Of a DNA stretch of 64,000 nucleotides, positions 1 through 64,000 are shown piece after piece. Where the stretch lies: contig JBBILW010000001.1 in NCBI GenBank assembly GCA_037444725.1, forward strand, positions 5,056 to 69,055, written 5' to 3'. How positions within the stretch are numbered: position 1 is the stretch's first letter; every line of letters starts with the position of its first letter. Position numbers and translations under genes: made by a program. Origin of the DNA: Candidatus Jorgensenbacteria bacterium. Lineage in GTDB: Bacteria; Patescibacteriota; Minisyncoccia; UBA6257; GWB1-50-10. The notes under the pieces were generated by a model. That model made no database searches and had not been told where the DNA came from. It was given only the letters and a program-made list of their open reading frames with translations.

Positions 1-1384
1 GAGAAACCCGGGCGTCATCGCGGACAACGTCGGCGACAACGTCGGCGACTGCGCGGGTATGGCGGCAGACCTTTTTGAAACGTATGCAGTGACACTTACT
101 GCGGCGATTCTCTTGGGCTCGCTCACACTCTCCGGCAACGCACTCTTCTTCCCGCTCGTTCTCGGCGCACTCGCCATCATCGCTTCGATTGTCGGCGCAT
201 TCTTTGTGCGCGTAGGAAAAGATCAGGGCATTATGCGTGCGCTCTACAAGGGTCTCATCGCATCACTCGCGGTCTCCGGCGTGCTCTTCTACTTCGCGAC
301 GAAATGTTATTTCGGAGGAAACTTTATGCCGATTTTCGTCTCGACGCTTGTCGGTCTCGCAGTCACCGCGCTCATGGTGGTCATCACTGATTACTACACG
401 GCGAAAAAATTCCGCCCGGTTAAATCAATCGCGGAAGCTTCGAACTCAGGACACGGCACTAACATTATCATCGGTCTTTCTGTCGGTATGGAAGCGACGC
501 TCGTTCCGATTCTTGTCATAGTCGCGGGCATGCTCGTCGCGTATGGCTTCGCCGGAATTTACGGTGTCGCGATTGCGGCGGTTTCCATGCTCTCGGTCGC
601 GGGCATCGTTGTCGCGATTGACGCGTTCGGTCCGATTACCGACAACGCGGGCGGTATCGCCGAAATGAGCGGCGCTCCCGAATCAGTCCGCACGATTACC
701 GACGCGCTCGACGCGGTCGGCAACACGACGAAAGCGGTCACGAAAGGTTACGCAATCGCATCGGCAGGTCTCGCGGCACTTGTGCTCTTCTCCGGATTTG
801 CCGAAGAAGTGTTGAAGCGTTTTTCGACCACCACGTTCGATCTTCAGAATCCGATGGTCCTCGTAGGACTTCTCCTCGGCGCCGCAGTTCCCTATCTCTT
901 TGCATCCATCGCAATGAAGTCAGTCGGCAAAGCGGCGGGAGCAATCGTTGAAGAAATCCGCCGACAGTTCCGCGAAATCAAAGGACTCATGGAAGGCACT
1001 GCGAAACCGGAATACGATAAGGCGGTCGACATCGTCACGAAGGCGGCACTTCGTGAGATGATTGTGCCCGCACTCCTCCCGGTCGTCTCGGTGCTTCTCG
1101 TAGGGTTTGGTTTCGGCAAGGAAGCACTCGGCGGTTTCCTCATGGGTACCATTATCTCGGGTCTCTTCATCGGCATCTCGATGACCTCGGGAGGCGCCGC
1201 GTGGGACAACGCGAAGAAGTACATCGAAGAGGGCCACTTTGGCGGCAAGGGTTCCGATGCGCACAAGGCGGCGGTAACGGGAGACACGGTTGGCGATCCT
1301 TATAAGGACACCGCCGGTCCCGCAGTCAACCCGCTCATCAAAGTCATCAACATCGTCGCGCTTCTCATGGTTCCGTTCCTCTAA
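1..1384 (+). CDS. hppA: K+-insensitive/V-type H+-translocating pyrophosphatase (membrane pyrophosphatase); 5' end outside the window, frame starts at nt 2
   Basis: Upstream of the track ORF the frame reads ...[16 protein letters not shown]. The C-terminal [22 protein letters not shown] motif and multiple TM helices are diagnostic of H+-PPase. Confidence 0.85.
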
Positions 1385-1395
1385 ACCGACGATTA

Positions 1396-1430
1396 CGAAA
1401 AACGCCCTGTAACACCGGGGCGTTTTTTTG
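1396..1430 (+). terminator. rho-independent terminator after the H+-PPase gene
   Basis: GC hairpin aacgccc...gggcgtt followed by a run of seven T. Confidence 0.6.
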
Positions 1431-1552
1431 TTTGTTACCTGCGTTACAGCACGCACGAAACAAAAATGTTTAGGATGAAACATTTTCAAGAAGCCGGTAG
1501 ATCAGTAAATATGCGGGTCACAAAAAACAGCCCCGCGAGGGGCTGTCATTCG

Positions 1553-2017
1553 TTAGTCGGATTTCACCTTCACTTTCTTTGCGCGCTGACGATTCAACTT
1601 CGGCATCCTGATAGTCAACACTCCATTCTTTACCGTCGCCGTGGACTTTTCCGGATCAACTTCAGCGGGGAGAATGACCGAACGTGAGAACCTTCCCCAA
1701 AAACATTCCTGATAGAAATAATCCTTGTCCGCAATCTGCTCCACCTTCTCGCGCTGACCCTTGATGGTGACGGACTCGTTCGTGATGTGGATGTCGAGTT
1801 CATCCGGCGTTACGCCCGCAACCGTCGACTGCACGATGATGTCATCACCCTCCTGGTACACATCCACCGTAAGCCGTCCTTCCGTTTCGTCGTCGTCGAT
1901 TTCGGTCACCTCCTCATCGCGGCGCGATTTCGGTTCTTTTTCCACGGTCACTTTCGTCGGCTCCGATTTTACTTTTGCGAGCTCTACAAAAATGTCGTTG
2001 TGTTCGTTGTTCTCCAT
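1553..2017 (-). CDS. Hsp20/alpha-crystallin family small heat shock protein
   Basis: Alpha-crystallin domain (VDVYQEGDDIIVQ...GVLTIRMPK) with an acidic N-terminus. Confidence 0.85.
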   Translation of the reverse strand: MENNEHNDIFVELAKVKSEPTKVTVEKEPKSRRDEEVTEIDDDETEGRLTVDVYQEGDDIIVQSTVAGVTPDELDIHITNESVTIKGQREKVEQIADKDYFYQECFWGRFSRSVILPAEVDPEKSTATVKNGVLTIRMPKLNRQRAKKVKVKSD

Positions 2018-2026
2018 ACAGTCACA

Positions 2027-2731
2027 TTATATCACACCCTCCTCCTTCTCGCGTCTGATTTTTTCAAAGTCATTTAATACAAAGAAAGTGACGCTTACAA
2101 GGAATAAACTCGGCACGAGAAGATTGGTGTCCTGCATCACGTAGACGAGATAATTGAAAATGCCGTGCACGATCGATGCAATCACAAGTCCGATTATTAT
2201 GAAGCGCCACTCCTCTTTCTTCACAATGCCATGCGCCCAGTAGTAACCGATGAGCGCCGACGCGAGCGTATGAAGGAGCGTTGCGCCGATAAGACGGAGC
2301 AGCAGCGCCTGGCCTGCGCCCGCGATTTCGTGAAGACCTGAGACGCCGAAGAATGAACTCAACACAAAAATATTTTCTATCGTCGCAAACCCGAGACCCG
2401 CGACCACCATGTAAATCATTCCATCAATCGGCTCGTCAAAATCCGGAAGCCAGCGCACTGAAGCATATGCGCCCCAAAACTTGAGCGCCTCTTCGATGAC
2501 CGAGTAGAGAAACATAGCGACGAAAAACATTCCGGGAATTCCCGAAATTTCTTTTTCGAGAATCAACTGTACGAGGAGCGCGGGTACACTCATTATGGCG
2601 CCGTAGATGAACGTCTTGATGATGAGACTCGCGGGCTCACCGTGGTCATCTTCCCGCAAAAAGAATGCGAGCCAGATGAGCGCGGGGAGAAACGCGAGTG
2701 CGACCGTCGCGATGATAGAGAGTGCTACCAT
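2027..2731 (-). CDS. PrsW-family intramembrane metalloprotease
   Basis: Polytopic membrane protein carrying EExxK (EEALK) and HxxxN (HGIFN) motifs. Confidence 0.5.
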   Translation of the reverse strand: MVALSIIATVALAFLPALIWLAFFLREDDHGEPASLIIKTFIYGAIMSVPALLVQLILEKEISGIPGMFFVAMFLYSVIEEALKFWGAYASVRWLPDFDEPIDGMIYMVVAGLGFATIENIFVLSSFFGVSGLHEIAGAGQALLLRLIGATLLHTLASALIGYYWAHGIVKKEEWRFIIIGLVIASIVHGIFNYLVYVMQDTNLLVPSLFLVSVTFFVLNDFEKIRREKEEGVI

Positions 2732-4878
2732 TGTTCGATGAGCAACAACGATTGTTTATGTTTCGGTAATTTTTGGAAAATATATTCCGTAAGAAACGGC
2801 ATGAAAGGATGCAACACTTTCAATGACTCGAAGAGTACATGCATGAGTACTTCGCGCGTGTGCGGTGCCGCATCGCTCGCGAGCTGACCCTTCGCCGCCT
2901 CGAGATACACATCACAAAACGAGTGCCAGAAAAAGTCATAAAATTCGCGGAGCGCTTTTGCGAATTCGAAGTGCTCGATATCGTTCGCGACACTCGCTTT
3001 AATTTTTTGGAGCTCGCCCATTATTTTTTTGTCGGCATCGGTTCCTAGAGACGCGTCAACATTCTTCGCGGGGAATGTCGCATCCTCTCCAATGGAACCA
3101 AGCACGAACTTTGCCGCATTCCAAATTTTGTTCGTGAATTTTCTGCCACCCACTACCGCAGTTTCATCCCAACGAATATCCTGTCCTGTCGCCTGCCAGA
3201 CGACTGCGAAGCGCGCCACGTCCGCACCGTACTGCTCAATGTATTTCAGAGGGTCAATGCCGGTACCCAAACTTTTCGACATGCGCTTCCCCTCTTTCGT
3301 CATGATGGTGCCGTGAATGAGCACGTTCGTAAACGGCACTTTCCCCATGAATTCGATTCCGGAATATATCATACGCGCAACCCAGAGATTCAAAATGTCG
3401 CGCGCGGTGATTAACGTGTGACCGGGATAATATTTTTTCTTATCGGATTCCGAAAGTCCCGCAAACGGCCAGAGCGCGGACGAGAACCAAGTGTCCAACA
3501 CATCCGTTGCCTGTTCCATTTCACACGTGCCACAGAGCGGACATTTCGCCGGCTTCTCTTTTGTCACGACAAAATTTTTCTCATCGTCTTTTTTGTTCTT
3601 GCAGAAATATACCGGAATCTGATGCCCCCACCAGATTTGGCGCGAAACGGTCCAGTCGCGGATGTTTGAAAGCCAATCGGAATAGGTCTTCTCAAAACGC
3701 TCCGGATGAATGGCAACTTTTTTCGAGCTCACCGCTTCAAGCGCCTTCGCCGCCAATTCCTTCATTGAAAGGAACCACTGCGCGGACGGCGTCGGTTCGA
3801 TTGATTGACCGCAGCGGTAGCAGACCGAGACGCGGTGCGCGTACGGTTCCACTTTCACGAGTCGCCCCTGCTTTTCCAATTCTTCAACAATCTTCACGCG
3901 TGCTTCGGCAGCCTTCATTCCCTCGTAGACCCCCGCTTCCTTCGTCATCCTGCCGCGGCCATCAATCACCACCACCATAGGAAGTTTGTGGCGCTCGCCT
4001 ATTTCAAAATCGAGCACGTCGTGTGCGGGAGTCACCTTCACCATACCCGTGCCGAATGTCGAATCAATCGCTTCGTCGGCAACGATGGGAATCTCGCGGC
4101 CCACAATCGGCACCGTTACTTCCGTACCTATCAACTTTTCGTATCGCTCATCATGCGGATTCACCGCGATTGCCGTGTCGCCAAGCAGCGTCTCCGGGCG
4201 CGTCGTCGCGACCGTCACTGCATCCGAATATTTGATATGCCACAAACTTGTTTCTTCATCCTTATATTCAAGTTCGAGCTCAGAGAGACTCGTCGCGCAG
4301 CGCGCGCACCAATTTACCGTACGATATCCGCGATAGAGCCAACCGCGTTCATAATAATGAACAAATGCCGCCACAACATCTTTTGCGTATGCGGGGTCCA
4401 TCGTGAAGCGCGTACGTGACCAGTCGGCAGAGCAACCGAGCCGGCGCAACTGCTCCAGAATGAGATTGCCGTACTGCGCTTTCCACTCCCACACTTTCTC
4501 AATAAATTTTTCTCGGCCGATTTCAAAACGGCTCACGTTCTGCTTGCGGAGCTCCTTCTCTACCACATACTGCGTCGCGATGCCCGCATGATCGGTGCCC
4601 GGAAGCCACAATGTTTTTTTTCCGCGCATACGCTGATAGCGGACAGAAATATCCTGGAACGAATTGTCGAGCGCGTGCCCCATATGGAGCGAGCCCGTCA
4701 CGTTTGGCAACGGCATGTACACCACGTAGGGTTCCGCATCTTTTTCTACCGGCAAATTATCGGGATTGAAATATCCCGATTTCTCCCATGCCGCATAAAT
4801 CTCTTTTTCTACATCCTTCGGCTCATATGCACCACTCCCCAGGACGCTCTGTCTTTTCGCACTCTCGTTTTCGTTCAT
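2725..4878 (-). CDS. valS: valine--tRNA ligase (shortened form, 717 aa)
   Basis: HIGH motif (HMGHAL), KMSKS motif, WCARCATSL, and the CP1 editing domain TRPETLLGDTAIAVNP. Confidence 0.9.
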   Translation of the reverse strand: MNENESAKRQSVLGSGAYEPKDVEKEIYAAWEKSGYFNPDNLPVEKDAEPYVVYMPLPNVTGSLHMGHALDNSFQDISVRYQRMRGKKTLWLPGTDHAGIATQYVVEKELRKQNVSRFEIGREKFIEKVWEWKAQYGNLILEQLRRLGCSADWSRTRFTMDPAYAKDVVAAFVHYYERGWLYRGYRTVNWCARCATSLSELELEYKDEETSLWHIKYSDAVTVATTRPETLLGDTAIAVNPHDERYEKLIGTEVTVPIVGREIPIVADEAIDSTFGTGMVKVTPAHDVLDFEIGERHKLPMVVVIDGRGRMTKEAGVYEGMKAAEARVKIVEELEKQGRLVKVEPYAHRVSVCYRCGQSIEPTPSAQWFLSMKELAAKALEAVSSKKVAIHPERFEKTYSDWLSNIRDWTVSRQIWWGHQIPVYFCKNKKDDEKNFVVTKEKPAKCPLCGTCEMEQATDVLDTWFSSALWPFAGLSESDKKKYYPGHTLITARDILNLWVARMIYSGIEFMGKVPFTNVLIHGTIMTKEGKRMSKSLGTGIDPLKYIEQYGADVARFAVVWQATGQDIRWDETAVVGGRKFTNKIWNAAKFVLGSIGEDATFPAKNVDASLGTDADKKIMGELQKIKASVANDIEHFEFAKALREFYDFFWHSFCDVYLEAAKGQLASDAAPHTREVLMHVLFESLKVLHPFMPFLTEYIFQKLPKHKQSLLLIEQW

Positions 4879-4974
4879 ATATATAGAGGTGTACTATTTG
4901 CCTTCACTCTAGCAATAAAGATTCCCTTCTGCAAAGGCATTTCAGGCTTTTTGTGCTGCGCGGGGGGGCGGCAA

Positions 4975-5014
4975 AACAAAAACGCCCCGCATGCGATGCG
5001 TGGCGTTTTTTTGA
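4975..5014 (-). terminator. rho-independent terminator directly after the ArsR-like gene stop (bidirectional hairpin)
   Basis: acgccccgcatgcgatgcgtggcgt hairpin flanked by an A-run and a T-run. Confidence 0.5.
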
Positions 5015-5017
5015 GAC

Positions 5018-5281
5018 TTAGAACTTACCAACTCCGTGTGATTTTATGCCTTCGTGCACTATCGCATAGTATACGTTCAATCCGTCGCGTCGCGGCTTCA
5101 CGATTCCGACATGCCGAAGATGAGAAAGGTGCTGAGAAACGTTCGTTTTGGTTAACTTTAGCTTTTTCGCGATATCGTTCACCGAAACTTCCCCTCCCAT
5201 AAGCAGATCGATTATTGCGAGTCGCTTTGGGTTTGCCATAGCCTTATAAAGCTCGGCAGTGTCATAATGTTTTTCTGGCAT
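5018..5281 (-). CDS. ArsR/SmtB-family HTH transcriptional regulator
   Basis: RLAIIDLL...VNDIAKKLKLTKTNVSQHLSHLRHVGIV winged-helix signature. Confidence 0.75.
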   Translation of the reverse strand: MPEKHYDTAELYKAMANPKRLAIIDLLMGGEVSVNDIAKKLKLTKTNVSQHLSHLRHVGIVKPRRDGLNVYYAIVHEGIKSHGVGKF

Positions 5282-5318
5282 AAACGTAATACAACAATAC
5301 TCTCCACTTTATTGCAAG

Positions 5319-5699
5319 CTAACTTACATGCGAAACATTTATATAATGGCGGACCTGGAATACACTCTTTTCTTCCTTAATGGCCAACACGTCGAGGCGC
5401 CAGCCCATGCGCTCATTTATAAGGTGTGGGTTATCATTTGCGTACTGCTCGGCGATGCGGCTGAACTTCACTAGCTTCGCGCGGCTCATCTGATCTTCAG
5501 GAAGCAGTTCCGACACTCCCCTGTTTTGCATTGTTTTTACCTCGACAAAGACGAGCGTCCTATCCGGAGCCCGCGCCACTATATCCAACTCACCCCAGCG
5601 TTCCCGATAATTGCGCTCTATTATCTTGTATCCCTTTTCCACAAGATACCCACAGGCGTGAGTTTCGCCTCGTGCGCCTAATTCCATTCGCTCTGTCAT
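5319..5699 (-). CDS. YraN/UPF0102-family endonuclease
   Basis: GELDIVAR...LVFVEVKT PD-(D/E)xK core typical of the YraN family. Confidence 0.7.
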   Translation of the reverse strand: MTERMELGARGETHACGYLVEKGYKIIERNYRERWGELDIVARAPDRTLVFVEVKTMQNRGVSELLPEDQMSRAKLVKFSRIAEQYANDNPHLINERMGWRLDVLAIKEEKSVFQVRHYINVSHVS

Positions 5700-5892
5700 G
5701 TACGTTTAGTATATCGCACGCACATGTTCGCATGCGCTCCGATTGACAACGTTATGCTTTTATTTTATTTCATTTTTAATCAAATGAGACCCCGCTCGTC
5801 CCATCTATCGCCCATGACTACCCGATTTAGTTGCGGCAGGTCGGCCACCATCACCCAACTCATTCGACGTCCCATCTTATGCTTCTGGAAAA

Positions 5893-6172
5893 ATGTTTCA
5901 TCCTAAACACTCTCATTGTCCGAAATGCAAACGTGTAGGATTCATCGCGCTACCAGCTTGTCACAGCAATATCTCAGTCATATCGATATATTTCTATACA
6001 TAATGTTTCATCCTAAACATTTTTTTAGCCATATTTTTCAAAAGTGTAGGATTCATCGCGCTACCAGCTTGTCTGCATTTTTGTAGCAAAAATATGGAAG
6101 TGTAGGATTCATGCGGTTATCAGGTTTTCCTGCTTTTCCTTGTTTTCTTAGTTTTCTTTGTTTTCCTTGTTA
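5893..6172. repeat. Intergenic direct-repeat array of about 110 bp composite units, followed by a CT-rich microsatellite
   Basis: AATGTTTCATCCTAAACA occurs at 5893 and 6003. GTGTAGGATTCATCGCGCTACCAGCTTGTC occurs at 5934 and 6045, with a degenerate third copy at 6101. A (c)ttgttttcc tract with 5 repeats spans 6128-6172. Confidence 0.6.
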
Positions 6173-6174
6173 AT

Positions 6175-6202
6175 CAAAAACCCCGCCTGATCGGCGGGGG
6201 AG
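6175..6202 (-). terminator. rho-independent terminator of the metallophosphoesterase gene
   Basis: ccccgcc-tgatc-ggcgggg hairpin followed by a T-run on the minus strand. Confidence 0.55.
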
Positions 6203-6211
6203 TGACTCACG

Positions 6212-6895
6212 CTATTCCTCGGGATTCACTTTGATACCCTCATCACCCAGCGTTATGTACGAAGAAGGGACGTCCGTCCAACATCCGCTGTTGTAATACT
6301 CCACACTTCCGAAATGCTCAGCAATCGCCCTGTGCGTGTGTCCACAGAATACGACATCATAGTGCTCGAGGGCTCCATGCCGCGATGCGCCCTTCGCGAC
6401 TCTCTGGGAGTTCCTCATCCATGCCTTGCTCGCACGCTTCAGGAAACGGCTGATAAACTGGCGCTCGGTATCGATGCGCTGGATGAAGAGATACACATTG
6501 CCCGCAAGCATGCTCAAGAACTCATTTCTCACGAGGAAACGGTCAAACTGATGGCCATGCAATGCAAGGCAGCGCTTCTCCTTCCATATAAAGGAGTGCT
6601 CGCGTTGCACATCGACGCCGATAAGCCTTGAGAGGATGTTCGCTGCACCATCATGATTACCCGCAATCCAAACTACCTCCTCGGGACGCTTCGGGTGCGA
6701 TAACTCCCTAAAAAAGGAGAGAAGCGCCCAATCGTCATGATCGAGACGCTGGAAATTGAGATCATCAAAGATGTCGCCGTTTAAGATAAGCTTCTTGAAC
6801 TCCATCGACTTCAATCGATGCAGCAGCTGTTTTGAGCGGCAGGGCCTTGAGCCCAAGTGAATATCGGAAACGATAACTACGTCGTATTGAGGCAT
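6212..6895 (-). CDS. calcineurin-like metallophosphoesterase (LpxH/YaeI-like)
   Basis: All five phosphoesterase motifs are present: SDIHLG, NGDIFD, GNHD, HGHQFD and GHTHR. Confidence 0.75.
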   Translation of the reverse strand: MPQYDVVIVSDIHLGSRPCRSKQLLHRLKSMEFKKLILNGDIFDDLNFQRLDHDDWALLSFFRELSHPKRPEEVVWIAGNHDGAANILSRLIGVDVQREHSFIWKEKRCLALHGHQFDRFLVRNEFLSMLAGNVYLFIQRIDTERQFISRFLKRASKAWMRNSQRVAKGASRHGALEHYDVVFCGHTHRAIAEHFGSVEYYNSGCWTDVPSSYITLGDEGIKVNPEE

Positions 6896-6946
6896 AATAT
6901 TTAGCTTGAATTTTTGCGGGTACTCGCGTTTAATTAACTATAACCA

Positions 6947-9094
6947 ATGGCACGACGCAAATCAAAAAATAAAAAACAAACGGGCGAAAAAGTAAAGGCA
7001 TCGAAATCCAACGATTTTCCGCGCGAGTCGAATATGGATCTCCACCCGGATGTGAAAAAATATGTCATCGCGACTATTTTGGCGGGTGTCACTATCATTC
7101 TCTTGCTTTCGGGTTTTCATCAGGCGGGTCCGTGGGGCGAAATTTTTTACAACGCCTTCTTCAAATTATTCGGCTGGGGTTACTATTTACTTCCCGTCGT
7201 CACGACGATTGTCGCGCTTTCTTTTTTTGCGCCGGAGCCGACAAAATTTTTAGGCATCACATTAATCGGCGCACTTTTCTTCGTCCTCTCTGGTCTAGGT
7301 TTTATGGATGTGACATTCCCGGGCAGCGGGGGATGGGTTGGAGAATTTATCGGCGCACTGAAATATCCGTTCGGGAACACCGCCGCGATTATCATCACGC
7401 TCACCGGACTTGTCGCATCATTTTTGGTTACGTTAAATCGTCCGCTCAATCTTTCGTTCCGCCGCGAGCGCGATGAAGATGAGGAAGAGGAAGATGAGGA
7501 AGAGAACGAGGTAAAGGAAGTGGAAATAAAACTTCCGCTCGAAGCGCGCGAAGAGCCCGTGAAGGATGAAATAAAAAAACCGGCTGCACGTGCGACAGAG
7601 CAGAAACAAAAGAAGGAGGTTGAAGAGGCGCTCGACGAATCGCAATTCGAGGTGCCGAAGGCGACAACGCAAAAGAGCATCCAGAACTACACGCCGCCGC
7701 CGCTCTCACTTCTTTCGTCTGCAGTCGAGAAGCCGACCATCGGCGACCTTCGTGCAAACGCGAACGTTATCAAGCGCACACTTGAGAGCTTCGGCATTCC
7801 CGTCGAGATGGGAGAGATTAACGTCGGCCCCACAGTGACGCGCTACACATTGAAGCCCGCCGAAGGCGTGAAAATTTCACGCATCACGACGCTGAACCAG
7901 GATCTTGCCTTGGCACTTGCTGCGCATCCTATCCGCATAGAGGCGCCCATCCCTGGCAAATCGCTTGTGGGCATCGAGGTGCCGAACAAGTCGGCGGCCG
8001 TCGTACGCCTTGGCAGTCTTCTTCTCTATCCTGAATTCCAGAAATCGGAGCCGCTCGCATTCCCGATTGGCCGCAACGTAAACGGCGAGCCCGTCTTCAC
8101 GAATATCGCAAAGATGCCGCACATGCTTGTCGCGGGCGCAACGGGTTCGGGCAAATCCATCACGCTCCACTCGATTCTCATTTCGCTCCTTTATAAGAAC
8201 TCGCCGGACATGTTGAAGATGATTCTCATCGACCCGAAGCGCGTGGAACTTTCGGTCTACAACAATCTTCCGCATCTCATTGCGCCTGTCGTTACTGAAA
8301 ACAAAAAAGCTATCGGTGCGCTCCGCTGGGTTATCCAGGAAATGGACCGCCGCTACCAGGTGCTTCTCGAAGCGGGATCGCGCGATATCAAGAGCTACAA
8401 CAAGAGCGCAAAAGAAACTCTTCCTTATATATTGGTGGTCATCGATGAGCTCGCCGACCTTATGACGACCTACGGCAGGGAAGTGGAAGGATCTATCATT
8501 CGTCTTGCGCAGATGGCGCGCGCGACCGGCATCCACATAATCGTGTCGACGCAGCGTCCTTCAGTCGAGGTCATCACGGGCCTCATTAAGGCGAACATTA
8601 CGACGCGCATCGCGCTCCAGGTAGCAAGCCAGATCGATTCGCGCACCATCCTTGATATGGCGGGTGCGGAAAAATTGCTTGGCCACGGCGACCTTCTCTT
8701 TGTCTCGTCCGACTTCTCGAAGCCGCGGCGCATCCAAGGAGCGTTTTTGACCGAGGAGGAAATGAAATCGGTCATCAATTTCATCAAAGAGAACAATGAA
8801 ATTTCCGTGACCGGCATCGCAATCGACGAGGAACCCGAAGCTACTCATATCTTCGAGAGCATGACGGGAGGCGATGAAGAAGACGATATGTTTGAGGAGG
8901 CCGTGGAGGCCGTGCGTGCCGCTGGAAAAGCGTCGGCATCGCTCCTTCAGCGGAGGCTCAAGGTTGGCTATGCCCGTGCCGCGCGCCTCCTTGATATCAT
9001 GGAGCAAAAGGGTATGATAGGCCCAGGCGACGGCTCGAAGCCGCGTGAGGTGCTCTTCCTCGACAATGCGGGGAACGAACCCTCAAATGAATAA
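6947..9094 (+). CDS. ftsK: DNA translocase FtsK/SpoIIIE
   Basis: N-terminal TM helices, an acidic linker, Walker A (GATGSGKS) and Walker B (VVIDELADL), and a gamma winged-helix domain at the C-terminus. Confidence 0.9.
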   Translation: MARRKSKNKKQTGEKVKASKSNDFPRESNMDLHPDVKKYVIATILAGVTIILLLSGFHQAGPWGEIFYNAFFKLFGWGYYLLPVVTTIVALSFFAPEPTKFLGITLIGALFFVLSGLGFMDVTFPGSGGWVGEFIGALKYPFGNTAAIIITLTGLVASFLVTLNRPLNLSFRRERDEDEEEEDEEENEVKEVEIKLPLEAREEPVKDEIKKPAARATEQKQKKEVEEALDESQFEVPKATTQKSIQNYTPPPLSLLSSAVEKPTIGDLRANANVIKRTLESFGIPVEMGEINVGPTVTRYTLKPAEGVKISRITTLNQDLALALAAHPIRIEAPIPGKSLVGIEVPNKSAAVVRLGSLLLYPEFQKSEPLAFPIGRNVNGEPVFTNIAKMPHMLVAGATGSGKSITLHSILISLLYKNSPDMLKMILIDPKRVELSVYNNLPHLIAPVVTENKKAIGALRWVIQEMDRRYQVLLEAGSRDIKSYNKSAKETLPYILVVIDELADLMTTYGREVEGSIIRLAQMARATGIHIIVSTQRPSVEVITGLIKANITTRIALQVASQIDSRTILDMAGAEKLLGHGDLLFVSSDFSKPRRIQGAFLTEEEMKSVINFIKENNEISVTGIAIDEEPEATHIFESMTGGDEEDDMFEEAVEAVRAAGKASASLLQRRLKVGYARAARLLDIMEQKGMIGPGDGSKPREVLFLDNAGNEPSNE

Positions 9095-9097
9095 TCT

Positions 9098-9775
9098 ATG
9101 GACGAATTAGAAGAGATAAAACCGATTGCGGAGGTCATTGGGGATGCAATGAAGATGAAGGGCATTTCCGCAGAAAAGCTTTCGCAGCTCACCGGCGTAT
9201 CCGACCGTTTCATCGCACTTTTGCTCGATGACAAACATGAGAAGCTTCCGTCTGCGCCCTATGTCCGCGGCTATCTCTCCCGCATCGGCAACACGCTGAA
9301 CTTGAACGGCGAGCAGCTCTGGACCGATTACACGAAGCAGCACGTCGTGGCGCGTTCGGGGAAAAACGACACGCTTGTCACCAATAAATTCGAAATGAAG
9401 TATCCCGGCGCCCCCGTCCTCGCGGTTGGCGCGGTCGTCATCGCGGGCATCATCATTTTCGCGCTCCGCGCGCCCGCCTTTATCGGCACGCCAACACTCT
9501 CACTCGAAAACTTTTCTGAAACGGCGAGCACCTCGACGCTCGACATCAGAGGAAAAATTGATCCAAAAAATCAGCTCACGGTAAATGACGAAGTGGTGTA
9601 TCCGGACGAGCAGGGGACATTTGAAAAAAAAGTAACGCTTACCGTCGGCTTCAACACCTTCCGCTTCAAGGTAAAGGGAGTTCTCGGCAAGGAATTTGAA
9701 ACCACGAAGCAAGTCTATCTTGCAACCAGCACGAAGCACGTCGAAACAATAACCAATACTACTACCACGGAATAA
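9098..9775 (+). CDS. RodZ-like HTH membrane protein
   Basis: N-terminal HTH with the YVRGYLSRI motif, a single TM helix and a C-terminal beta domain. Confidence 0.5.
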
Positions 9776-9776
9776 C

Positions 9777-10829
9777 ATGGCACCCGCAAAGAAAGCGAAA
9801 GTGAATGATGAGTCTTCGAAAGATTTAGAGTCCTTGATGGAATCACTGCAGTCCCGCTTCGGCGAGGGCTCGGTGATGAAGCTTGGCGAACAATCGGCAA
9901 TGAAAGTAGAGGCGATACCCACGGGTTCGTTCTCGCTCGATTTGGCGCTCGGCGTCGGCGGCTTCCCGAAAGGGCGCGTCATCGAAATCTTCGGCCCCGA
10001 GAGTTCCGGCAAGACCACACTTGCGCTTCATGCGGTCGCGGAAGTCCAGAAGAAGGGTGGTAAGGCGGCCTTCATTGATGCGGAACACGCGCTCGACCCC
10101 GAGTATGCCGCAAAGATTGGCGTGAAGACGAAAGAGCTTATCATCTCTCAGCCCGACAACGGCGAAGAGGCATTGAATATCTTAGAGAGCATTGTGCGTT
10201 CGAACGTAATTGATATCGTGGTCGTGGACTCCGTCGCAGCGCTCACGCCACGCGCGGAAATCGAAGGCGAGATGGGCGCCCAGCACATGGGCCTCCAGGC
10301 ACGCCTCATGTCCCAGGCGCTGCGCAAGCTGACCGCCATCGCCGCGAAATCGAACACAATTGTTATCTTCATCAACCAGACGCGTATGAAAATCGGTCTT
10401 GTCTTCGGCAATCCCGAAACAACTCCGGGCGGTATGGCGCTCAAGTTCTACGCATCGGTCCGTATCGATATCCGCCGCATCGCGCAAATTAAAAAAGGGG
10501 AGGATGTTGTCGGCAACCGCACCAAAGCGAAAGTAGTGAAGAACAAGGTAGCGCCGCCGTTTCGCGTTGCGGAATTCGACATTCTCTACGGCGAGGGCAT
10601 CTCGTATGAATCGGACGTATTGAATACCGCGGTGAAATATGAAGTGGTAAAGAAAAACGGCGCGAGCTATTCCATGGACGGCGAGAAGCTCGGCAACGGA
10701 TTCGACAACGTGCGATTGAGACTTAAGGAAGATAAGAAACTTCTCGAGACGCTCAAGAAGAAAACAACGGAAGCTTCGCTCAAAAAAGGAATTATTGGCG
10801 TTGCGGGTCCGGACGACGAGAAAGAATAA
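9777..10829 (+). CDS. recA: recombinase RecA
   Basis: [34 protein letters not shown] matches RecA over its full length. Confidence 0.95.
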
Positions 10830-10840
10830 GAAAGGGGTGA

Positions 10841-10981
10841 CCGATATCGCGCGTACCCCTCGGAACCAGAATACAAGCGCTCCAGCGGCGCTTGTTTCTT
10901 TTCTCTCGCCGTTTTCCTTCTCTTCGAGAAGACCAATCTAAAACGGCTCCGAGACATTCCTCGGAGCACGTGCGATATCGG
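10841..10981. repeat. About 140 bp palindromic element with 25 bp imperfect terminal inverted repeats (MITE-like), lying between the convergent recA and folD genes
   Basis: ccgatatcgcgcgtacccctcggaa at 10841 pairs with ttcctcggagcacgtgcgatatcgg at 10957 (20/25 complementary). Nested internal hairpins include gccgtttt/aaaacggc. Confidence 0.35.
10874..10904 (+). terminator. rho-independent terminator of recA
   Basis: caagcgc-tccagcg-gcgcttg hairpin followed by a T-rich tract. Confidence 0.6.
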
Positions 10982-11012
10982 ATAGATGAGGTAAGTCGGG
11001 CAGAGCAGAAGT

Positions 11013-11849
11013 TTAGGAATTCAATGCGTAGAAGTTTTTGAATAGCTGCGCGACAAGTATGGGACCCGTGCCACCCGGCGTCGGCGTAAAGCTAAGCGAG
11101 TCGGGCGCGCCTTTTGCTTCAAAATCGCCCGCAATGCGGCCGCGCTCCGCGCTATAACCAAAATCTACGACGAGCGCATCGTGCTTTACCATCGACGCCT
11201 TCACAAGTCCCGCGCTTCCCACGCCGATGATAACGATATCCATGTGCTTTAACTCCGATAAATCGCTCCCTTTATCGAGATAATGGATTTCGGAGCTCTT
11301 GCCGAGAAGCCACGTCCCGATGGGTTTTCCCACAAGTGAGCCCAAACCCACGACGCCGATTTTCTTGTGCTCGATAAACCAACCCGCAATTGAGGCGTCG
11401 TCGCCGCGTGCGTGAATGAGCTTTCTGTCGAGTACCGCAAGAAGCGTGCCGACCGAGGGAGGCAGAATTTTTCCTCGTCCCGTATAGAATGCGCCGAGTG
11501 CGCGCTCGCTCAATACGTCAACATCAACCTCGCGAGGAATCGAGTTTAGAAGATACTGCGCATTGAGATGCGCGGGAAGCGGCAGTTGGATAATAATGCC
11601 GCCGCATGCCTTTTTCTCCGCAATCGAGGCAATCTCTTTCCTCAAGTCGTCTTCACGCACGCGCTCGGAGTATGCGTGCAGTTCAAACGGTATACCGAGG
11701 CGCTTTGCGATTTTTTCTTTCTGCTTTATGAAGCTGAGAGACGCGGGCTCCTTGCCCACGAGAATCGCGTGGAGCGTCTTCTTCATCTTTTTCCCCGATT
11801 CGAGTTCCGCCAATATTTCTTCCGCAATCTGTTTGCCGTCGATTATCAT
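11013..11849 (-). CDS. folD: bifunctional methylene-THF dehydrogenase/methenyl-THF cyclohydrolase
   Basis: MIIDGKQIAEEIL start and PGGTGP motif, with FolD-like similarity over the full length. The track ORF is trimmed to the conserved Met. Confidence 0.85.
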   Translation of the reverse strand: MIIDGKQIAEEILAELESGKKMKKTLHAILVGKEPASLSFIKQKEKIAKRLGIPFELHAYSERVREDDLRKEIASIAEKKACGGIIIQLPLPAHLNAQYLLNSIPREVDVDVLSERALGAFYTGRGKILPPSVGTLLAVLDRKLIHARGDDASIAGWFIEHKKIGVVGLGSLVGKPIGTWLLGKSSEIHYLDKGSDLSELKHMDIVIIGVGSAGLVKASMVKHDALVVDFGYSAERGRIAGDFEAKGAPDSLSFTPTPGGTGPILVAQLFKNFYALNS

Positions 11850-11905
11850 GGACTCACTATACCACCCAATACAAACGCCCTCCACATGAGGGCGTTCCTA
11901 GAAAC

Positions 11906-12010
11906 TTACTGCGGCCGTACGAAGAAGAGGGGAATATACGCGCCCACCATTCCTATAATGAGCAGCGAAACGAATATGACTTTCAACCAATGCTTCTTGT
12001 CGTGTTTCAT
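11906..12010 (-). CDS. 34-aa hydrophobic small protein (putative)
   Basis: ATG...TAA ORF encoding MKHDKKHWLKVIFVSLLIIGMVGAYIPLFFVRPQ. It fits the gap between folD and the exonuclease gene, and a hairpin lies downstream. Confidence 0.25.
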   Translation of the reverse strand: MKHDKKHWLKVIFVSLLIIGMVGAYIPLFFVRPQ

Positions 12011-12013
12011 ATT

Positions 12014-12631
12014 TTAAAATAATTGCGCAGGCGGCGGCATTACTTCCTTATAATCGTCGAAACTCATCTTCATCATCTCGGTTGTGTTGCGCTGGGGAAT
12101 GTAGAGGAACTTTTTCGCAAGCATCTGATCGTAGATGCGCTTCGTCACCTTCACGTCCTGCGTGCAGTATGATTTCAATTTTTCCATTTCGCCGTTGCGG
12201 TAGAACTCGATTGCCTGGAGTCCGCTCGCGCTCTTGCCCTCGCCGAGGTTCGCTTCCGCGAGTACGCCAAGCCCGATGCGTCGTCCCATGCGGCTCTCGA
12301 TCTCCTCCAATATATCGCAGTGCGCGATTTTCGCAATATTCGATTTGAAATATTTCTCGAGCACCGGCACGTCGAAGCGTTTGCTTGCGAAACCTATGAG
12401 GAGATACGCATTTTTAAAATACGCTTCGATTTTGTCGAGCTCGTGTTCCGTGAAGCAGTGGTATGCGTCCTCGTTATACGAGTAGAGGCCCACAACCGAC
12501 ATTTCTAACTTCGCGATGTTGCCCTGTCCGCCGACGTCGGCAAACGTGTTCTTTGTTTCGATATCAAATACAATTCTGTCTCTCATGAGTAAATTTTTTT
12601 GAAATATATTTTTATGTGTGCCTATCCGCAA
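12014..12631 (-). CDS. DEDD-type 3'-5' exonuclease (YprB/RNase_H_2-like)
   Basis: FDIET exo motif I with an RNase-H-like fold pattern. Confidence 0.6.
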   Translation of the reverse strand: MRIGTHKNIFQKNLLMRDRIVFDIETKNTFADVGGQGNIAKLEMSVVGLYSYNEDAYHCFTEHELDKIEAYFKNAYLLIGFASKRFDVPVLEKYFKSNIAKIAHCDILEEIESRMGRRIGLGVLAEANLGEGKSASGLQAIEFYRNGEMEKLKSYCTQDVKVTKRIYDQMLAKKFLYIPQRNTTEMMKMSFDDYKEVMPPPAQLF

Positions 12632-13106
12632 CGCTCGATGCTGCGTAGCTCTCCGGCTTCGTTTTCACTTCGAAATTGCTCGCGCGAATCATGCCCACCA
12701 CCTCCTGGATGAGCGCATTCGTGGGGCCGTGCGCGCCCACGTCCGCATGTATCTCAAACTCCCACTGGGGAATGAGATCTATCGTCTCCTGTTTCTTGAG
12801 TTCCGCAAGAAGCATATGCGCGGCTTCGAGTGAAATCATTACTTCATGAATAATGCGGTCGCGGAGCGTATGGTACTTCGTCTTGTCGTCCATTCTGCGC
12901 CAAAAATAACGGCCGCCTCGCCCCACGCGGTGCACTACGATTGCGTTCACAAAATCAGCGGTCTTGTCCGCAAGGCCTTGCGAATCGGTGCCGATAATTA
13001 TTTTGTAGGTCCGCTTCGGGTCCTCTTTCATGAACGTGATAATCGCCGCGACTACCGCATTCACTTCAAGCTGTACGCCGAACGAACTGCAATACGTTTC
13101 CCGCAT
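12612..13106 (-). CDS. DUF458/YkuK-like RNase-H-fold protein
   Basis: IIGTDSQ, HRVGRGGRYF and a C-terminal VADRHT are typical of the YkuK family. The gene overlaps the exonuclease gene by 20 nt. Confidence 0.5.
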   Translation of the reverse strand: MRETYCSSFGVQLEVNAVVAAIITFMKEDPKRTYKIIIGTDSQGLADKTADFVNAIVVHRVGRGGRYFWRRMDDKTKYHTLRDRIIHEVMISLEAAHMLLAELKKQETIDLIPQWEFEIHADVGAHGPTNALIQEVVGMIRASNFEVKTKPESYAASSVADRHT

Positions 13107-13177
13107 TCATCTACCTTAGCGCAGGGGGAGAGGGAGAGTCAATCGACAATACTCCAGATTAGAGTAGAATTACGCCC

Positions 13178-14059
13178 ATGGCACAGGAAAAATTCAGAGC
13201 TATTACTGAAACCCAAGCAATCAATTTTCACGGCACATTCTTCAAAAAAGCAGTGCGTGACATTCTAGAGGAAGTTCCTGGTATGAGTATTCGAGAAGAG
13301 TATCCGGTACTTTATGAAAAGGATGCCTCAATCGATTTACTGGCAACATATCATGTAGATAAGTTTAAGCAATATATACCGATGGAATGCAAGCGTGCCT
13401 TACCAAGTGCAAAACATTGGCTATTTTTTCCTGTAAGTCACGGACTTACAACACGGGACGCACAGGCTATCCATCGTATAGATGGCTTTGGTAAATCAAC
13501 CAGGATCGGCGTCACAACCACGCCTATCTTAATCGACTCGGTGTGTATAGAGGGCATGGAAATAGAAACGAACGGAGAAACATTTCGAGCCAATCCTTCA
13601 CCAATTTGGGAGGCTGCCGAACAGATTGCCCGTAACTATATTGGTTTTGTTTTACAAGAACGCGATGAGCGTCAGCGTACCACACATGATGAAGGTCCTG
13701 ACCCAGTGGCAATGTTTCCGATGCTTATTACGACCGCAAAGCTTCATATTGCAAAATATGATGCCACAAAAATTCATCTCGGAGATGGTAATTATCCCAT
13801 AGATATCGAAAAACGAGAGGTGCCGTTTCTCTCCTTGAATCACCCGTTCATTCCTCAACGCAATGGAGTTGCCATCTTTGATACTGTTTTGCCAAGTAGT
13901 GTTTCTCCGCTTGTTGGCTCTTCGAGAGAATACGACAATCCCTGGATGCGGGAATCATTTCACAAACAATCAATTATTGTTGTGAATGCCATGCATTTGA
14001 AAGAATTTTTTGCCGCATATATTGCAAGCACCCAAGCTGGCGAACCTCAGGCGAAATAA
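13178..14059 (+). CDS. hypothetical protein with an N-terminal PD-(D/E)xK-like motif, encoded by a low-GC gene
   Basis: A clean 293-aa ORF. Its GC content and third-codon-position usage are clearly lower than in the neighbouring genes. The N-terminus has D(x16)ECK spacing. Confidence 0.6.
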   Translation: MAQEKFRAITETQAINFHGTFFKKAVRDILEEVPGMSIREEYPVLYEKDASIDLLATYHVDKFKQYIPMECKRALPSAKHWLFFPVSHGLTTRDAQAIHRIDGFGKSTRIGVTTTPILIDSVCIEGMEIETNGETFRANPSPIWEAAEQIARNYIGFVLQERDERQRTTHDEGPDPVAMFPMLITTAKLHIAKYDATKIHLGDGNYPIDIEKREVPFLSLNHPFIPQRNGVAIFDTVLPSSVSPLVGSSREYDNPWMRESFHKQSIIVVNAMHLKEFFAAYIASTQAGEPQAK

Positions 14060-14220
14060 TTTAGATTTCTAAGCGCTTCGGTGTCTCCTTCGCCTCTCGG
14101 CTCACCGTCGCTCACCTCGGGCTAGGCACCGCCTCGCGTGCAATTCTGCTGAATTGCACAAGCTCCGGCGTTCGACACCCGAACGCAAGGCGAGTAGTCG
14201 CCTTGCTCCATCACCCACAG

Positions 14221-14252
14221 CAAAACCCCGCCAAGAGGCGGGGGGTTTTGTG
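14221..14252. terminator. bidirectional rho-independent terminator immediately 3' of tRNA-Val
   Basis: ccccgcc-aaga-ggcgggg hairpin flanked by A- and T-runs. Confidence 0.55.
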
Positions 14253-14324
14253 TGGGCGCTGAGGGTGTCGAACCCCCGACCTACTCGGTGTAAACGAGTC
14301 GCTCTACCGCTGAGCTAAGCGCCC
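14253..14324 (-). tRNA. tRNA-Val (anticodon TAC)
   Basis: Manual cloverleaf fold: acceptor stem GGGCGCT/AGCGCCC, anticodon loop TTTACAC, T-loop TTCGACA. Length is 72 nt with no encoded CCA. Confidence 0.85.
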
Positions 14325-14344
14325 TTTCTGACTACGATAGTGTA

Positions 14345-14380
14345 TACAAAAAAGCGGGACCAATCAACTGGTCCCGCTTT
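14345..14380 (-). terminator. rho-independent terminator of the adenosine deaminase gene
   Basis: agcgggacc...ggtcccgct hairpin followed by a TTTTTTG run on the minus strand. Confidence 0.5.
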
Positions 14381-14388
14381 GAGATTAA

Positions 14389-15414
14389 TTAGAACGCGAA
14401 TGCGCCCCTGAAGACGTTCTTCTCGAGAAGGCGCGCCTCCGTTTCCGTGAAATTGAACACCGCATCGCATCGCTCGATGACCTCCGGCATCGCCGGCAGG
14501 AAGAAGTCATCATCCGGGTTCAACGTGTAGCAGAGCCCGGCATCGAGAAGCTCAGGAATCCTCAACTCCTCGAGCGTCCCGATCGCACCCGTCGTAAGAT
14601 TCGAGAGGGGACAGCCTGCGACGCGGATGTGATTGTCCACCATGTAGCTCACCGTGTCGGGGTAGTCCACGAGCGGAATCGCGTGGCCCACGCCGTCGCA
14701 CTTCAGCACGTGGATAGCGGTGTGGATGTTGCGCATGAGGCGCGCACGATAGGTCTCGCGCGGCTCTTTCGCAACCCACTCGCCCGCGTGACAGTCCCGC
14801 CGCACCTTGCTGCCGAATGTGAGCTTGTACGCCTCGTAATGCTTTTCCGGCGGATGCGCCGCCTCATCGCACACGAGATTCAGCGCCGCTTCTCCGTCGA
14901 ACTCGAGCGCGATGCGCGCGATATCTTTTCCCGTCTCCACGTCCGCCTCGCGGCCGATGCAGATGTGCGGGAACACGCGGATATCGAGATTGAACTCGGT
15001 CGACTGCGCTGCTTCCACGAAGGCATGCGCGGCCTCGCGCATAGTGAGACCCTGCTTCGTGTGATACTGCGGCGCAAGATACGCCTCGACATACCGGTAT
15101 CCTTCAGCGCTGCGCGTGCGCGCATATTCGCGCACCGCATGGCGAATCGCCTCCTTCTTCTGAAGTGCGTTCGTGATGAGCGAAAACTTCTTCACGAGAT
15201 CAACGTGCACATTGCCGAAGAACGTTGCGAGCCTCTCCGGACTGCCTGCATTCTCCGCAACCTCGTACGGCAACGGCAACCCCGAGAGCTCGTAGAGCGT
15301 CGGGAGCGCTTTTGCGACTGCCATGCTTCCATCCACGTGGTCATGGTGCAATCCGCGAATAAACGGTTTCATGCGCGCCTTCCTTTCCCTGTTGGTTGGT
15401 AAGCTTCTCCTCAA
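14389..15414 (-). CDS. add: adenosine/adenine deaminase-family amidohydrolase
   Basis: HHDHVDGS metal-binding start and NPDDD motifs. Confidence 0.75.
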   Translation of the reverse strand: MRRSLPTNRERKARMKPFIRGLHHDHVDGSMAVAKALPTLYELSGLPLPYEVAENAGSPERLATFFGNVHVDLVKKFSLITNALQKKEAIRHAVREYARTRSAEGYRYVEAYLAPQYHTKQGLTMREAAHAFVEAAQSTEFNLDIRVFPHICIGREADVETGKDIARIALEFDGEAALNLVCDEAAHPPEKHYEAYKLTFGSKVRRDCHAGEWVAKEPRETYRARLMRNIHTAIHVLKCDGVGHAIPLVDYPDTVSYMVDNHIRVAGCPLSNLTTGAIGTLEELRIPELLDAGLCYTLNPDDDFFLPAMPEVIERCDAVFNFTETEARLLEKNVFRGAFAF

Positions 15415-15475
15415 GTTCTACCACCTCCTCACGTGACACGCAAACAAAAAAGCGCTCTTGGCGCCTTTTTCTTTG

Positions 15476-15547
15476 TCGGTCCGGCAGGACTCGAACCTGC
15501 AACCGGGCGTGTATAAGACGCCTGCTCTGCCATTGAGCTACGGACCG
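15476..15547 (-). tRNA. tRNA-Ile (anticodon TAT)
   Basis: Manual cloverleaf fold: acceptor stem CGGTCCG/CGGACCG, anticodon stem GGCGT/ACGCC, anticodon loop CTTATAC, T-loop TTCGAGT. Confidence 0.75.
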
Positions 15548-15591
15548 TTTCTCCTCCCGCAACTATACCAAGAGGGGAGGAGACAAATCAA

Positions 15592-17436
15592 CTAACCTTC
15601 AAGCGTCGCCATCTCGAAACCGAATTTCTTGATGATGGCATAAAACTCTTCCTGCTCCAATGTTTCGCGCACCACGAGCGCTTCCGCAATTGCGTCGAGC
15701 GCCTTGCGATTCTTCGTGATGACCGTCTTCGCGACCGCGAGTGCCTTATTAATGTACGCGTTCACCTCGTCATCAATTTTTGCACCCAGCGATTCGGAGA
15801 AATCGCGCTCATTTCCAAAATCGCGTCCCAGGAAGACCGCTTCCTGCGCACGCCCATACGAACGAGGACCAAGCTTCTCGCTCATGCCGTACTGCGTCAC
15901 GAGGCGCGTTGCCACATCCGTCGCGTTCCGAATATCGCTCGAAGAACCCGTCGTAACATCTTTAAATACCGTAAGTTCCGATGCGTAGCCGCCGAATGAG
16001 ACTGCGAGGTCCGCGAGGAATTGCGCCTTCGTGTGCAGTCTGCGCTCTTCAAGCGGAAGCTTTAGCGTGTAACCTCCCGCCATGCCGCGGCTCACGATAG
16101 AAACTTTGTGCACGGGGTCGGCGTCTTTCAATGCCGCCGCAACAAGCGCATGGCCCGCTTCATGGTATGCGGTAATTTCTTTTTCTTTCGGCGTGATGAC
16201 GCGGCTCCTGCGCGCCGGACCGAGCAACACCTTTTCTACGGAGTTCAAGAAATCCTCCTGCGCTACCGTCTTGCGGTTATTGCGCGCCGCAAGAATCGCG
16301 GCCTCGTTCACGAGGTTTGAGAGATCCGCACCGGCAAATCCCGGCGTACGTGTCGCGACTACCTTCAAATCAACGTCGTTCGCGAGCGGCTTCCCCTTCA
16401 CATGAATCTTCAAAATGTCTTCGCGGTCTTTTACGTCGGGCATATCCAAAACCACACGGCGGTCAAATCTTCCCGGGCGGAGCAACGCAGGATCCAACAC
16501 ATCGGGGCGGTTCGTCGCCGCAATTACGATGACGCTCGTGTCGCGATCGAAGCCGTCCATTTCGACGAGAATCTGGTTGAGTGTCTGTTCGCGCTCATCG
16601 TGTCCACCACCCATTCCTGTGCCGCGTTCGCGGCCGACCGCATCGATTTCATCGATGAAAATAATGGAGGGCGCCGCCTGTTTTGCGATGTGGAACAAAT
16701 CACGCACGCGGGACGCACCCACGCCGACGAACATTTCGACGAATTCGGATGCGGAGATGTGGAAGAAGGGGACGCCCGCCTCGCCTGCAACTGCGCGCGC
16801 AAGCATCGTCTTTCCCGTACCCGGTGAGCCCATGAGGAGCACGCCGCGCGGAATCTTCGCGCCAATTGCCGTGAACTTCTTCGAGTTCTTCAGGAACTCC
16901 ACCACCTCGAGCAACTCTTCTTTTGCTTCCTTCAGTCCCGCAACATCTTTAAACGTTGCCTTGTCTTTCGAGGGCGCAAAGAGCCGCACATTCACCTTAC
17001 CGAACGAGAATGCCTGGCCCGCGCCGGATTTTGCCTGGCGGAATATCCACCAGAACATCACCACCATCACAATGACGGGGATAAGAATTGGCAAAAGCAT
17101 ATTCATCCAGTATTTTGTGCCGCTCTCATCCTGAACTTTGAACTCAACTTTCTGAAGGTCTTCTGCTTTTACGCCGTAATTCTTGAGCGTCTCCGAAAAA
17201 CCCGTTTCGTTTTCTTTGCGTGAGGTCGCTGTGTCGTTATTCGTGAGCGTAATCTGGAGCTCGTTGCCGTTCACGACAAGCGATTTCACTTCTCCCGCAG
17301 TAATTTTTTTCGCGACTTCGCTCATCGAGAGCGAAAGGGGCTGCTTCGCCTCCGTCCCGGTGATCGAAGCAAAGAGAAGCGATGCGATAAAGAGCGCAGC
17401 GACTGCCCAAATGATGTTTTTCCACAATGGTTTCAT
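15592..17436 (-). CDS. ftsH: ATP-dependent zinc metalloprotease FtsH
   Basis: AAA Walker A (GSPGTGKT), SRH region and HEAGH zinc motif. Start trimmed to [10 protein letters not shown]. Confidence 0.9.
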
Positions 17437-17548
17437 ATGATTTATATATTGCTCACTTACTATAGTGGAAGTGAACGATAGCCGCAACGCCAACAACTCA
17501 TATAAAAATTCCGCCCTTCGTTTCACGAAGAGCGGGATTTTTTTCGGT

Positions 17549-18640
17549 TTACTTCTTGAATTTCAAGCTGATTCTGCGCTCTGCGGGTTTCACCGTATCA
17601 ATGGTGAAGTGGTACTCCTTTCCCACCGCGAGCTGCTTGCGCATCTCGTCCGCGCCGCCGAATTCCGTGACGTGCACATACCCTTGGTACGTGTCGTCGA
17701 GATTTACAATGGCGCCAAACGGATTGAACATGTAGACCTTACCCGTCACATCCTGGCCATCCTTATAACGATTCATGACGATAGTCCACGGATCTTCCTT
17801 GAGGGCTTTGAGCGAGAGTGAAATCTTGCCGTCCTTGATTTCGATGATTTTCGCCTTCACTGCTTCGTCAACCTTCACTACGTCCTTCGGATTTTCAACA
17901 ATGCGATAGTCGAGCTCTGAAACGTGAATGAGGCCTTCCACCGCGGGGTTATCCATGAACTTCACGAACGCGCCGAAATCGGCAACACCCGAGACCACGC
18001 CCTCGATAACCTGGCCCACCGTGTAGTTCTTTACGAGCTCACGCGAAGAAACTTCCGTCGCTTCCTTCTCAGAAATGATGAGTTTGCCCGTGCGGACGTT
18101 CGCATCAATGATTTTTACCGAGATATCGGCACCCACCAAGCGCTGCAATGCGCCTGAGATTTCCGTGCGCTCCGCGGTTGTTGCTTTGGGATAGTGCTCA
18201 CCTGCAAGCTGGGAGACGGGGAGGAAGGCTGAGATACCTTTCACGTTCGCAATAAGGCCGCCCTTGTTGAAACCGGTGATTTTCACCGTGAACGCCTCGT
18301 CCTTACCCTTCAATTCGTCCACCTCGCCCCATGCCTTCTGCTTGCCCGCTTCCGCGAGCGAGAGTTCTACATACCCCTCGTCGTTGTCCACTTCAAGGAC
18401 TTTCGCATGAATCTTGCCGCCAATATCCACGCTTTTCACGAGTTCGCGCGCATTCTGGAGCTCGCCGCGATACACTGCGCCCGTACCGTGCCTGCCAAGA
18501 TCGACAAGCATCATTCTTGAGCCCTTGCTGAACACCGTTCCCTCGACGAGATCTCCCACTTTAATGGAAGAAAACACCTGCGGGTTCGATTTCGCAAGCT
18601 GGTTCAAGATCAGCATGCCGTTCTTTACGATATTCATAGT
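17549..18640 (-). CDS. rpsA: 30S ribosomal protein S1 (four S1 domains)
   Basis: Repeated S1 OB-fold motifs. Start trimmed to MNIVKNG. Confidence 0.8.
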
Positions 18641-18743
18641 GCTAACAGAATATGCACTTTTGTAAGGTAAGTCAACCCCAAAGTGGTAAAAATGGTCGTT
18701 GAAAAAGGGGCAAAAATGCCGTATAATTACCGGCAGATATTCT

Positions 18744-19331
18744 ATGATAATCACGTATCAGGGTAATAATTATTTCAAAATTCAGTCGGGAGAGTTCGCT
18801 ATTCTCATTGATCCGGAAAACCAACGCTCCTTCAGAGGCACTCAGATCATCATTAATACGGTACGTCCGACCCTCGCGGAGCCAGTAGAGGGCGGCGCAG
18901 AGGGGGAGAAGCCGTTCTGGATTGAACATCAGGGCGAGTATGAGGTTAAGGGCGTGCGCGTACAGGGCTGGACAAGCGGCAACGAAGGAGACAAGAAAGT
19001 ATTGACCTGCTATCGCATTATCTTTGACGAGATGACGATAGTGGTGCTCGGCCACCTGGCAGAGGAGCTGCCGCAGGCGCTCATTTCGGAACTTGCAGAC
19101 GCTGATATCGCCTTCGTGCCTGCAGGAGGAAAGCCCTACCTTGCACAAAGCGCGGTTGCAAAACTCTTGCGCCAGCTTGAGCCGGGAATCGTTATTCCGA
19201 CGCTCTTCAAAGACGTGAAACCGTTTTTGAAGGAGCTTGACCAGACCGACGTGAAGGAAGAGGAGAAGTTAGTCATTAAAAAGAAGGACATTGCACCCAA
19301 GGCGATGAAGGTGCATTGGCTCGGACAATAA
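18744..19331 (+). CDS. MBL-fold hydrolase-like protein (Lactamase_B_3/UPF0173 type)
   Basis: MIITYQGNNYFKIQSGEFAILIDP N-terminus. A TATAAT box sits 16 nt upstream of the start. Confidence 0.55.
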   Translation: MIITYQGNNYFKIQSGEFAILIDPENQRSFRGTQIIINTVRPTLAEPVEGGAEGEKPFWIEHQGEYEVKGVRVQGWTSGNEGDKKVLTCYRIIFDEMTIVVLGHLAEELPQALISELADADIAFVPAGGKPYLAQSAVAKLLRQLEPGIVIPTLFKDVKPFLKELDQTDVKEEEKLVIKKKDIAPKAMKVHWLGQ

Positions 19332-19783
19332 TGTTCACACGAATCTCACAATTTATCGCTTCGCTCCGCACGGCGGACAACGCTACCAAGAAGAACTGGA
19401 TAATAGGAGCTTCTGCCGTTTCGATGGTCTTCGTGATTCTTCTCTGGCTCGTGTATCTCACGCTTACCTTGCCCTCACTCCCCAGTGATACGAACACGGA
19501 AACAGGTCAGACTGCCGCCGCCACAGAAACCGCTCCGTCCGAACCTACATTCTTTTCGACATTTAGCAGGGGCATCAGCGTTCTCATACACCAGTCGGAA
19601 GCGGGACTCGCGGCATTTGCCTCAAAAATCGCGGAAAATGTTGAAACAATAAAAAAGAGCGTTGAAAAGAAAAACGTGATAGAGGTGAAAGGACCCGAAC
19701 CATCGCGCACTGCAACGACGCCGGCAACGACAACCGCAGCAACTAGCACCGAACCGACCGCCTCAACTTCGACACCTCAATAA
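19331..19783 (+). CDS. membrane-anchored hypothetical protein with a Thr/Ala-rich tail
   Basis: TAATG overlap with the upstream gene, one TM helix, and a low-complexity [14 protein letters not shown]-terminus. Confidence 0.4.
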
Positions 19784-19784
19784 C

Positions 19785-22259
19785 ATGGCTACAAAAAAAG
19801 AAGAACCACAAGTTAATCACGGTAGAATCGAACCTCGCGAAATAACCGACGAGCTCAAAGAGTCGTATCTCGACTATGCGATGTCCGTTATCGTTTCGCG
19901 CGCGCTTCCCGATGTGCGCGACGGATTGAAGCCCGTGCAGCGCCGCATTCTCTGGGCGATGTGGGACAGCGGACTCACGCATCAGACGAAATTCAAAAAA
20001 TCCGCGAACATCGTCGGAGACGTACTCGGACGCTACCATCCGCACGGCGATTCGTCCGTCTATGAATCAATGGTGCGTATGGCGCAGGACTTTTCACTCC
20101 GCTATCCGCTCGTTGATGGCCAGGGAAACTGGGGCTCCGTTGATGGCGATTCGGCAGCTGCGTATCGTTACACCGAAGCCAGGCTTACTAAAGTCGCCTC
20201 GGAACTTTTGACCGACATTGAGAAAGAAACAGTTGATTGGAATCCGAACTACGACAACTCCCGTGTTGAGCCTGCCTATCTTCCCGCAAAACTTCCGAAC
20301 CTTCTTTTGAACGGCACCGTCGGCATCGCCGTCGGTATGGCAACTTCCATTCCTCCGCACAACTTGCTTGAGGTAGTGGACGCGGCAATTCATCTTTCAA
20401 AAAACCCGGACGCTTCGACGCGCGAACTACTTCAATTCGTTCCCGGTCCTGACTTCCCGACAGGCGGTATTATTTATGACAAGAAGGCGATAGAGGAGGC
20501 GTACTCTACCGGCCGCGGCTCCATCACTATGCGCGCCGTCGCTGAAATCGAGGAGCGCAAAGCGGGCAGCTTCCAAATCATCATCACGGAAATTCCGTAT
20601 CAGGTGAACAAGTCCGACCTCATCACAAAGATGGCGGAATTGGCGCAGGAGAAAAAAATCGAAGGTATCCGCGATCTCCGCGACGAATCCGACCGCGACG
20701 GACTCCGCATTGTCGTCGAGTTGAAAAACGACGCTGCGCCGCAGAAGGTGCTGAACCAACTTTTCGAATACACCGAGCTCCAGAAGAATTTCTACTTCAA
20801 CATGTTGGCGCTCGTGAACGGCATCCAGCCGCAAGTGCTCTCCCTTAAAGAAGTGCTCGGCGAGTATCTCGCGCACCGCAAAATTATTGTGCGCCGCCGC
20901 ACCGAGTTCGATCTTAAGAAGGCAGAGGAGCGCGCGCATATTTTGACGGGCTTGGTAACCGCGCTCGACGTCATCGACAAGATTATCGCGACCATCAAGA
21001 AATCGAAGGATAAGGAGGAGGCTCGTACGAACCTCATGAAGCAGTTCAAACTTTCCGAAATCCAAGCGAACGCGATTTTGGAAATGAAGCTGCAGGCGCT
21101 CGCCGCACTCGAACGCATCAAGCTCGAGGACGAGCTCGCCGAAAAGAAGAAATTCATTGCGGAGTGCCAAGCAATTTTGAAATCGCCGAAGAAGATGCTC
21201 GAAATTATCCAGAAAGAGCTCGGCGAACTCCGCGAGGCATATCCCCAGCCCCGCAAGACGCGCATTATCGCGTCCGGCCTCAAAGAATTCCGCGAGGAAG
21301 ACCTTGTGCCCCAGGAAGAAATTATTATTACGATGAGCCAGGACGGTTACATCAAACGCATGCCGCCCGGTACCTTCAAGACGCAGAAGCGCGGAGGCAA
21401 GGGACTCATTGGCTCCGAACTCAAGGAGGAAGACCTCATCCGCCAGATTATCACCGCGAATACGCACGACAACGTACTCTTCTTCACGGACCGCGGACGC
21501 GTCTTCCAGACAAAAGCATACGAAATTCCCGTCGCCGCGCGCACCGCGAAAGGAAAATCAGTCCACAACTTCCTTACCATTCCGCCCGATGAGACCATCA
21601 TCTCCATTGTGAGCTATGCGGATGCCGCAGGAAAAGAAAAAGGAAGCGCCACTCAGTTCCTCGTCATGGCGACACGAGAAGGCGTTATTAAAAAGACGCC
21701 GGTATCAGACTTCGTCGCCGTACGCAGAAGCGGTATTATCGCGCTCAAATTGAAGGGCGAGGACTCATTGCAGTGGGCGTCATTCTCTTCCGGTGATGAC
21801 GAAATCATTCTTGTAACCGCAAACGGACAATCCATCCGCTTCAAAGAAAAGGATGTCCGCCCGATGGGCCGCACCGCTGCCGGAACTCGCGCGGTACGCC
21901 TTAAGAAGGGCGACGTGGTCGCGGGATTCGATATTATTGCGAAGGGAACGAAGGAGGACGTGCAATTCCTCGTGGTGATGGCACACGGATTTGCAAAGCA
22001 AACGCCGCTCAAGGACTACAAGACGCAAAAGCGCGGAGGAGGAGGCATTAAGACCGCGAAAATCACCGACAAAACAGGCAAAGTCATCGCGGCACGCATC
22101 ATCAGCGAGGACACTGAGGAAGCAATCGCATTCTCGTCGAAGGGCCAGGCGCTCCGCACGAAACTCTCCGACATCCGTGTTGCGGGACGCGCGACGCAGG
22201 GCGTGAAAATCATGAACCTCGACGCGGGCGACTCCATTGTCGGCATCGTCTGCCTCTAA
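19785..22259 (+). CDS. gyrA: DNA gyrase subunit A
   Basis: The QRDR-region motif and the active-site [11 protein letters not shown] are present, together with a C-terminal beta-pinwheel domain. Confidence 0.95.
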
Positions 22260-22285
22260 TCAGTCCGCAAACCCAATAGTCGCTT

Positions 22286-22320
22286 TCAAAAGAGATGCCG
22301 AAGCCGGCATCTCTTTTCAT
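22286..22320 (+). terminator. rho-independent terminator of gyrA
   Basis: aaagagatgccg-aagc-cggcatctcttt hairpin followed by a T-rich tract. Confidence 0.55.
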
Positions 22321-22361
22321 ATTCGTGCTCCGTGGCATCACGCCGTGTATAATAGAAACAT

Positions 22362-23648
22362 ATGTCAAAACCTCAGATTCTTTTTGTGGCAATCGCGGGA
22401 ACTCTCATTTTTATACTCGTGCTCATTTTTGCCGGCATTCTTCCGGGTCTTCAGCCCGCACGCACAAAAGTAACGCTTAAGGTATGGGAAGTGGGGTCAT
22501 ACAGCATAGAAAATTCGCTAAAACTTCTTAAGTCCTCATATCCTGGCGTCACTTTCGATATTAAGAAATTCGACACCATGGATATGTATGAAAATGCGCT
22601 CCTTGAAGGATTCGCCGTCGGCAGCGCGCCCGATATTTTCATGGTCTCCGGAGAAAACTTCCCCCGTTTTTCAAATAAAATCAGCGTAGCGCCGCAAACC
22701 GGCATCACGCTCGTCCAACTTCGCAACCTCTTCCCGCAGATTGCCGAACAGGCATTCACGCTTAAGGGTCAGATTTATGCGCTCCCGCTCTCCATCGACG
22801 ACCTTGCGCTCATCTATAATAGGAGTCTTTTGGGCTCTGCCGGCATCGCCACTCCGCCGAAGACGTGGGAAGAACTCCAACAGGTTGCGCCGTCGATAAC
22901 AAAGAAAGACGCGGCAGGGAACATCACGATTGCAGCGGTAACACTCGGCGGTTCGGCGCGAAGCGTTACCAATGCGGCGGACATACTCGGCGCCATGATG
23001 ATGCAACGGGGTGCCGCGATGGTAAATGAAACAAATACGGCCGCAACATTTGCGGATATACAAGGAAATACGGCCCTCTCCTACTATACGCAATTTGCAG
23101 ATGCTTCAAGCTCCCTCTACACGTGGAACGACTCCATGCCGTTCTCGATAGACGCATTCGCCCAAGAAAAGGCGGCGATGACTTTCGGCTACCTTGAAGA
23201 TGTGAAGCGGATAAAGGCGCGCAGTCCATACCTCAATTTTGACATTGCGCCGCTACCGCAGCCGAAATCGCTTGTCGATGCGGGAAAATCGCTTACGTAC
23301 CCGTCGTTGTACGGTTACACCGTCTCCCGCCAGTCACCGAACTACGCAACCGCATGGAATATTCTTATCGCGCTCGCCACCAATCCCGGTAATGCGCAGG
23401 CATATCTTGATGAAACGGGCACGTCTCCCGCGCTCCTCTCGCTCATTAGCGCATCACAAAGCAATCCGCGCATTGGCGTGTTTGCGCGGCAGGCGCTTGT
23501 CGCAAAACTCTGGCAGAAACCCAATAACTCAATGGCAAACGCTTCATTTTCCTCAATGATTGAAAACGTAATCACCAAAAAGCTGCGCGTCAATGATGCG
23601 CTGTACCAGGCACAAAGCGAGATTAACAAGTTATTTATCCGCCAGTAA
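22362..23648 (+). CDS. ABC-transporter-type extracellular solute-binding protein (family 1)
   Basis: Signal anchor followed by an SBP_bac_1-like periplasmic binding fold. A TATAAT box sits about 15 nt upstream. Confidence 0.7.
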   Translation: MSKPQILFVAIAGTLIFILVLIFAGILPGLQPARTKVTLKVWEVGSYSIENSLKLLKSSYPGVTFDIKKFDTMDMYENALLEGFAVGSAPDIFMVSGENFPRFSNKISVAPQTGITLVQLRNLFPQIAEQAFTLKGQIYALPLSIDDLALIYNRSLLGSAGIATPPKTWEELQQVAPSITKKDAAGNITIAAVTLGGSARSVTNAADILGAMMMQRGAAMVNETNTAATFADIQGNTALSYYTQFADASSSLYTWNDSMPFSIDAFAQEKAAMTFGYLEDVKRIKARSPYLNFDIAPLPQPKSLVDAGKSLTYPSLYGYTVSRQSPNYATAWNILIALATNPGNAQAYLDETGTSPALLSLISASQSNPRIGVFARQALVAKLWQKPNNSMANASFSSMIENVITKKLRVNDALYQAQSEINKLFIRQ

Positions 23649-23665
23649 GGTATAATAGAATACAC

Positions 23666-24088
23666 ATGATGTTTCGCTTACTCGCTGGTATTACTCTTGC
23701 CCTCGTCCTCTTCGTCGCCGTTGCTCCGCATGCGCTTGCGGCAAGTATTTGGACGGGAACCTCGTGCGTGGGCACTAGCGGAGGCCCCGACAAGCCGTGC
23801 TCCTTCTGTGACGCGCTTATTGTAGGAAGAAATATTATTACGTTTCTTACCGAGATTGCCGTGTCTATCACCACGCTCATGATAGTAGTCGGCGCAATAC
23901 AATTGGTGATTGCGGGCGGCGACCCCGGAAAAATCTCTGACGCAAAAAGAACGATGGGGCGCGGTCTCACCGGACTTCTCGTCGTAATGTCCGCATGGAC
24001 ACTTATGAACGCGCTTCTCATATTCATCGCACGCGGCAGCGCCTCCGATCCTTCAGGTTGGAAGTGGAATGAGATACAATGTCAGTAA
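23666..24088 (+). CDS. VirB2/TrbC-like T4SS pilin paralogue 1
   Basis: Signal peptide followed by two hydrophobic helices separated by a short loop (GGDPGKISDAKRTM). Confidence 0.45.
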   Translation: MMFRLLAGITLALVLFVAVAPHALAASIWTGTSCVGTSGGPDKPCSFCDALIVGRNIITFLTEIAVSITTLMIVVGAIQLVIAGGDPGKISDAKRTMGRGLTGLLVVMSAWTLMNALLIFIARGSASDPSGWKWNEIQCQ

Positions 24089-24423
24089 CCATTATGAAAA
24101 CGTTCTCTAAGGCACTTTTTCTCACGCTCGTCCTTACCGCCGCGGCAGCACACGCGCAAACATCCGTAGCGCTCCCCAATCCGCTCGGGGGCGTAAGCAC
24201 AATCGGCGACCTCCTCAATAAAATTATCGACGCGCTTATTCTTTTCGCATCGCCCGTAGTAGTAGTCATCGTCATGTATGCGGGATATTTGTTTCTTTCC
24301 GCGCGCGACGAACCGGAAAAGATTACCCAGGCCAGAAACACCATTCTCTATGCGATGCTCGGGTATGGTATAATACTAATCGCAAAGGGAATCGGGCTTA
24401 TTATTCAAAGCTTCTTTTCCTAG
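24079..24423 (+). CDS. VirB2/TrbC-like T4SS pilin paralogue 2
   Basis: Same architecture as paralogue 1. The start overlaps the preceding gene by 10 nt. Confidence 0.45.
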   Translation: MSVTIMKTFSKALFLTLVLTAAAAHAQTSVALPNPLGGVSTIGDLLNKIIDALILFASPVVVVIVMYAGYLFLSARDEPEKITQARNTILYAMLGYGIILIAKGIGLIIQSFFS

Positions 24424-24470
24424 AAAAGGTCGAGTTGTACATTGCAGACCATTCAAACTTATTACTGAAC

Positions 24471-24818
24471 ATGAAAACACTTGTAAAATACGCATCATTT
24501 GCAGCAGCAATCGCTCCCGTTCTCGCATTCGCGCAGGCAGCACCTGGCGACGTGACCGGAGGAACACAGGGACGCATCACATCACTTACCGGAGTCTGGA
24601 CTATTGTGCAGACGGCAGTTAATTGGCTCGTCGCCATTTTCTTCCTCTATGCAACGATTCAGTTCCTTTTGGCAGGCTGGGAGTATCTTAGCTCCAAGGG
24701 TGATGAATCGAAGGTGACGGAAGTGAGGAATCGCCTTCTCTATGGAGTCATCGGCGTCGCGGTAGGACTTCTTGCATTCTCAGTCCCCGCTATCGTGAGG
24801 ACATTCGTGGGTGCATAA
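24471..24818 (+). CDS. VirB2/TrbC-like T4SS pilin paralogue 3
   Basis: Same architecture again. Start trimmed to MKTLVKYASF. Confidence 0.45.
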   Translation: MKTLVKYASFAAAIAPVLAFAQAAPGDVTGGTQGRITSLTGVWTIVQTAVNWLVAIFFLYATIQFLLAGWEYLSSKGDESKVTEVRNRLLYGVIGVAVGLLAFSVPAIVRTFVGA

Positions 24819-24956
24819 TTACAACCGATACTACGTTACAAAGGCTCCTCTCTGCTTCACAGCAAGGGGAGTTTTTGATTCCCTTCTTCGCTAAAGCTAC
24901 GAAGGGCACGGTATTAGAAAAGTAGGAAAATTGGTGTATATTTATGGAAAGTATTT

Positions 24957-25039
24957 GCTCCCGTGGCGGAACTGGCATACGCGCAGCGCTTAGGACGCTG
25001 TCCCCAAAAGGGTTAGAGGTTCAAATCCTCTCGGGAGCA
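24957..25039 (+). tRNA. tRNA-Leu (anticodon TAG), type II with a long variable arm
   Basis: Manual cloverleaf fold: acceptor stem GCTCCCG/CGGGAGC, anticodon loop CTTAGGA, T-arm AGAGG-TTCAAAT-CCTCT. Length is 83 nt. Confidence 0.85.
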
Positions 25040-25044
25040 CAAAA

Positions 25045-25072
25045 TGACTCCACCGTTTAGGTGGAGTTTGTG
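25045..25072 (+). terminator. hairpin terminator after tRNA-Leu
   Basis: ctccacc-gttt-aggtggag followed by TTTG. Confidence 0.5.
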
Positions 25073-25203
25073 CTCCGAGGATTTGAACGGGAAAGGGGTC
25101 GGGGAAACGGAAGTTTCCCCGTGGCGGAGCACACGAACCGCTGGGTTCGTGAGAGGCGAGCGATATGCGCGAGCCGACGTTCAATTACCTCTCGGGAGCA
25201 CAA
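25067..25203. repeat. scrambled tRNA-Leu fragments (pseudo-tRNA and att-like remnants)
   Basis: An inverted copy of the tRNA 3' end lies at 25067-25088, a direct copy of the 5' cccgtggcgga segment at 25118-25128, and a direct near-copy of the last 25 nt of the tRNA at 25179-25203. Confidence 0.5.
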
Positions 25204-25275
25204 ACGCACTAACAAATAACTAATCACTTACAACAAATAACGCAGAGCAGTCGCTCCCTCCATCGTTATAAGTGA

Positions 25276-26193
25276 TTAGTTATCAGTTTCTTTCCGTCTG
25301 CGAGCATGAAACGCCTCATGCACTTCGCGGAGCTCTTTATTCGTAAGGTGAGTATATACCTGTGTCGTCGCAATGTTTGCGTGGCCCAAGAGCTCCTGCA
25401 CCGAGCGGAGGTCTGCGCCGTTCACAAGCAAGTCGGTCGCGAACGAGTGCCGTAACTCATGCGGGTGCACATGCTTTGCGATGCCTGCCGCACGGGCGTA
25501 GTGATCAACAAGACGCTGAATGGTCCGCGGGATAATACGCTCCATCGGCTTGCCGCTTTTCGAAAGACTTATGAAAAGCGCCTCATCCGCATCAGTCCGT
25601 TTTTTTAAATAATCCTTGATTGCCGTGCGAGCACCGGCCGAGAGAAAGACAACGCGGATTTTCTCTCCCTTTCCACGCACGGAAAGCTCTCCGCGCTCAA
25701 GGTCCAAATATCTCGAGAGCGCGCAAATTTCGGAAACGCGGAGACCGGTCGAAAAGAGAACCTCGAGAATCGCGCGATCGCGGAGCGCGCGGAGCGAATC
25801 ACCCTTCGGTGCGGCAAGGAGCCGCACCAGTTCTTTATACTCAAGCACCTCGATGTCGCGTCGCGCGATTTTGGGAAGCTCGATGGTTTCCGGCGCAAGT
25901 GACTTCACGCCGCGCTTCACGAAATACTTTAAAAGATTACGAAGCGCGATGACGTAATAGCTCTGTGTAATCTTTTTCATGCCGCGCCGCGAGAGCGACA
26001 CGCGAAAACTTCTGACAACCGCGTCGGTAATATCGGTAGGGGATTTCACTCCCGTTTCTTTCACGAACAAGGCAAGATAGCGTTCGTAATTCTCCCGCGT
26101 TTTTAACGAGCGATTTTTTTCAATCTCAAGATAATCGAGGTACTCCTTACAAAGGTCTTTTACATTCGCCATTATCTCCATTGTATCACGCAT
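25276..26193 (-). CDS. tyrosine site-specific recombinase (XerC/XerD/integrase family)
   Basis: Catalytic R...HxxR...Y constellation (LRHSFATDLL, HANIATTQVYTHL). The true start is uncertain and may lie anywhere from 26172 to 26322. Confidence 0.85.
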   Translation of the reverse strand: MRDTMEIMANVKDLCKEYLDYLEIEKNRSLKTRENYERYLALFVKETGVKSPTDITDAVVRSFRVSLSRRGMKKITQSYYVIALRNLLKYFVKRGVKSLAPETIELPKIARRDIEVLEYKELVRLLAAPKGDSLRALRDRAILEVLFSTGLRVSEICALSRYLDLERGELSVRGKGEKIRVVFLSAGARTAIKDYLKKRTDADEALFISLSKSGKPMERIIPRTIQRLVDHYARAAGIAKHVHPHELRHSFATDLLVNGADLRSVQELLGHANIATTQVYTHLTNKELREVHEAFHARRRKETDN

Positions 26194-26285
26194 ATATTGT
26201 GCGACAGATAATTGACCTGCATTTTGTGCGGGCGTAGAGTATGTACAGAACCTTTTAACCCGCAGGACCCCTATAAGGAGGGAAT

Positions 26286-26579
26286 ATGACACTCGAAAGA
26301 ACAAAGAGAGTACTCGCATCAAGCGAGGATGGAGACGGACAGAGCGTGGAGCTCATCGCGTATGGACCATACGAGAAGACGGTCACTTCGTCCACTGAAG
26401 GCGTGCCCGTGCGCATCAACGGCACGAAGCAGGTGATTCAGCTCCAGACCCGCTACCCCACGTGGGAATCGCTCTACGTCGTGAAGGTACGTGGTGAATC
26501 GGTCCTCAACACGTACGTTGCGCACATTGCCTGGGACAAGTTCAACAGCGCCATCGGCCTCGATCAGGTTGGCGCCTGA
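26286..26579 (+). CDS. hypothetical 97-aa protein
   Basis: High-GC ORF with a strong terminator downstream. No recognisable motif. Confidence 0.45.
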   Translation: MTLERTKRVLASSEDGDGQSVELIAYGPYEKTVTSSTEGVPVRINGTKQVIQLQTRYPTWESLYVVKVRGESVLNTYVAHIAWDKFNSAIGLDQVGA

Positions 26580-26589
26580 CCCCCAACCC

Positions 26590-26624
26590 ACGCACAAGCC
26601 ATACACCGCTTGTGCGTTTTTTAA
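26590..26624 (+). terminator. rho-independent terminator
   Basis: cgcacaagc...gcttgtgcg hairpin followed by TTTTTT. Confidence 0.6.
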
Positions 26625-26711
26625 TACATTTCACCAATTTTTGACCCTGTAGGACGCATAAGGTCTATATTTTTTGACATTTTTCCCGTTTCAAGGTAAG
26701 ATAGCCCCATT

Positions 26712-26978
26712 ATGTTAACGAAGAGAAAGAAGACGGTCGCCATAAAGGAATTCCAGACCCACGCCACCGATACCGGTTCCGCGGAGGTTCAGGTAGGCCT
26801 TCTCACCAAACAAATCAAAGCGCTCGCGGATCACCTCAAAAAGAACGCGAAAGACCACCACTCGAGGAGAGGACTTCTCGGTATGGTAGGTAAGCGCCGC
26901 AGGTTCCTTCAGTATCTGAAGCGCGAAGACGAAAAGAAGTATGAAAAGCTGGTCAAAAAACTTGAAATCGAAGCGTAG
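26712..26978 (+). CDS. rpsO: 30S ribosomal protein S15
   Basis: [14 protein letters not shown]...[16 protein letters not shown]. Confidence 0.9.
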
Positions 26979-27591
26979 TATTCCTCAAGAAGTCCCCCGC
27001 GCGGCCAAAAATCAGCGTGTGGGGATTTTTCTTGATATTCAAAATATCTACCATTCGGCAAAGCACCTCTACAATTCCCGCGTAAACTTTCAGGAACTCG
27101 TGCGGACGCTTGTGAAGGACCGCACGCTCGCACGCGCCATCGCGTACGTCGTGAAAAGTGAAACAGCGCTCGGCGAGGAATCCTTCTTCGATGCGCTGCG
27201 CAAAACAGGCTTCGAGCTCCGCTCGAAAGACCTCCAGATATATCCCGACGGCTCGAAGAAAGCGGACTGGGATATCGGCATGGCGGTCGACGCCATCCGT
27301 AACGCGGGCGCGCTCGACACTATTATTCTTGTAACGGGCGACGGCGATTTCATCCCGCTCGTCGAGTACTTAAAACTTGGACTCGGAAAACATGTCGAGG
27401 TGGCAGGGTTCGGCAGAACATCATCGGGTAAACTCAAAGAAATCGCCGAAACGTTTATTGAGTTAGACCACGTGCCGCGGATACTTATGGGCATCAAGCG
27501 GCGTCCGCAGGCGCAACAGGGAGCGGCCCCACGTGCAGCGCCTCCCACACGAAAACCGCCGTACAGAAACCAGGGAGGCCGACAGCAGTAA
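26941..27591 (+). CDS. NYN-domain (LabA-like) predicted RNase
   Basis: [11 protein letters not shown] and [15 protein letters not shown] motifs. The real start may be the GTG at 27019, downstream of the rpsO stop. Confidence 0.65.
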
Positions 27592-27641
27592 AAAGGCGAG
27601 AGAGTTGAACGACAATACACTTAAAACCCAAAAAAATTATT

Positions 27642-29711
27642 ATGAATCTCAACAGAAAAAAGTTTGCAACGACATTGGACGGCGCACCGCTTGAAGTAGA
27701 AGTATCGGAACTCGCTCATCAGGCGAATGCCGCAGTACTCGCGCGCCACGGCGACACGGTGGTGCTTGCGGTTGCGGTAATGGGCGACAAAGAAGCGTCG
27801 CTTGATTACTTCCCGCTCACCGTTGATTACGAGGAACGTTTTTATGCGGCAGGAAAAATTCTCGGCAGCCGTTTTGTGCGCCGCGAAGGAAGGCCGTCAG
27901 ATGAATCAATTCTTTCCGCACGCCTCATTGACCGCACTATCCGCCCGCTCTTCGATCAGCGCTTGCGCCGCGAAGTGCAAGTAACGGTTACGATTCTTTC
28001 CTACGATGAAATCCATGACCCCGACATGGTGGCGCTTCTTGCAGCTTCAACCGCGCTCGGCATTTCGGACATTCCCTGGGGCGGTCCTGTCGCAGGCGCA
28101 CGCCTTGAAGCGAAGAACGCTGCCGACGGAAAAACTTTCCTTGCCCAATTTGCGGGCACCGACACGTTCGTCAACATGATTGAGTTCGAGGGCAATGAAA
28201 TCTCGGAAAAATCAGCAACCGAAGTATTTGTCGCCGCACATGAAACTATCAAGAAACTGATTGCGTTCCAGAATGGCATCATCAAAGAAATCGGCAAGAA
28301 AAAGGCGGATGTGATGATTCCGGAAGCTTCGCCCGCAGTCAAAACGCTTGTCTCAGAATTCCTTAACGGAAAACTCGAGGCCGCGTTCCGCAATGACACG
28401 CACGGCGCGCTGAAGAATGAACTCTTCGAATACCTCAAAACGACGGACCAGGCGGAGGAGGCGCTTAAATACGCGGAGTATCTTTTTGAAACAATAAGCG
28501 ACGAATTCGTGCACGCGTATGCCTTAAAAGAAGGGAAGCGCGTCGACGGCAGGAAACTTGATGAGGTGCGCGACTTGCTCGCGGAAGTAAAACTCCTTGA
28601 GCGCACGCACGGCTCGGGACTCTTTGTCCGCGGCGATACGCAGGTACTTGCGGTCACCACACTCGCGTCTCCTTCCTCGGAGCAGCTTATCGAATCAATC
28701 GAGGGCACCACGAAGAAGCGCTTCATGCTCCACTACAACTTCCCGAAGTTCTCAACCGGAGAAGTAGGACGCGCGCGCAGCGTCGGCCGCCGTGAAATCG
28801 GCCATGGCGCGCTTGCCGCAAAAGCGGTCGCGCAGGTGGTCCCGGGCAAAGAAGTATTCCCGTACACTATCCGCGTGGTATGTGAGACGCTCTCTTCAAA
28901 CGGCTCATCCTCGCAGGCATCTATCTGCTCGGCTTCGCTCTCACTCATGGACGCAGGCGTGCCGCTCAGGAAGCACGTGGCAGGCATCGCAATCGGCCTC
29001 ATGACTGGCGAGAAAGGCGAATATAAGATTTTGACCGATATCCAGGGCCCTGAGGACCACTACGGCGATATGGACTTCAAAGTAGCGGGCACTGCGGACG
29101 GCATTGCCGCAATCCAGATGGACGTGAAAATCGGCGGCATCACTAAAGATATTTTCGTCGAAGCGCTTCGCGCCGCAGAAAAGGCCCGCACGCAGATTCT
29201 CGGTGTGATGAGCGCAGTACTACCCGCGCCGCGCGCGCAGGTTTCGAAGTACGCGCCGACCATCATGGTCTTGAAGATTAATCCGGAAAAAATCGGACTC
29301 GTTATCGGTCCCGGCGGTAAGACCATCAACGGCATTATTGCGATGTGCGACAACAAAGTCGGCATCGATATCGATGAGGACGGCACCGTGTTCGTATCCG
29401 GCACCGACGCCGCGATGACGAATAAGGCGTACAAAACCGTGGAGGCGCTCGTGCGCGAATACGCCGTCGGCGAAGTGGTAACCGGTCCCATCATCAAAAT
29501 TCTCGATTTCGGCGCCATTGTCGACCTTGGCGGGGGACAGGACGGCATGATTCACGTTTCCGAACTCCGCGACGGCTTCGTAAAGCGTGTTGAAGACGTG
29601 GTTCATATGGGAGAAGTAGTTTCCGCTAAAATCGTTCGCCTTGAACAAGGAAAAATCGGACTCTCATTAAAAGCAATGAAGGCGCCAGAGGCACCAAAGC
29701 CCCAGCAATAG
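27642..29711 (+). CDS. pnp: polyribonucleotide nucleotidyltransferase (PNPase)
   Basis: Two RNase PH domains followed by KH and S1 domains. FVRREGRPSDESILSARLIDRTIRPLF motif present. Confidence 0.95.
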   Translation: MNLNRKKFATTLDGAPLEVEVSELAHQANAAVLARHGDTVVLAVAVMGDKEASLDYFPLTVDYEERFYAAGKILGSRFVRREGRPSDESILSARLIDRTIRPLFDQRLRREVQVTVTILSYDEIHDPDMVALLAASTALGISDIPWGGPVAGARLEAKNAADGKTFLAQFAGTDTFVNMIEFEGNEISEKSATEVFVAAHETIKKLIAFQNGIIKEIGKKKADVMIPEASPAVKTLVSEFLNGKLEAAFRNDTHGALKNELFEYLKTTDQAEEALKYAEYLFETISDEFVHAYALKEGKRVDGRKLDEVRDLLAEVKLLERTHGSGLFVRGDTQVLAVTTLASPSSEQLIESIEGTTKKRFMLHYNFPKFSTGEVGRARSVGRREIGHGALAAKAVAQVVPGKEVFPYTIRVVCETLSSNGSSSQASICSASLSLMDAGVPLRKHVAGIAIGLMTGEKGEYKILTDIQGPEDHYGDMDFKVAGTADGIAAIQMDVKIGGITKDIFVEALRAAEKARTQILGVMSAVLPAPRAQVSKYAPTIMVLKINPEKIGLVIGPGGKTINGIIAMCDNKVGIDIDEDGTVFVSGTDAAMTNKAYKTVEALVREYAVGEVVTGPIIKILDFGAIVDLGGGQDGMIHVSELRDGFVKRVEDVVHMGEVVSAKIVRLEQGKIGLSLKAMKAPEAPKPQQ

Positions 29712-29715
29712 CAGC

Positions 29716-29750
29716 GAAAAACACCCCGCATTAATGCGGGGTGTTTTTAT
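29716..29750 (+). terminator. rho-independent terminator of pnp
   Basis: acaccccgca-ttaa-tgcggggtgt followed by TTTTT. Confidence 0.6.
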
Positions 29751-29788
29751 CCACACGCAGGCGAAACAAATGATGTATAATATACGCA

Positions 29789-30976
29789 ATGGCAGACTTT
29801 CAACCTCAGGGTCAAAATTGGTCGGGACAAAACCCTGTTATCGGCACGGGCGAGGGAGAGGTACCGCTTGCGAAACCTCCGATCGCCGACATGACTATGC
29901 GCACGATGGGCTCGGACATCTCCTCGATGAGAGCGTCGGGAGGAGGCGAGCCACGTCCGTATGCGCCGAAAGAAGTATCATATTCTGCACCCGCAGCGCC
30001 GATGCCGTCTGCGCCTCAAATGCCCGCCGCACCGCAAATGCAGCAATCATACACTGCCCCCTCGGCGTCACCGCAGATGAGTTTCGGCAACGTGGCACCG
30101 GTAAACGTTATGGCGCAGGCTGCACCCGCAAAATCGGGAAGCGCGCTCTTTATCATCCTTGCTGCCATTATTACCTCTGTTGGCCTTGGCGCAGTTGGAT
30201 ACTTTTTCGTCTACCCACAGTTTGCTACCCCTGCAGCGCCCGCAGTAACCGAGCAGCCCGCAGCACCGACACCGGGCACTGAATCTCCTGCAACAACAAC
30301 AGAGCCTGCCACGACCACGGCAGCGGCCACCGAACCTCTTCCGCCGACGCCGCCCGCACAGGGAACATCCACGGCTCCTGTAGCACCCGCGACACCTGCA
30401 GCGCCTGAACTGCCGACGGTTTCCGCACACGTCTCGCTTCTTACGACCGCAGCAGACTTTTCTGCAGAAGCAACACTCGGAAGCGTAACACTCGACGCAG
30501 TGAAGAGCGCCCTTACATCGAACCCTGTAGAGGTGCCCGTGCTTAAAGAGGTGACGTTCAAGAACGACACGGGAAAAGTATACGCATTCGCCGCAATCGC
30601 GCCCCTTGTCATGCCGACCACCCTCTCCTCGACGACACTCGCACTCTTTGCTCCTGACGCATCGTTTATTACTTATACGGATAAAACCGGCTCATGGCCC
30701 GCAATTGTTCTTCAGCTCGCAAGCGGCGCAGACGCGAATGCGGCCAAGACAGCCATGGCGGCGATTGAAAAAAATAACGAGTACGCATCGCTCTTCATTG
30801 TGAACCCGGGAACCGCGACCACATGGAAAGACGGCAAGGTGGCGAATGTTGCCGCGCGTTATATCGCATACTCGCAGAAGAACGTGGCCTTCAGCTACAC
30901 GTGGCTCGGCACCAAACTTGTGATAAGCTCAAGTTATGCAGGAGCGCAAGAAACCGCAAAACGCATCGCACAATAA
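29789..30976 (+). CDS. Pro/Ala-rich membrane-anchored hypothetical protein
   Basis: APQMPAAPQM repeats, a single TM helix (ALFIILAAIITSVGLGAVGYFFVY) and a C-terminal globular domain. Confidence 0.45.
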   Translation: MADFQPQGQNWSGQNPVIGTGEGEVPLAKPPIADMTMRTMGSDISSMRASGGGEPRPYAPKEVSYSAPAAPMPSAPQMPAAPQMQQSYTAPSASPQMSFGNVAPVNVMAQAAPAKSGSALFIILAAIITSVGLGAVGYFFVYPQFATPAAPAVTEQPAAPTPGTESPATTTEPATTTAAATEPLPPTPPAQGTSTAPVAPATPAAPELPTVSAHVSLLTTAADFSAEATLGSVTLDAVKSALTSNPVEVPVLKEVTFKNDTGKVYAFAAIAPLVMPTTLSSTTLALFAPDASFITYTDKTGSWPAIVLQLASGADANAAKTAMAAIEKNNEYASLFIVNPGTATTWKDGKVANVAARYIAYSQKNVAFSYTWLGTKLVISSSYAGAQETAKRIAQ

Positions 30977-31730
30977 CGACGACCTTTCACGCTGGAACCA
31001 AATCGCCCGCGAGTATGATACGCATATCACTCAGGGCGATTTTTTTCGTACAAAACTTCTCGACCCGGCTATGCACGAGCTTCTTCACGACGTGTCCCGC
31101 AAGACAATTCTTGATGCGGGATGCGGGCAGGGATATCTTGCCCATGCACTATCCGAACGCGGCGCTCGCGTTGAAGCCATTGATGGCGCAGAAACACTTA
31201 TAGCGCTTGCTCGCGAACATTACGGAGAAAATGAGCTATTGCGATTTTCCGTGCACAATCTTATGAACGCCCTTCCTTTTCCCGAGCAAGCGTTTGATAT
31301 TGCTGTCGCCAACATGGTCCTCATGGATCTTGACCCTGTGGCTCCCGTGCTTCGAGAAATTGCGCGCGTAACAAAGCCAGATGGCGTGTTTATCTTTTCG
31401 ATTCTCCATCCCTTGTTTGCGAATGGGACGCTGCGCAAAGGACTCCGCGAATATCTCACCCGCGCTCTGCCATTTTACGCACTGTCGCGCTACGCAACGC
31501 CATATAAAAAAGAGTGGCGCATCCCCGGCACTACACACACGACGAACGTATACAGCCGCTCTCTCGAGTATTACGCGCGAGAGCTTGCCGCGTCCGGCTT
31601 TGCGATAGCCGACGTGCGGGAACCGGTCTTTTCGCAACAAGAAGTGGAGAAGGAGAGCGGTGCCATGCGCCTTCTTGCTGAGATTCCCATGTTCCTCATC
31701 GTGCGCGCGATAAAAACGCATGAACGGTGA
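30936..31730 (+). CDS. class I SAM-dependent methyltransferase
   Basis: ILDAGCGQGYL motif I with a Rossmann-fold order of motifs. Confidence 0.7.
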   Translation: MQERKKPQNASHNNDDLSRWNQIAREYDTHITQGDFFRTKLLDPAMHELLHDVSRKTILDAGCGQGYLAHALSERGARVEAIDGAETLIALAREHYGENELLRFSVHNLMNALPFPEQAFDIAVANMVLMDLDPVAPVLREIARVTKPDGVFIFSILHPLFANGTLRKGLREYLTRALPFYALSRYATPYKKEWRIPGTTHTTNVYSRSLEYYARELAASGFAIADVREPVFSQQEVEKESGAMRLLAEIPMFLIVRAIKTHER

Positions 31731-31764
31731 TTGACAAGGCAATTTCATTCTTCTATTTTTCTAA

Positions 31765-32101
31765 TATGCTCACTAAAGAACAACTTGAACAACTCAAAGA
31801 GCAGCTCACCGAACAGCGGGAGACGCTCGCAGAAAGACTTGCGCAACAGAATCCGAATGTTGATTTCGGCGACGACGTAGACGCGGGCGACGAAGAGGCC
31901 GATGAGGCAGAAGCGTTTGCAACCGTGCTCGGCATTTCGCAAGTTGAAAAGGAACACCTGCTCGATGTGGAGCATGCGCTCGACAAGATTCGCAAGGGAA
32001 CGTACGGAAAATGCGAACACTGCGGCGCAGCCATCTCACACGAAGTGCTCGCGGTCGAACCCGCATCGCGACTCTGCAAATCCTGCAAAGCATTAGGCTA
32101 A
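31765..32101 (+). CDS. DksA/TraR-family C4 zinc-finger protein
   Basis: N-terminal coiled coil followed by CEHCG...CKSC. TTGACA(16)TATTTT lies immediately upstream, so the transcript appears leaderless. Confidence 0.65.
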
Positions 32102-33637
32102 ATGAGTTCGGTTCCCAAGATTTTTTCCGCAGAACTCGAAGGAATCGACGCTGAACTTATCGAAGTGGAGGCCGACTTAAATGTCGGTCTCCATTCGTTT
32201 AATATCGTGGGCCTCGCCGATAAGGCGGTCAGCGAAGCAAAAGAGCGCGTGAATTCCGCACTCAAGAATTCCGGCATCAAGCCGCCCACGCGCGAAAACC
32301 GCAAAATTACCATCAATCTCGCACCTGCAGACACGAAAAAGGCGGGTTCTCGTTTCGATTTACCGATTGCCGTCGCGTACCTCCTCGCAAGCGAACAGTT
32401 GAAACGCTTTGAAACGGGCGACAAACTTTTTGTCGGCGAGCTCTCACTCGACGGCTCGCTGCGCCCCGTGCCCGGCACATTAAACATCGCGATGCTTGCC
32501 GCGCGCACACACCTTGCGGAACTCTACGTCCCCGCAGCGAATGCTGTAGAAGCCGCTATCGTGCGCGACATTTCCGTTATCCCTGTGAGCTGTATTAAAG
32601 AACTTATCGACCATCTCGAGGGTACCGCAATTATCGCTCCGCAACCGCACACCGAATTCTCTCCGGGTTTTGCGCCTGCACAAGTTACGTTCCGCGACAT
32701 CCGTGGGCACGCGGGAGCAAAACGCGCGCTCGGCATTGCTGCCGCGGGCGGACACAACATTATTATGTCGGGACCGCCCGGCACCGGAAAAACCTTGCTT
32801 GCTCAATCACTTCCATCGATTCTTCCGCTTCCCGCGCTAGAAGAGAGTATTGAAATAACACGCGTCTACAGCGCCGCAGGCATGACGGCGCACGCATCTT
32901 TCATCGAGTGGCGGCCGTTCCGCGCGCCGCATCACAGCGCCTCGCTTGCATCGATACTGGGCGGCGGCACCAATCCGCGCCCCGGAGAAATAAGTCTCGC
33001 GCACCGCGGCGTGCTCTTCCTCGACGAACTTCCCGAATTTCACCGCGATATATTGGAAGGCCTTCGGCAACCGCTGGAAGAGGGTCGCGTCCATGTCGCA
33101 CGCGCAAAAAAGACCCTTGTATTTCCTGCGCGTTTTATTCTCGCGGCGGCGATGAACCCCTGTCCGTGCGGCCATTATGAATCCGGCGACCGGGAATGCA
33201 CATGTACCGCGCATGAGGTGCTCCGCTATCAAAAGAAGATTTCCGGACCGCTCCTCGACCGCTTCGATATCCAGATAGAAGTAAAAAAGATTCCCGTCGA
33301 TGAGTTGCGCGCAACGACGGAGGAGGGGAGCGACGACGCGATCCGTGATGAAATTGCGGCTGCGCGTGAACGGCAGAGGACGCGCTTTGCAGGACTCTCG
33401 CCGCGCATTCACACCAATGCAGAAATGACTTCGCGCCAAACAGAGCGCTTCGTGCACGCGAACGAAGAGGCAGACCGTTTTTTGAAACAAATTCTCGAAA
33501 CACGAAAACTTTCCACGCGCGGATACTACCGCATTTTGAAAGTTGCGCGAACGATTGCAGACATGGAAAACTCGATTGATGTCACCAGGGCGCATCTTGC
33601 CGAAGCATTCCAATACCGCCTCCGCGGCAATGAATAG
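32102..33637 (+). CDS. comM: YifB/ComM-family Mg-chelatase-like AAA ATPase
   Basis: Lon-like N-terminal domain, Walker A (SGPPGTGKT) and a C-terminal ChlI domain. Confidence 0.9.
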   Translation: MSSVPKIFSAELEGIDAELIEVEADLNVGLHSFNIVGLADKAVSEAKERVNSALKNSGIKPPTRENRKITINLAPADTKKAGSRFDLPIAVAYLLASEQLKRFETGDKLFVGELSLDGSLRPVPGTLNIAMLAARTHLAELYVPAANAVEAAIVRDISVIPVSCIKELIDHLEGTAIIAPQPHTEFSPGFAPAQVTFRDIRGHAGAKRALGIAAAGGHNIIMSGPPGTGKTLLAQSLPSILPLPALEESIEITRVYSAAGMTAHASFIEWRPFRAPHHSASLASILGGGTNPRPGEISLAHRGVLFLDELPEFHRDILEGLRQPLEEGRVHVARAKKTLVFPARFILAAAMNPCPCGHYESGDRECTCTAHEVLRYQKKISGPLLDRFDIQIEVKKIPVDELRATTEEGSDDAIRDEIAAARERQRTRFAGLSPRIHTNAEMTSRQTERFVHANEEADRFLKQILETRKLSTRGYYRILKVARTIADMENSIDVTRAHLAEAFQYRLRGNE

Positions 33638-33663
33638 GCAAAGCCGCCCGAAGGGCGGCTTGT

Positions 33664-34620
33664 TTAGTGTGTAGCAAATGGATTCTTTGCGCCGATGACC
33701 TCGAAGTGGAGGTGGCAGCCCGAGGGTCCGTCCGTGTTACCAGTGTTGCCCACAAAACCTATCGGATCTCCCTGATTTACTTCATCACCGACTTTCACCG
33801 CAACTTTTTCTAAGTGCGCGTAGCGGGTCTTCAAACCACCCGAGTGCTGGATGAGCACGAAAAGACCGTAGCCGTTGTTCCATCCGCTTGCGCCATCGCT
33901 GCGCAGCTCTTCATCTTCGATAACCGTACCGCCCGCAGCCGCGACGACCTGCGTTCCGCATTTATTTACAATGTCCACGGCATTTTGCGTGTGCAGCTCG
34001 CCCAAATTATTGCCCGCAAGCGGCAGCGAGAGAACTCCTTTCGCAAGCGAGGGGAGCTTCTCGGCAGCACGCGCAATCGTTTTTGCGCTCGGCGCGACTC
34101 CCGGAAGTACGAGTGTGCCCTTACCGGCAATTAAAATCTTCTGGTAATCAGCGTTGTGCTGCTTAATAATGCCTTGGCTTATTGAGAAATCCGCCGCAAT
34201 CGAATCCAGCGTATCGCCCTGCTTCACTTCATAAAGAATTCCCGAAACCGGTAAAATCACGAGCTCATCTCCTACGTGGACCGAACGCGTGCCTCCGTTT
34301 GCCCACTGTACCGTTTCACGCGAAATGCCAAATTCCGCAGCAATGCTCGTAATCGTGTCTCCCTTGCGCACCTTGTAGCGCTTCAGGCCGTCGCGCACAG
34401 GGGAAAGGTTAGTGAGAGGATTTGCGCTTGCCGTCGCGGAAATGCCGTCATCGTCTGTCGTCTTCACGGAGTCATCGCCCTCCAGCGCATATCCGACAGG
34501 AAGTTCGGAAGCGAGTGACAGGCTGTTTTCTTTTGCTACCGCACCGCCCGTATTAATCGCTGCGCCCTCATCGGAATAGTACACCGCCCGAGATTGGGGG
34601 AGTGGCACAAGATTCAACAA
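33664..34620 (-). CDS. LysM-domain M23 metallopeptidase
   Basis: Two LysM repeats and an M23 active site (HxxxD...HLHFE). Confidence 0.85.
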   Translation of the reverse strand: MLNLVPLPQSRAVYYSDEGAAINTGGAVAKENSLSLASELPVGYALEGDDSVKTTDDDGISATASANPLTNLSPVRDGLKRYKVRKGDTITSIAAEFGISRETVQWANGGTRSVHVGDELVILPVSGILYEVKQGDTLDSIAADFSISQGIIKQHNADYQKILIAGKGTLVLPGVAPSAKTIARAAEKLPSLAKGVLSLPLAGNNLGELHTQNAVDIVNKCGTQVVAAAGGTVIEDEELRSDGASGWNNGYGLFVLIQHSGGLKTRYAHLEKVAVKVGDEVNQGDPIGFVGNTGNTDGPSGCHLHFEVIGAKNPFATH

Positions 34621-34791
34621 AAGAAGGGAGGCTACGACGAGAACCGACCAGATGCTGGTCGTTGCGGTGATTTCGGGCGCGTCAGGCGCTATTTTTTTTA
34701 TGACCGCGTTTACTGTATTAATGTTATTAGTATAGCAAAATCCTGCGTTATTTCAACGTTACTCCGCATTTTTATGCTATACTTATGAGTA

Positions 34792-35145
34792 ATGAAAAGA
34801 ATAATTGCGTGCGGAATGTTTCTCGCGATTGCGCTCATTTTCGTGGCGCCAAGGCCCGCGAAAGCATTTACTTCGTTCGGCGGCACCGTAGTCACCACAT
34901 TTGCTCCCGCCGTAGCCTGTGCGGGCGAGGGACCCATCACCATTATTCCCGCCGGCTTGTTCCCGCCGGGTCCCTACGCCGCCTATCCGCTTACCATGCG
35001 CTATTCTCACTACTTTATTCATCCTGGCCAAAAAATTCTCGGGCTCTATATTCCCTTCTTAACGCCGGGCCTCTGCTGGACAACCACACCGATTCCCATA
35101 CCCGTGCCCGTGTTCCCGATAATCATGTTCGGAACGAGTCTCTAG
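34792..35145 (+). CDS. small secreted Pro-rich hypothetical protein
   Basis: Signal peptide MKRIIACGMFLAIALIFVAPRPAKA. Preferred over the overlapping alternative-frame ORF at 34785-35198. Confidence 0.35.
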   Translation: MKRIIACGMFLAIALIFVAPRPAKAFTSFGGTVVTTFAPAVACAGEGPITIIPAGLFPPGPYAAYPLTMRYSHYFIHPGQKILGLYIPFLTPGLCWTTTPIPIPVPVFPIIMFGTSL

Positions 35146-35149
35146 CCGC

Positions 35150-35968
35150 ATGCGCCAAAAACTTGGACAGCACTTTCTCACCGATATCGATCTTCTGAAA
35201 AGAATCGCATCGTACGTTGATATTCGCGAAAACGATGTCATTCTCGAGATCGGCCCAGGACATGGAGAGCTTACCTCGCATCTTGTTCGCGAGGCCTCTG
35301 CTCACAAAAATGTAAGAATTATGCTCGTCGAAAAGGACGAGTCGCTGGTCGTGAAGCTTCAAACAAAGTTCGCGCCCCCGCTTAAGAGCGGGGTTGTCGG
35401 TATTTTCGGCGGCGACGCGCTCGCGCTTCTTCCCCAAATTGTCGATGGGCTCTCAAAAACAGGGCAATCATACAAAATTGTGGGCAATATTCCGTACTAC
35501 ATCACCGGATTTCTCTTTCGTGTCATCGGCGAACTCGCGCACAAACCCACATCGTGCGTTTTTCTTATCCAGAAAGAGGTCGCTGAACGCGCCGCCGCAC
35601 AGCCGCCGCACATGAATCTCCTCGCCGCGAGCGTGCAGTACTGGGCGAATGCGGAAATGCTCGATTTTGTACCCAAAGACTCTTTTAATCCTCCTCCTGA
35701 GGTGGATTCCGCGGTCATCCGACTCGTCACCAAGACTTCTGCAGCCACCACGCTTCCGGAACAGTACTTTATGTGCGTAAAAGCGCTCTTCAAGCAGCCT
35801 CGAAAAAACATTCAGAACAACCTCAAAGAGCTTGAGAGCTTCTCCACACTCTCCAAAGAGCGAGCACTGAAATTATTTGAATCTATCGGCCATAAACCTA
35901 CTGATAGGCCGCAAGATATGCACATAGAATCTATCTTATTACTCGCTCATCTGTTGTATAATGAGTAA
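35150..35968 (+). CDS. rsmA: 16S rRNA (adenine1518/1519-N6)-dimethyltransferase
   Basis: QHFL start and VLEIGPGHGELT SAM-binding motif. Confidence 0.85.
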   Translation: MRQKLGQHFLTDIDLLKRIASYVDIRENDVILEIGPGHGELTSHLVREASAHKNVRIMLVEKDESLVVKLQTKFAPPLKSGVVGIFGGDALALLPQIVDGLSKTGQSYKIVGNIPYYITGFLFRVIGELAHKPTSCVFLIQKEVAERAAAQPPHMNLLAASVQYWANAEMLDFVPKDSFNPPPEVDSAVIRLVTKTSAATTLPEQYFMCVKALFKQPRKNIQNNLKELESFSTLSKERALKLFESIGHKPTDRPQDMHIESILLLAHLLYNE

Positions 35969-35973
35969 GTAAT

Positions 35974-36717
35974 ATGCGAACGAGATCCATCATCGCCTTA
36001 CTTGTACTTCTCTTTGGGGCGGGGAGCGCTGTTTGGATTGCGTCGCCTAAAGTTTTTAGCGGCCACGCCGCATCGGAGGTTTCTTTCGCCACAAGCAGCG
36101 CGGGCGCAGATCCGCGATTTACGAACGACACGGGCGCGGGAAGCGACACTTCCAATGACATTTCCGAGGAAAACGTGGTGCGCAATTACGGCAGAGAAAT
36201 TCTTCGCCTTAACCCGCAGGGCCAGGGGAAAGATGCTCCGATAATCGTTCCCAATGAGGCGGTTTTTTCTCAGATGATTCAGGATGAGATTTCAAAACCG
36301 ATTCCTGTGCGCACGTACACCGAAAATGATATTACCGTTTTGAAGGCGACAGACAAAAAAACCGCACTCGCGTACGCGACTGCGATTGATTCCGCAAATA
36401 AGAAGACCATCGGTGCGCTTGCCACTCCGTTCGTGGCCGCCGTCCAACAATATGTTTCCGATAATAATCCTCAGGAACTTTCCCGCCAGTCATCCGCCAT
36501 TGCTGCCTACATCACCGCACTTCTTGCGACGCCTGTTCCGCAAACCTGGAAGACGTTTCATCTCGGACTCATTAATCTTCTCAGCAAGCGCTTCGCATAT
36601 GCGAATGCCATTCTCGATAATAACGACTCACAGCTGAAAATAGCCGCGGCTCTCAGCAATATTATTTCACTCGTTGATGAAGAGGTCGAACTCTACAAAA
36701 CCATGCCCACCCAATAA
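35974..36717 (+). CDS. secreted hypothetical protein (first gene of the envelope cluster)
   Basis: Signal peptide present. No recognisable motif. Confidence 0.4.
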   Translation: MRTRSIIALLVLLFGAGSAVWIASPKVFSGHAASEVSFATSSAGADPRFTNDTGAGSDTSNDISEENVVRNYGREILRLNPQGQGKDAPIIVPNEAVFSQMIQDEISKPIPVRTYTENDITVLKATDKKTALAYATAIDSANKKTIGALATPFVAAVQQYVSDNNPQELSRQSSAIAAYITALLATPVPQTWKTFHLGLINLLSKRFAYANAILDNNDSQLKIAAALSNIISLVDEEVELYKTMPTQ

Positions 36718-36735
36718 CGGAACGGCACCACCATC

Positions 36736-38457
36736 ATGAACTTCCGCATTCATTCGCTTATCGCATCGTCGCTCTTTGTCACCGTGCTCACCACGAGTAT
36801 TTTTGCATACTATCCAGTGAAAGAAGTGCACGCTCAAGCCGGTACGTCAGAAGTCCTGGGAGCCTGCGGCGTGAATGCCGCACTCGATGCATTGACCGCA
36901 GTCGCGGGAGAAGCATTAAGTTTTTTAAGCACATCGGTTCCCACCACAAACCGTCCGCAACAACTTACGACAATTAAGTATGGTATTCAGCAATGTCTTA
37001 TGGCGATATTAAACCTCACCATCAAAGTCATGCTCGCGAAATTAAAAAAGCGGCTTTTGGACAGACTTACCGATGACACCATTTCCTGGATTAATGGCGA
37101 TGGGGGAAAGCCCAAATTCGTTACCAACTTCGGCGACGTGCTCAAGGAAAGCGCCGATGCTGCGGTTGGCGACACGCTCCGTGCATCGGGTATGGGTAAG
37201 CTCTGCTCTGACAAATTATCACTCCAAGTACAGGTATCATTACGAAAACAAAAGAAATTTTCCGAAGGTATAACCTGCACTCTTACGGGAGCGGCAAAAA
37301 ACGTTTCAGCATTTGCCGATAACTTTAACAATGGCAGCTGGATAGGGTATGGACAGCTTCTCGAGCCCTCAAATAACCGCTGGGGACTGCAGCTCCTTGC
37401 CATGGATGCGCTTGATACCAAAAAATCGCAGCTCAATGAGGCTACGAAGTTAAAAACCCAGGCAAGCACGGGCTTTACACCGACCGAGTTCTGTAAGGCG
37501 TGGACGCTTACCGGCGTACACACAACGGATGGTATCGGCAAGGTTACAGAAATCGCGCGCGTATCAGGAGACGTGTTTAATGGCGGACTCCGCGCACCGG
37601 AAAATCCTCCAAGTCCCACCGAGCGACCCGGAAACGCCGATTATTATCCGCCTGATTTCCCACAAAACTATACTGACCTTGCTTATGTTTGCGTTTCGGG
37701 AGACCGCGTTGTTTCAACGCCTGCGACGACAATCTCCGGCGCGACCGACAAGGCGGTTACGAGCGATTGGAATACCATCGCCAACATGGACGATCTCACT
37801 CCCTACATATCTGCAATATTCGATGCCGCGGTTAACCGAGTGAAGAAAGCTGGCGTGAAGGGTTTGTTGTCCGCCAAAAACGACCTCTTCAGCGACAGCA
37901 GCAAGACCGGCTATTCAGCCGGCGCGGGAGGGAGCGCAACTGATCAGACCGTTATCGAGTTAAAAGCTTCGTACGCTGCCGCGATGGCTGAAGCATCGAG
38001 TACTAGCGCACTTCTTAAGGCTGCGAACGACCAAATCACAACCGCGCTTAATCAATTGAACGCGCTTGGCGCCTGCCAGGCCTCCGTACTCGTTGCGCTA
38101 AATCCTATGGGAACGGTTTTTGATTGTCCTGCCACCGGTACAAAACTCACCACAGTTTCCAACTCATACGCATCGCTCAACACATACGCTTCAAATCTCG
38201 CCGATGCAAAAAAATCACTTTCACAAACCACCTCCCAGGTGAACGCCGCAACGAGTACCATGAGCATTACCACCCTTGCGACTCTTTCCTCGCTCGTGGC
38301 TGACGCAAGAGGAAAAATAGCTTCTATAGCAATCGGCGTTCAAAAGATTATTGACGCAACCACCGCAGACGCAACGCTTATAGCAAACGAACTCACCACC
38401 TGCTCGAATGCCGCAAAATTCCCCGGCACCGCATACAGCTGTCCTGTCTGGCCCTAA
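36736..38457 (+). CDS. large secreted hypothetical protein (573 aa)
   Basis: Signal anchor with a Thr/Ser/Ala-rich composition and no recognisable domain. Confidence 0.45.
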   Translation: MNFRIHSLIASSLFVTVLTTSIFAYYPVKEVHAQAGTSEVLGACGVNAALDALTAVAGEALSFLSTSVPTTNRPQQLTTIKYGIQQCLMAILNLTIKVMLAKLKKRLLDRLTDDTISWINGDGGKPKFVTNFGDVLKESADAAVGDTLRASGMGKLCSDKLSLQVQVSLRKQKKFSEGITCTLTGAAKNVSAFADNFNNGSWIGYGQLLEPSNNRWGLQLLAMDALDTKKSQLNEATKLKTQASTGFTPTEFCKAWTLTGVHTTDGIGKVTEIARVSGDVFNGGLRAPENPPSPTERPGNADYYPPDFPQNYTDLAYVCVSGDRVVSTPATTISGATDKAVTSDWNTIANMDDLTPYISAIFDAAVNRVKKAGVKGLLSAKNDLFSDSSKTGYSAGAGGSATDQTVIELKASYAAAMAEASSTSALLKAANDQITTALNQLNALGACQASVLVALNPMGTVFDCPATGTKLTTVSNSYASLNTYASNLADAKKSLSQTTSQVNAATSTMSITTLATLSSLVADARGKIASIAIGVQKIIDATTADATLIANELTTCSNAAKFPGTAYSCPVWP

Positions 38458-38460
38458 TTC

Positions 38461-39969
38461 ATGAAGTATCGCCCCAAATATTTATTCCTTGGACTAGTCA
38501 TCGCGGGAAGCGTTGCGCTGCTTACGCCTCATTTGGCGCACGCGGGCATTATGGATGACACGGCAATAAAAGTTGGCGTGGCGATGTTTAGTGTGGTCGC
38601 CTACATCATCAACACGATAGTCGGTTTCTTGTTCGTTGCTGCCGCATGGCTCGTCGGCATCGCGATGAGCATCAACGATACCGTCGCAAGCTCAACCAAT
38701 TCCATTGTAACCATCGGATGGGGGATATCACGTGATATTGCAAACCTCGGTTTCGTGCTTGCGATGGTCGTTATCGCATTTGCCACCATCATCAATTATG
38801 AACCATACGGCGCACGCAAACTTCTTGTGAAACTCATCACCGCGGCTATTCTCGTAAATTTCAGCTTGACGATAGGCGGCGTCCTTATTGATTTTTCAAA
38901 CGTCCTCACCCACTTCTTTCTCAGCCGAATCAACGTGACCCCTATCGAACTCGCGAGTAAGCTTGCGCAAGCGCTCGGGCCTCAGAAATTCATACTGGGC
39001 GACACGACCGATCCGCTTCCGCCCGATCCGAAGAACCAGCCGAATGTTCAGGAGGCGATTGGTTGGGGAGTACTGCTCAACATAAGCGGCCTTATATTTT
39101 CGATGGCATTCATTCTCATCTCCACCATCGTGCTGCTCACCTTTGCCGTCATGCTTCTTGTGCGTTTCGTAACACTTACGATTCTTCTTGCGTCAGCGCC
39201 GCTCTCCTGGCTCTTCAGCGTCATTCCGCAACTGAATAAGATGAACGATCTCTGGTGGAATAAATTTACGCAATGGACGTTCTTTGCGCCCGCGATGACA
39301 TTCTTTGTTTATCTCGCGCTTGCGGGTCTCGATGCTCTGTCGATACAATCCACTCCGGATACATTCTTCAGCGACCCTGGACTCGCCACCATTATGGCGA
39401 CGGGCATGAGGGGTGTATTGCTCTGCGGCACACTTGTTGGTGGATTAATGGCCGCAAATAAAATGGGTATTACAGGCGCGGCCGCGGGAATGGGCGCGGC
39501 AAAAGGCTTGTGGAGCGGCACTAAGGGATATGTGGGCGAGCGTGCAACCATGCTTCGCCAGCGCCTTGCGGCGGCGGGCATGCAAATCGATAAAAGCGGC
39601 GTGGCAACGACGGGCGCGGGGCGTGTCGCCGCAGCACTTGGCAGGGGTCTCTATCAGGTACCTCTTGTGGGAACAGGACTCGCGCGAAGGGCCGAGCGCG
39701 TGCGGGACGCGATTGGAAGAGACGCAGCAGCGCACATCGAGAATCGAGGGGTTGTGCGCACCGGTATAATGGGCTCACTCTTCCGCGGCGCTGCTGAGGG
39801 TGCGGGCGTTGTCGGCAAGAAAAAGGCAAGAAAACCTGAGGACATGACAAAAGAAGAACTGCTTGAAGAGCGGGAAACGCTTAAAACTGAAAAAGAAGCG
39901 GCCGAAAAAAGAGGGAAGGCGGCTGAATCCGCAAATATTCCGACGGGTGGTCAAACGCCGTCGGTTTAA
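38461..39969 (+). CDS. polytopic membrane protein, VirB6/TrbL-like
   Basis: At least six predicted TM helices and a Gly/Ala-rich cytoplasmic tail. The topology matches T4SS inner-membrane VirB6 proteins. Confidence 0.4.
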   Translation: MKYRPKYLFLGLVIAGSVALLTPHLAHAGIMDDTAIKVGVAMFSVVAYIINTIVGFLFVAAAWLVGIAMSINDTVASSTNSIVTIGWGISRDIANLGFVLAMVVIAFATIINYEPYGARKLLVKLITAAILVNFSLTIGGVLIDFSNVLTHFFLSRINVTPIELASKLAQALGPQKFILGDTTDPLPPDPKNQPNVQEAIGWGVLLNISGLIFSMAFILISTIVLLTFAVMLLVRFVTLTILLASAPLSWLFSVIPQLNKMNDLWWNKFTQWTFFAPAMTFFVYLALAGLDALSIQSTPDTFFSDPGLATIMATGMRGVLLCGTLVGGLMAANKMGITGAAAGMGAAKGLWSGTKGYVGERATMLRQRLAAAGMQIDKSGVATTGAGRVAAALGRGLYQVPLVGTGLARRAERVRDAIGRDAAAHIENRGVVRTGIMGSLFRGAAEGAGVVGKKKARKPEDMTKEELLEERETLKTEKEAAEKRGKAAESANIPTGGQTPSV

Positions 39970-40026
39970 AAAACCGAACTCTACGGCTAAGAATAGTGGG
40001 TCTGCCTAATACATATCAAAAACCGC

Positions 40027-41397
40027 ATGGAAAGTTTTAAGAATCCGTTCGACGCGCGCATTAAAGCAATAGACGACGTTCTTGAGAAACGATTCGGAGA
40101 AGCAAAAACCGCAAGCGATTGGCAAAAGCGCGTAGAGGCGCTTGAAGAAGAGCAGAAAAAAACCAAAGACGCTGGTTATGATTTTTCGTACTACAAATCA
40201 GCAATCGCGCAAGCAAGAAAAAAGAAAGTTGAGACTATGGACGACGGCACACTTGAGGAGCAGCTCAAGAAAATTAAGGAGTTCGAATCGCTTCGTGAAG
40301 AAGAGGATAAAATCCTCCGCGAAAAAATAGAAGCGGAAACCGACGAGAAGAAAAAGGAGGGATTAAAAAAGGACAGAAATAAGGCGCTCGCGTATTATGA
40401 AAAGAAAATAAACGAGATTGAAGAAAAGATAAAACCGAAAAATGAGGAGGAGTTCATCAAAAAAATCTCGGACATAGAAGAGAGGAGGAGTGAAAAACTT
40501 CAACGATTGGGAGTAAACAAAGAAGGGAAGACCATCGCAGATGTTACTTATTTCGATTCACAGCTCGCCACAGCGCAACGCGAGCTCGATAAACTAATCA
40601 CCGCAAAAACCGAGAGGCCCGTTCAGTACGTTTTGGAAGCGGGTCTTAAGAAAATCCGCACGCAAAGGGATATAGAAATCGCCTCTCACGGCACGAGCAG
40701 TTTAAGCGACATCCTTAATGACGCTACAAAAAAATTTACCGTATTTGTTTCCGATTGGCGGAAATTTGATTCGCAAAAACTGAAACAAGCACGGCAATGG
40801 GAGGCGCGGCGAGCATCGCTCGACAAACTTGAACGAGATTTCGGGCCCGCCATAGAAGAAGTCAAAAAAATCCCCGCGTTCGCGTCTGAAGCGCAACAGA
40901 TTGAGGATGAAGTGCGCGCGATTATTAAAGAACAAAAAGAACTTGTGGATGATGAAACAAATAAGACGGATGGCGCGCAAAAATCCAAACCTGAGGCGTC
41001 ACAATCGATAGACGATCTTCTGAAGGTGATGGCGATTGCGCAAGAAGGCGAGCGAGTTAAAAAAGAACGTGAGACGTTGCAGCGGGAAAAGCCGATTCAA
41101 TTCCTTGTAGAAGATTTGATTAACCAGCTTCAGAAACAGCGTGATACTGAAACTCTTATAGATGCGCTGTATCAATTCGAAAGTTCTTGGCAAAAGATTG
41201 ACGAACGCAAGCCGGAAACAGAGGCGGAGTGGGCGCTTCGCCGCGATGCATTGCGGGCACTTAAAATGGAACTCCTCAATGCAAAGAAGAAATTGTCTGA
41301 TATGAAAATCGTTATCGATTATAGCGCAATCGACAACGAGATTGCGGATGCGGACGATTTTTTAGCTGCCGCGGGTAAAAAGGATCAGCAGTCCTAG
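40027..41397 (+). CDS. Lys/Glu-rich coiled-coil hypothetical protein
   Basis: Pervasive EK-rich heptad-like composition and no TM helix. Confidence 0.45.
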   Translation: MESFKNPFDARIKAIDDVLEKRFGEAKTASDWQKRVEALEEEQKKTKDAGYDFSYYKSAIAQARKKKVETMDDGTLEEQLKKIKEFESLREEEDKILREKIEAETDEKKKEGLKKDRNKALAYYEKKINEIEEKIKPKNEEEFIKKISDIEERRSEKLQRLGVNKEGKTIADVTYFDSQLATAQRELDKLITAKTERPVQYVLEAGLKKIRTQRDIEIASHGTSSLSDILNDATKKFTVFVSDWRKFDSQKLKQARQWEARRASLDKLERDFGPAIEEVKKIPAFASEAQQIEDEVRAIIKEQKELVDDETNKTDGAQKSKPEASQSIDDLLKVMAIAQEGERVKKERETLQREKPIQFLVEDLINQLQKQRDTETLIDALYQFESSWQKIDERKPETEAEWALRRDALRALKMELLNAKKKLSDMKIVIDYSAIDNEIADADDFLAAAGKKDQQS

Positions 41398-41439
41398 CCA
41401 ATAGGAGGTACAATTGAAAACGACATCGGTATATAATGT

Positions 41440-42618
41440 TTGTATACGAGAGATATGGATTATTCACTCATCACTGAACAAGCGATTAACAACCGATACA
41501 ATACCGTCCCGGAAGAACTTCGCGATGCGGTGGATTCCGAACAAACGCAAAAGCTGATATCCAACATCAGCAAAACGCAGTATTTGAATGAGGAAAAATC
41601 GCTTATCTTGGAGCAACTCGTTGCACTTGTGCTCCTCGGCTTTATGTCGACAAACGAACTGGTGCACGAGCTTCGCGAACAGCTTTTCTTAAACCATGAG
41701 CACGCCCGCGTACTGGCAAATGAGCTCAACAACAGAATTTTCGAGTCACTTAAAGAAGAGCTCGCTGCCGCATACAATCCTCCCGCGGCTACCATTGAAC
41801 AGGAAGCGCCTCAGCCTCCCTCGGCGGTAAGAGCACCAGCCGAAGAACCTCTTCCTATTACGTCGTTTAAGATCGCTCCGGAAGCGGCGCCTGCGCCGGC
41901 ATCCACGCCCGCGCCCATTTCTCCCGTTTCCATCAACGCAAGCGAAGGCGGGCCCGCAGTTTTGCAGAAACAGACGCCCTTTTTCGAACGGGCGGAATTA
42001 AAACCGACCGGTAAGAAACCGTCGCTTTCATTCAACACGTTCGCATCATCATCCGAGACCACCGAACCGCCTCGCGTTCAGGCAAAAATCGAAACTCCTC
42101 TCGGTGTGCAATGGGCAGCGAAAAAAGAGGAGCCTAAAAAAATGGGGAAGGTGGTGCACTATAGCGAATTCGGCTCATCAGGAGGCGGAGGCCGCCCCGC
42201 ACCCGTTTCGGAGTTTATTAATCTTGAGGCGCTCAAAAAGGTTTCGCTCGACACAAAGCCCGCCCCCGCGGCACCGCAGGTAGCCCCAGCCGCACCTCAA
42301 TCCGCAAGCCCCGCTCCGCAGCAACCTCCGGCAGCTCCTTCTGCGCCGATTCTTAACCCCGACGTGCCGACGCTCATCACGCCGGTCGCAACGATAAAGC
42401 CAGCGCCGATAGAAGAGAAAAAGAGTCCTCTCATGTGGGGTATAAATCCCATTTCTGTAAGCGTTCCAACTGCCACAACAGCTGATTCGGGACCGAAGCG
42501 TATGGATGCAATAGTGCCTAATGCCGGCTCTCCAGCAGCTCAAAAACCAGCTCCCGTACCGATTTCGAGCGATACGAAACAACCCGCACTTGAAGGAAAT
42601 GTTATTCACCTTCGCTAA
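41440..42618 (+). CDS. hypothetical protein with a Pro/Ala-rich central region
   Basis: The track start is a TTG. An ATG at 41455 is an alternative start. Confidence 0.4.
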   Translation: MYTRDMDYSLITEQAINNRYNTVPEELRDAVDSEQTQKLISNISKTQYLNEEKSLILEQLVALVLLGFMSTNELVHELREQLFLNHEHARVLANELNNRIFESLKEELAAAYNPPAATIEQEAPQPPSAVRAPAEEPLPITSFKIAPEAAPAPASTPAPISPVSINASEGGPAVLQKQTPFFERAELKPTGKKPSLSFNTFASSSETTEPPRVQAKIETPLGVQWAAKKEEPKKMGKVVHYSEFGSSGGGGRPAPVSEFINLEALKKVSLDTKPAPAAPQVAPAAPQSASPAPQQPPAAPSAPILNPDVPTLITPVATIKPAPIEEKKSPLMWGINPISVSVPTATTADSGPKRMDAIVPNAGSPAAQKPAPVPISSDTKQPALEGNVIHLR

Positions 42619-43115
42619 TGGCACAATTTCAGATACCACAATTTATTGAAGAGGAGGCAAAAATTGTCGGCCCTCTTACCATTAAACAATTCGGCTATCT
42701 CGCAGTCGCGGGGGGCCTTTCGTTTGGGCTCTTCTATTTATTTACGTTCTTTCTCTGGCTTATAGTGTCCGCCATTCTTATCGGCGCGGCGGCCGCCCTT
42801 GCATTCGTGAAGATTAACGGACAAGGTCTTCCTGAAATTCTTCTCGCGGGCTTTTCATTTTTATGGAAACCGCGCCGTTATGTTTGGCAGCGGGCAATGC
42901 AGCAGACCACGCTCGACATTTCCGATCTTGAAAAAATACAAACGATACGCAAAAGCATCAGTATTTCGGACAAGCTTAAGAACATCGCTGTAGGAGTGAC
43001 TACGGGAAAGATATTCCGCGGCGAGGGCGAAACACCAAGTCAGCCCAAAGAGCGTTATCAGGTTGTTTCTTACCTTACCGGGGAGCAGAAGGTAGCAAAG
43101 CGCATCGATTACTAG
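42618..43115 (+). CDS. PrgI/VirB3-like small T4SS membrane protein
   Basis: N-terminal IPQFIEEEAKIVGPLTIKQFGYL followed by two TM helices. It sits immediately upstream of the VirB4 ATPase, as in Gram-positive T4SS operons. Confidence 0.5.
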   Translation: MAQFQIPQFIEEEAKIVGPLTIKQFGYLAVAGGLSFGLFYLFTFFLWLIVSAILIGAAAALAFVKINGQGLPEILLAGFSFLWKPRRYVWQRAMQQTTLDISDLEKIQTIRKSISISDKLKNIAVGVTTGKIFRGEGETPSQPKERYQVVSYLTGEQKVAKRIDY

Positions 43116-43151
43116 CGCATAAACCGTTGAAATACGGTACAATATACGTAT

Positions 43152-43802
43152 ATGGCAGAAGTCAGCCTTCCTACACAACAATTCGTTGATATAAAAGAGG
43201 TGCGCAATGGCGTCGTCTACCTGAAACAGGGAGGCATGCGCAAGATTCTTATCGTGAGCGGCGTTAACTTCGACCTCAAATCCGAGGCTGAGCAGACCGC
43301 CATTCTCGGCACGTTCCAAAACTTCATCAATACCATCGATTTTCCTGTTCAATTTTTCATTCACTCGCGCAAAGTAAACATCGAGACCTATCTTGAGAAG
43401 ATGAGCGAGCGACAATCAAAGGAAGAAAACGAGCTCTTAAAAATACAGATTGGAGAATATATTGAATTTATCCGCTCATTTGTCGAACAGAACGCTATTA
43501 TCAATAAAACTTTTTTTGCAATTGTCCCTTACGACGGCGGAACGGTAGTGGCGGGCGGGGGAGTCGACAATATTCTTAATATGTTCAACAAGCCCCAGTC
43601 TGCCGACGTGCAAAAACAGCAATCGGAACATGCCGCACTCGAACAACTTGAGTTGCGCGTTACCGAAATTTCAAACGGAATTGAACAAATCGGCCTCCGT
43701 GTAACTCCTTTGAGCGACGCCGAGATAGTCGAGCTTTTCTATAACCTTTACAATCCGCAGCTTCAGGAAAAGAAGGGTCTTGAGATTACCAAGCAACAAT
43801 GA
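43152..43802 (+). CDS. VirB4/TrbE-family conjugative ATPase, N-terminal domain ORF
   Basis: ILIVSGVNFDLKSEAEQTAILGTFQNFINTIDFPVQFFIHSRKVNIETYLEKM resembles VirB4 N-terminal domains. The ORF ends in ATGA, overlapping the start of the next ORF. Confidence 0.6.
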   Translation: MAEVSLPTQQFVDIKEVRNGVVYLKQGGMRKILIVSGVNFDLKSEAEQTAILGTFQNFINTIDFPVQFFIHSRKVNIETYLEKMSERQSKEENELLKIQIGEYIEFIRSFVEQNAIINKTFFAIVPYDGGTVVAGGGVDNILNMFNKPQSADVQKQQSEHAALEQLELRVTEISNGIEQIGLRVTPLSDAEIVELFYNLYNPQLQEKKGLEITKQQ

Positions 43803-45550
43803 AAATAAAAATCCCGCAACTCTATAAGCCGTCGCCTCAAGATCTCCCGAACATTATTGCGCCGTCGGGACTTGAGATTAATGCGAACTACATTAAAATC
43901 GGCGATTATTACGCGAAAACGCTTTTTATTTTCACCTATCCTCGTTTTGTGATGACGGGATGGTTTTCGCCCATTATCAATATGGCGGAAATGATGGATG
44001 TTTCCATCTTCATGCATCCCATGGACACCTCGCTCGCGCTTCAAAATCTCCGTAAAAAAGTTGCGCAGGTAGAATCGGAGCTTAATGAAAAACAGGCGAA
44101 AGGAATGGTGCGCGACCCCATGCTTGAGACCGCATACCAAGACATAGAAACGCTGCGCGACGCGCTTCTTCAGGCACGCGAGAAGCTTTTTAAAGTCGGT
44201 GTATATATTACTGTGTACGCACAAACACTTGAGGCGCTCACCAAAATCGAGGGCCAGGTTTCAAATGTTTTGGAAGGGAAGCTTGTGTATATAAAACCGT
44301 CTCTTTTCAAACAACTCGAGGGGTTTGACTCCACACTTCCTCTTGGCGAAGACAAGCTGCAGATTCACACGCCGCTCAACTCCGGCTCCGCTTCGTCGCT
44401 CTTCCCGTTTGTATCACCTGATTTGAGCTCTGAAAAGGGAATTCTCTTCGGCATCAATATGAGCAATAACAGCCTCATTATTTTTGACCGTTTCTCGCTT
44501 GAAAACGCGAACCAGGTTATTTTCGCAAAGTCTGGCGCCGGTAAATCATATACCACCAAACTCCAGATTATCCGCTCACTCATGACGGGCACCAATGTCA
44601 TTGTTATCGACCCCGAAAACGAGTACCAAAACCTTGCCAATGCGGTCGGCGGAAGTTATTTCAAGATTTCACTTACCTCACCGAGCCACATTAATCCGTT
44701 CGACATCCCCATCATTCCGGAAGGGGAGGAGCCCGGAGACGTCTTCAAATCGCACGTGTTGAACCTCACGGGTCTTTTGAAACTCATGCTCGGCACTATT
44801 ACGCCCGAGGAAGACGCGATGCTCGATAAAGTTATCACCGACACGTACGCCTCACGTGACATTACGGCTGAGAATTTCGGTGTCACGAAAGAAATCAACC
44901 CGCCGCTCCTCGAAGACCTTCAGATTATTTTGCAAAACACCGAGGGCGGCCGCGCTCTTGCTCAGCGTCTTGAAAAATTCACTCACGGTTCGTATGCCGG
45001 CTTCACCAATGCGCCGACGAACGTTGATATCAAGAACCGCCTTATCGTGTTCTCAATCCGCGACCTGGAGGAAGAATTGCGCCCCATCGCGATGTACATC
45101 GTGTTGAACTTCGTGTGGAACCTCGTACGCTCCGAGCTCAAACAGCGCCTTCTCTTTGTCGACGAGGCGTGGATTATGATGAAGTTTAAAGACAGCGCCT
45201 CCTTCCTCTTCGGCCTTGTAAAACGCGCGCGCAAATACTTCCTCGGCATAACGACCATCACCCAGGACGTGGAAGATTTCTTGAAGTCGGAATACGGACG
45301 ACCGATTGTCACGAACTCTGCAATGCAGATTCTCATGAAACAGTCGCCGAGTTCTATTGAGGCAGTTGCGAAAACATTCGATCTCACCGATGGCGAACGC
45401 GTGCTTCTTCTGGAAGCCGGGGTGGGCGAGGGGTTGTTCTTTGCGGGTGCAAAGCACGTAGCTATTAAAATAATCGCGTCATACACGGAAGATCAGATTA
45501 TTACTACAAACCCCGAGCAAATGCTGGAGACTAAAGGATTGCAAAAATAA
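43799..45550 (+). CDS. VirB4/TrbE/CagE-family conjugative ATPase, C-terminal ATPase ORF
   Basis: Walker A (FAKSGAGKSYTTK), Walker B (LLFVDEAWIM) and a YAKTLFI...YPR region. Confidence 0.8.
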   Translation: MKIKIPQLYKPSPQDLPNIIAPSGLEINANYIKIGDYYAKTLFIFTYPRFVMTGWFSPIINMAEMMDVSIFMHPMDTSLALQNLRKKVAQVESELNEKQAKGMVRDPMLETAYQDIETLRDALLQAREKLFKVGVYITVYAQTLEALTKIEGQVSNVLEGKLVYIKPSLFKQLEGFDSTLPLGEDKLQIHTPLNSGSASSLFPFVSPDLSSEKGILFGINMSNNSLIIFDRFSLENANQVIFAKSGAGKSYTTKLQIIRSLMTGTNVIVIDPENEYQNLANAVGGSYFKISLTSPSHINPFDIPIIPEGEEPGDVFKSHVLNLTGLLKLMLGTITPEEDAMLDKVITDTYASRDITAENFGVTKEINPPLLEDLQIILQNTEGGRALAQRLEKFTHGSYAGFTNAPTNVDIKNRLIVFSIRDLEEELRPIAMYIVLNFVWNLVRSELKQRLLFVDEAWIMMKFKDSASFLFGLVKRARKYFLGITTITQDVEDFLKSEYGRPIVTNSAMQILMKQSPSSIEAVAKTFDLTDGERVLLLEAGVGEGLFFAGAKHVAIKIIASYTEDQIITTNPEQMLETKGLQK

Positions 45551-45554
45551 TGCC

Positions 45555-45905
45555 ATGGAAGACGAGAAGCCATTTTCTCTTGTTGAAATAATCTTCGGCA
45601 CTCTTATTGCGCTTATCATCGACGTTGTGGCCGCGATTGCGAGCGCGTTCAGTCTCGGTATTCTCGGTTTTTTTGTCCACGCGGGAACATGGCTCGTCTT
45701 CACGCTCTGGTTTACAATTAAAGGGTTGGGCGTGACCGCTTCGCTCGCGAGAAGATATTTTCTTCCCATGGCAATTCAGGCAATTCCTTTTCTCCCCACA
45801 ACAACCGTAACATTCCTCATGGTCACGTATATGGAAAATAATCCCGATAAATTCGCTGCAGTTACGTCAGTGGCACGCGTAGCGGGTACTGTTGCAAAGC
45901 TATAA
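45555..45905 (+). CDS. small multi-TM membrane protein
   Basis: About three hydrophobic helices. Position within the cluster. Confidence 0.4.
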   Translation: MEDEKPFSLVEIIFGTLIALIIDVVAAIASAFSLGILGFFVHAGTWLVFTLWFTIKGLGVTASLARRYFLPMAIQAIPFLPTTTVTFLMVTYMENNPDKFAAVTSVARVAGTVAKL

Positions 45906-45907
45906 CC

Positions 45908-46585
45908 ATGCGCCAACTCACCACAATTCTTGCGTTCGCCTTCGTGCTTTTTATCGCGCTACACTCTTTCGCGTACGCAGCAGGGGCGCCGGCGCTCATC
46001 ATCACGTGGAAAGCCGATAATTATTACCCCATTAACTTCGAGGGCAGGGCGCTTCCTTCGCCGACAACGCCCGTAACCGTTTCTGTAGAGGGCGCTGTTG
46101 ATGGAAAACTTATCGATCTCTCAAAGGCGGACATTTCCTGGTACAAAGACGGTGACAGGTTTGATGTAGGCTCCGGACTTAAAGAAACTTCATTTAATGC
46201 CGAGGACACGGATGCGGGCTCGCACTTTATCCGCGTAGTTGCGGTTATTAATGGAGTTTCCGCGGAGCAAACGATTCGCATACCCGTCGTAAGCCCCGTC
46301 GCAGTGCTCGAGGTGCCATATCCGAATAAAGTCGTTCCTGCGGGAACTGTGGCGAATCTCGTAAGCGTGCCTTACTTTTTTAATGCGTCATCGATAACCG
46401 ACTTCATCTTCAGCTGGCAGATTGCCGACCTCAAACAAAACACCGGAAGCGATAACGTACTCGCGATAAATGTCGGCACGCCTTATACTGATGACCAACG
46501 GACAGTGACGGTTAACTCGTACATTCAAAATCGCAATAATCCGTTTGAAATCGTGAAGCTTCTCACCGATATTTTTGTGAAATAA
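45908..46585 (+). CDS. secreted hypothetical protein
   Basis: Signal peptide with a beta-rich composition. Confidence 0.4.
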   Translation: MRQLTTILAFAFVLFIALHSFAYAAGAPALIITWKADNYYPINFEGRALPSPTTPVTVSVEGAVDGKLIDLSKADISWYKDGDRFDVGSGLKETSFNAEDTDAGSHFIRVVAVINGVSAEQTIRIPVVSPVAVLEVPYPNKVVPAGTVANLVSVPYFFNASSITDFIFSWQIADLKQNTGSDNVLAINVGTPYTDDQRTVTVNSYIQNRNNPFEIVKLLTDIFVK

Positions 46586-46594
46586 TCCATCTCA

Positions 46595-47800
46595 ATGACC
46601 AGACGACAAATTACCATCCTCCTCATACTTTTCCTCATGGTCGTGGGTGTTATCGTGTACGCAATTTTCTTCCGTGGAACAACGACTCCCGCGGAACAAG
46701 CAGCGCCCTCCGAGCAGCAAACCACAGGAGAGCCGCAAGGCGTGACGGGCACCACAGGAACAACTCCTTCTGGCGCCACACCTGAGGCGACAACAACCAC
46801 CACGACCGAATTTCCTCCGGCGGCCACCGCGGGAGATACGTATGTGCTCAAAAAACTTTCCGACGGTCCTGTTGTAGGCTATTGGGCGGCAAAAAATTCA
46901 AATGACGTCTATTATCTCACCAACGACGGATATGTGATGTCGGCAAAAGAGGGGCCTGATGTAGATCTCTTAAAACAGGAAGTGAAGGGGGTAATCAAGC
47001 TTGAGGGATCTCCCTCAGGAAACAAGGCGCTTGTCGCATTCGGAAATGCAGCCTCCCCGCAATGGGCCGTGTTCGACACACAAGACAAGGCATGGAGACC
47101 GCTTCCCTCAACTATTATTGATGCAACATGGGGCATAAGCGATGACGGCATTGTGGCAACCACGAAGTCTATGGGGAATAACATTGCGCTCACCTATATC
47201 ACTATCTCCAAAACGCCGTTTGATATTAAAACTATCGTGAAGGATTTTCGCTTCAACAGCGTAACTCTCGCCATAAAATCTATTGACGAGCTTTACATAA
47301 TGGAACGCCCGTCCGCATTGGCGCTATCGCATGTCTGGCTTTTCAATCTTAAGTCGAACGCCCTCACGCAGGTGCTTAATCCGGCAAACGGCCTCACGCT
47401 TGTTCCGGGAAGCAATAAAGATATTTTCTTCCGTTTTAGCTCGCCGAATAATTTTGCGATACTCAACCGCTCGCTTGGCATGACGCAGCCATTTCCTTAT
47501 GTCACATTACCTCAAAAGTGCGACGGGGTAAGCACGGCCGTTTACTGCTTTGTTCCTAAAAATACTTCTATTTTTTCGGCCAGCAATTCAATGCCCGATG
47601 ATTATCTTATGAAAAAAACGTACACGAGCGATGATTTTTACCGCCTTGACCTCACGACAGGAGGGGATAGGCTTATAGTAACGGGCGACTCAGCAAACGC
47701 TCCTGCACTTGATGCGCAAAATGTGCGGACGAGGGGCACATCAACGTATTTCGTTAACCGTTACGATAACTATGTCTATGCGATCCAGAAGGCACAATAA
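46595..47800 (+). CDS. membrane-anchored secreted hypothetical protein with a Thr-rich linker
   Basis: N-terminal TM helix and a TGTTGTTPSGATPEATTTTTT linker. Confidence 0.4.
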   Translation: MTRRQITILLILFLMVVGVIVYAIFFRGTTTPAEQAAPSEQQTTGEPQGVTGTTGTTPSGATPEATTTTTTEFPPAATAGDTYVLKKLSDGPVVGYWAAKNSNDVYYLTNDGYVMSAKEGPDVDLLKQEVKGVIKLEGSPSGNKALVAFGNAASPQWAVFDTQDKAWRPLPSTIIDATWGISDDGIVATTKSMGNNIALTYITISKTPFDIKTIVKDFRFNSVTLAIKSIDELYIMERPSALALSHVWLFNLKSNALTQVLNPANGLTLVPGSNKDIFFRFSSPNNFAILNRSLGMTQPFPYVTLPQKCDGVSTAVYCFVPKNTSIFSASNSMPDDYLMKKTYTSDDFYRLDLTTGGDRLIVTGDSANAPALDAQNVRTRGTSTYFVNRYDNYVYAIQKAQ

Positions 47801-47801
47801 T

Positions 47802-49196
47802 ATGAATAAAAAAACGCTGTTTGCTCTCGTGGTTGTCAGCCTCATCATCGTGCCTTCTATTATTCTCGCGGCTAGCGCTCCCGCGCCCCTGCGCTTCTCG
47901 CCACCTTACATAAGCGGCGTACCGGGGTTTGCCGGCACTTCACAGGCGCCCATCATGTCGGGTGGAGCAACCTCGATTCAGGATTATCTTATTCGCATTT
48001 ATCAGTTTGCTATCGGTATCTCAGGCGTAACCGCGGTCGGCATGATTGTGTGGGGCGCTATCAATATGTCGATTTATACAGGACGTATCGACCGATACGA
48101 GGAAGGTAAAACAATAATTTACCAGGCACTTTTTGGTCTTGCGCTTCTCTTTGGTTCATACCTCTTACTCAACACCATCAACCCGCAAATCACCACACTC
48201 ACCGAACCAACCGGAGGCGGAAAACAACTCGATGCAGTTACCACAACCACAGTAGCAAACCCAGGATCGAGCGCGTCGGGCTCATCGATATGCGGCGGCG
48301 GGCAACTTGCGAGCATACCGCAACTTCCCAACCTTTCATCCGCCACGCCGAGCGCAACTGGCTGCGAATATAGGCGCCTCCAACTCACGCAAGACCTCAC
48401 ATACTCCGCAAAGGGTATGTATAACCAAGACCTTAACTTGAAAAAAGGTGCCATTATATGGCTCTGGCCGTATTATGTTGGAGACACAGCATCAGCACGT
48501 TGTACTATCTACGCCTATAAAGACGCTCCCATTGAAGTGCCTAATTACGCTCCAGATGGCTCCGTTCAAGGACCTCCGACTCTTTCTTATCCCGCGACCC
48601 AACAAGTGTCGCTCAAGCTTGATGGTATGAGTAAATGCGGAAACGACCCCGCGACCCAGCAACCAGGCGCAACCTGCACCGATTGCGCAGCAACCGGAGG
48701 TTCGGTTGATGTAAGCGGTATTAACACAAGCAATCTTGATGGCAACGGATCATGCTCGCCATCAATAAACACCTCACCCGCGGGCATTATTTCCGATATA
48801 AAAAATGGCAATCTTCCCTACATTTGTTACCCGGGCTGCAACTCGACAACTGCGCCTTGCACGAGAAGCGGAGCAACACTTTCCGCAAATACCGTAAACA
48901 CGATTATCAATCTCCAAAATTCCGGAATGTCCTTTACAGTAACAAGTCTCACGGGCGGTTCACACAGCGCGGTAGGTGATGTGCACTATCAAGGAAAGGC
49001 ACTTGATGTGGTGTTTCAGCCGCAAGATGCCACCACGTGGAATAAGGCATTGAAATTACTACAAGGCATGAGCACTGTTTCACAGGCGGCATGTGAATTC
49101 ATTGGAGGTAGTCCGCCCAACTTTGATCAGAGTTCGTGTAATGGCTTATTCGCATCAGGCACCACAAATCGGCACATCCACGTCACCACGAAATAA
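47802..49196 (+). CDS. pilin-fold (VirB2-like) N-terminal domain fused to an extracellular domain of about 320 aa that contains many Cys
   Basis: Signal peptide followed by two hydrophobic helices (IQDYLIRIYQFAIGISGVTAVGMIVWGAI...ALFGLALLFGSYLLLNTINP), then a long C-terminal domain with many Cys. Start trimmed to MNKKT. Confidence 0.45.
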   Translation: MNKKTLFALVVVSLIIVPSIILAASAPAPLRFSPPYISGVPGFAGTSQAPIMSGGATSIQDYLIRIYQFAIGISGVTAVGMIVWGAINMSIYTGRIDRYEEGKTIIYQALFGLALLFGSYLLLNTINPQITTLTEPTGGGKQLDAVTTTTVANPGSSASGSSICGGGQLASIPQLPNLSSATPSATGCEYRRLQLTQDLTYSAKGMYNQDLNLKKGAIIWLWPYYVGDTASARCTIYAYKDAPIEVPNYAPDGSVQGPPTLSYPATQQVSLKLDGMSKCGNDPATQQPGATCTDCAATGGSVDVSGINTSNLDGNGSCSPSINTSPAGIISDIKNGNLPYICYPGCNSTTAPCTRSGATLSANTVNTIINLQNSGMSFTVTSLTGGSHSAVGDVHYQGKALDVVFQPQDATTWNKALKLLQGMSTVSQAACEFIGGSPPNFDQSSCNGLFASGTTNRHIHVTTK

Positions 49197-49226
49197 AAAA
49201 CACCCCTTGCGGGGTGTTTTTTTAAT
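49194..49226. terminator. bidirectional rho-independent terminator ending the envelope cluster and the jag gene
   Basis: acacccc-ttgc-ggggtgt flanked by an A-run and a T-run. Confidence 0.6.
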
Positions 49227-49664
49227 TTATGAAACGAATTTGATAACGACGTGACGGTCTTTTCCGGCTCCCGCGCTCTCGGTCTTGAGCTCCGGGTGCG
49301 TGGTGAGCTCCATGTGCACCAAGCGGCGCTCATAGCCGTTCATTGCCGGCAACGCCACTTCCTGCTTCGTAACCGAGGCTTTCTTTGCGGCGGCCTTCGC
49401 GAGCTCGGTAATAAGCCTCTCGCGCTCCTTGCGGTAATAGTTCAAATCCACCACGTGGGGGATAAGACCTTCTTTTTTGAGCATTAAGTTCACAATATGG
49501 TCGAGTGCGGGGAGAATGTTGATGACATTGTCCGAGACAAACCGGTCGTCGATGAGAATAATCACCTTCCTTCGTTCCTCGTCGAGCGCAACCTCCGCCT
49601 CGGGGAAGCCCATAAGGGTTATAAGCTGTTTTGTCTTCTCTACGATTGGATTTGCGGGGTTCAT
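49227..49664 (-). CDS. jag: Jag/KhpB-like R3H-domain RNA-binding protein
   Basis: C-terminal R3H domain (NGYERRLVHMELT). Conserved position downstream of yidC. Confidence 0.75.
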   Translation of the reverse strand: MNPANPIVEKTKQLITLMGFPEAEVALDEERRKVIILIDDRFVSDNVINILPALDHIVNLMLKKEGLIPHVVDLNYYRKERERLITELAKAAAKKASVTKQEVALPAMNGYERRLVHMELTTHPELKTESAGAGKDRHVVIKFVS

Positions 49665-49682
49665 AGTTCAACGAACAGTATA

Positions 49683-50399
49683 CTACTCATCTTTGAATTT
49701 TGGCAATTGTTTGTTGATGTAGAGCTGCTGCACCACCGAAAAGAGGCTTGAGACGAGCCAATAGAGACCAAGTGCCGAGGGGAGATTCACGAGCACGAAG
49801 AAGGTAAGCGCCGGACCCATAATCATCATCGTGTTCGTCATGGACGCCATAGGATTGTCCTTATCCGCGGATTTTGCCTTCATACCACCCATCATAAGCT
49901 TGCCCTGCAGGTACTGCATAGCAGCCGCCAAGACCGGCATAATATATCCTTTTGTTTTCAAATCAAGAATTCCAAGAAGCGTCGTGGTGGTAAACGCGGC
50001 TCCCGAGAGCTCGGTTGAGAGCACGCGGAAGAGGATAATGAACACCGGAAGCTGGAGGAGCAGCAATAAAATACCCGAAAAAGGATTGAGTTTGTACTTC
50101 TTATAGAGGTCGAGCATCTCTTTTGCTTGGCGCTCCTTATCATCCTTATGATCGAGCTGAATCTTCTTTATGTGCGGCTGGAGGTGCTGAGTAAGCGCCT
50201 GGTCTTTTGAGCTCTTATAAAAGATGGGGAAGAGGATGACGCGCACCGCAACGGTGAGTAAAATAACCGCGATTCCAAGGTCGTGGAACGCGATGGTGTT
50301 ATAGATATAGATGAGCAATTCCAATATCGGCTGATAGAGAAATGTATTAAAAAACCCGGACATGTGCTCTATTGTACGGGGTTTCCCACTATTCCGCAA
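49683..50399 (-). CDS. yidC: membrane protein insertase YidC (short form)
   Basis: FLYQPILELLIYIY...LLTVAVRVILFPI and five TM helices. Confidence 0.85.
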   Translation of the reverse strand: MRNSGKPRTIEHMSGFFNTFLYQPILELLIYIYNTIAFHDLGIAVILLTVAVRVILFPIFYKSSKDQALTQHLQPHIKKIQLDHKDDKERQAKEMLDLYKKYKLNPFSGILLLLLQLPVFIILFRVLSTELSGAAFTTTTLLGILDLKTKGYIMPVLAAAMQYLQGKLMMGGMKAKSADKDNPMASMTNTMMIMGPALTFFVLVNLPSALGLYWLVSSLFSVVQQLYINKQLPKFKDE

Positions 50400-50408
50400 T
50401 TCATGTTT

Positions 50409-50669
50409 TTAGCCCAGTTTTGCCTGAATTTCTTCCTGCAGCCCATGAAAACCCGCCTTCACCGCTCCCGCGCGGGCTATTATCGTCACTTCGTACGGTA
50501 ATTTCTCAAGAAGCGGGCGCACTATGGAGGAAATGCGACGTTTTACAAGGTTTCTCTCTACCGCTTTTTTAGAAACCGCCTTCCCGACCACAACAATAAG
50601 CGGCTTCTTCTGGAAGCCGTGTGGGTTTGTTCTTATTGTGAGTGTGCGCATGGGTGCTATGAGCGCCAT
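50409..50669 (-). CDS. rnpA: RNase P protein component
   Basis: KAVERNLVKRRI (the RNR-like motif). Conserved position between rpmH and yidC. Confidence 0.75.
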   Translation of the reverse strand: MALIAPMRTLTIRTNPHGFQKKPLIVVVGKAVSKKAVERNLVKRRISSIVRPLLEKLPYEVTIIARAGAVKAGFHGLQEEIQAKLG

Positions 50670-50683
50670 AATACTCGTTTTAT

Positions 50684-50818
50684 CTAGAGTGCGATGCGCT
50701 TGCGGCCCTTTTGTCTGCGGCGAGCCATTGCTGCGCGTCCTCCCGGCGTTCTGCTGCGCTTTAAAAAGCCGTGCGTGTTCCTGCGCTTCTTCTTTTTTGG
50801 TTGGTACGTGAAACTCAT
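50684..50818 (-). CDS. rpmH: 50S ribosomal protein L34
   Basis: [44 protein letters not shown]. Start trimmed. Confidence 0.85.
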
Positions 50819-50866
50819 AGTAATGAATCTTGGTGTTACATTAACACACCGTACGAAATAAAGCAA

Positions 50867-51062
50867 TTTTTGTCCGCCGTCATTCCGTAAAACGACTTAT
50901 CAACAGGTAATACACAATTAGAGCACATTCGCGAATTTCCAACAACGTTGAAAGTTTTATTATTACGTTTATGATTGGGTGATAGGTAAGGAGAAAAGTT
51001 TTCTGATTTGATTTTTTTCAGTCTTAATAAATAATTTTTTAAAATCGCGCCACACACGAAAT
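50867..51062. promoter_or_regulatory. AT-rich rpmH-dnaA divergent promoter region, possibly part of the origin
   Basis: About 200 bp of AT-rich non-coding DNA between divergent rpmH and dnaA. Confidence 0.4.
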
Positions 51063-52445
51063 ATGGAACATCAGGAACTTTGGAAAACAGTGCTTGGTGA
51101 GATAGAACTCCAGATTTCGCGACCAAATTTCCTTACGTGGTTCAAAAACAGCCAGTTAGTGGAGAAAAACGAGAAGGAGGGGGTGGCGCTTGTGGCATTA
51201 CCGAACAATTTCGCGAAGGAGTGGGTAAAAAATCGTTATCATAAGATTATTTTAGGTTCGTTACGCAACATCGACGGCTCAATTAAGTACGTAAACTACG
51301 TTGTGGTGAGTCACAACACTCCGCTTAAGCCCTCAAAGGTGGAGCGGAAGCAAAAAGCGCCGGAATTAACCGACGAAAAATCAAATCTTCCCATCACCGA
51401 TCTTCGTGTTGACTCAAAAACGAATCTCAATCCGAAATATATCTTTGATTCCTTCGTTGTCGGCTCCTCAAACGAGCTTGCATGCGCCGCCATCAACGCG
51501 GTTATCGACAATGTCGGGAAAAAATACAACCCGCTCTTTATTTATGGAGGAGTAGGTTTGGGAAAAACACACCTTCTCCAGGCAGCAGGGAATGCGGTGC
51601 ATCAAAAATATGAAGGGAAGGTGCGTGTGTTGTATGTAACCTCGGAAAAATTCATCAATGACGTTGTGTGGGCACTCCGCAACAAGCGCGCGGACGACAT
51701 GAAGAAAAAATACCGCGATGTGGATATGCTTATCATCGACGATATCCAATTCATCGGCGGCAAAGCGGCAACAGAGCTCGAATTCTTTTATACATTTAAC
51801 GCGCTCTACGAAAACAACAAGCAGATTATTATTTCATCCGATCGTCCGCCCGCAGCAATCCCCACACTCGAAGAAAGACTTCGTTCACGCTTTGAGGGGG
51901 GAATGATTGCGGATGTCGCGTATCCGGATTATGAAATGCGTTTGGCAATTTTAAAAACCAAAGCGCAGTCTCATAACGCAAATATCGACGAAAAAACCCT
52001 TGAATATATCGCGACGAAAGTCCAGAAGAACATCAGGGAAGTGGAGGGGGTGCTCAATAAGGTGTTGTTTTACCAACAGTATAAAAACAACCAAATAGAC
52101 CAGAAGAAACTTGATGAAATCATCAGTGAAACATCGCAGGTTTCACCGAAAAACATCACTCCCGCCGATATTATTAAGACCGTTGCTGAGTTTTATGAGA
52201 TATCCCAGCAGGAACTCACCGATAGAGGAAGGAAGCAGGAAATAGTGGAACCTCGGCAGGTAGTAATGTACCTCTTGAGAGAAATGTTGAAACTTTCGTA
52301 TCCGAATATCGGCGAACGCCTTGGAAAGCGGGATCATACTACCGTTATCCACGCATACGAGAAAATCTCAAAAGAGGTGCAATCGAATTCCGCGTTCAAC
52401 CAGAAAATACTCCTTATCAAAGAACGACTGTTTAAAAATTCTTAA
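51063..52445 (+). CDS. dnaA: chromosomal replication initiator DnaA
   Basis: AAA+ Walker A (GGVGLGKTHL) and a C-terminal DNA-binding domain. Confidence 0.95.
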   Translation: MEHQELWKTVLGEIELQISRPNFLTWFKNSQLVEKNEKEGVALVALPNNFAKEWVKNRYHKIILGSLRNIDGSIKYVNYVVVSHNTPLKPSKVERKQKAPELTDEKSNLPITDLRVDSKTNLNPKYIFDSFVVGSSNELACAAINAVIDNVGKKYNPLFIYGGVGLGKTHLLQAAGNAVHQKYEGKVRVLYVTSEKFINDVVWALRNKRADDMKKKYRDVDMLIIDDIQFIGGKAATELEFFYTFNALYENNKQIIISSDRPPAAIPTLEERLRSRFEGGMIADVAYPDYEMRLAILKTKAQSHNANIDEKTLEYIATKVQKNIREVEGVLNKVLFYQQYKNNQIDQKKLDEIISETSQVSPKNITPADIIKTVAEFYEISQQELTDRGRKQEIVEPRQVVMYLLREMLKLSYPNIGERLGKRDHTTVIHAYEKISKEVQSNSAFNQKILLIKERLFKNS

Positions 52446-52640
52446 ATTCGGTGGATGAAGTGTGGATAAGGACTGATAACTGATGAATGAAAAGGTGATA
52501 AGAATGCGAAAAGTGTTGAAAGTGTAAAAATTCATCCACACCACCCACCGCACTTTCCACAGATTAGAAAAATAAAAACGCTGATACAGATTGATTAAAA
52601 AGAGTTTATCCCCATATCCACAGACACTACTACGACTACT
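52446..52640. other. candidate oriC, a DnaA-box cluster in the dnaA-dnaN spacer
   Basis: tgtggataa at 52461-52469 is a perfect TTATCCACA box. Three 8/9 matches lie at 52532-52540, 52606-52614 and 52614-52622, plus a weaker 7/9 match at 52451-52459 and an AT-rich stretch. Confidence 0.6.
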
Positions 52641-53750
52641 ATGAAATTAATTATATTAAAGAATAACTTAATAGAAGGATTAGGGGCGGTTGAGCGGGCA
52701 ATCAGCGCGGTAGCCAATCTTCCGATTTTAAAAAACATTCTTATAAAAACCGAAGGCGGAAGAATTTCTTTTACCTGTACCAATCTTGAGATTGCGATTA
52801 CTCAGCTTGTTCCCGGAAAGATTGTTGAAGAAGGCGAGATAACCGTACCGCTTTCTGTGTTTGCACCGGTAGCGAAAAATATTAATTCGGAACGTATCAC
52901 GCTCGAAGTGAAGGATAATCATATTTCCGTCGTTACCGATAACTATGAAGCAACGATTCAAGCGCACAACGCAAAAGATTTTCCCATAATCCCTTCGATT
53001 GCGGATAAAAGCAGTGTGGTGAAAATCGCATCAGCGAAACTTCTTGAAGCATTGCAGAGCGTAATTGTCGCGACACAGTATTCCGAAATTCGTCCTGAGA
53101 TAAGCGGCGTTTATTTTAAGATTTCTGATCAGAACCTCATACTAGCCGCGACAGACAGTTTTCGCCTCGCAGAACGCGTTATAGAAGCAACAGACGTGTA
53201 TACCACGCTCGATGAGGCATCGATGATTGTGCCGTATAAAACTGCGGAAGAATTAGTGAAATTTCTCCAAGGTCCCGAACAAGAAATCGAAATTTATATC
53301 GAAGCGAATCAAGTTTTATTTAAAACCAACACTAAACAGCTTATTTCACGGCTTGTTGATGGAACATTCCCCGAATACAAAGCGATTATTCCCAAACAAA
53401 TCCAGAATGAGGCGACTATCAGCAGAATTGAGCTTGTGAACGCATTAAAACTCGCGAGTTCTTTTGCGGGCCGCACGAACGATGTGACTCTCAAGGTAGG
53501 GGATAATAAGAAATTTATCGAATTATATTCCGCAGATTCTTCTGTAGGTGAAAATCGCTACCGAATTCCCATTAAACTCAAAGGAGACGCGTTTTCTGTC
53601 GTGTTTAATTGGCGCTATCTCCTCGATGGCTTGCGCATCTACTCATCAGACGATGTTATTCTCGGTATTAATGCCGCGTCACGCCCTGCGGTAATTAAAA
53701 ACACACTTGAGTCAGCGCTCACCTATGTGGTGATGCCGATAAATCAGTAG
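52641..53750 (+). CDS. dnaN: DNA polymerase III beta sliding clamp
   Basis: Three-domain clamp with MKLIILKNNLIEGL start. Confidence 0.9.
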   Translation: MKLIILKNNLIEGLGAVERAISAVANLPILKNILIKTEGGRISFTCTNLEIAITQLVPGKIVEEGEITVPLSVFAPVAKNINSERITLEVKDNHISVVTDNYEATIQAHNAKDFPIIPSIADKSSVVKIASAKLLEALQSVIVATQYSEIRPEISGVYFKISDQNLILAATDSFRLAERVIEATDVYTTLDEASMIVPYKTAEELVKFLQGPEQEIEIYIEANQVLFKTNTKQLISRLVDGTFPEYKAIIPKQIQNEATISRIELVNALKLASSFAGRTNDVTLKVGDNKKFIELYSADSSVGENRYRIPIKLKGDAFSVVFNWRYLLDGLRIYSSDDVILGINAASRPAVIKNTLESALTYVVMPINQ

Positions 53751-53756
53751 GAATTG

Positions 53757-56228
53757 TTAGTGGTATACCACTGCCGTTGCTGACGCAGTTGCACCACTTC
53801 GTGCTTTTACACGAATCTCAATCTTGTTCTGGGGTCCGAGCGGGATATTCAGGAAATTTTGATAATGGTACTCGGTACCGCTTATATCCATTGCTCCCAT
53901 AAGCTGATCATTGAAGTACAATTCAATTCTTGATAACGTGTCGTTGTTTGCGGTAAGTGTTGCGCCAATAAGCAGGGGAGACGATGTGAATACGCCTGTT
54001 TTTGGTTCGTTAATTACCACTGAAACCGCAGGAGCCTGAGAAACCGACGAACTTGCTGATTGCATTTCTTGCGGCACCACATAGGTATTCAAACCGTTCG
54101 GATTCGCTTTTATCCAATCCTCAACTCCTTTTTCCCAGTTCGTGAACTGAATATCCTGCGAGGGGTCATCAGGAGGATTTCCCGTCGGATCGTTCCTATT
54201 CACGTAATACAGAATCGAGTGTACCTGCGGCACCTTTACTCCATTGATAACCGGCGTATAGACCGGATCTCCGTTTAACATCGGTTTTGAGGGAAGAGTA
54301 TAGGGATCAGGCAGTTCAAATTGATCTTTCGGGAATTGCGGAAGCGCGTCGCGCAAAAACGCATTCCATGTCGGGATTGCGGCAAGAATACTGCTTCCTT
54401 GGCTTTGAAGGGGAGTGTTGTCATTGTTTCCCGCCCACACACCTACCACTAAGTCGGGAGTGTAGCCGAATGCCCACGCATCGCGGTAATCCTGCGTCGT
54501 ACCCGTCTTTAATGCGACCTGATAGCCGTCGAAAATAGTGAGTGGCAGGCTTGCGTGGAATATCGGCGCGCGAAGTTCAGAATCGGAAAGTATTTGATTG
54601 ATAAGTTTCGGATACTGCGCGTCTATCGGCTGTGTCGTCTTATCTTTGTACTCCTCGAGCACGTTGTTATTCGCGTCGGTTACTTTCAACACTAACTGCT
54701 GGTCGTGCAGCGTGCCATTTTGTGAAAGCACTGAGTATGCCTTCACGAGGTCTATAAGTTTAATTTCTCCGCCGCCTAATGTGAGCGAGAGACCATAGCG
54801 CCACCGTTCCTTGAGGGTGGTAATACCGAAGTTCGCTAGATTTTTCAGCACGTCATCAAAGCCCGCAAGATAGAGCGTTTCTACCGCAGGAACGTTTAAG
54901 GATTGCGCGAGTGATTGTTCCATGCGTATCGGTCCGCGGAACAATCCGTCGAAGTTTCCCGGTTTGTAACTTGTTTCCGGATCGTTGCGTGTGTCGAATT
55001 CCGTGGGTACATCAAGTAACACCGTTTTCGGCGAGTAACCTTTTTGGAACGCGGTCATGTAAACGAACGGTTTTAACGCGGAACCCGGCTGGCGGAGTCC
55101 TTGCGTTGCCACGTTGAAATTACCTTCGAATTTGCAGCTCACGCCAGGTGTGCATCCTTCCGGTTCCGGTTTTCCGAAATAATCTTTTGAGCCGACCATT
55201 GAAAGTATCTGGCCGGTTTTCGGGTCTTCTGCGACAAGCGCAGTGTTGAAGCCCTTATACAGTTCAGCATTACGCTTTGCGCCCTCCAAAGCCGCTTTTT
55301 CAGCGATTGCCTGGAGTTTTAAGTCGATGGTGGTGATAACATGGAGGCCGCCGTTCATTACCACATCCTCGCCGTATTTACCCACGAGATAATCTTTTAC
55401 CGCGAGCGAGAAATGCGGCGCTACGATAGTGCCGAGATTTGCCGGTGCAAAAACGGGAATTTCCTTTTTTGCTTTCGCGACATCGCTTGCTGATGCGCTC
55501 TTAAGTTCCACCATACGGTCCAAGACATAATTGCTGCGCGCCATAAGATCTTTCGTGTTCGAACCCCAGGGCGAGAAGTAGCTCGGCGCCTGGAGCATGC
55601 TCGCAAGAATTGACGCTTCGCGGAGCGTGAGATCTTTTACGTGCTTGTTGTAGTAAATCTGGCTTGCTGCCTCTACGCCATAAGCATTCGAGCCGAACGG
55701 AATCTGGTTCAAATAAAACCCAAAAATATCTTTTTTGGAATATTGAGATTCGAGTTGTACCGCGAGAATGATTTCCTTCAGTTTGCGGATATAGGTGCGC
55801 TCGTCCGAGAGAAGCGTCTTTTTTACGAGTTGCTGCGTGAGCGTTGAGCCGCCTTGGGTAATTTTTCCTTTTTGGAGGTTAACAATAAACGCACGTACTA
55901 TGCCGCGCCAGTTGAAGCCTGGTTCGGTATAAAAATTCGCGTCTTCGGCGGCCAAGACCGCATTTTTCATATTGTCGGGAATTTCATCGAATGAAACGAT
56001 GGTGCGTTTTTCATCGCCATGGATTTCATACAACATCGTTTCGCCGGTGCGGTCGTAGAGTTTTGTGGATTGGCTTACCACGCGCTTGCCGAAGTCGGAA
56101 GGCGAAGGGAGGTTGTGGAGCGAGTAGGCGATATACATGGCGCCCACCGCGAACACGCTTAAAAAGAATGCACCGATTGCGAGCGCAATCAGGAATCCCG
56201 TACTTTTCTTATGCAATAATCGTTTCAT
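53757..56228 (-). CDS. class A penicillin-binding protein (glycosyltransferase + transpeptidase)
   Basis: GT51 motifs (EDANFYTEPGFN) and a transpeptidase domain with SxxK. Start trimmed to MKRLLHKK. Confidence 0.85.
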   Translation of the reverse strand: MKRLLHKKSTGFLIALAIGAFFLSVFAVGAMYIAYSLHNLPSPSDFGKRVVSQSTKLYDRTGETMLYEIHGDEKRTIVSFDEIPDNMKNAVLAAEDANFYTEPGFNWRGIVRAFIVNLQKGKITQGGSTLTQQLVKKTLLSDERTYIRKLKEIILAVQLESQYSKKDIFGFYLNQIPFGSNAYGVEAASQIYYNKHVKDLTLREASILASMLQAPSYFSPWGSNTKDLMARSNYVLDRMVELKSASASDVAKAKKEIPVFAPANLGTIVAPHFSLAVKDYLVGKYGEDVVMNGGLHVITTIDLKLQAIAEKAALEGAKRNAELYKGFNTALVAEDPKTGQILSMVGSKDYFGKPEPEGCTPGVSCKFEGNFNVATQGLRQPGSALKPFVYMTAFQKGYSPKTVLLDVPTEFDTRNDPETSYKPGNFDGLFRGPIRMEQSLAQSLNVPAVETLYLAGFDDVLKNLANFGITTLKERWRYGLSLTLGGGEIKLIDLVKAYSVLSQNGTLHDQQLVLKVTDANNNVLEEYKDKTTQPIDAQYPKLINQILSDSELRAPIFHASLPLTIFDGYQVALKTGTTQDYRDAWAFGYTPDLVVGVWAGNNDNTPLQSQGSSILAAIPTWNAFLRDALPQFPKDQFELPDPYTLPSKPMLNGDPVYTPVINGVKVPQVHSILYYVNRNDPTGNPPDDPSQDIQFTNWEKGVEDWIKANPNGLNTYVVPQEMQSASSSVSQAPAVSVVINEPKTGVFTSSPLLIGATLTANNDTLSRIELYFNDQLMGAMDISGTEYHYQNFLNIPLGPQNKIEIRVKARSGATASATAVVYH

Positions 56229-56263
56229 ATGATGGTGTATCTCTTTAATCGTAACAAACGTAA

Positions 56264-56300
56264 TTAAAAATCCCACGCGTGTACGGCGGGGGATTTTTGC
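56264..56300 (-). terminator. hairpin terminator following the small acidic ORF
   Basis: aaaaatccc...gggggattttt. Confidence 0.45.
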
Positions 56301-56313
56301 TGAGAACGGCAGG

Positions 56314-56478
56314 TTAGAAAGCGTCCTCTTCCTCCTCCGTTTCTATCTCAGGTTCTTCGATTGTTTCTTCTCCGTCTTCGAGTGATGAGTCGGTTTCAAC
56401 TGCCGAAGTCACTCCTTCTTCCAAAAGCTCCTCATCTTCTCCGTTCGTGTAGATTCCGTCGTCTCTTAATGATCGCAT
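56314..56478 (-). CDS. 54-aa highly acidic small protein (putative)
   Basis: ATG...TAA ORF encoding MRSLRDDGIYTNGEDEELLEEGVTS...EEEEDAF. It has its own downstream hairpin terminator. Confidence 0.3.
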   Translation of the reverse strand: MRSLRDDGIYTNGEDEELLEEGVTSAVETDSSLEDGEETIEEPEIETEEEEDAF

Positions 56479-56628
56479 GAATAGTAAACGTTGGTTATTA
56501 TTCGACTATTTATTGTTATCCACCCTATCGTACCGTTGCACTTAACGATGTGCAATATGCGGGGTGTGGATGAATATGGCAAAAGTATACTTACCGTCCG
56601 CAGTATGTCAATACCAAAAACGCACTCG

Positions 56629-57099
56629 TTAACTAAGGCGCGTATTTGCTGACGCGATGGCGATTGCGAGGGCGTCTGTGGCGTCGTCTAAGAGATGGGA
56701 AACAGAGGTCCGAAGTATCGCCGCGACCATCTTTGCCACCGCGTCTTTTGACGCGTTGCCGTTGCTTGTGACCGCAACTTTCACCTCATTCGGCGTGAGC
56801 TCGCACACGGGCACCCCGCGTTCAAGAATGGTATGCATAATCACGCCGCGCGCCTCCGCGACCGCAAGTGCGGTCTTTTTGTTTTTCGAAAAGAAGAGTT
56901 TCTCCACGCCAATTTTTTCCGGGCGCGTCTCATCGATGAGTTTCCCGAGTTCGCGCGCGATATTGCGGAGGCGTTCACTGCCGACCGCAGGCGGGAGGGG
57001 GAGAATGCCGCTTTTTATGTGTGTGAACACGCCCCCTTTCGTCTCAATGACGCCGAAACCGACGCGTGTGGTGCCTGGGTCGATGCCGAGAATAATCAT
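56629..57099 (-). CDS. ruvC: Holliday junction resolvase RuvC
   Basis: MIILGIDPGTTRVGFGVI and the RNase-H-fold catalytic acidic residues. Confidence 0.9.
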   Translation of the reverse strand: MIILGIDPGTTRVGFGVIETKGGVFTHIKSGILPLPPAVGSERLRNIARELGKLIDETRPEKIGVEKLFFSKNKKTALAVAEARGVIMHTILERGVPVCELTPNEVKVAVTSNGNASKDAVAKMVAAILRTSVSHLLDDATDALAIAIASANTRLS

Positions 57100-57108
57100 G
57101 CGAGGAAA

Positions 57109-57645
57109 TTATTGCGCGTTCGTGTAGACGCGCTGTACGTCCTGTTGGGCTTCTAAAACACTAATAAGTGCGCGCAAGCTTTCCTTATCCGCTTCGCTTA
57201 TTGCGAGCGGGAATTTTGCAATCCAGATAGGCGCTTCGTTTTCCATGCGCGGCTCGAACGCCCAAGTTACACTGCCCGGCTCCGCCCATTTGCCGTTATT
57301 ATCACGGAGAATCAGTTTGATTTCTGCGACGGTTCTATTCGTACTATCGGTGATGGCTTCTATAAGGAGCGCGACGCCTCCGGGTCCGTAGGCTTCGAAC
57401 AATGCTTCTTCTGATACAATTTCTCCGCTCGTCATGCGCGAGATGGCGCGCTCGATGTTTTCGAGCGGCACATTTGCGGCGCGCGCTTTCTCGATGGTTG
57501 TGCGAAGGCGCGGATTGAAATCGGGATTCGGTTCCGCTTTTGCTGCCGCGCTTACTGCGGCGAGAAGCTTTGAAAACACAATGCCGCGCTTTACGTCGGC
57601 TGCTCCTTTTTCCTGCTTAATTTGTTTAAAACTGCGTCCTCCCAT
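57109..57645 (-). CDS. yebC: YebC/PmpR-family transcriptional regulator (shortened)
   Basis: N-terminal KRGIVFSKLL...NPRLRTTIEKARAANVP and C-terminal DVQRVYTNA. The central subdomain is missing. Confidence 0.8.
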   Translation of the reverse strand: MGGRSFKQIKQEKGAADVKRGIVFSKLLAAVSAAAKAEPNPDFNPRLRTTIEKARAANVPLENIERAISRMTSGEIVSEEALFEAYGPGGVALLIEAITDSTNRTVAEIKLILRDNNGKWAEPGSVTWAFEPRMENEAPIWIAKFPLAISEADKESLRALISVLEAQQDVQRVYTNAQ

Positions 57646-57660
57646 AGAGGCATTGAACCA

Positions 57661-58992
57661 CTAGACCGTGCCTTCCGCAACCTCTCTCTTGGGAATAAGT
57701 CGTTCGTCGGTCGGTAGCGTGAACCAGAACGTTGAGCCGCGATTTAATTCCGAATTTACGCCGATTTCTCCGCCGTGCCTCTTCACGATGTTTTTTGCGA
57801 TGTAGAGACCGAGACCGCTGCCATTCGGTTCCATCTGTACTACGTTTGAGCCGCGATAAAGCTTCTGGAAGAGTTTCTTCAAGTCTTCAGGGGAGATACC
57901 GACGCCTGTGTCTATTATCGAGATGCGCACGAACGGTTTTACCGCATCGAGCTCAATCGCGACCGACACCTTGCCATGCTTTATGTTGTAGCGGATGGCA
58001 TTATCAATGAGATTGAAAATAACCGAACCCACGCGATTCTGGTCTATCATAATCGGCGGAATCGCTTCGTGCGGCGCGAACACTTCAAGCGTAATGCCGT
58101 ACTGGTCAGCGAGCGTCTTCATTTCTTTTACGATGCCGGAGACAAACTGAAGCACGTCTGTGGATTGGAGTGTATACCCGAACTTGCCTTCTTCGATTTT
58201 AGAGACATCAAGGAGGTCGTTGGTGATTTTGAGCGAACGCTCCGAGACCGCGAGCGCTTCGACGGCAATAGGATTTATATTTTTATCGTTCGCAGAAAAC
58301 TTTACGATATTTTCCATCGCCCAGTGGAGCGCAGTGAGCGGCGTGCGGAGTTGGTGCGCAGCGACGCCGATGAAATCAGATTTCGCCTGAAGAAGCCCTT
58401 TTTCGCGCGACTGGTCGCGGACAATTTTTACGAATCCCATAATTTCTCCGTTCTCATCACGCAACTGATTGAGGGTGGTGTGGAAATCGAAATGAGGATT
58501 TTCGAGCGTAATGTCGGCGATCTGCGGCCACGCGCCGGAATCGGAGAGTTGATTTATGGACGGCGCGAGCGAAGGGAAGAGGGTTTGTACGAGCGTGCGG
58601 AAATGGGGATTTTTCGCCATGCTCGGATCAAAGCGCGTGTTGATAACTTCCGCTGCGGAGATGCCGAAAATATTTTCCGCCGCCTTATTGAACGTGACTA
58701 TTTTGAAATCAGGGTCATACACGATAACCGCGTCGCCTAAAAATTGGATGAGCGCGTCCTGTTCTTTCATGGCGAGCATGCGCTCGGCGCTCAGCTGCGC
58801 GAGATGGAGGAAGACGCGGATTAACACTGCCGCCGCGCCCAAGAAAACCACCACCGAAACAATAATGAGCACGAGGGGAGAGAAGTACGCGTTCGCCGCA
58901 AAGAGCGCGCCAAGGAGCGCGAGCGCGATGATGAGTGAAATCATTTCCGGTGTTTTCCAGTAACGCATTACAATGCTTTCATTGTACCCCAT
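57661..58992 (-). CDS. sensor histidine kinase (two TM helices, PAS, HisKA, HATPase_c)
   Basis: H-box AAHQLRTPL, N-box LIDNAIRYN and G-boxes GSGLGLYI. Confidence 0.8.
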   Translation of the reverse strand: MGYNESIVMRYWKTPEMISLIIALALLGALFAANAYFSPLVLIIVSVVVFLGAAAVLIRVFLHLAQLSAERMLAMKEQDALIQFLGDAVIVYDPDFKIVTFNKAAENIFGISAAEVINTRFDPSMAKNPHFRTLVQTLFPSLAPSINQLSDSGAWPQIADITLENPHFDFHTTLNQLRDENGEIMGFVKIVRDQSREKGLLQAKSDFIGVAAHQLRTPLTALHWAMENIVKFSANDKNINPIAVEALAVSERSLKITNDLLDVSKIEEGKFGYTLQSTDVLQFVSGIVKEMKTLADQYGITLEVFAPHEAIPPIMIDQNRVGSVIFNLIDNAIRYNIKHGKVSVAIELDAVKPFVRISIIDTGVGISPEDLKKLFQKLYRGSNVVQMEPNGSGLGLYIAKNIVKRHGGEIGVNSELNRGSTFWFTLPTDERLIPKREVAEGTV

Positions 58993-61409
58993 TTCTTACC
59001 TGCTTTCATTCCAACCGCGAGCGGTACTGAGAGGGGATAAATGCTTTCCATGATGCGCTTTAGCACGGGTGCCACTGTTTCAAGCCGCGCATCGTCCACT
59101 TCAAACAAAAGCTCGTCATGTATCGAGAGAAGCAGTGATGCGCCGTCATTTTTTTCCAATTCCTTTTCACATTGAATCATCGCCATCTTTATAATGTCGG
59201 CGCCGAGTCCTTGGAGAGGCATATTAACGGCCGCGCGCTCAAATTCTCCGGGCGCAGACTCCTTCGGGAACCAGCGCTTTCTCCCCAGTGCATTTTCTGC
59301 GTATCCGTTTTGCTTTACCGATTCTTTTACCGTTTCTTGCCATTTTTTCACGCCGGGGAACGCGCGGAAATATTCCGCGATGAATTTCTGCGCTTCGGCA
59401 AAGGTGACACCGGTCGTTTTTGCGAAGAGTCTCGGCCCCATGCCGTAGATGATGCCGAAGTTCAGCGTTTTGCCGATGCGGCGATGTTTTGCGTCCACTT
59501 TGTCTTGAGTGATGCCGAACACTTTCGATGCGGTGAGCGCGTGAATATCTTCGTGGTGCAGGAAGGCGTTGGTGAGTGATTCATCGCCGCTTACGTGCGC
59601 CAAGAGGCGGAGTTCAATCTGTGAATAATCAAGCGAGAGGAAGGAGCGGTTTTTTCCGGCGACAAACGCGTCGCGCAGAGGTTCGGCCCATTTCGAACCC
59701 TGTGGAATATTCTGCAGGTTGGGGCGTTCGGAAGAGAGGCGGCCTGTCGAGGTGCCAGTCTGAAGATACGTGGTGTGCACGCGGCCATCGGCGGATGACG
59801 CCTCGATTAAGGGCTCTAAGAAGCTTGAGAACACTTTGAATGTTTCGCGGTATTGCAGGATGAGCGGCACCACGGGGTGCGCGTCTTTCATTTCATCCAG
59901 AATATCCTTGCCGGTTTTCCTGTGTCCTGTCGAGGTTTTTTTCTTCGGACTGCCATTTAATTTCAAACGGTCAAAAAGTACCTCGCCAATCTGCTGAGGG
60001 GAGTTGATGTTAAACGCGCCGCCTGCAGCCGCATAAATTTCATCTTCGAGACTCTTTAAATCTTTCTGCATCGTGCGCTGGAGTGCCAAGAGTGCATCAC
60101 GATCCGCGCCGATGCCGCGTTCCTCCATGCGGGCTAATACGCGCACGAGCGGCATCTCAATGTCTTTAAATATCGCGGTAAGTCCTGCCGCCTCGAGGCC
60201 GTGCGCATATATTTTTCCGAGCATTTTGAGCGCCTCGTGTTCTTTTTCTGGTGCGGTCAAGATATCAATAGCGGTAAGATTTTTTGAGAGTTCAATAAGG
60301 TCCGGCTCCTTGTTTTCTGAGTCAACGAGCCAGGCCGCCACATGGATATCGAAGAGCGGATCTGCTACGTCTATATGTTTGCGCGCAAGCGATTTTAAAA
60401 TCGGCTTCCAATCGAACGCGGTTTTCTGCAGCTTCCCTTGAAGTTCCTTCGTGTGCTCTTCGGCGTCGCGCGCGTTCGTCACGGTGACCATCGCCACATC
60501 TTCTCCGAGCGGCAACATAGGCGCTTCCGCGTGCGTTTTTTCTTGTTTTACTTGTTTGGGCTTACCGCTCACCATGCTTTCGAATCCGAGCGTTAAAAAG
60601 TACGCATTCAAATCCGCCTCGCTCGGCGCCTCGTAACGAAGTTCATCTAAGGTAACTTTGATAGGAACATTTGTTTCGATAGTGGAAAGTTTTTTCGAGA
60701 AGAGCGCGTCTTTTTTGAAGGGTAGGAATTTCTTTGCGAGCTTGTGATCCTTCGGCATCTCCTCATAGAGTTTTTCTATCGAGCCGAATTCGTGGAGTGC
60801 CGTGACCGCGGTTTTTGGTCCCACGCCGGGGACGCCCGGAATGTTGTCCGAAGGGTCGCCCACGAGGCCTTTATAGTCCGTCATCTGCTCGGGACCGAGT
60901 TCGTAGCGAGCTTTAACTGCATCCGCATCGTATTCGATTGTTTCACTTACGCCTTTTTTTGGTGCGCGCACCACCACACGGCCTCCCTTCACGAGCTGGA
61001 GCGTGTCCATGTCGCCCGTGAGAATTGTGATATGCAAATCCTTTTCGCCGAATTTTGTGGCGAGTGTGCCGATGATATCATCGCCTTCGTATCCCGCGAG
61101 CTCAAAGCAAGGGATGTTGAGTTTCTGAAAAAGTTCGCGCGATTTTATGAGTTGAGAGACGAGCTCGTCGGGTGCGGGCGGGCGATGCGCTTTGTATTGC
61201 TCAAACATCTCCTTGCGAAAGGTAGGTTCGGGCCTGTCGAACGCCGCCGCGACATAATCGGGCTTATGTTCGCGCATTGTTTTCATAAGCGCCCGCGCAA
61301 GACCATAAATAGCGCCTATCGGCTCACCACTCGGTGTTGTGAGCGGGGGGAGTGCGTGATAGGAGCGGTGGATGAGCGCGTGAGCGTCTATAAGGAGAAG
61401 ATTTTTCAT
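58968..61409 (-). CDS. polA: DNA polymerase I
   Basis: 5'-3' exonuclease N-terminus (LLIDAHALIHRSYHAL) and a polymerase A-family C-terminus. Confidence 0.95.
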   Translation of the reverse strand: MKNLLLIDAHALIHRSYHALPPLTTPSGEPIGAIYGLARALMKTMREHKPDYVAAAFDRPEPTFRKEMFEQYKAHRPPAPDELVSQLIKSRELFQKLNIPCFELAGYEGDDIIGTLATKFGEKDLHITILTGDMDTLQLVKGGRVVVRAPKKGVSETIEYDADAVKARYELGPEQMTDYKGLVGDPSDNIPGVPGVGPKTAVTALHEFGSIEKLYEEMPKDHKLAKKFLPFKKDALFSKKLSTIETNVPIKVTLDELRYEAPSEADLNAYFLTLGFESMVSGKPKQVKQEKTHAEAPMLPLGEDVAMVTVTNARDAEEHTKELQGKLQKTAFDWKPILKSLARKHIDVADPLFDIHVAAWLVDSENKEPDLIELSKNLTAIDILTAPEKEHEALKMLGKIYAHGLEAAGLTAIFKDIEMPLVRVLARMEERGIGADRDALLALQRTMQKDLKSLEDEIYAAAGGAFNINSPQQIGEVLFDRLKLNGSPKKKTSTGHRKTGKDILDEMKDAHPVVPLILQYRETFKVFSSFLEPLIEASSADGRVHTTYLQTGTSTGRLSSERPNLQNIPQGSKWAEPLRDAFVAGKNRSFLSLDYSQIELRLLAHVSGDESLTNAFLHHEDIHALTASKVFGITQDKVDAKHRRIGKTLNFGIIYGMGPRLFAKTTGVTFAEAQKFIAEYFRAFPGVKKWQETVKESVKQNGYAENALGRKRWFPKESAPGEFERAAVNMPLQGLGADIIKMAMIQCEKELEKNDGASLLLSIHDELLFEVDDARLETVAPVLKRIMESIYPLSVPLAVGMKAGKKWGTMKAL

Positions 61410-61493
61410 ACTAGAATACCTCTCTATTTTACACTCTTTTGTAAATATTACCTCGTATAAGCCGCCGCTTCATTGTGGTATTATTTGAATACT

Positions 61494-62006
61494 ATGAAGC
61501 AAAAGTATCTCATTGTTGCGGTTGTCGTGGTTGCGATTCTCATTGCTGCGGCGTTCGTATACTCGTATCTATCGTCGCCGTCACAAAAAGCGGCGCCGTC
61601 GGGCGTGCCTCCGGCTCCTACGACTTCGACTGCGCAGCAGCCCGCCCCCTCGCCGTACTACACGCCCGTGTATGTTTCTCTCATGCAAGAGATTTTGAAG
61701 AGGGATGCCCCCGCGGGTAGCGCACCGACCGATTTCACTGCATATAAAATCGTGGGCGGCTCCTTGAGCCCCTCGGGAGACAGGACGGCGGTTTACTTTG
61801 CGACGAAGGACCCCTCGACCGCCGATGGACGGTTTGTAAACAACGGTATTTTTTATGTAGTGAACGGCCGTCTTGGAAATAGCTATCTCATTACGAAGGC
61901 GGGCGCGACGGGCGGTATTCCCGAGATTAAAGATATTCAATGGATGAACAATTCAACGATGAGCTATCTTCTCGGAGACCAGGTAAAAACCATTTCTGTT
62001 CAATAA
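61494..62006 (+). CDS. membrane-anchored hypothetical protein
   Basis: TM helix followed by a Pro/Ala-rich linker and a globular domain. Start trimmed to MKQKYLIV. Confidence 0.4.
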   Translation: MKQKYLIVAVVVVAILIAAAFVYSYLSSPSQKAAPSGVPPAPTTSTAQQPAPSPYYTPVYVSLMQEILKRDAPAGSAPTDFTAYKIVGGSLSPSGDRTAVYFATKDPSTADGRFVNNGIFYVVNGRLGNSYLITKAGATGGIPEIKDIQWMNNSTMSYLLGDQVKTISVQ

Positions 62007-62099
62007 GCATTTCTTTGGACTGTCCCAAGAAATGCTTGTTTCGTCTTCGCTCGGACAAATCGCGCTTGTGCGCGTTTGCTCTCTCACTCGCCGAAATAG

Positions 62100-62130
62100 C
62101 AAAAAATCACCCGAGTCGGGTGATTTTTTA
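62100..62130. terminator. bidirectional rho-independent terminator
   Basis: aatcacccg-agt-cgggtgatt flanked by an A-run and a T-run. Confidence 0.55.
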
Positions 62131-62583
62131 TTTAAGTCCGCTTGCAGTAATGATGCGTTCGTTTTCTTTTTTACCGTGGCGGAAGCGGAGACGGATGGGG
62201 GAGGTGAAGCGTGCGCCCTTCAAGTTGTCCGCCCACTCTATTAAAAGAATGTTGCGCGCATCGCTTAGTGCCTCATGGATATTCAACGGTACGAGGTCTT
62301 TCATACTTGCTACGCGGTACGCGTCGAGGTGATAAAGGTTCTTATATTTCAGCCGTTTCAACGGGTAACGCTTCATAATGACAAATGTGGGGCTTGTGAG
62401 GCGACCCTTTACGCCAAGGGCATGGGCAAATCCTTGGATAAACGTGGTTTTGCCCGCGCCTAAATCTCCTTGGAGCGTAACAACGCGTGCTCGGACACCG
62501 GTTTTTGCGCGAACAAGTTTCGCGGCAAGGTGCGCCGCGAATTCTTTTGTATCGTGTGCGGATGTGCTTTTAAATACCGCCAT
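62128..62583 (-). CDS. tsaE: tRNA threonylcarbamoyladenosine biosynthesis protein TsaE
   Basis: P-loop VVTLQGDLGAGKTTF. Confidence 0.8.
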   Translation of the reverse strand: MAVFKSTSAHDTKEFAAHLAAKLVRAKTGVRARVVTLQGDLGAGKTTFIQGFAHALGVKGRLTSPTFVIMKRYPLKRLKYKNLYHLDAYRVASMKDLVPLNIHEALSDARNILLIEWADNLKGARFTSPIRLRFRHGKKENERIITASGLK

Positions 62584-62586
62584 AGT

Positions 62587-63594
62587 TTAGAGAAGTCCGT
62601 CTTTTTTCGCGAGGCCTAAGTGCTCATAGGCGAGCGCGGTTACGGTGCGTCCGGCAGGCGTGCGGTTCAGGAGTCCCAATTTCATAAGAAAGGGCTCGTA
62701 CACATCTTCAATGGTGCCCGGTTCTTCGTTTAATGCCGCGCCGAGTGATTTCAATCCGACGGGTCCGCCGTTAAACTTATCGATAATCGCACGAAGGAGT
62801 TGGCGGTCAGTGTTGTCGAGACCCAACGAATCGATTTCCAAAAGTTCGAGCGTCTTTGCAACCGCCTCATCGTTGATGATGTTATCCAAGTGCACCTGCG
62901 CATAATCGCGCGCGCGCTTTAACAAGCGGTTTGCAGTGCGCGGTGTGAAGCGTGAAGCTTCAGAAAGTTTCTTCGTTGCGTCTGGATGAAGTTTTACGCC
63001 GAGCAGCTTCGCATTGCGTTCGATGATGTGCGCCAAATCTTTCGGTTCGTAGTAGTCGAGGCGGAAGGTGGCACCAAAGCGAGAGCGCAACGGAGCCGAG
63101 AGCATGTTTGCTTTCGTTGTCGCCGCGATGATGGTGAAGGGCGGAAGGTCGAGCGAGAAGGTGCGCGCGGAAGGACCCTTGCCGACAATGAGGTGGAGCT
63201 TGCGGCTCTCCATTGCGGGGTAGAGGATTTCTTCGACCATCGTATTTACGCGATGCGCTTCGTCGATGAAGAGTATCTCGTTCGGCTCAAGGTTCGTGAG
63301 AAGCGCCGCCACATCACCCGCTTTCTCAAGCGCGGGACCGGAGGTCGATTTAATGTTTGCGCCCATCTGTTTGCCGATAAGGTAGGCGAGTGTGGTCTTG
63401 CCTAAGCCCGGAGGTCCATAAAACAAAAGGTGGTCGCAGCTTTCGTTGCGGCCCTTGGCGGCATCTATAATGAGGCGCAGGTTTGCCTTCACTTTTTCCT
63501 GGCCTACATAGTCCTCCCATTGGGAGGGGCGCAAGGAAAGATCGAGGTTGACCTCCTCGCTGGCTTGTGTATTATTAGAGTCCCGCGTAGTCAT
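62587..63594 (-). CDS. ruvB: Holliday junction branch-migration helicase RuvB
   Basis: AAA+ Walker A (GPPGLGKTTLA) and a winged-helix C-terminus. Confidence 0.95.
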   Translation of the reverse strand: MTTRDSNNTQASEEVNLDLSLRPSQWEDYVGQEKVKANLRLIIDAAKGRNESCDHLLFYGPPGLGKTTLAYLIGKQMGANIKSTSGPALEKAGDVAALLTNLEPNEILFIDEAHRVNTMVEEILYPAMESRKLHLIVGKGPSARTFSLDLPPFTIIAATTKANMLSAPLRSRFGATFRLDYYEPKDLAHIIERNAKLLGVKLHPDATKKLSEASRFTPRTANRLLKRARDYAQVHLDNIINDEAVAKTLELLEIDSLGLDNTDRQLLRAIIDKFNGGPVGLKSLGAALNEEPGTIEDVYEPFLMKLGLLNRTPAGRTVTALAYEHLGLAKKDGLL

Positions 63595-63880
63595 ACGGCG
63601 GTTTTTGTGAGAAAAGGGGAGGTATTGACAAATACTCCTTTGTGTGATAGGATTTGCTCAGCAAACTAAATCCTGGTTTTGGACCTGTGGGCATGCGGAT
63701 TCTTTCTTAGAACAATAGGATTATCTGGTTTCGGCTGGATTACTCCTCGGAAAAATTCGTTCCTTTCTTAAGTTCACTTTAAGTTAGGTTTTAAAAATGC
63801 CTTTATCGGCGCTCTGCCCACAGATCTAAGTCCGGGATTTTTTGTTTCTCCAGAACGAAGATGCTACATACGCGGCATCT

Positions 63881-64000
63881 TTATTTTTCCTTCGGGGTAT
63901 CCGTATTATGAAGCCAAGGTACTACTCCTGTTGTGCGCTCCACCTCATCCAAACTGGTGGTGCCAAGAATCACTTTCAACATACCATCTTCTTGCATTGT
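63881..64000 (-). CDS. partial GspE/PilB-family secretion or pilus ATPase, C-terminus only (5' end outside the window)
   Basis: The minus-strand frame ends ...MLKVILGTTSLDEVERTTGVV*, which matches the conserved C-terminal TSLEEV tail of type II/IV-pilus assembly ATPases. Confidence 0.35.
   Translation of the reverse strand, partial: TMQEDGMLKVILGTTSLDEVERTTGVVPWLHNTDTPKEK

Follow-up and report, generated by a model that had tools for sequence, protein, structure and literature searches.

The 293-aa open reading frame (ORF) found between a ykuK-like gene and tRNA-Val in the window, i.e., the whole 64-kb stretch of DNA that was analyzed, is probably the gene of a metal-dependent DNA nuclease that arrived as a cassette of about 0.92 kb and whose role would be to degrade foreign DNA. 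By the names of its YkuK-like relatives (Paceibacteria/Parcubacteria-type), the window belongs to Patescibacteria. The genes around the ORF are arranged in the order FtsH, tRNA-Ile, adenosine deaminase, tRNA-Val, a non-coding element, the 293-aa gene, a YkuK-like gene, RNase_H_2, FolD and RecA (Table 1). The cassette consists of a promoter-like site, the ORF and a trailer of 8 nt, and the ORF listing held neither a second ORF within the cassette nor a further in-frame start upstream of the ORF. A conserved small partner gene, as would be found in a toxin-antitoxin or two-gene abortive-infection module, was not present beside the ORF, and the neighbors of its homologs are not conserved.

The preliminary description of this DNA had placed the ORF between a divergent promoter region and a strong bidirectional terminator abutting tRNA-Val, and both were recovered. 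A sigma-70-like promoter sits in the 71-nt divergent spacer, and the promoter region of the sister locus (L001) is identical to that of the window. The terminator hairpin scores on both strands and is common to the cassette (+) and to tRNA-Val (-), the 3' end of which points toward the cassette. As the end of the -10 element is only 7 nt from the ATG and a Shine-Dalgarno sequence is absent, it is possible that the mRNA of the 293-aa gene is leaderless.

Table 1. Features of the locus in the window, state of the locus in relatives, and homolog loci linked to mod-res genes.
Feature	Position	Strand	Basis or content
Single-gene cassette, ~0.92 kb	13147-14067, limits within about 5 nt	+	Junction alignment with gene-less relatives
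Sigma-70-like promoter, TCGACA-16-TAGAAT	13143-13170	+	Consensus scan, 10/12 matches
PD-(D/E)xK nuclease ORF, unnamed family (predicted)	13178-14059	+	Profile search, fold model, motif invariance
Predicted catalytic triad codons	13334-13393 (D53 13334-13336, E70 13385-13387, K72 13391-13393)	+	
Conserved structured non-coding element, ~155 nt	14072-14225	+	Conservation, RNAalifold
Bidirectional intrinsic terminator hairpin, 7 G-C pairs	14226-14243	both	Terminator scoring
tRNA-Val(UAC)	14252-14324	-	ARAGORN; Rfam tRNA, 68 bits
L001-L004 (sister genome, four samples)			YkuK 94% over aligned gene; gene present, exact same site, 92% aa
L023/L024 (GCA_021814545.1 and another MAG)			YkuK 86%; gene absent; FtsH - tRNA-Ile - deaminase - tRNA-Val (inverted) - 250-nt spacer - YkuK
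L026			YkuK 80%; gene absent; tRNA-Ile - tRNA-Val - element - YkuK
L036/L037			YkuK 67%; gene absent; other neighbors; absence near ykuK noted for L036
Mod-res-linked homolog loci	L011 9917-13367; L027 66-1488; L028 292-3784; L021 1-5489		

The composition of the ORF sets it apart from the rest of the window. Its GC content is 0.430, and its third-position GC (GC3) of 0.361 is the minimum among the 57 long ORFs of the window (mean 0.582, SD 0.069; z about -3.2). Its codon-usage fit, taken as the codon-usage likelihood relative to the pooled usage of the remaining window ORFs, is the worst of those compared (rank 43 of 43; z -3.27). The preliminary description had called the ORF low in GC beside neighbors that prefer G/C-ending codons, and had proposed that GC3 and codon adaptation be quantified; the neighbors have GC3 values of 0.65 (YkuK-like), 0.65 (RNase_H_2) and 0.77 (adenosine deaminase), and both measures of the ORF are the lowest in the window and fall outside its normal variance. 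The second-lowest GC3 belongs to dnaN (0.419), which is a core gene, and composition alone is therefore not decisive for a foreign origin of the ORF.

Two other regions of the window are of note for their composition. The dnaA and dnaN genes are adjacent (51063-53750, +), dnaN having a GC3 (0.42) that is unusually low for a core gene, and the replication origin is probably nearby. A cluster at 40027-49196 (+), with a GC content somewhat lower than the rest, encodes PrgI-family and T4SS-pilin-like proteins together with several ORFs that have no Pfam match, and may be a type IV secretion or conjugation-like module.

Direct searches with the 293-aa protein returned no match in Pfam, NCBIfam, PHROGs, PADLOC or PDB sequences, and a word-indexed search of 5.8 billion proteins returned only two relatives (92% and 32% identity). 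An exhaustive HMMER search with a profile built from the word-search relatives found 565 cluster representatives (50% identity clusters, among 1.8 billion representatives) at E <= 1e-3, and 121 at E <= 1e-10. Nearly all of the full-length matches are 260-320 aa long, every match is annotated no further than ‘hypothetical protein’, and the family is patchy and scattered across unrelated phyla. In an alignment of 90 members, D53, E70, K72, W81 and T185 are invariant, and G19, C71, F83, E128, A146, Q149, P181, A187, L189 and G204 are nearly so; E128 is a possible additional acidic ligand. The D-x16-E-C-K spacing that had been likened to restriction-endonuclease-fold nucleases is exactly as described (D53, 16 residues, E70-C71-K72). 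Stray sub-threshold Pfam matches of individual members are mostly to PD-(D/E)xK-type families (HSDR_N_2, PDDEXK_9, PDDEXK_11 and NERD).

A first AlphaFold2 model, made from 3 sequences, had a pLDDT of 44 and was discarded; the model rebuilt with 29 homologs has a pLDDT of 80 and a pTM of 0.82. It contains an alpha/beta core with a central mixed beta-sheet (alpha-beta-beta-beta-alpha-beta), in which D53 is positioned on strand 50-60 (beta2) and E70 and K72 on strand 63-72 (beta3). The core and the family-wide conservation of D...(D/E)xK on beta2 and beta3 are those of the PD-(D/E)xK superfamily. Structure prediction had been suggested as a check on the PD-(D/E)xK-like character of the protein, and the predicted fold and the invariant D...ExK triad support it.

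The sole nuclease match of the family profile among PDB sequences was to Upx, with an E-value (1.7) that is not significant alone. In the profile-to-sequence alignment, D53, E70 and K72 fall on Upx D1161, E1176 and K1178, which constitute the experimentally defined active site of its Mg2+-dependent C-terminal domain (PMC13099982). When the model was compared with nuclease structures, NucS, Can2, Shedu SduA, N.BspD6I, FokI, Bse634I, Cfr10I, NucC and Hjc were placed lower, and Foldseek searches of PDB and BFVD yielded short local alignments with nuclease cores but nothing significant over the whole model. Conservation spans the whole length of the protein, which would therefore be one elaborated nuclease domain of the size of type IIP/IIF enzymes; no separate sensor domain or modified-base reader domain was recognized in it. 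Computation supports the prediction, based on the modeled fold and the motif, that the protein is a stand-alone member of the PD-(D/E)xK restriction-endonuclease fold from an unnamed family.

The history of the gene at this site was sought by examining related genomes (Table 1), a comparison that the preliminary description had also proposed. The gene is present in L001-L004 and absent from L023/L024, L026 and L036/L037: tblastn detected no copy in the L023, L024, L026, L036 and L037 loci, nor a paralog elsewhere in the window. Homology of L023 and L026 with the window begins at the YkuK start, breaks off after ...GTCAA (window 13146) and is found again from about 14068 onward. The proposal of a laterally acquired single gene is supported by this single-gene insertion, which close relatives lack. 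By-eye inspection found no convincing target-site duplication or terminal inverted repeats at the insertion ends, and the cassette holds no recombinase.

The spacer between tRNA-Val and ykuK is a rearrangement hotspot. Together with its upstream promoter region, tRNA-Val is inverted relative to ykuK in L023 (7677-7749) and L024 (1176-1248) compared with the window, and the ~155-nt element is missing from these two loci. The adenosine deaminase gene (window 14389-15414, -), which has the highest GC3 in the window, is present in L023 and absent between tRNA-Val and tRNA-Ile in L001 and L026, and looks like a second variable cassette at the locus. More gene flux in the same neighborhood is seen in folD, which lies between RNase_H_2 and recA in the window (11013-11885) and in L026, and is missing in L023/L024 (between L023 9085 and 9291). 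L001 also encodes, between tRNA-Ile and FtsH (2654-3337, -), a 227-aa HTH_23 protein with no counterpart in the window; a LAGLIDADG-like stretch in it (YLAGLFLYWGEGG) makes it a possible free-standing homing endonuclease.

Comparison of the window with L001 gave a pS of 0.226, a dS of 0.27 and a dN of 0.040 for the 293-aa gene, and pS values of 0.56-0.63, dS values of 1.0-1.4 and dN values of 0.026-0.036 for YkuK, RNase_H_2 and the FtsH C-terminus, which flank the gene on both sides. Synonymous divergence is about five times lower in the gene than in its flanks (pS 0.23 and 0.61; Fisher p = 5e-19 for the synonymous-site difference). Nucleotide identity between the two loci is about 0.83 up to about 13050, where it increases to about 0.95, and it remains high until about 14190. 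The lower pS and the high-identity tract indicate that the two copies of the cassette share a much more recent ancestor than the core flanks do, which points to transfer or recombination between the two lineages after their split; together with the insertion described above, these sequence comparisons give computational support to lateral acquisition of the cassette. The dN/dS of the ORF relative to its sister ortholog in L001 is 0.15, i.e., it is under purifying selection, and that of the flanking genes is 0.02-0.035. The ORF is a real gene that is kept by selection, less tightly than its neighbors.

These data could also have been produced by a selfish, free-standing endonuclease of the homing type, which would cut the empty intergenic site, have repair copy the cassette in, and so spread for itself. 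The insertion is a precise one, of a single gene with its own promoter and no recombinase in an intergenic spacer; the same site is filled in two lineages, and their flanks show about five times the synonymous divergence of the cassette; and the high-identity tract overshoots the insertion by about 100 nt and about 120 nt, like a co-conversion tract. Several homologs are likewise solitary between housekeeping genes (e.g., L013), and the sister L001 has another endonuclease-like HTH gene inserted nearby (2654-3337). However, the dS discordance is accounted for just as well by ordinary homologous recombination among related populations, and on the right side the structured element may be under constraint, which would keep identity high there. 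Family members, moreover, occupy unrelated insertion sites, and several of them are located in restriction-modification (R-M) operons or defense islands, a setting atypical of homing endonuclease genes. Homing is a quite improbable explanation of the cassette.

Low GC might instead be the unusual composition of a housekeeping nuclease of DNA repair or recombination (NucS/EndoMS-, Hjc- or MutH-like). The shift toward AT is, however, a feature of the family, as 13 of the 14 loci have a member whose GC is below that of its surroundings (by 0.02-0.20). At the locus examined here, three closer and more distant relatives lack the gene, its family amounts to only about 565 clusters among 1.8 billion representatives, over unrelated phyla, and vertical inheritance is hard to reconcile with a dS that differs so much between the gene and its flanks. 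A housekeeping role is highly improbable, and a non-nuclease housekeeping fold conserved syntenically across the lineage, which the preliminary description had named as the outcome contrary to its own reading, was not what was found. A nuclease that degrades foreign DNA, carried by an exchanged cassette, is the reading that is followed here.

An inverted piece of tRNA-Val, previously placed at about 14166-14186, is real: the sequence GGCGTTCGACACCC (14167-14180, +) and the T-loop/T-stem of tRNA-Val (14263-14276, -) agree in 13 of 14 positions, on opposite strands, and the chance expectation for such an inverted tRNA match is 0.01 in the whole window. The ~155-nt element includes this piece and, at about 14072-14085, a degenerated copy of the tRNA-Val 3' end; it is about 95% identical in L001 (2293-2441) and about 80% identical in the gene-less L026 (about 143-328, -). 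Since the element is also found in the gene-less L026, the inverted piece is not a scar of the arrival of the gene; judged from these alignments, it belongs to an older, pre-existing conserved element. In L026 the element is bracketed by a perfect 20-nt direct repeat of the tRNA-Val 3' end (TTGTGGGCGCTGAGGGTGTC; 306-325 and 126-145, - strand reading). On its sequence this repeat looks like an attL/attR pair, around only about 165 nt; the window retains one good copy of the 20-mer, the distal copy being the decayed one.

RNAalifold predicts four hairpins in the element within an enclosing stem of tRNA-Val acceptor sequence (58 pairs, 9 with compensatory changes), and this stem is broken in the window copy. 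The element has no credible match in Rfam, and its conserved 20-mer core is absent from IMG/VR viral contigs. No terminator separates the stop codon from the element, which would therefore serve as the 3' UTR of the 293-aa gene. As to its nature, a tRNA-derived ncRNA, a relic of an att site and a decayed convergent copy of tRNA-Val are all candidates.

Integration at the tRNA, which the preliminary description had implied, is the part of its account that is not supported. The ORF listing shows no integrase within 11 kb of the gene, the repeats do not bracket the gene (their remnant is found on the tRNA side of the gene and not on its far side), and the element is older than the gene. A tRNA-integrated island was rejected on the lack of an integrase and of a second tRNA-Val 3'-end copy bracketing the gene (attL/attR), which was sought in the window. 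Elsewhere in the window, a tyrosine recombinase gene (Phage_integrase and SAM_1, XerC/D-like; 25276-26322, -) is located 236 nt from tRNA-Leu(UAG) (24957-25040, +).

The genomic contexts of homologs were examined for indications of function. At three loci (L011, L027 and L028), a type III Mod gene (N6_N4_Mtase), itself followed by Res (ResIII), starts no more than about 30 nt after the end of the family gene or overlaps it, and at L021/L022 a divergent member is arranged head-to-head with another type III Mod/Res pair. The gene of L011 is also preceded by a PDC-S20 KAP NTPase gene (E 1e-128) and by DarG-like and dGTPase-like genes; the family ORF there has no stop codon of its own and continues for 539 aa, which points to a frameshift or an assembly error. 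Some homologs appear to be accessory nucleases of type III R-M operons; in other phyla the mod-res-linked members, which show either translational coupling or divergent orientation, may represent a three-gene type III R-M variant. In the window, which contains neither mod nor res, the operon with both that characterizes such an accessory gene is lacking.

Other homologs are found in mobile or defense-related surroundings. In L015 the gene immediately precedes QatABCD (QatA E 4e-265) within a P4-like integrase/primase island, and in L012 an integrase and a DUF4062 protein are nearby. By sequence inspection, a truncated copy in L035 is beside a resolvase and small toxin-antitoxin-like ORFs, and the gene of L032 is beside an ORF resembling a restriction-endonuclease fragment. 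At about half of the homolog loci the surroundings are ordinary housekeeping genes, and solitary inserts among housekeeping genes were found in L013 (between rpoD and an ABC transporter), L018, L029 and L034. Computation on these gene neighborhoods supports a tendency of the family toward defense islands.

The defense or abortive-infection cargo that the preliminary description had proposed is accordingly favored by the contexts of distant homologs and not by matches to known defense families, of which there are none: PADLOC v2 gave 0 matches for the 293-aa protein and 4 scattered single matches among 90 family members. Neither IMG/VR viral contigs nor GenBank phages nor PLSDB plasmids yielded a family member; these collections were scanned with a closer subset of the family (A6), the alignment A3 being too divergent.

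As some homologs adjoin DNA methyltransferases, the protein might be a type II-like R-M endonuclease, with its methyltransferase elsewhere in the genome or left as an orphan after loss of its partner. The methyltransferases next to the homologs are, however, type III Mod subunits that are already paired with their own Res. The cognate methyltransferase that would adjoin a type II endonuclease gene is not present here, where the neighbors are YkuK-like and tRNA-Val/adenosine deaminase, and a crude motif scan of the 64-kb window found no methyltransferase motif ([DNS]PP[YFW] or PCQ) in a plausible long ORF. The cassette moved as a single gene, and an unprotected type II enzyme would be lethal, yet purifying selection is seen. 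An R-M endonuclease of this kind is improbable.

The best explanation of these observations would be as follows. In this Patescibacteria (Paceibacteria-type) lineage, a cassette with its own promoter inserted between the ykuK-like gene and the pre-existing tRNA-Val-proximal element, and would since have passed between two related lineages at a time later than the divergence of their core genomes. Its product, expressed from the promoter of the cassette, would be an Mg2+-dependent DNA endonuclease or exonuclease using D53, E70 and K72. Because no methyltransferase was detected and the gene is nevertheless under purifying selection, the DNA of the cell itself must be spared through substrate specificity or gating. 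In the first case the substrate would be modified or structurally unusual foreign DNA, i.e., the enzyme would be modification-dependent (type IV-like); in the second it would act as an otherwise gated effector. We infer the nuclease activity, the substrate and the protective role from sequence and context.

A bolder reading, which is rather unlikely, is that the gene is a new single-gene anti-phage or anti-plasmid system that works free of a methyltransferase and travels as a mobile promoter-plus-gene cassette, with the tRNA-Val element as its recombination or landing pad or as a regulatory 3' UTR. If it were true, few other defense genes would have been shown to pass between Patescibacteria as this one does, and in other phyla the family would supply the third component of a type III R-M variant. 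The preferred reading, of a foreign-DNA-degrading nuclease on an exchanged cassette, would, if it holds, add an unannotated family (about 565 clusters, with no Pfam, NCBIfam or PADLOC model) to the restriction-fold nucleases of defense islands. It would also document recent gene flow of a defense-type cassette between lineages of Patescibacteria, ultra-small bacteria about whose immune repertoire little is known. The recurrence of type III mod-res genes in one operon with family members offers a concrete lead that can be tested.

Stand-alone PD-(D/E)xK nucleases of unknown specificity are common accessory genes, and several known systems resemble the cassette in part. Like the islands that integrate at tRNAs, the cassette adjoins a tRNA 3' end, and L026 has the 20-nt direct repeat; the differences are that there is no integrase here and that the repeat brackets a non-coding element of ~165 nt that is older than the gene. 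By the predicted model, the Upx catalytic domain and the type IIP/IIF enzymes are structurally closest to the 293-aa protein. The Cfr10I/Bse634I/NgoMIV group (type IIP/IIF) has 7-10% identity to it and no family-level sequence match, and differs in its adjacent methyltransferase, which is absent here. Upx (PDB 9wuf; PMC13099982), a single-protein anti-phage system, has the C-terminal PD-(D/E)xK core in common with the 293-aa protein. However, Upx is 1272 aa long and also has a second nuclease domain at its N-terminus and a regulatory domain in the middle, whereas the three domains, the length of about 1270 aa and the dual nuclease that define its family are not found in the 293-aa protein; at 15% identity (E 1.7), the two share a fold and not a family. 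McrC/type IV, Shedu SduA, Can2/Card1, NucC and HamA use partners or sensor domains (McrB, CARF, SAVED, helicase), of which there are none here, but they are defense nucleases that work without a methyltransferase, as is proposed for the 293-aa protein. The family therefore opens no new category, and its members would join a kind of methyltransferase-less nuclease that is already known.

Follow-up and report, generated by a model that had tools for sequence, protein, structure and literature searches.

Gene content and architecture of the locus

The window considered here (the whole 64,000-nucleotide, or 64-kb, stretch of DNA analysed, from Candidatus Jorgensenbacteria bacterium) is a piece of Patescibacteria (CPR) chromosome near the replication origin. 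Three tandem co-oriented genes lie on its + strand at 23666-24088, 24094-24423 and 24471-24818, where the original prediction had placed three VirB2/TrbC-like pilin paralogues. They encode proteins of 140, 109 and 115 aa (pilins 1, 2 and 3), the last two counted from conserved ATG codons, and are separated by gaps of 5 and 47 nt. The start codons were set by conservation in orthologues from five lineages. For pilin 2 there is an alternative ATG upstream, at 24079, that would yield a protein of 114 aa, and for pilin 3 the mechanically called ORF begins at TTG 24435; the start adopted for the latter (ATGAAAACA) is kept in all five lineages.

The predicted succession of signal peptide, helix, short loop and helix is recognizable in the hydropathy profiles of all three proteins and in the AlphaFold2 model of pilin 2 (pLDDT 81). 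This model comprises a signal-peptide helix (residues 3-22), a linker and two long helices (37-69 and 74-108) with a four-residue loop between them. The helix-loop-helix hairpin of the family features a conserved loop of the G-D-P-x-K type. Pilin 1 is more elaborate, with a signal peptide followed by an N-terminal segment containing three Cys residues, two hydrophobic helices and a C-terminal tail with a fourth Cys at its end; all four Cys are kept in all of its orthologues. The loops and helices of the three proteins are indeed diverged, as had been proposed, the paralogues being 17-25% identical to each other within the window.

Immediately upstream of the array lies a gene for a membrane-anchored, extracellular solute-binding protein (SBP; 22362-23648, + strand; PF13416/PF01547, E about 2e-21), itself preceded by gyrA (19785-22259). 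The SBP gene ends 17 nt before pilin 1, and directly after its stop codon there is a TATAAT -10-like box (23649-23654, + strand), located 11 nt before the pilin 1 ATG, in good agreement with the predicted distance of about 10 nt. The same place is occupied by TAAGGTATAAT or TATACT in five lineages. No match to a -35 element was found for this box, a consensus promoter scan called no promoter there, and a transcript initiated from it would have a very short leader. None of the three pilin starts is preceded by an evident Shine-Dalgarno sequence. On the opposite side of the array, pilin 3 is followed by an intrinsic-terminator-like hairpin with a U tract (24839-24881, + strand; fold -21.9 kcal/mol, z -4.2). 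A simple terminator scan missed this hairpin; a hairpin followed by TTTTTG is present after pilin 3 in 5/5 lineages, with stem sequences that differ between them. Given the conserved -10-like box before the array and the conserved terminator after it, the three pilin genes look like one compact transcription unit, with read-through from the SBP gene being possible as well.

Family membership of the three proteins

The proposed pilin identity was borne out by all 3/3 ORFs, which score above the gathering threshold (26.6 bits) of the T4SS_pilin family PF18895 (34.0, 35.1 and 34.0 bits for pilins 1, 2 and 3, respectively). PF18895 is also precomputed for database proteins identical or orthologous to the three. 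With respect to the TrbC/VirB2 family PF04956 (gathering score 27.9), pilin 2 passes at 29.1 bits, pilin 3 falls short at 13.1 and pilin 1 is not matched; both PF04956 and PF18895 are carried by many family members retrieved in a search with an alignment query. The NCBIfam model NF045849, which describes a pilin-like protein of Mycoplasma ICEs (cutoff 40), gave 30.4 bits for pilin 2 (E 2e-7) and 16 bits for pilin 3 (E 0.007).

An HMM built from the three ORFs had a sole other match in the 64-kb window, the ORF 47709-49196 (see below), and ignored the other membrane proteins of the window, e.g. YidC. Such specificity within the window indicates that the pilin signal is neither generic hydrophobicity nor an artefact of composition. 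The family is very common: of 1.84 billion cluster representatives, 95,194 are matched by its profile at E <= 0.001; the best of these matches are proteins with 2-17 fused pilin repeats. This wider family was obtained with the alignment query, a word-based homologue search with pilin 2 alone having returned 5 proteins. The family profile had no pilin match among PDB sequences, and hhalign comparison of the family alignment with a single Agrobacterium tumefaciens VirB2 sequence (99% identical to annotated virB2 genes) gave a probability of 0.35%.

The likeness to pilins could, in principle, stem from hydrophobic composition alone, if the ORFs encoded holins, phenol-soluble-modulin-like peptides, bacteriocin-immunity proteins or other small membrane proteins with no relation to pilins. 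In support of this view one may quote that pilin 2 matches delta-lysin and DUF families weakly, below the thresholds, and that a helical hairpin is a generic fold: a Foldseek search with the pilin 2 model yielded no PDB structure at E <= 0.001 but generic helical hairpins, with ATP synthase subunit c on top (E 0.45). We consider this explanation extremely improbable. It is refuted by each of the three ORFs independently clearing the curated PF18895 cutoff, by the window-derived HMM passing over other membrane proteins, by the clustering of the family with virB4, prgI and trsD across dozens of genomes (see below) and by the lack of any PHROG family at E <= 0.01 for the ORFs. The PHROG result also led us to reject a holin or other phage small membrane protein as a candidate. 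Judged by their sequences, we classify the three proteins as divergent type IV secretion system (T4SS) pilin-like paralogues.

Conservation of the array in close relatives

Contigs of close relatives were found via exact-protein look-ups of pilin 2 homologues (64-100% identity). The gene order gyrA-SBP-pil1-pil2-pil3-tRNA-Leu(UAG) is shared by five lineages, with identical pilin number, order and lengths. The gyrA-SBP-pilins part of this arrangement was observed in L002, L003, L085, L087 and L088, plus the distant L007, and the tRNA-Leu(UAG) gene follows the array in L002-L004, L007, L085, L087 and L088. Where contigs extend further downstream, the order continues as xer-rpsO-NYN-pnp. The lineage is present in metagenomes such as SRR11582159, SRR22746134 and SRR24204750.

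Orthologous pilins are 52-90% identical (52-82% for pilin 1 and 59-90% for pilin 3), as opposed to 17-33% identity between the paralogues in each lineage. The latter range, observed in every lineage, implies that the duplication long predates these lineages. The closest of the detailed comparisons (L002 versus the window) showed 82%, 88% and 90% identity for pilins 1, 2 and 3, respectively, with 85% for the SBP and 98% for GyrA; the corresponding values for L087 are 52%, 71%, 77%, 62% and 90%. Each pilin copy is under purifying selection, with Nei-Gojobori dN/dS values (window versus L002) of 0.114, 0.063 and 0.129, similar to that of the neighbouring SBP (0.079; GyrA 0.017).

These data bear directly on a part of the original prediction that saw in the array a possible store of pilin variants for diversification or exchange and proposed to look for cassette variation between related genomes. 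A locus of this kind would use the recombinase, or integration at the tRNA gene, to shuffle, replace or switch pilin cassettes, as in antigenic or host-range variation, and the idea is in keeping with speculation in the literature that paralogue diversity aids host adaptation (PMC12102498). On the other hand, gene number, order and lengths are fixed in the five lineages, and every paralogue has its own 1:1 orthologue (52-90% identity, dN/dS 0.06-0.13). Moreover, all copies are complete, full-length genes with signal peptides rather than silent cassettes, and the pilin genes neither have direct or inverted repeats at their flanks nor share any. A difference in copy number was seen at a large distance: in L007 (GyrA 63% identical) the same gyrA-SBP-pilins-tRNA-Leu slot holds six pilin-like genes, so copy number does change, if only over large evolutionary distances.

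The tRNA-Leu gene, the insert and the recombinase

The array was correctly described as lying directly next to a tRNA-Leu gene and a tyrosine recombinase, the second element of the exchange idea. The description of a damaged tRNA site was accurate in one respect only. The tRNA-Leu(UAG) gene itself (24957-25040, + strand; detected by ARAGORN) is intact, scoring 54.7 bits with the Rfam tRNA model; what does exist is a 230-bp insert just downstream (25041-25275), peculiar to the window, consisting in part of tRNA-Leu fragments and absent from L002 and L003. Within it, 17 nt repeat the 3' end of the tRNA exactly, 11 nt repeat its 5' end, and the T arm recurs in inverted orientation; the insert folds strongly on both strands (z -6.4 and -7.3). 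It matched no Rfam family at a relaxed threshold, and no copy was found in the other loci compared. It is probably what remains of an earlier integration or duplication event at the 3' end of the tRNA. In L087 a 243-aa ORF between 41-nt palindromes occupies the same spot 3' of tRNA-Leu, which is empty in L002, so that the 3' side of this tRNA gene is a small variable spot, probably with integration scars.

This variable spot and the adjacent recombinase can be quoted in favour of pilin exchange, but the location of the former and the type of the latter speak against it. The insert is separated from the pilin genes by the tRNA, lying toward the recombinase, and does not touch them. The recombinase (25276-26166, - strand; 296 aa from the conserved start, with the mechanical ORF extending to 26322) is of the Xer type, matching XerC (246 bits), XerD (243.5) and XerA (225.1, cutoff 220) end to end, and does not belong to the invertase or shufflon type. 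Its counterpart at this position in L002 is 93% identical. The L007 locus combines array and tRNA-Leu but yielded no Xer match. We conclude that the recombinase and tRNA-Leu are ordinary chromosomal neighbours with no role in pilin variation. At the timescale sampled by these lineages the exchange explanation is largely refuted, and we regard it as very unlikely.

Distant relatives and the link to the T4SS

A scan of species-representative genomes returned 79 loci, mostly from Saccharibacteria and about 30% identical; the close relatives described above were not returned by it. The window-derived HMM identified 385 pilin-like ORFs in 85 sources. Same-strand arrays of 3, 4, 5, 6, 7 and 8 genes occur 4, 25, 20, 11, 3 and 1 times, respectively, making arrays of 4-6 genes the commonest multi-gene form. 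Single-linkage clustering of the 385 ORFs produced one cluster and gave no position-specific orthology for the Saccharibacteria arrays; a greedy clustering (39 groups) was not used as evidence.

Homologues of VirB4, PrgI and the TrsD-like protein are encoded within 10 kb (<=10 kb) of the pilins in 41, 56 and 52 of the 79 loci searched, respectively (the window being included in these counts), and in the distant loci they are mostly opposite in strand to the array. This clustering connects the family with the T4SS on grounds other than its Pfam name.

The window has a monoderm-type T4SS cluster of its own at about 36.7-49.2 kb, with yidC, jag, dnaA and dnaN beside it (49.2-53.8 kb). Its recognizable core, all on the + strand, comprises genes for a PrgI/VirB3-like protein (42618-43115; PF12666), a TrsD-like protein (43152-43802; NF041427) and a VirB4 ATPase of the CD1110 family (43799-45550; PF19044/PF12846; NF045971 at 376.9 bits versus a cutoff of 325). 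The VirB4 and TrsD-like proteins of the window also match the Mycoplasma ICE VirB4 model. No homologues of VirB5, VirB7, VirB9 or VirB10 were found, neither a relaxase nor a coupling protein was seen among the genes scanned, and no maturation gene of the cyclase or TraF type was identified. The pilin array ends 18,981 nt before the virB4 start (43799), consistent with the predicted distance of about 19 kb from the ATPase cluster. The T4SS core at 42618-45550 is presumably the one served by the three pilins. Since the array does not adjoin virB4 here, this functional link rests on homology with virB4-adjacent arrays.

A pilin-like module fused to a peptidase

The match of the window-derived HMM outside the array corresponds to a fourth pilin-domain protein (47802-49196, + strand), in which an N-terminal VirB2-like hairpin is fused to a C-terminal zinc peptidase domain of the LAS fold. 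A relationship between its N-terminus and the three pilins had been suspected, and it is supported by this HMM match along with a PF18895 score of 26.0 bits, just under the threshold of 26.6.

Homologues of the C-terminal domain (about residues 340-464) display an invariant H, D, H pattern (TSLTGGxH...HYxGxAxD...HIH), and the profile of the domain matches Hedgehog N-terminal domains (E 0.001-0.003) exactly at the zinc-binding H-x6-D motif. Comparison of the domain with individual structures gave values of 8.1 for the Sonic hedgehog N-domain, 7.4 for the pneumococcal VldE peptidase domain, 6.8 for both the Streptomyces DD-carboxypeptidase and the phage T5 L-Ala-D-Glu peptidase, 6.6 for VanXYc and 6.0 for VanX. 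The C-terminal domain is thus assigned to the LAS fold. A shorter homologue is encoded inside the L007 array. A regular expression for the LAS motif found none among the 200-330 aa first members of Saccharibacteria arrays, which is a weak negative, as the pattern also missed the L007 homologue. VirB1 is rarely found by HMM surveys in these genomes. The protein encoded at 47802-49196 may be a peptidase of the cell wall that its pilin module anchors at the T4SS, and as such an analogue of VirB1.

Comparison with known systems

Tandem arrays of this kind have been described before. Using PF18895 and PF04956 on 3,035 genomes of Patescibacteria, Quiñonero-Coronel et al. (2025; PMC12102498) reported 441 arrays of 2-11 VirB2-like genes with a mean identity of 25% (maximum 54%). 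Pilin genes were near virB4 in 1135 of 1948 assemblies and away from it in about 42%, and the T4SS loci were often near dnaA (PMC12102498). A 2025 review repeats the array findings and points out that a pilus has so far not been observed in any Patescibacterium (PMC12857230). In Southlakia epibionticum, predicted pilin subunits within the T4SS cluster (SEML1_0006-0019 region) are essential (Wang et al. 2023, PMC10633639).

The window array shares with the published ones the PF18895 family (with or without PF04956), the tandem layout of a number of genes within the 2-11 range, a paralogue divergence corresponding to about 20-25% identity, and a genome with a monoderm-type T4SS (VirB4, PrgI, TrsD) close to dnaA, with no relaxase or coupling protein among the genes scanned here. 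It departs from them in having three genes instead of the four to six usual in Saccharibacteria loci, in its distance of 12-19 kb from the T4SS cluster (rather than an adjacent, divergent position next to virB4) and in its conserved gyrA-SBP-pilins-tRNA-Leu slot. The pilin-peptidase fusion is likewise located differently, within the T4SS cluster in the window and at the array head in L007. Overall, the window array is a further example of the published Patescibacteria array class; of the traits of this class it lacks just the position next to virB4, which is not universal in the published survey either.

The resemblance to the TrbC/VirB2 pilins of diderms (A. tumefaciens VirB2, RP4 TrbC and F TraA) includes the signal peptide, the two hydrophobic helices with a short polar loop, the size (about 90-120 aa) and the passing PF04956 score of pilin 2. 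The differences are the PF04956 scores of pilins 1 and 3, which fall below the threshold, the lack of hhalign similarity to A. tumefaciens VirB2 and the monoderm host. The Mbov_0395-family (NF045849) pilin-like protein of Mycoplasma ICEs is likewise small, has two helices and is encoded together with a monoderm VirB4. The window pilins, however, score below the cutoff of 40 and are not members of that family, and they form a chromosomal array as opposed to a single gene on a mobile element. Finally, several divergent pilin genes occur side by side in the tandem VirB2 paralogues of Bartonella and Anaplasma and in Neisseria pilE/pilS. The window array differs from these in its fixed orthologues and purifying selection, with neither silent cassettes nor shared recombination tracts; we know of no eukaryotic immune system acting as a selective agent on the window pilins.

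Possible function of the array

The interpretation that we favour, and hold to be quite probable, is that the array represents old, stably inherited VirB2-like pilin paralogues (PF18895) of a chromosomal monoderm-type Patescibacteria T4SS. By analogy with VirB2 and TraA, each precursor would be exported by Sec and have its signal peptide removed after an AxA motif, leaving a mature protein of about 90-115 aa that would sit in the membrane as a two-helix hairpin. Machinery of the VirB4/VirB3/VirB6 type, encoded 12-25 kb away near dnaA, may then extract the mature pilins, which would be built into a pilus-like structure or a conduit where the cell touches its host bacterium. The paralogues are individually conserved and long diverged and so would most likely be non-redundant subunits (for example a major, a minor and a tip-adaptor subunit) rather than interchangeable variants. 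Processing, filament assembly and the division of labour among paralogues are all modelled here on better-known systems.

A different view of the same proteins dispenses with the filament. The products of the array would be membrane-embedded or Sec-secreted accessory subunits of the T4SS (a part of the channel or surface proteins), and the word pilin would describe their ancestry only. Monoderm T4SSs are generally without pili (PMC10633639), none has been observed in Patescibacteria (PMC12857230), and the TM7x array was described simply as an array of Sec-secreted proteins (PMC12102498). The hairpin that anchors the peptidase in the 47802-49196 protein illustrates that this module can tether a protein to a membrane or complex, and the 2-17 fused pilin repeats in the best family matches are more in line with a channel or scaffold than with a helical filament. 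Nevertheless, the homology to TrbC/VirB2, the conserved hairpin with its G-D-P-x-K-type loop and the retention of whole multi-gene arrays in very small genomes all argue against it, and we view this possibility as rather unlikely, if the least so of the alternatives to stably inherited pilin paralogues.

The favoured interpretation can be extended, more speculatively, to the upstream neighbour. The position of the SBP gene relative to the pilins (17-nt gap) is kept down to relatives with 63% GyrA identity. The three paralogues might each contribute a non-redundant subunit to a single heteromeric T4SS filament or conduit that is functionally paired with the SBP, the two jointly importing nutrients from the host cell. 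We rate this scenario as a long shot; if true, the pairing of SBP and T4SS would offer a concrete starting point for understanding what the Patescibacteria T4SS is essential for.

VirB2-like arrays are already published, widespread and, in one species, essential, and the window array, being one more example, adds little as a discovery. What it does show is that a pilin array need not adjoin virB4 but can occupy a conserved place downstream of an SBP gene, and that the pilin hairpin also serves as the N-terminal module of a LAS-fold peptidase in the T4SS cluster, a candidate for the VirB1 function. In this lineage, moreover, number, order and orthology of the pilins have remained stable while their sequences diverged to 52-77% identity, which argues for distinct roles of the paralogues and tempers the idea of antigenic or host-range variation raised in the literature.

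Genomic neighborhood of the pilin array

In the lineage of the window the pilin array (23666-24818) always has a gene for a membrane-anchored solute-binding protein immediately upstream, which in the window itself occupies positions 22362-23648. The same order of solute-binding-protein gene and pilin array was observed in the distant relative L007 (6221-11185), despite a GyrA identity of only 63%. None of the Saccharibacteria loci with an array beside virB4 has a gene of this kind within 10 kb.

On the other side of the array, an insert of ~230 bp (25041-25275) separates tRNA-Leu from the gene of the Xer-type tyrosine recombinase, a feature found only in the window among the loci compared. The insert is partly derived from tRNA-Leu, as it contains an exact 17-nt repeat of the tRNA 3' end, an 11-nt repeat of its 5' end and a copy of its T-arm in inverted orientation. 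A strong fold is predicted on either strand (z -6.4 and -7.3). The insert matched no Rfam family, and no further copy of it was found in the rest of the window or in the loci. It probably represents a scar left by integration or duplication, or else a degenerate copy of the tRNA. In the relative L087 the corresponding position downstream of tRNA-Leu (5439-6272) is occupied by a 243-aa ORF that lies between two 41-nt palindromic repeats and for which an NCBIfam search gave no match. This site appears to be a minor hotspot for insertions.

A tRNA-Ile gene with a UAU anticodon is common to the window (15475-15547, minus strand) and to relatives (446-519 in L002 and 14589-14662 in L007).

Family-less ORFs of the T4SS cluster

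Several large ORFs of the T4SS cluster (573, 456, 392, 116, 225 and 401 aa; 36736-42618 and 45555-47800) could not be assigned to any Pfam family. Within this group, the Saccharibacteria loci contain homologues only of 38461-39969 (a weak match to the CD3337/EF1877 mobilome membrane protein) and of the TrsD-like ORF at 43152-43802.

Variation within the pilin family

The top matches of the pilin family profile (P0142-P0291) are proteins of 200-1775 aa containing 2-17 pilin-like repeats in a single chain. Either entire arrays have truly fused into one gene in these cases, or separate genes were joined by the gene caller across stop codons in recoded lineages.

Pilin 1 (23666-24088) contains four cysteines, three of them preceding helix 1 and the fourth at the C-terminus, all conserved in every one of its orthologues, and the consensus of the wider family likewise has two ahead of helix 1. 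Pilins 2 and 3 contain none. This pattern suggests that there are disulfide-stapled and unstapled pilin subclasses.

Follow-up and report, generated by a model that had tools for sequence, protein, structure and literature searches.

Nucleotides 25041-25205 of the window (the whole stretch of 64,000 nt analysed here, from a contig of a Candidatus Jorgensenbacteria bacterium), lying immediately downstream of the gene for tRNA-Leu(TAG), appeared on sequence comparison to be, with a probability somewhat above even, an integrated copy of a family of small, protein-less, multi-copy mobile elements of Paceibacteria-like bacteria of the candidate phyla radiation (CPR). Members of this widespread family are about 120 to 250 nt in size; the structured element, of about 140 bases, is represented in the window by one intact copy (nt 25066-25205). 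Each copy has the same layout: the host gene ends in X, which is followed by A', where the first part of X recurs in inverted orientation, then by a core, and lastly by X2, which repeats the gene end at a displaced position and is continuous with the native flank. Within the core, the order is GGGGTC, hairpin H1, CCGTG-GGA, hairpin H2, and hairpin H3.

The tRNA-Leu(TAG) gene scored 54.7 bits with Rfam RF00005 (nt 24957-25039; membership cut-off 29 bits), and the promoter-like site preceding it was the only one within nt 24800-25400. As described in the sequence-only reading, three pieces matching the tRNA are situated within 165 nt downstream of the intact gene, and their positions were confirmed. 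The inverted copy (nt 25066-25088) consists of two exact arms separated by a 3-nt deletion, nt 25077-25088 matching nt 25019-25030 (12 nt) and nt 25067-25076 matching nt 25034-25043 (10 nt). An 11-nt exact direct match was found between nt 24960-24970 and nt 25118-25128, and the direct copy of the 3'-end (nt 25179-25205) includes an exact core of 17 nt (nt 25027-25043 and 25188-25204). When the 232 nt following tRNA-Leu(TAG) were subjected to 2000 dinucleotide shuffles, the longest direct match (17 nt) was equalled by none and the longest inverted match (12 nt) by 3, while direct matches of 11 nt or more occurred in 0.3%. The significance of the fragments, on which that reading had offered itself for refutation, was thus upheld.

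The features of the window copy, whose predicted fold had a z of -6.3, are listed in the table. The direct repeats are separated by only about 145 nt. The spacer hairpin scored as an intrinsic terminator on the minus strand only. The 11-nt match had been taken for a 5' segment of the tRNA; it is exact, but it did not prove to be of tRNA origin, since it is made up of the end of H1 and the conserved linker and is a core motif of the family, CCCGTGGCGGA, also present in copies that follow tRNA-Ile and gyrB-like genes, among others. Nor are the fragments scrambled, as they had been described; they follow a fixed order that recurs at more than 100 other loci.

Table. Features of the tRNA-Leu(TAG) region of the window
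Feature	Position (nt)	Strand	Basis or remark
Promoter-like site for tRNA-Leu: TAGAAA, 16 nt, TATATT	24915-24942	+	
tRNA-Leu(TAG), host gene	24957-25040	+	ARAGORN; Rfam RF00005
X, functional copy of the repeated segment (T-loop to tRNA 3' end plus 3 nt)	25019-25043	+	
Spacer hairpin, ACTCCACC-GTTTA-GGTGGAGT	25047-25067	.	Centre of the long X/A' palindrome
A', inverted copy of X	25066-25088	+	Pairs with X (long hairpin) or X2 (closing stem)
Junction GGGAAA, then invariant GGGGTC	25089-25100	+	Alignment
Hairpin H1, GGGGAAAC-GGAA-GTTTCCCC	25101-25120	+	Covariation
Conserved linker GTGGCGGA and GCACA	25121-25133	+	CGTG..GGA invariant across the family
Hairpin H2, CGAACC-GCTG-GGTTCG	25134-25149	+	Pair counts over distinct copies
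Hairpin H3, variable arm	25155-25175	+	Followed by GAC at 25176-25178
X2, displaced second copy of the tRNA 3' end	25179-25205	+	Extra base in its T-loop
Xer-type tyrosine recombinase, 298 aa	25276-26172	-	Neighbour outside the element

A 21-position pattern search of metagenomes yielded more than 120 loci, several contigs carrying multiple copies. Among related Paceibacteria, the element was present in 6 to 8 of 83 loci, the strong copies in an nhmmer search being those of the window and of loci L014, L023, L045, L066, and L083. The 115 distinct cores could be aligned cleanly and had invariant blocks in common, including GGGGTCGG. In view of the length variation of the arms and H3, H1 was tested on a trimmed alignment and the pairs of H2 were counted per sequence. 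For H1, 95% of the cells were paired versus 79% in shuffles and the double changes numbered 149 versus 44, none of 500 shuffles being as high; for H2, 1048 Watson-Crick, 77 G·U, and 6 A·C pairs were counted over the distinct copies. Given this large excess of G·U over A·C, it is the host-tRNA strand that works as a folded single strand; a gene on the minus strand was rejected because the 77 versus 6 would then be in favor of A·C mismatches. The mini-hairpin motif GCGAAGC was also confined to the + strand (21 versus 0). These findings indicate that the core was selected as a folded single strand with the same polarity as the tRNA, while the G·U excess and the GNNA loops cannot tell RNA from single-stranded DNA. 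In 47 of 53 copies A' was more complementary to X than to X2, and a closing stem of A' with X2 was therefore rejected as the main helix; complementarity between X and A' was kept in the divergent orthologous copies in gap and dnaX. In loci L123 and L191, X, the spacer, and A' were repeated on both sides of the core, an arrangement not foreseen by a simple unit model.

Of 125 copies, 68 were located directly behind a tRNA gene, representing about 35 tRNA species, and all 68 were co-oriented with the tRNA. The other hosts were tmRNA, the 3'-ends of protein genes, with most of which the copies were also co-oriented, and, in three cases, the 5'-ends of oppositely oriented genes. Essential genes were among the hosts, including those for tRNAs and tmRNA, gap, rplL, rpmG, gyrB-like genes, dnaX, and an aminoacyl-tRNA synthetase gene. 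The repeat is gene-specific, 15 to 100 nt in length, and reaches the gene end; in the tRNA-type copies it starts in the T-loop. No obvious common sequence was seen in the protein-gene targets inspected. A terminator-like hairpin was found between the tRNA and the core in 37% of the tRNA-type copies. In most tRNA-type copies the T-loop of X2 was altered, with GTGA in place of GTTC. In protein genes, X2 kept the reading frame and the stop codon; its differences from X were mostly synonymous, and it resembles an allele of another lineage. Presence of the element was sporadic among close relatives. In two of these (L005 and L007) the site was empty, tRNA-Leu(TAG) abutting the Xer gene directly, and in the clean pair formed by L012 (empty) and L014 (filled) X2 runs on into the native flank. 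Insertion at the tRNA site, as proposed before, is marked by the direct repeat of the 3'-end and agrees with these empty sites.

The inserted block thus consists of a replacement gene end X, a short spacer, A', and the conserved three-hairpin core, and it sits in the terminal part of the gene, which is the T-loop in tRNAs, so that the original end X2 is displaced downstream together with the native flank and the gene remains intact. Spread between genomes would occur by copying into the homologous gene end. Movement between lineages is favored by the preserved frame and mostly synonymous divergence of X2 and by the closer complementarity of A' to X. The junction would be fixed by the limit of the homology between X and X2 and by the complement in A', and every copy would therefore bear its own target address. 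The template for copying could be donor DNA, in the course of recombination or repair, or read-through RNA of the host gene, although an obligatory role of such RNA is weakened because of the terminator-like hairpins and the three antisense copies. The folded core may be the part by which an enzyme acting in trans and encoded elsewhere (a recombinase, a nuclease, or a reverse transcriptase) takes hold of the element. It is tentatively proposed, at a little under even probability, that the family represents a new class of self-addressed elements, in which a module of structured RNA or single-stranded DNA that encodes no protein, with its specificity residing in direct and inverted copies of the target gene end, would be copied into a homologous or newly captured end by a host or trans-acting enzyme and would repair the interrupted gene with a spare end. 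At orthologous sites, passive homologous recombination without dedicated machinery could explain the spread.

No linked mobilising enzyme was found, the ORFs of at least 90 aa clustered across 120 loci belonging to housekeeping families only; GIY-YIG genes were present in 9 of the 120 loci but at no fixed position, and the flanks of the 120 loci contained no reverse transcriptase. No match was obtained in viral contigs, nor with BLAST in GenBank phages. Searches with the Rfam 15 covariance models returned tRNA matches only, the best other being LOOT (19 bits versus a threshold of 46). As no equivalent was found in the literature, the family is apparently undescribed.

The recombinase gene is convergent with tRNA-Leu(TAG) and lies outside the repeats. 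It had been said to begin about 75 bp beyond them, but it is its end that faces them, the stop codon (nt 25276-25278) being 71 nt past the last repeat; the likely start is the ATG at nt 26172, preceded by a GGAG ribosome-binding site, rather than nt 26322. The deduced protein, annotated as a tyrosine recombinase/integron integrase, matched both PF02899 (SAM-like N-terminal domain) and PF00589 (Phage_integrase catalytic domain) and showed the motifs GLRVSE, HELRHSF, LLGH, and QVYTH. It passed the cut-off of NCBIfam XerA (225.1 versus 220), while its top NCBIfam matches, XerC (246) and XerD (243.5), were both under their own equivalog cut-offs. Orthologues sharing 60% to 93% identity were found across Paceibacteria, with conserved synteny in 80 species, and the gene was syntenic with tRNA-Leu(TAG) in 55 of the 80 species loci, whether the element was present or absent. 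No Xer paralogue was detected within the window. The element was no more common at tRNA-Leu(TAG) beside Xer than at other tRNAs (3/55 versus 2/29; Fisher p = 1.0). The adjacent Xer is thus presumably the housekeeping chromosome-dimer resolvase, merely sharing a conserved neighbourhood with tRNA-Leu(TAG), and is not the integrase of the element. Its synteny and conservation come close to the case that the sequence-only reading had itself named as fatal, namely that the recombinase is the sole dif-resolving Xer of the genome.

That reading regarded the locus as a scar of repeated integration and excision, or as a decayed mini-element that had lost its cargo; neither view is supported, and a remnant of a larger integrase-bearing island using the adjacent recombinase, or, as a variant, a decayed tandem duplicate of tRNA-Leu, is highly improbable. 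A direct repeat of the tRNA 3'-end does adjoin a tyrosine recombinase gene, and nt 25115-25204 are colinear with the tRNA. However, the interior is a conserved, covarying core found in more than 120 copies at unrelated genes, none of these copies bears cargo or an integrase, and the recombinase is a syntenic core gene followed by the housekeeping genes rpsO and pnp. The supposed duplicate is not a tRNA: its 'anticodon arm' has a 4-nt loop, and no tRNA match was obtained in nt 25041-25275 with Rfam even at E <= 10 or with ARAGORN. A role for the resident Xer is also contained in an IMEX-like scheme of low probability, in which the + strand would fold so that A' and X rebuild a duplex target, as in CTX attP and integron attC, and Xer would recombine the fold with the gene end. 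The order of direct copy, inverted copy, spacer, and direct copy is that of the right end of the CTX prophage, selection on one strand only and the + strand mini-hairpin fit such a fold, a Xer is universal in these genomes, and the tRNA T-arm is a classic crossover site of tyrosine recombinases. Against this, the protein-gene targets inspected show no obvious common sequence to which a recombinase could bind, the element is not enriched beside Xer, and on inspection no dif-like motif was noticed and the attC motifs R'' (RYYYAAC) and R' (GTTRRRY) were absent from the outer ends. In the tRNA-type copies GAAC/GTTC occupied the inner end of the A'/X2 stem, and in the protein-gene copies it was absent.

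Transcription is central to another explanation, which is judged unlikely: a non-autonomous, bacterial SINE-like retroelement, whose core would form the 3' trailer in transcripts of highly expressed genes and be copied by a trans-acting reverse transcriptase. X2 would act as the primer-binding site to which a target strand, either broken or nascent, anneals, and extension of the cDNA across the core, A', and X would install the block. The constant co-orientation with upstream tRNAs and with most protein genes, hosts that specify abundant RNAs (tRNA, tmRNA, and ribosomal-protein genes), the G·U excess together with GNRA-like loops, the variable length of the target repeat, and the tRNA promoter being the only one in the region examined are all in line with it. 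However, no reverse transcriptase is linked to the element, neither an A-tail nor another mark of reverse transcription is present, terminator-like hairpins lie upstream of the core in many tRNA-type copies, three copies are antisense to the host gene, and priming at RNA 3'-ends leaves the fixed T-loop start in tRNAs unaccounted for. Even less probable than the IMEX-like scheme is a cis-acting RNA module of the host that would lie in the 3' trailer, function in end protection, processing, or insulation, and have multiplied by duplication and recombination without being a selfish mobile element. Its structure would be conserved and its position behind genes constant, as observed, and the maintained complementarity in gap and dnaX would be expected, whereas the sporadic presence among close relatives, a displaced second gene end that serves no need, the resemblance of X2 to an allele from another lineage, and the copies antisense to the 5'-end of the host gene do not fit.

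Several further candidates were rejected. ARAGORN and Rfam gave no indication of a tmRNA, permuted tmRNA, or tRNA-like gene and a local T-stem is absent, and for known ribozymes or small RNAs only chance matches were obtained with Rfam at E <= 10. A self-splicing intron with X2 as the 3' exon is at odds with the altered T-loop of X2 in most tRNA-type copies, and the spliced product of the window copy would not be a tRNA because the T-loop of its X2 has an extra base. The differences between X and X2 were not adenine-specific, as opposed to those in the template/variable repeat pair of a DGR, and the GTTC or CTTG of IS91-like GTTC targeting was missing at protein-gene junctions.

The proposed self-addressed element shares traits with several known systems. 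Like islands in tRNA and tmRNA genes, prophages, tycheposons, and CIMEs, it inserts in the T-loop or 3' part and brings a new 3'-end for the gene, the old one being left as a direct repeat (attL/attR); unlike islands, it is only about 150 nt in length with neither integrase nor cargo, is also found in protein-gene ends that have no common sequence, and carries an additional inverted copy of the target, and its interior, in contrast to the deletion leftovers of CIMEs and att remnants, is a conserved covarying fold (115 distinct copies). With CTX attP(+)/XerCD (IMEX) and integron attC/IntI it has in common strand-specific function, inverted repeats folding into a site, the direct, inverted, spacer, direct order, and an Xer/IntI-like recombinase in the host, but it targets the ends of many unrelated genes and not dif or attI, its conservation lies in the loop (the core) instead of the stem, and it lacks the R''/R' motifs of attC. 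SINEs and co-transcribed retroelements of the R2 type are likewise short, non-autonomous, dependent on host transcription, variable in target duplication, and prone to insert in genes for abundant RNAs; the present element is bacterial, has no known reverse-transcriptase partner, A-tail, or internal promoter, and its duplication always reaches the gene end, restoring the gene. MITEs, REPINs, and Correia elements are also small, multi-copy, protein-less, hairpin-forming, and mostly located just outside coding regions, but here the inverted arm copies the target instead of forming terminal inverted repeats of the element's own, and the repeat of 15 to 100 nt is gene-specific, not the fixed short target-site duplication that defines a MITE. 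Omega RNA (IS200/IS605 TnpB) and bridge RNA (IS110) similarly place a conserved structured scaffold beside a segment matching the target or flank, whereas the element and its surroundings contain no TnpB, IscB, or IS110 recombinase, similarity in sequence or to Rfam families was not found, and the target-matching segments of the element pair with each other.

The genomes of CPR bacteria (Patescibacteria) are tiny, and classical transposons are considered scarce in them. If mobile as proposed, the element would represent a route by which a parasite enters essential genes without killing them, and would be a sign of frequent exchange of gene ends between diverged lineages. Its defined fold of about 100 nt would offer a bait for the protein partner (recombinase, nuclease, or reverse transcriptase), which could be a programmable insertion system. 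For genome annotation, the tRNA-fragment "att-like" repeats arising from these copies will be misread as island scars. If the self-addressed reading is true, bacteria would have in this family, abundant throughout the CPR, an equivalent of guide-carrying or SINE-like elements.

The partial tRNA copies behind tRNA-Leu(TAG) proved real. Their positions were confirmed, and in the 232 nt downstream of tRNA-Leu a direct match of 17 nt was reached in none of 2000 dinucleotide shuffles, while the 12-nt inverted match was equalled in 3 of 2000. The direct similarities were colinear with the tRNA, with offsets of 158, 160, and 161 nt. However, the 11-nt piece, previously taken for a fragment of the tRNA 5′ end, is the end of a hairpin (H1) plus the linker GTGGCGGA, a core motif conserved in copies unrelated to tRNA-Leu. 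The Xer stop codon was spanned by an inverted repeat of 24 nt (25211-25288; 88% complementary, 30-nt loop), and the direct repeat AACAAATAAC was present twice there (25211 and 25232). This arrangement, which resembles a local bidirectional terminator, was absent from other copies of the element.

Features of the tRNA-Leu(TAG)/Xer region in the window
Feature	Position	Strand	Remarks
tRNA-Leu(TAG)	24957-25040	+	Host gene (ARAGORN, Rfam)
Inverted copy of T-arm and acceptor 3′ strand	25066-25088		Exact arms of 12 and 10 nt, 3-nt deletion between
Exact 11-nt match	24960-24970 = 25118-25128		Direct
Direct copy of tRNA-Leu 3′ end	25179-25205		17-nt exact core
Xer recombinase ORF	Stop codon 25276, probable start 26172	Opposite, converging on tRNA-Leu	298 aa

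Comparison with related genomes, as proposed in the sequence-only reading, yielded two empty loci (L005 and L007), in which the window's tRNA directly abutted the Xer stop codon, and a pair sharing one tRNA-Leu, L012 (empty) and L014 (filled). In the alignment of this pair, L014 was about 190 nt longer and the native downstream flank continued from the displaced second gene-end copy, designated X2. The same layout was observed behind tRNA-Leu genes of differing sequence (L008, L014, L045, and L066), with an inverted T-arm copy 30–60 nt downstream and a direct 3′-end copy 115–230 nt downstream, each matching its own tRNA, as well as behind tRNA-Ala (L023) and tRNA-Ile (L083). Between the arms lay a common core consisting of GGGGTC, H1, CCGTG(NN)GGA, the hairpin H2 (..AACC-GNG-GGTT..), and a third, variable hairpin (H3), ending in GAC or GTGA. 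A pattern derived from this core had no match in viral contigs and more than 120 in metagenome contigs, among the matches listed. These comparisons show an insertion with fixed architecture. Thus, insertion at a tRNA site, as first suggested, was upheld, whereas the reading as a scar or decayed remnant was wrong.

Among the matches listed, 68 of 125 copies were directly behind a tRNA gene, all 68 on the tRNA strand, and about 35 tRNA species were represented. In these, the functional upstream gene-end copy (X) extended from the T-loop to the tRNA end plus 0–13 nt, occasionally up to 48 nt. Further hosts were tmRNA (L160) and, in L111, a tRNA or tRNA-like gene upstream of the copy that is interrupted at 11083-11320 by a group I intron (Rfam, 67 bits). 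Where the element capped the 3′-end of a protein-coding gene, the last 18–100 nt up to the stop codon recurred after the core; such hosts were gyrB-like genes, gap, rplL, rpmG, genes of membrane proteins, and one for an aminoacyl-tRNA synthetase. Three copies sat at the 5′-end of a gene of opposite orientation, dnaX (L114 and L149) or another gene (L148), and repeated its first 12–18 codons.

Several contigs carried two or three copies. X, spacer, and the inverted copy of the start of X (A′) were repeated on both sides of the core in L123 and L191, and in L096 (1596-2200) three tRNA-Ala 3′-ends were separated by two inserts with different cores, the second (GGGGAGATTGAGAAC...CAGTGAGAT) having the same architecture; these loci show repeated use of one site and secondary rearrangements. 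Together with a short core variant in L008 (about 5480-5594), the L096 cores may indicate a superfamily with several cores. The element encodes no protein, and clustering of neighbouring ORFs from 120 loci among the matches listed linked no protein family to it; GIY-YIG genes occurred in 9 of these 120, in no fixed position. In L192 (1900-4800), two near-identical copies 2.6 kb apart surrounded genes for an 80-aa GIY-YIG protein, a 200-aa protein, and a 388-aa M23-peptidase-like protein, an arrangement that may represent a composite element or have arisen by segmental duplication.

Of 53 copies, 47 had an A′ more complementary to X than to X2; one showed the reverse and five were tied. The median score of A′ was 14 with X and 8 with X2, compared with 5 in shuffled controls, and the A′:X stem had a median length of 17 bp. 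In gap (three contigs) and dnaX (two contigs), copies at orthologous positions likewise had an A′ that matched their own X. In protein genes, X2 usually kept the frame and the stop or start codon, its differences from X being mostly synonymous, for example WGYSCRLAEFAEFVGKKL versus WGYSCRLAEFCEYVGKKI in L098, each followed by the stop; further examples are L119, L106, L093, L150, L178, and L114. Hence X and X2 are alleles diverged under selection in different lineages, and the block X, spacer, A′, and core has moved into a resident gene with the junction exactly at the start of X2.

In 115 distinct cores, 95.1% of H1 cells were paired versus 79.3% in shuffles, and 149 double-change cells were counted versus 44; none of 500 shuffles scored as high, and the signal was lost when the partner columns were slid. 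Most H1 loops were GNNA. In H2, G·U pairs numbered 77 and A·C pairs just 6, besides 1048 Watson-Crick pairs, and H1 contained 17 G·U versus 6 A·C. This excess of G·U over A·C shows selection on a single strand of tRNA polarity, with which RNA and single-stranded DNA are both compatible. Alone, the window copy was predicted to fold into a closed four-way junction (-70.6 kcal/mol, z = -6.3); with X included, a long X:A′ hairpin replaced the closed junction and H1 to H3 persisted. Since the tRNA promoter was the only promoter-like site of the region and the spacer hairpin scored as a terminator on the minus strand only, tRNA read-through into the window element is possible, although a terminator-like hairpin ahead of the core in 23 of 63 tRNA-type copies counts against obligatory read-through.

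The sequence-only reading misjudged the role of the adjacent recombinase and had its gene begin beyond the last repeat; it is the stop codon that faces the tRNA. The protein possessed SAM-like and Phage_integrase domains, its best NCBIfam matches were XerC, XerD, and XerA (above the XerA cut-off), and homologues 60% to 93% identical were present across Paceibacteria, Jorgensenbacteria, Harrisonbacteria, and related groups. Close relatives kept the order gyrA, solute-binding protein, three T4SS-pilin-like genes, tRNA-Leu(TAG), Xer, small ORF, rpsO, NYN, pnp, and tRNA-Leu(TAG) was convergent with Xer in 55 of 80 species-representative loci (spacer 5 to about 1900 nt). With no Xer paralogue within the 64-kb window, this conservation and synteny argue that, of the alternatives chromosomal Xer or phage/ICE integrase, the protein behaves as a housekeeping Xer, not an island integrase. 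At the 80 Xer loci, the element occupied 3 of 55 tRNA-Leu(TAG) sites versus 2 of 29 sites at other tRNAs (Fisher p = 1.0), so the element had no particular association with the surroundings of Xer. The right end of the CTX prophage consists of a direct copy, an inverted copy, a spacer, and a direct copy, the same copy order as in the element, and for this reason Xer-dependent movement is retained at low probability. tRNA-integrating islands similarly restore the gene and leave an att-like repeat, but the element lacks the integrase and cargo that define them; it also fell outside MITEs, integron attC sites, and every Rfam family.

The three tandem small genes directly upstream of tRNA-Leu (23666-24818), syntenic in relatives, encoded T4SS-pilin/TrbC-VirB2 domains. 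A tRNA-Val(TAC)/tRNA-Ile(TAT) pair lay 10 kb from Xer (14252-15547); in L013, L017, L022, and L028 such a pair replaced tRNA-Leu directly downstream of Xer. In L003 (5900-6800; Xer 90% identical), another kind of mobile insertion occupies the same spot between the same tRNA-Leu and Xer: a 243-aa ORF without Pfam match, with near-identical hairpins (ttggcacatct..agatgtgccaa) on its two sides. L002, L004, and L006 (Xer 89% to 93% identical) had a tRNA-Leu(TAG) that differed considerably in sequence (acceptor GGACGGG), the gene itself having been replaced; in L004, a 12-nt remnant of the window-type 5′-end, GCTCCCGCGGCG, followed by hairpins, was located about 75 nt upstream. The cumulative GC skew minimum near 50 kb, with GC content down to 0.42-0.45 (about 48000-52000), may mark where replication starts or ends, or else a stretch of foreign DNA.

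The element moves between lineages. It would be copied into a homologous gene end, with X/X2 homology and A′ setting the junction, possibly by a donor strand invading or annealing at X2 and then synthesis through the core from a DNA or RNA template, and the folded core would recruit a trans-acting enzyme; when the host gene changes, new X and A′ might arise by fold-back copying of the target. Confidence is high in the description of the element, moderate in this mode of spread, and low as to whether RNA or single-stranded DNA is involved and which enzyme acts. A full-text search, limited to the literature covered and not amounting to proof, returned no description of such an element, and the family is apparently undescribed so far. 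The window copy is an intact member of this widespread family of small structured elements capping gene ends.

Follow-up and report, generated by a model that had tools for sequence, protein, structure and literature searches.

A chromosomal, probably non-conjugative type IV secretion cluster with a pilin-peptidase fusion in a Patescibacteria genome

What is a run of co-directional genes built around a VirB4-family ATPase, with neither relaxase nor coupling protein beside it, and what might it do? The question was raised by positions 35974 to 49196 of the window, the whole stretch of 64,000 nucleotides analysed here. The VirB4 encoded there is 98% and 93% identical to proteins of uncultured MAGs and 62-83% identical to those of Paceibacterota, Jorgensenbacteria and Patescibacteria MAGs. 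On the basis of these identities, the window comes from a Patescibacteria (CPR) chromosome, Paceibacteria/Jorgensenbacteria-like, in keeping with the reduced-genome bacterium suspected in an earlier note on this DNA. The co-directional twelve-ORF cluster described in that note was confirmed: all twelve ORFs (o1 to o12) are intact, lie on the + strand and are tightly packed, with intergenic gaps of -4 to 57 nt in place of the 0-40 nt first given. The overlaps it reported were seen at 42618 (TAATG, o5 stop/o6 start) and at 43799 (ATGA, o7 stop/VirB4 start), and the strong terminator closing the cluster was also found, a layout that the note had read as a single operon. The flanks are formed by ksgA on one side and by jag-yidC-rnpA-rpmH and dnaA-dnaN on the other.

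35150 to 35968, + strand: ksgA, 16S rRNA dimethyladenosine transferase (Pfam RrnaAD, E 3e-43), a context gene
49195 to 49222, between o12 and the convergent jag: bidirectional intrinsic terminator, 12-bp stem AAAAAACACCCC-TTGC-GGGGTGTTTTTT, T-rich on both sides

The ksgA gene lies 5 nt upstream of o1 and may be co-transcribed with the cluster. It is adjacent in 50 of 80 related loci, all picked by VirB4 similarity, and is a typical virB4 neighbour; the ksgA/dnaA-dnaN setting is the context reported for Paceibacteria T4SS (PMC12102498).

Three consecutive ORFs contain the most readily recognised parts of the machine.

42618 to 43115, + strand: o6, PrgI/VirB3-like small membrane protein
43152 to 43802, + strand: o7, 216 aa, TrsD-like, a separately encoded VirB4 N-terminal domain as judged from NCBIfam matches and likeness to a Pontibacillus protein
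43799 to 45550, + strand: o8, VirB4-family ATPase, 583 aa, central and C-terminal domains

Two assignments made in the earlier note were upheld by Pfam: the ATPase (TraG P-loop, E 4.9e-27; AAA_10; DUF87) and the PrgI/VirB3-like protein (PrgI PF12666, E 4.9e-10, 40.2 bits against a cut-off of 27). The latter has a hydrophobic hairpin at residues 27-69 and orthologues in 73 of the 80 loci. In o8, both Walker A (SGAGKS) and Walker B (LLFVDEAW) are intact; its PDB matches include Thermoanaerobacter VirB4 (4AG5, E 2.6e-45) and TrwK (E 5e-5), and its best plasmid relatives are monoderm CD1110-type VirB4 proteins (28-36% identity). The ATPase is short because its N-terminal domain is encoded apart, by o7. 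This ORF, with orthologues in 74 of 80 loci, matches VirB4_plasma (E 1.2e-9, aligned to positions 106-221 of 894), TrsD/TraD (E 2.7e-8) and the CD1110 VirB4 N-terminus (E 1.8e-5), in each case short of the full-length cut-off, and is 32% identical (E 1e-30) to a 274-aa protein encoded directly upstream of Pontibacillus VirB4. These similarities identify o7 as TrsD, the split-off VirB4 N-domain. The split was absent from the earlier reading of the cluster.

Upstream of this trio lie a large membrane protein gene and two genes for hydrophilic products.

38461 to 39969, + strand: o3, polytopic membrane protein, 502 aa, at least 6 hydrophobic segments, charged C-terminal tail
40027 to 41397, + strand: o4, K/E-rich coiled-coil protein, 456 aa, 42% charged residues
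41440 to 42618, + strand: o5, 392 aa, conserved helical N-terminal ~100 aa, long Pro/Ala-rich tail

The proposal that o3 is VirB6-like held in part. The protein is polytopic and is encoded upstream of PrgI-TrsD-VirB4, the same place as the large membrane protein of the Bacillota cluster, and among 61 orthologues there are 3 with a Pfam TrbL/VirB6 match, the best at E 1e-6; the window copy itself has no significant family match, its sole NCBIfam match being a weak one to the CD3337/EF1877 mobilome membrane protein (E 0.003). Thus, o3 is probably VirB6-like, on weak evidence. Neither o4 nor o5 has a TM segment or signal peptide. As a separate gene, o4 occurs only in the window and in loci L001 and L002; in the remaining loci, o5 directly follows a VirB6-like gene whose median length is 663 aa, so that o4 corresponds positionally to the hydrophilic C-terminal extension of the relatives' longer VirB6-like proteins. 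Orthologues of o5 were found in 38 loci, and no family match in Pfam or NCBIfam. The cytoplasmic-membrane core comprises the split VirB4 (o7 and o8), the PrgI/VirB3 anchor o6 and, probably, o3 as the VirB6-like component.

Conservation of the gene neighbourhood, a check the earlier note had called for, was pronounced. The order ksgA, VirB6-like gene, PrgI, TrsD, VirB4, o10, jag, dnaA is collinear in 34 of the 34 related loci that span the whole stretch, across species that range down to 65% VirB4 identity, and the arrangement is thus not due to chance. Median identities were 77% for VirB4, 70.5% for DnaA, 51.5% for DnaN and 43% for KsgA, the first figure being inflated relative to the neighbours by the choice of loci on VirB4 similarity. 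Together, the collinearity and the higher median identity of VirB4 argue for a core, selected function. These data bear on the idea that the cluster is the inert remnant of an integrated conjugative element after loss of relaxase, coupling protein and integrase. Such an origin would account for the homology of VirB4, TrsD, PrgI and the pilin-like proteins to monoderm plasmid/ICE conjugation proteins and for the absence of relaxase and T4CP from the window. However, the 12 ORFs are tightly coupled and none is broken, their order and chromosomal site are constant with VirB4 more conserved than DnaA in the loci so chosen, no integrase, tRNA or repeat was found at the cluster borders, the GC content is that of the remaining window, and the homologous cluster is essential in Southlakia. 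Decay thus appears extremely improbable.

A second possibility is that the system does conjugate, served by a relaxase, oriT and VirD4 located in another part of the genome. Scanning 59 window ORFs against Pfam yielded no relaxase, VirD4/TcpA-type coupling protein or VirB11, as the earlier note had stated; outside the recognised T4SS parts, these ORFs are ordinary housekeeping genes or have no Pfam match. The ~5.8 kb past the right end of the window are likewise without relaxase, T4CP or VirB11. A VirB8-like protein was not detected either. The portion of the genome inspected amounts to about 70 kb, and VirD4 homologues are present in most Patescibacteria genomes, usually far from virB4 (PMC12102498); one may lie elsewhere in this genome, and this leaves room for export through a coupling protein. 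Against conjugation stand the numbers of genomes with relaxases (103 of 3,035) and with VirB4 (2,417), as well as the finding that the Southlakia VirD4 homologue is non-essential whereas the T4SS is essential (PMC12102498). Moreover, a conjugation system would not be expected at a fixed core site by oriC, nor to be more conserved than DnaA. We regard this explanation as very unlikely. Alpha and gamma domains mark the FtsK-family protein at 6947-9094, the only family member in the window, as a true FtsK.

The best match to the locus is the Patescibacteria-clade T4SS described in 2023-2025 (Wang 2023; Quinonero-Coronel 2025), which these ultra-small, host-dependent bacteria carry beside the replication origin. 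Like SEML1_0006-0019 of Southlakia epibionticum (Wang et al. 2023 Cell; Quinonero-Coronel et al. 2025 Microb Genom), the cluster encodes VirB4, TrsD, PrgI/VirB3, a VirB6-like protein and VirB2-like pilins; like other systems of this clade, it belongs to a reduced-genome CPR bacterium, has no relaxase or coupling protein nearby, and is chromosomal, adjoining dnaA, dnaN, ksgA, rnpA and rpmH. It differs from the Southlakia T4SS in being of the Paceibacteria type, not Saccharimonadia, in having its short pilin array 11 kb off instead of within the cluster, and in the fusion of its in-cluster pilin to a beta domain and a LAS peptidase. A wider relationship links it to the MPF-FATA monoderm conjugative T4SS (pGO1 Trs, pCF10 Prg, CD1110-type ICE/plasmid systems, Mycoplasma ICE Mbov_0395/0397). 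Common to both are the core order (membrane protein, VirB3-like, TrsD, VirB4, cell-wall hydrolase) and the lack of outer-membrane core proteins; identities to Bacillota counterparts are 28-36% for VirB4 and 32% for TrsD. The same succession is seen in a Pontibacillus (Bacillota) cluster: pilin-like protein, large membrane protein, small protein, TrsD-like protein, VirB4, PG endopeptidase. A pilin-like protein also occurs in Mycoplasma-type clusters. This shared order and the monoderm origin of the best PDB and plasmid relatives of VirB4 point to monoderm ancestry. Unlike MPF-FATA systems, the window has no relaxase, T4CP, VirB8-like protein (PrgL/TraM) or PrgB-type adhesin and its cluster has a core chromosomal location; its hydrolase is LAS/M15-like and fused to a pilin module, whereas theirs is an SLT+CHAP VirB1-like protein. 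Very probably, then, the cluster is a chromosomal, vertically inherited, non-conjugative T4SS of the Patescibacteria clade, derived from MPF-FATA monoderm conjugation machinery. The view that it is not a canonical conjugation module is borne out by this match to published non-conjugative systems. That it is poorly described applies to function and accessory proteins; such systems are already on record, with a survey covering about 2,400 genomes, and site and gene content make it a known type, not a new one. Added here are the TrsD split, the weakly supported VirB6-like call for o3, the o10 Ig tandem, the domain make-up of o12, three extra pilin genes, the 34/34 collinearity and the higher conservation of VirB4 relative to DnaA.

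Five lineage-specific envelope proteins accompany the core.

35974 to 36717, + strand: o1, 247 aa, N-terminal signal/anchor helix (one hydrophobic segment, residues 3-29)
36736 to 38457, + strand: o2, 573 aa, secreted or anchored, signal-like N-terminus, conserved cysteines, coiled-coil-like C-terminal third
45555 to 45905, + strand: o9, small membrane protein, 116 aa, 2-3 hydrophobic segments by hydropathy
45908 to 46585, + strand: o10, 225 aa, N-terminal anchor/signal helix and two predicted tandem Ig-like beta-sandwich domains (model pLDDT 90)
46595 to 47800, + strand: o11, 401 aa, N-terminal TM helix, Thr-rich linker, probable beta-propeller ectodomain (hydropathy, weak Pfam matches)

No Pfam, NCBIfam or PDB-profile match was obtained for o1 (orthologues in 25 loci), nor any Pfam or NCBIfam family for o9 (tblastn matches in 25-27 loci; the VirB4-to-o10 spacing would hold a small ORF in most others). 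Present in 59 of 80 loci, o2 is a lineage-specific surface component: its 52 members match no Pfam family, no plasmid match was found, and its PDB profile matches are of coiled-coil type only (E >= 0.002). The most conserved accessory protein is o10, modelled as a membrane-anchored tandem Ig-like protein. For o11, present in 57 loci, scattered weak beta-propeller matches among 51 orthologues (best E 3e-5) suggest a probable propeller ectodomain. No counterparts of o1, o2, o5 and o9-o11 were detected in the published descriptions of Patescibacteria-clade T4SS consulted.

Pilins and cell-wall peptidases are encoded within the cluster and to its left.

47802 to 49196, + strand: o12, pilin-peptidase fusion with signal peptide, VirB2-like hairpin (~59-126), beta domain (~190-280) and LAS peptidase (~320-464); alternative start at 47778
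23666 to 24818, + strand: three short VirB2-like pilin genes (140, 114 and 127 aa)
33664 to 34620, - strand: LysM and peptidase M23 cell-wall hydrolase (Pfam Peptidase_M23, E 2e-25; LysM, E 2e-14), divergent from ksgA

The pilin-fold fusion proposed for o12 was supported by an N-terminal match to Pfam T4SS_pilin (E 1e-5, 26.0 bits), just below the cut-off of 26.6. The C-terminal domain is a LAS (Hedgehog/DD-peptidase, M15-like) zinc peptidase domain with intact ligands (H-x6-D ... H-x-H), cysteine-rich and under the gathering scores of all Pfam M15 models; the earlier note had missed it. Fold and ligands are shared with MEROPS M15 (VanX/VanY, T5 and Ply500 endolysins, Streptomyces Zn DD-peptidase, MepA) and the Hedgehog N-domain, but the o12 domain differs from known LAS peptidases in being joined to a beta domain and a membrane hairpin of VirB2 type. 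The short pilins, 11 kb upstream of the operon, match PF18895 above its cut-off (E 1e-8 to 3e-8), the middle one also TrbC/VirB2 PF04956 (E 1e-6), and share with the o12 N-terminus a layout of signal peptide, helix, charged loop and helix. They are likely the major pilins of the T4SS. The array had not been linked to the cluster before. The M23/LysM gene holds the same position in 31 related loci and, by analogy with the M23/LysM-bearing VirB1-like proteins associated with virB4 in Paceibacteria (PMC12102498), its product is a possible VirB1-type helper.

From these components, we infer a conduit that forms a pilus where the bacterium touches its host, in line with the surface-pilus, attachment or uptake apparatus suggested in the earlier note. 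VirB4, seated on the VirB6 platform with VirB3 as its anchor, would pull pilin subunits out of the membrane and polymerise them into a pilus or tube projecting from the epibiont. The proteins with peptidase, Ig-like or propeller domains would bind the host cell wall and open it locally, and macromolecules would then pass through the conduit from one partner to the other, no relaxase being involved. In Southlakia epibionticum, epibiotic growth requires T4SS genes, the pilin array among them, but not comEC (PMC10633639; PMC12857230). In Paceibacterales, the unknown genes with the highest expression include those for T4SS pilins (PMC10936435), and tubular structures that may be T4SS pili were observed where a parasite meets its host (bioRxiv 10.64898/2026.06.21.733656). 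As no coupling protein lies nearby and comM, a transformation-associated helicase gene, is a conserved neighbour (26 loci), import of host nucleic acid or other macromolecules was ranked first, at somewhat less than even probability, ahead of effector protein export, which is rather doubtful, and of pilus-mediated adhesion only, which is distinctly improbable.

Import might take the form of ComB-like uptake, the pilus capturing host DNA (or RNA) and a VirB4/VirB6 channel importing it for nucleotides, a reading somewhat less likely than not. Helicobacter pylori ComB is likewise VirB4-based and non-conjugative and works without coupling protein or relaxase. Patescibacteria lack nucleotide synthesis, and the preprint cited above ties parasitic RNA acquisition to putative T4SS pili. 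This support is purely associative, however: Pfam and NCBIfam searches of the cluster revealed no domain of nuclease, DNA-binding or ComEA-like type, and the comM adjacency may be incidental to the oriC-proximal location. ComB also differs in being diderm, with VirB7-10 and no fused pilin-peptidase, and in being non-essential and acting together with ComEC, on which the essentiality of the Patescibacteria system does not depend; the sequence relationship is confined to the VirB core. Alternatively, hydrolases such as the o12 peptidase could be displayed on or delivered to the host envelope. The architecture of o12, in which a zinc peptidase that retains its ligands is fused to a pilin module, fits this, as do the high variability of the C-terminal parts among close relatives (51% identity in L001, against 98% for VirB4), the 6,838 representative clusters matching the pilin family, mostly long pilin-plus-extension proteins, and the protein export suggested in Wang 2023. 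Yet the peptidase might just remodel the cell's own wall for machine assembly, the classical VirB1 role, and neither a T4CP to recruit soluble effectors nor toxin-immunity pairs were seen; effector export or wall attack is thus somewhat unlikely. Finally, DnaA boxes are clustered at 52345-52622. If oriC lies at dnaA-dnaN, replication meets transcription of the operon head-on, a poor fit with the published idea of gene dosage for high expression.

The cluster consists of twelve plus-strand ORFs (o1 to o12, in order) at window 35974-49196. Features that could be assigned within the cluster and in its surroundings are given below.

Assigned features of the cluster and its surroundings (window coordinates, strand, description)
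23666-24818: three short VirB2-like pilin genes in tandem, mutually divergent (140, 114 and 127 aa)
33664-34620, -: LysM/M23 peptidase upstream of ksgA, a conserved neighbour in 31 related loci
38461-39969, +: o3, polytopic protein with at least six hydrophobic segments, position right for VirB6
42618-43115, +: o6, PrgI/VirB3 (PF12666, 40.2 bits, cut-off 27)
43152-43802, +: o7, TrsD, a separately encoded VirB4 N-domain; its stop overlaps the o8 start
43799-45550, +: o8, VirB4-family ATPase of 583 aa
45908-46585, +: o10, N-terminal helix followed by two Ig-like beta sandwiches
47802-49196, +: o12, VirB2-like hairpin, beta domain and predicted LAS peptidase domain

The o8 protein matched the Pfam TraG P-loop (E 4.9e-27), AAA_10 and DUF87 models. 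Its closest solved structure was the ATPase domain of Thermoanaerobacter VirB4 (PDB 4AG5, E 2.6e-45); TrwK of R388 matched at E 5e-5. Both nucleotide-binding motifs are intact in the translation (Walker A, SGAGKS; Walker B, LLFVDEAW). These results confirmed the VirB4-family ATPase around which an earlier note had described the cluster; what that note had overlooked was TrsD. The o7 protein aligned with the N-terminal part of full-length VirB4 models (NF045975, E 1.2e-9, positions 106-221 of 894; CD1110 family, E 1.8e-5) and with NCBIfam TrsD (E 2.7e-8), its NCBIfam scores lying under the full-length cut-offs. It also showed 32% identity (E 1e-30) to the protein encoded directly upstream of VirB4 in a Pontibacillus megaplasmid. 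Judged from these alignments, o7 is TrsD, the split-off N-domain of VirB4, and the separate encoding of this domain explains why o8 measures only 583 aa. The PrgI/VirB3-like protein proposed at 42618, beside VirB4, was borne out by a PF12666 score above the cut-off. Reading the ATPase as a phage tail or terminase component was rejected, the sole hint in that direction being a match of o9 to Phage_tail_terminator_5 at E 0.046. A type IV pilus (PilB) reading was likewise rejected: the cluster contains no T2SSE ATPase, and the one seen is encoded outside the window.

When one genome was scanned for each species, 482 relatives of o8 were recovered. The top two are uncultured MAGs (98% and 93% identity) and the next 78 are Paceibacterota, Jorgensenbacteria, Brennerbacteria, Harrisonbacteria or "Patescibacteria group" MAGs (62-83%). 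By the company its ATPase keeps, the window thus belongs to a Paceibacteria-type member of the CPR/Patescibacteria. Every one of the 80 best among the 482 relatives comes from a CPR MAG (62-98% identity), whereas no plasmid VirB4 from outside the CPR exceeds 36%; this is an indirect sign that o8 may fall in the monophyletic Patescibacteria clade. On plasmids, the best matches are CD1110-type VirB4 proteins from Streptomyces, Embleya, Pontibacillus, Bacillus and Clostridium (28-36%), in agreement with the published placement beside the monoderm MPF-FATA class.

The case for o3 is weaker. Topology and position fit the VirB6-like call made earlier, but the window copy has no significant match: its best family hit was a "mobilome membrane protein" family at E 0.003, and only 3 of 61 orthologues matched Pfam TrbL/VirB6 (best E 1e-6). 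Neither PDB profile searches nor tblastn on a plasmid collection yielded relatives. We therefore regard o3 as a tentative VirB6-like candidate. Its neighbour o4 (40027-41397), a K/E-rich coiled-coil protein, stands as a gene of its own only in the window and in its two closest relatives. In the other loci o5 directly follows the VirB6-like gene, which is longer there (median 663 aa) and codes for a charged tail; the encoded protein is 150-400 aa longer in other species than in the window. Thus, o4 is the positional counterpart of the hydrophilic extension of an "extended VirB6", which suggests a recent gene split or insertion.

From o1 to o12 the intergenic gaps are, in order, 18, 3, 57, 42, -1, 36, -4, 4, 2, 9 and 1 nt, the last presupposing the ATG at 47802 as the o12 start. 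The range of 0-40 nt reported previously was slightly too narrow (measured, -4 to 57 nt), while the gene overlaps reported with it are real (TAATG at 42618, ATGA at 43799). So is the terminator after the last gene, a hairpin with a 12-bp stem and T tracts on both sides (49195-49222) preceding the convergent jag gene. At the other end, ksgA stops 5 nt before o1 and may therefore be the first gene of the transcription unit. A 137-aa ORF (34785-35198) overlapping the start of ksgA is rich in Arg, Ser and His, sits in a divergent promoter region and had no homologues; it is probably not a gene.

A Pfam scan covering 59 ORFs of the window detected no relaxase of any MOB family, no VirD4/TcpA-type coupling protein and no VirB11, in line with the earlier sequence-only reading. 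The only FtsK-family protein (6947-9094) was excluded as a coupling protein by its alpha and gamma domains, those of a bona fide FtsK. With no relaxase, an oriT is not recognisable. Conjugation genes were also absent from the 5.8 kb of overlapping contig just past the right window end, which encodes a PilB-type ATPase, S20 and an AAA ATPase. The cluster is bordered by ksgA and jag, and no integration or excision hallmarks (integrase, tRNA, direct repeats) were found there; the closest tRNA and recombinase lie at 24.9-26.3 kb. The GC content of the cluster (0.46-0.53) is like that of the rest of the window.

Conservation of the gene order was assessed in 80 related loci collected by VirB4 similarity. 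They read comM, M23/LysM (minus strand), ksgA, o1, o2, VirB6-like, o5, PrgI, TrsD, VirB4, o9, o10, o11 and o12 (these two in either order), jag and yidC (both minus strand), dnaA and dnaN. The order ksgA, VirB6-like, PrgI, TrsD, VirB4, o10, jag, dnaA held in all 34 loci that span the region. Median identity to the window was 77% for VirB4, a figure biased upward by the way the loci were picked, 70.5% for DnaA, 58% for TrsD, 51.5% for DnaN, 50% for PrgI, 43% for KsgA and 26-38% for the envelope proteins. Together, the conserved order and the identity pattern argue against a mobile element or a remnant of one. They are what one would expect of a core machine that is inherited vertically and under strong selection, with surface parts that evolve fast.

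Systems of this kind have been described. Wang et al. 2023 (PMC10633639) reported that epibiotic growth of the saccharibacterium Southlakia epibionticum requires a T4SS locus, SEML1_0006-0019, which is similar to Gram-positive conjugative systems, has pilins and lacks recognisable coupling and relaxase proteins. A survey found VirB4 in 2,417 of 3,035 genomes, almost all of these proteins falling in a single Patescibacteria clade within MPF-FATA (Quinonero-Coronel et al. 2025, PMC12102498). According to that study, TrsD, PrgI/VirB3, VirB6 and VirB2-like pilins are encoded near virB4, a relaxase almost never is, VirD4 homologues are usually distant, and the Paceibacteria T4SS is sited beside dnaA, dnaN, ksgA, rnpA and rpmH. 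The cluster fits the published Patescibacteria T4SS in every respect tested, its position near these five genes included, and the system is thus one already described. This match supports the overall reading of the cluster as T4SS-like and non-conjugative. The label "poorly described system" holds for its function and not for the system itself, which is published. The window adds no new system; it provides a clean, fully collinear Paceibacteria example in which folds or domains can now be assigned to several formerly unassigned genes. What remains of interest is the function of the system and the family of pilin-anchored putative peptidases.

Outside the Patescibacteria, a cluster on a Pontibacillus sp. 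megaplasmid (NZ_CP062975.1, record L083, 351801-361354) begins with a pilin-like protein of the Mbov_0395 family, a 779-aa membrane protein and a 116-aa protein, and continues with a TrsD-like protein, a CD1110 VirB4 and a 1050-aa M23 endopeptidase. The annotation shows no relaxase in the vicinity, and the replicon is classed as non-mobilizable by PLSDB. This cluster is a possible non-CPR analogue of a pilin-bearing monoderm T4SS.

Among the other components, o1, o2, o4, o5, o9 and o10 had no significant Pfam or NCBIfam match. An o1 family profile matched nothing in the PDB, tblastn found no o2 relatives in the plasmid collection, and family-wide Pfam and PDB-profile searches with o1, o2, o3, o10 and o11 returned only coiled-coil or compositional noise or weak propeller matches. 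The most conserved accessory protein is o10, present in 74 of the 80 loci; its two-sandwich structure was predicted with confidence (pLDDT 90.5), with structural matches of a generic kind only. Weak, scattered Pfam matches indicate that o11 is probably a beta-propeller anchored by a TM helix. No ORF had a sequence match to a VirB8-like (NTF2-fold) bitopic protein, the o10 fold being Ig-like and not NTF2. Since VirB8 is reported missing from most Patescibacteria systems (PMC12102498), its lack here is compatible with membership in the Patescibacteria clade.

The last gene, o12, had been described as a pilin-fold fusion protein. The pilin module was upheld; the predicted LAS peptidase domain attached to it had gone unnoticed. 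The N-terminus of the window copy fell just below the Pfam T4SS_pilin cut-off (E 1e-5, 26.0-26.1 bits against 26.6), while all 21 diverse relatives matched the model (best E 4e-10), one of them matching TrbC/VirB2 as well. It also aligned pairwise (E 8e-5) with the "Mbov_0395 family pilin-like conjugal transfer protein" of the Pontibacillus cluster. An AlphaFold2 model built from 16 sequences comprised a signal helix, a two-helix hairpin (59-126), a beta domain (190-280) and a C-terminal domain (320-464), the latter with pLDDT 80-91 and the whole chain with only 64. Structural comparison showed the C-terminal domain to be similar in fold to solved LAS enzymes: the pneumococcal VldE endopeptidase domain (score 7.4), a Streptomyces zinc DD-peptidase (6.8) and the phage T5 L-alanoyl-D-glutamate peptidase (6.8), followed by VanXYc, Ply500, MepA, VanX and VanYB. 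The zinc ligands H-x6-D and H-x-H are present; domain residues H78, D85, H141 and H143 are invariant in 14 sequences, and in a 21-sequence alignment H395, D402 and H458 are invariant and H460 is kept in at least 90%. Single-sequence PDB searches with o12, as with o7, found nothing, and no curated family model matched the C-terminal domain above threshold. A profile of the 21-member family matched PDB Hedgehog N-domains (E 4e-6), and some members gave weak Pfam matches to Peptidase_M15_3 (E 0.005), M15_4 (E 0.015) and HH_signal (E 4e-4). We conclude that o12 is a VirB2-like membrane hairpin bearing a predicted zinc peptidase of the LAS (Hedgehog/DD-peptidase, M15-like) type. Plausibly, it could serve as a functional stand-in for VirB1 or as an enzyme aimed at the host wall.

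In 52 complete o12 orthologues a constant pilin module is joined to a variable C-terminal region (146-568 aa). LAS motifs occur in at least 17 of the 52 by a strict pattern, and about a dozen more end in H-x-H by eye. An exhaustive search gave 6,838 representative clusters at E<=0.001, most matches listed among them being 250-640 aa long; such "long pilins" thus form a very large family. In the main texts of the T4SS descriptions searched, no mention was found of a pilin-peptidase fusion or of an Ig-like protein such as o10, and the surveys among them treat such pilin proteins as VirB2 homologues only. Conceivably, o12 belongs to a very large class of Patescibacteria VirB2-like modules with variable C-terminal extracellular domains, whose subunits, on entering or capping the pilus, would create a host-wall-cutting display; taken as a whole, we consider this reading speculative and rather unlikely. 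If o12-type subunits do enter or cap the pilus, the latter would be an enzymatically armed, fast-evolving host-penetration device and not a passive filament.

The three short pilins encoded at 23666-24818 exceed the PF18895 cut-off and are the likely source of major pilins. Their genes lie downstream of a solute-binding protein gene. Next come tRNA-Leu(tag) (24957-25040) and a tyrosine recombinase gene (25276-26322, minus strand), a neighbourhood that might mark an integration hotspot or just XerC/D.

By analogy with what is established for other T4SSs, VirB3 would dock VirB4 on VirB6, VirB4 would pull VirB2 subunits from the membrane and polymerise them, and a wall hydrolase would open the peptidoglycan; the context suggests that the result would be a conduit from epibiont to host. 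T4SS pilins are among the most highly expressed unknown genes in Paceibacterales transcriptomes (PMC10936435), and tubular structures, possibly T4SS pili, have been seen at a parasite-host interface (2026 preprint, 10.64898/2026.06.21.733656). Because a nearby coupling protein is lacking, comM is a conserved neighbour and these organisms have no nucleotide synthesis, we tentatively rank import of host nucleic acid or other macromolecules first, ahead of effector export and, last, of adhesion only. Among T4SSs, that of the Patescibacteria is the first for which essentiality to its owner's growth has been reported. It is a leading candidate for the means by which a quarter of bacterial diversity draws building blocks from hosts. 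In 26 related loci ComM (32102-33637), a Mg-chelatase-like helicase associated with transformation, is encoded directly before ksgA and the T4SS operon; together with the LysM/M23 peptidase, it hints at a functional link to DNA processing and wall remodelling.

In other respects the 59 ORFs scanned depict an ordinary small chromosome, with H+-PPase, a class I tRNA synthetase, FtsK, RecA, FtsH, GyrA, PNPase, ComM, PBP1, PolA and RuvABC. Downstream of the cluster follow, in order, jag (R3H), yidC, a short rnpA, rpmH, dnaA and dnaN, and DnaA-box-like sites are grouped at 52345-52622, in the 3' end of dnaA and the dnaA-dnaN spacer. Between 19000 and 63600, nearly all genes on either side are transcribed toward the dnaA-dnaN region, and the plus-strand GC skew changes from negative on the left of 52345-52622 to positive on its right. 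If oriC lies there, the 13-kb operon runs head-on to replication, an orientation that fits awkwardly with the published "gene dosage" idea. Either this is the case or the skew reflects coding-strand composition (C>G) and not replication. A PilB/T2SSE-type ATPase (MshEN and T2SSE domains; 3847-5544 of record L081, which overlaps the right window end) is encoded about 0.3-2 kb past that end; thus the genome also has type IV pilus machinery near the origin region. An Rfam scan of the window identified three tRNAs and nothing else. The window has a tRNA-Ile with anticodon UAU (15475-15547, minus strand), which would read AUA directly, without TilS lysidine modification; this is unusual in bacteria and may be linked to the reduced genome.
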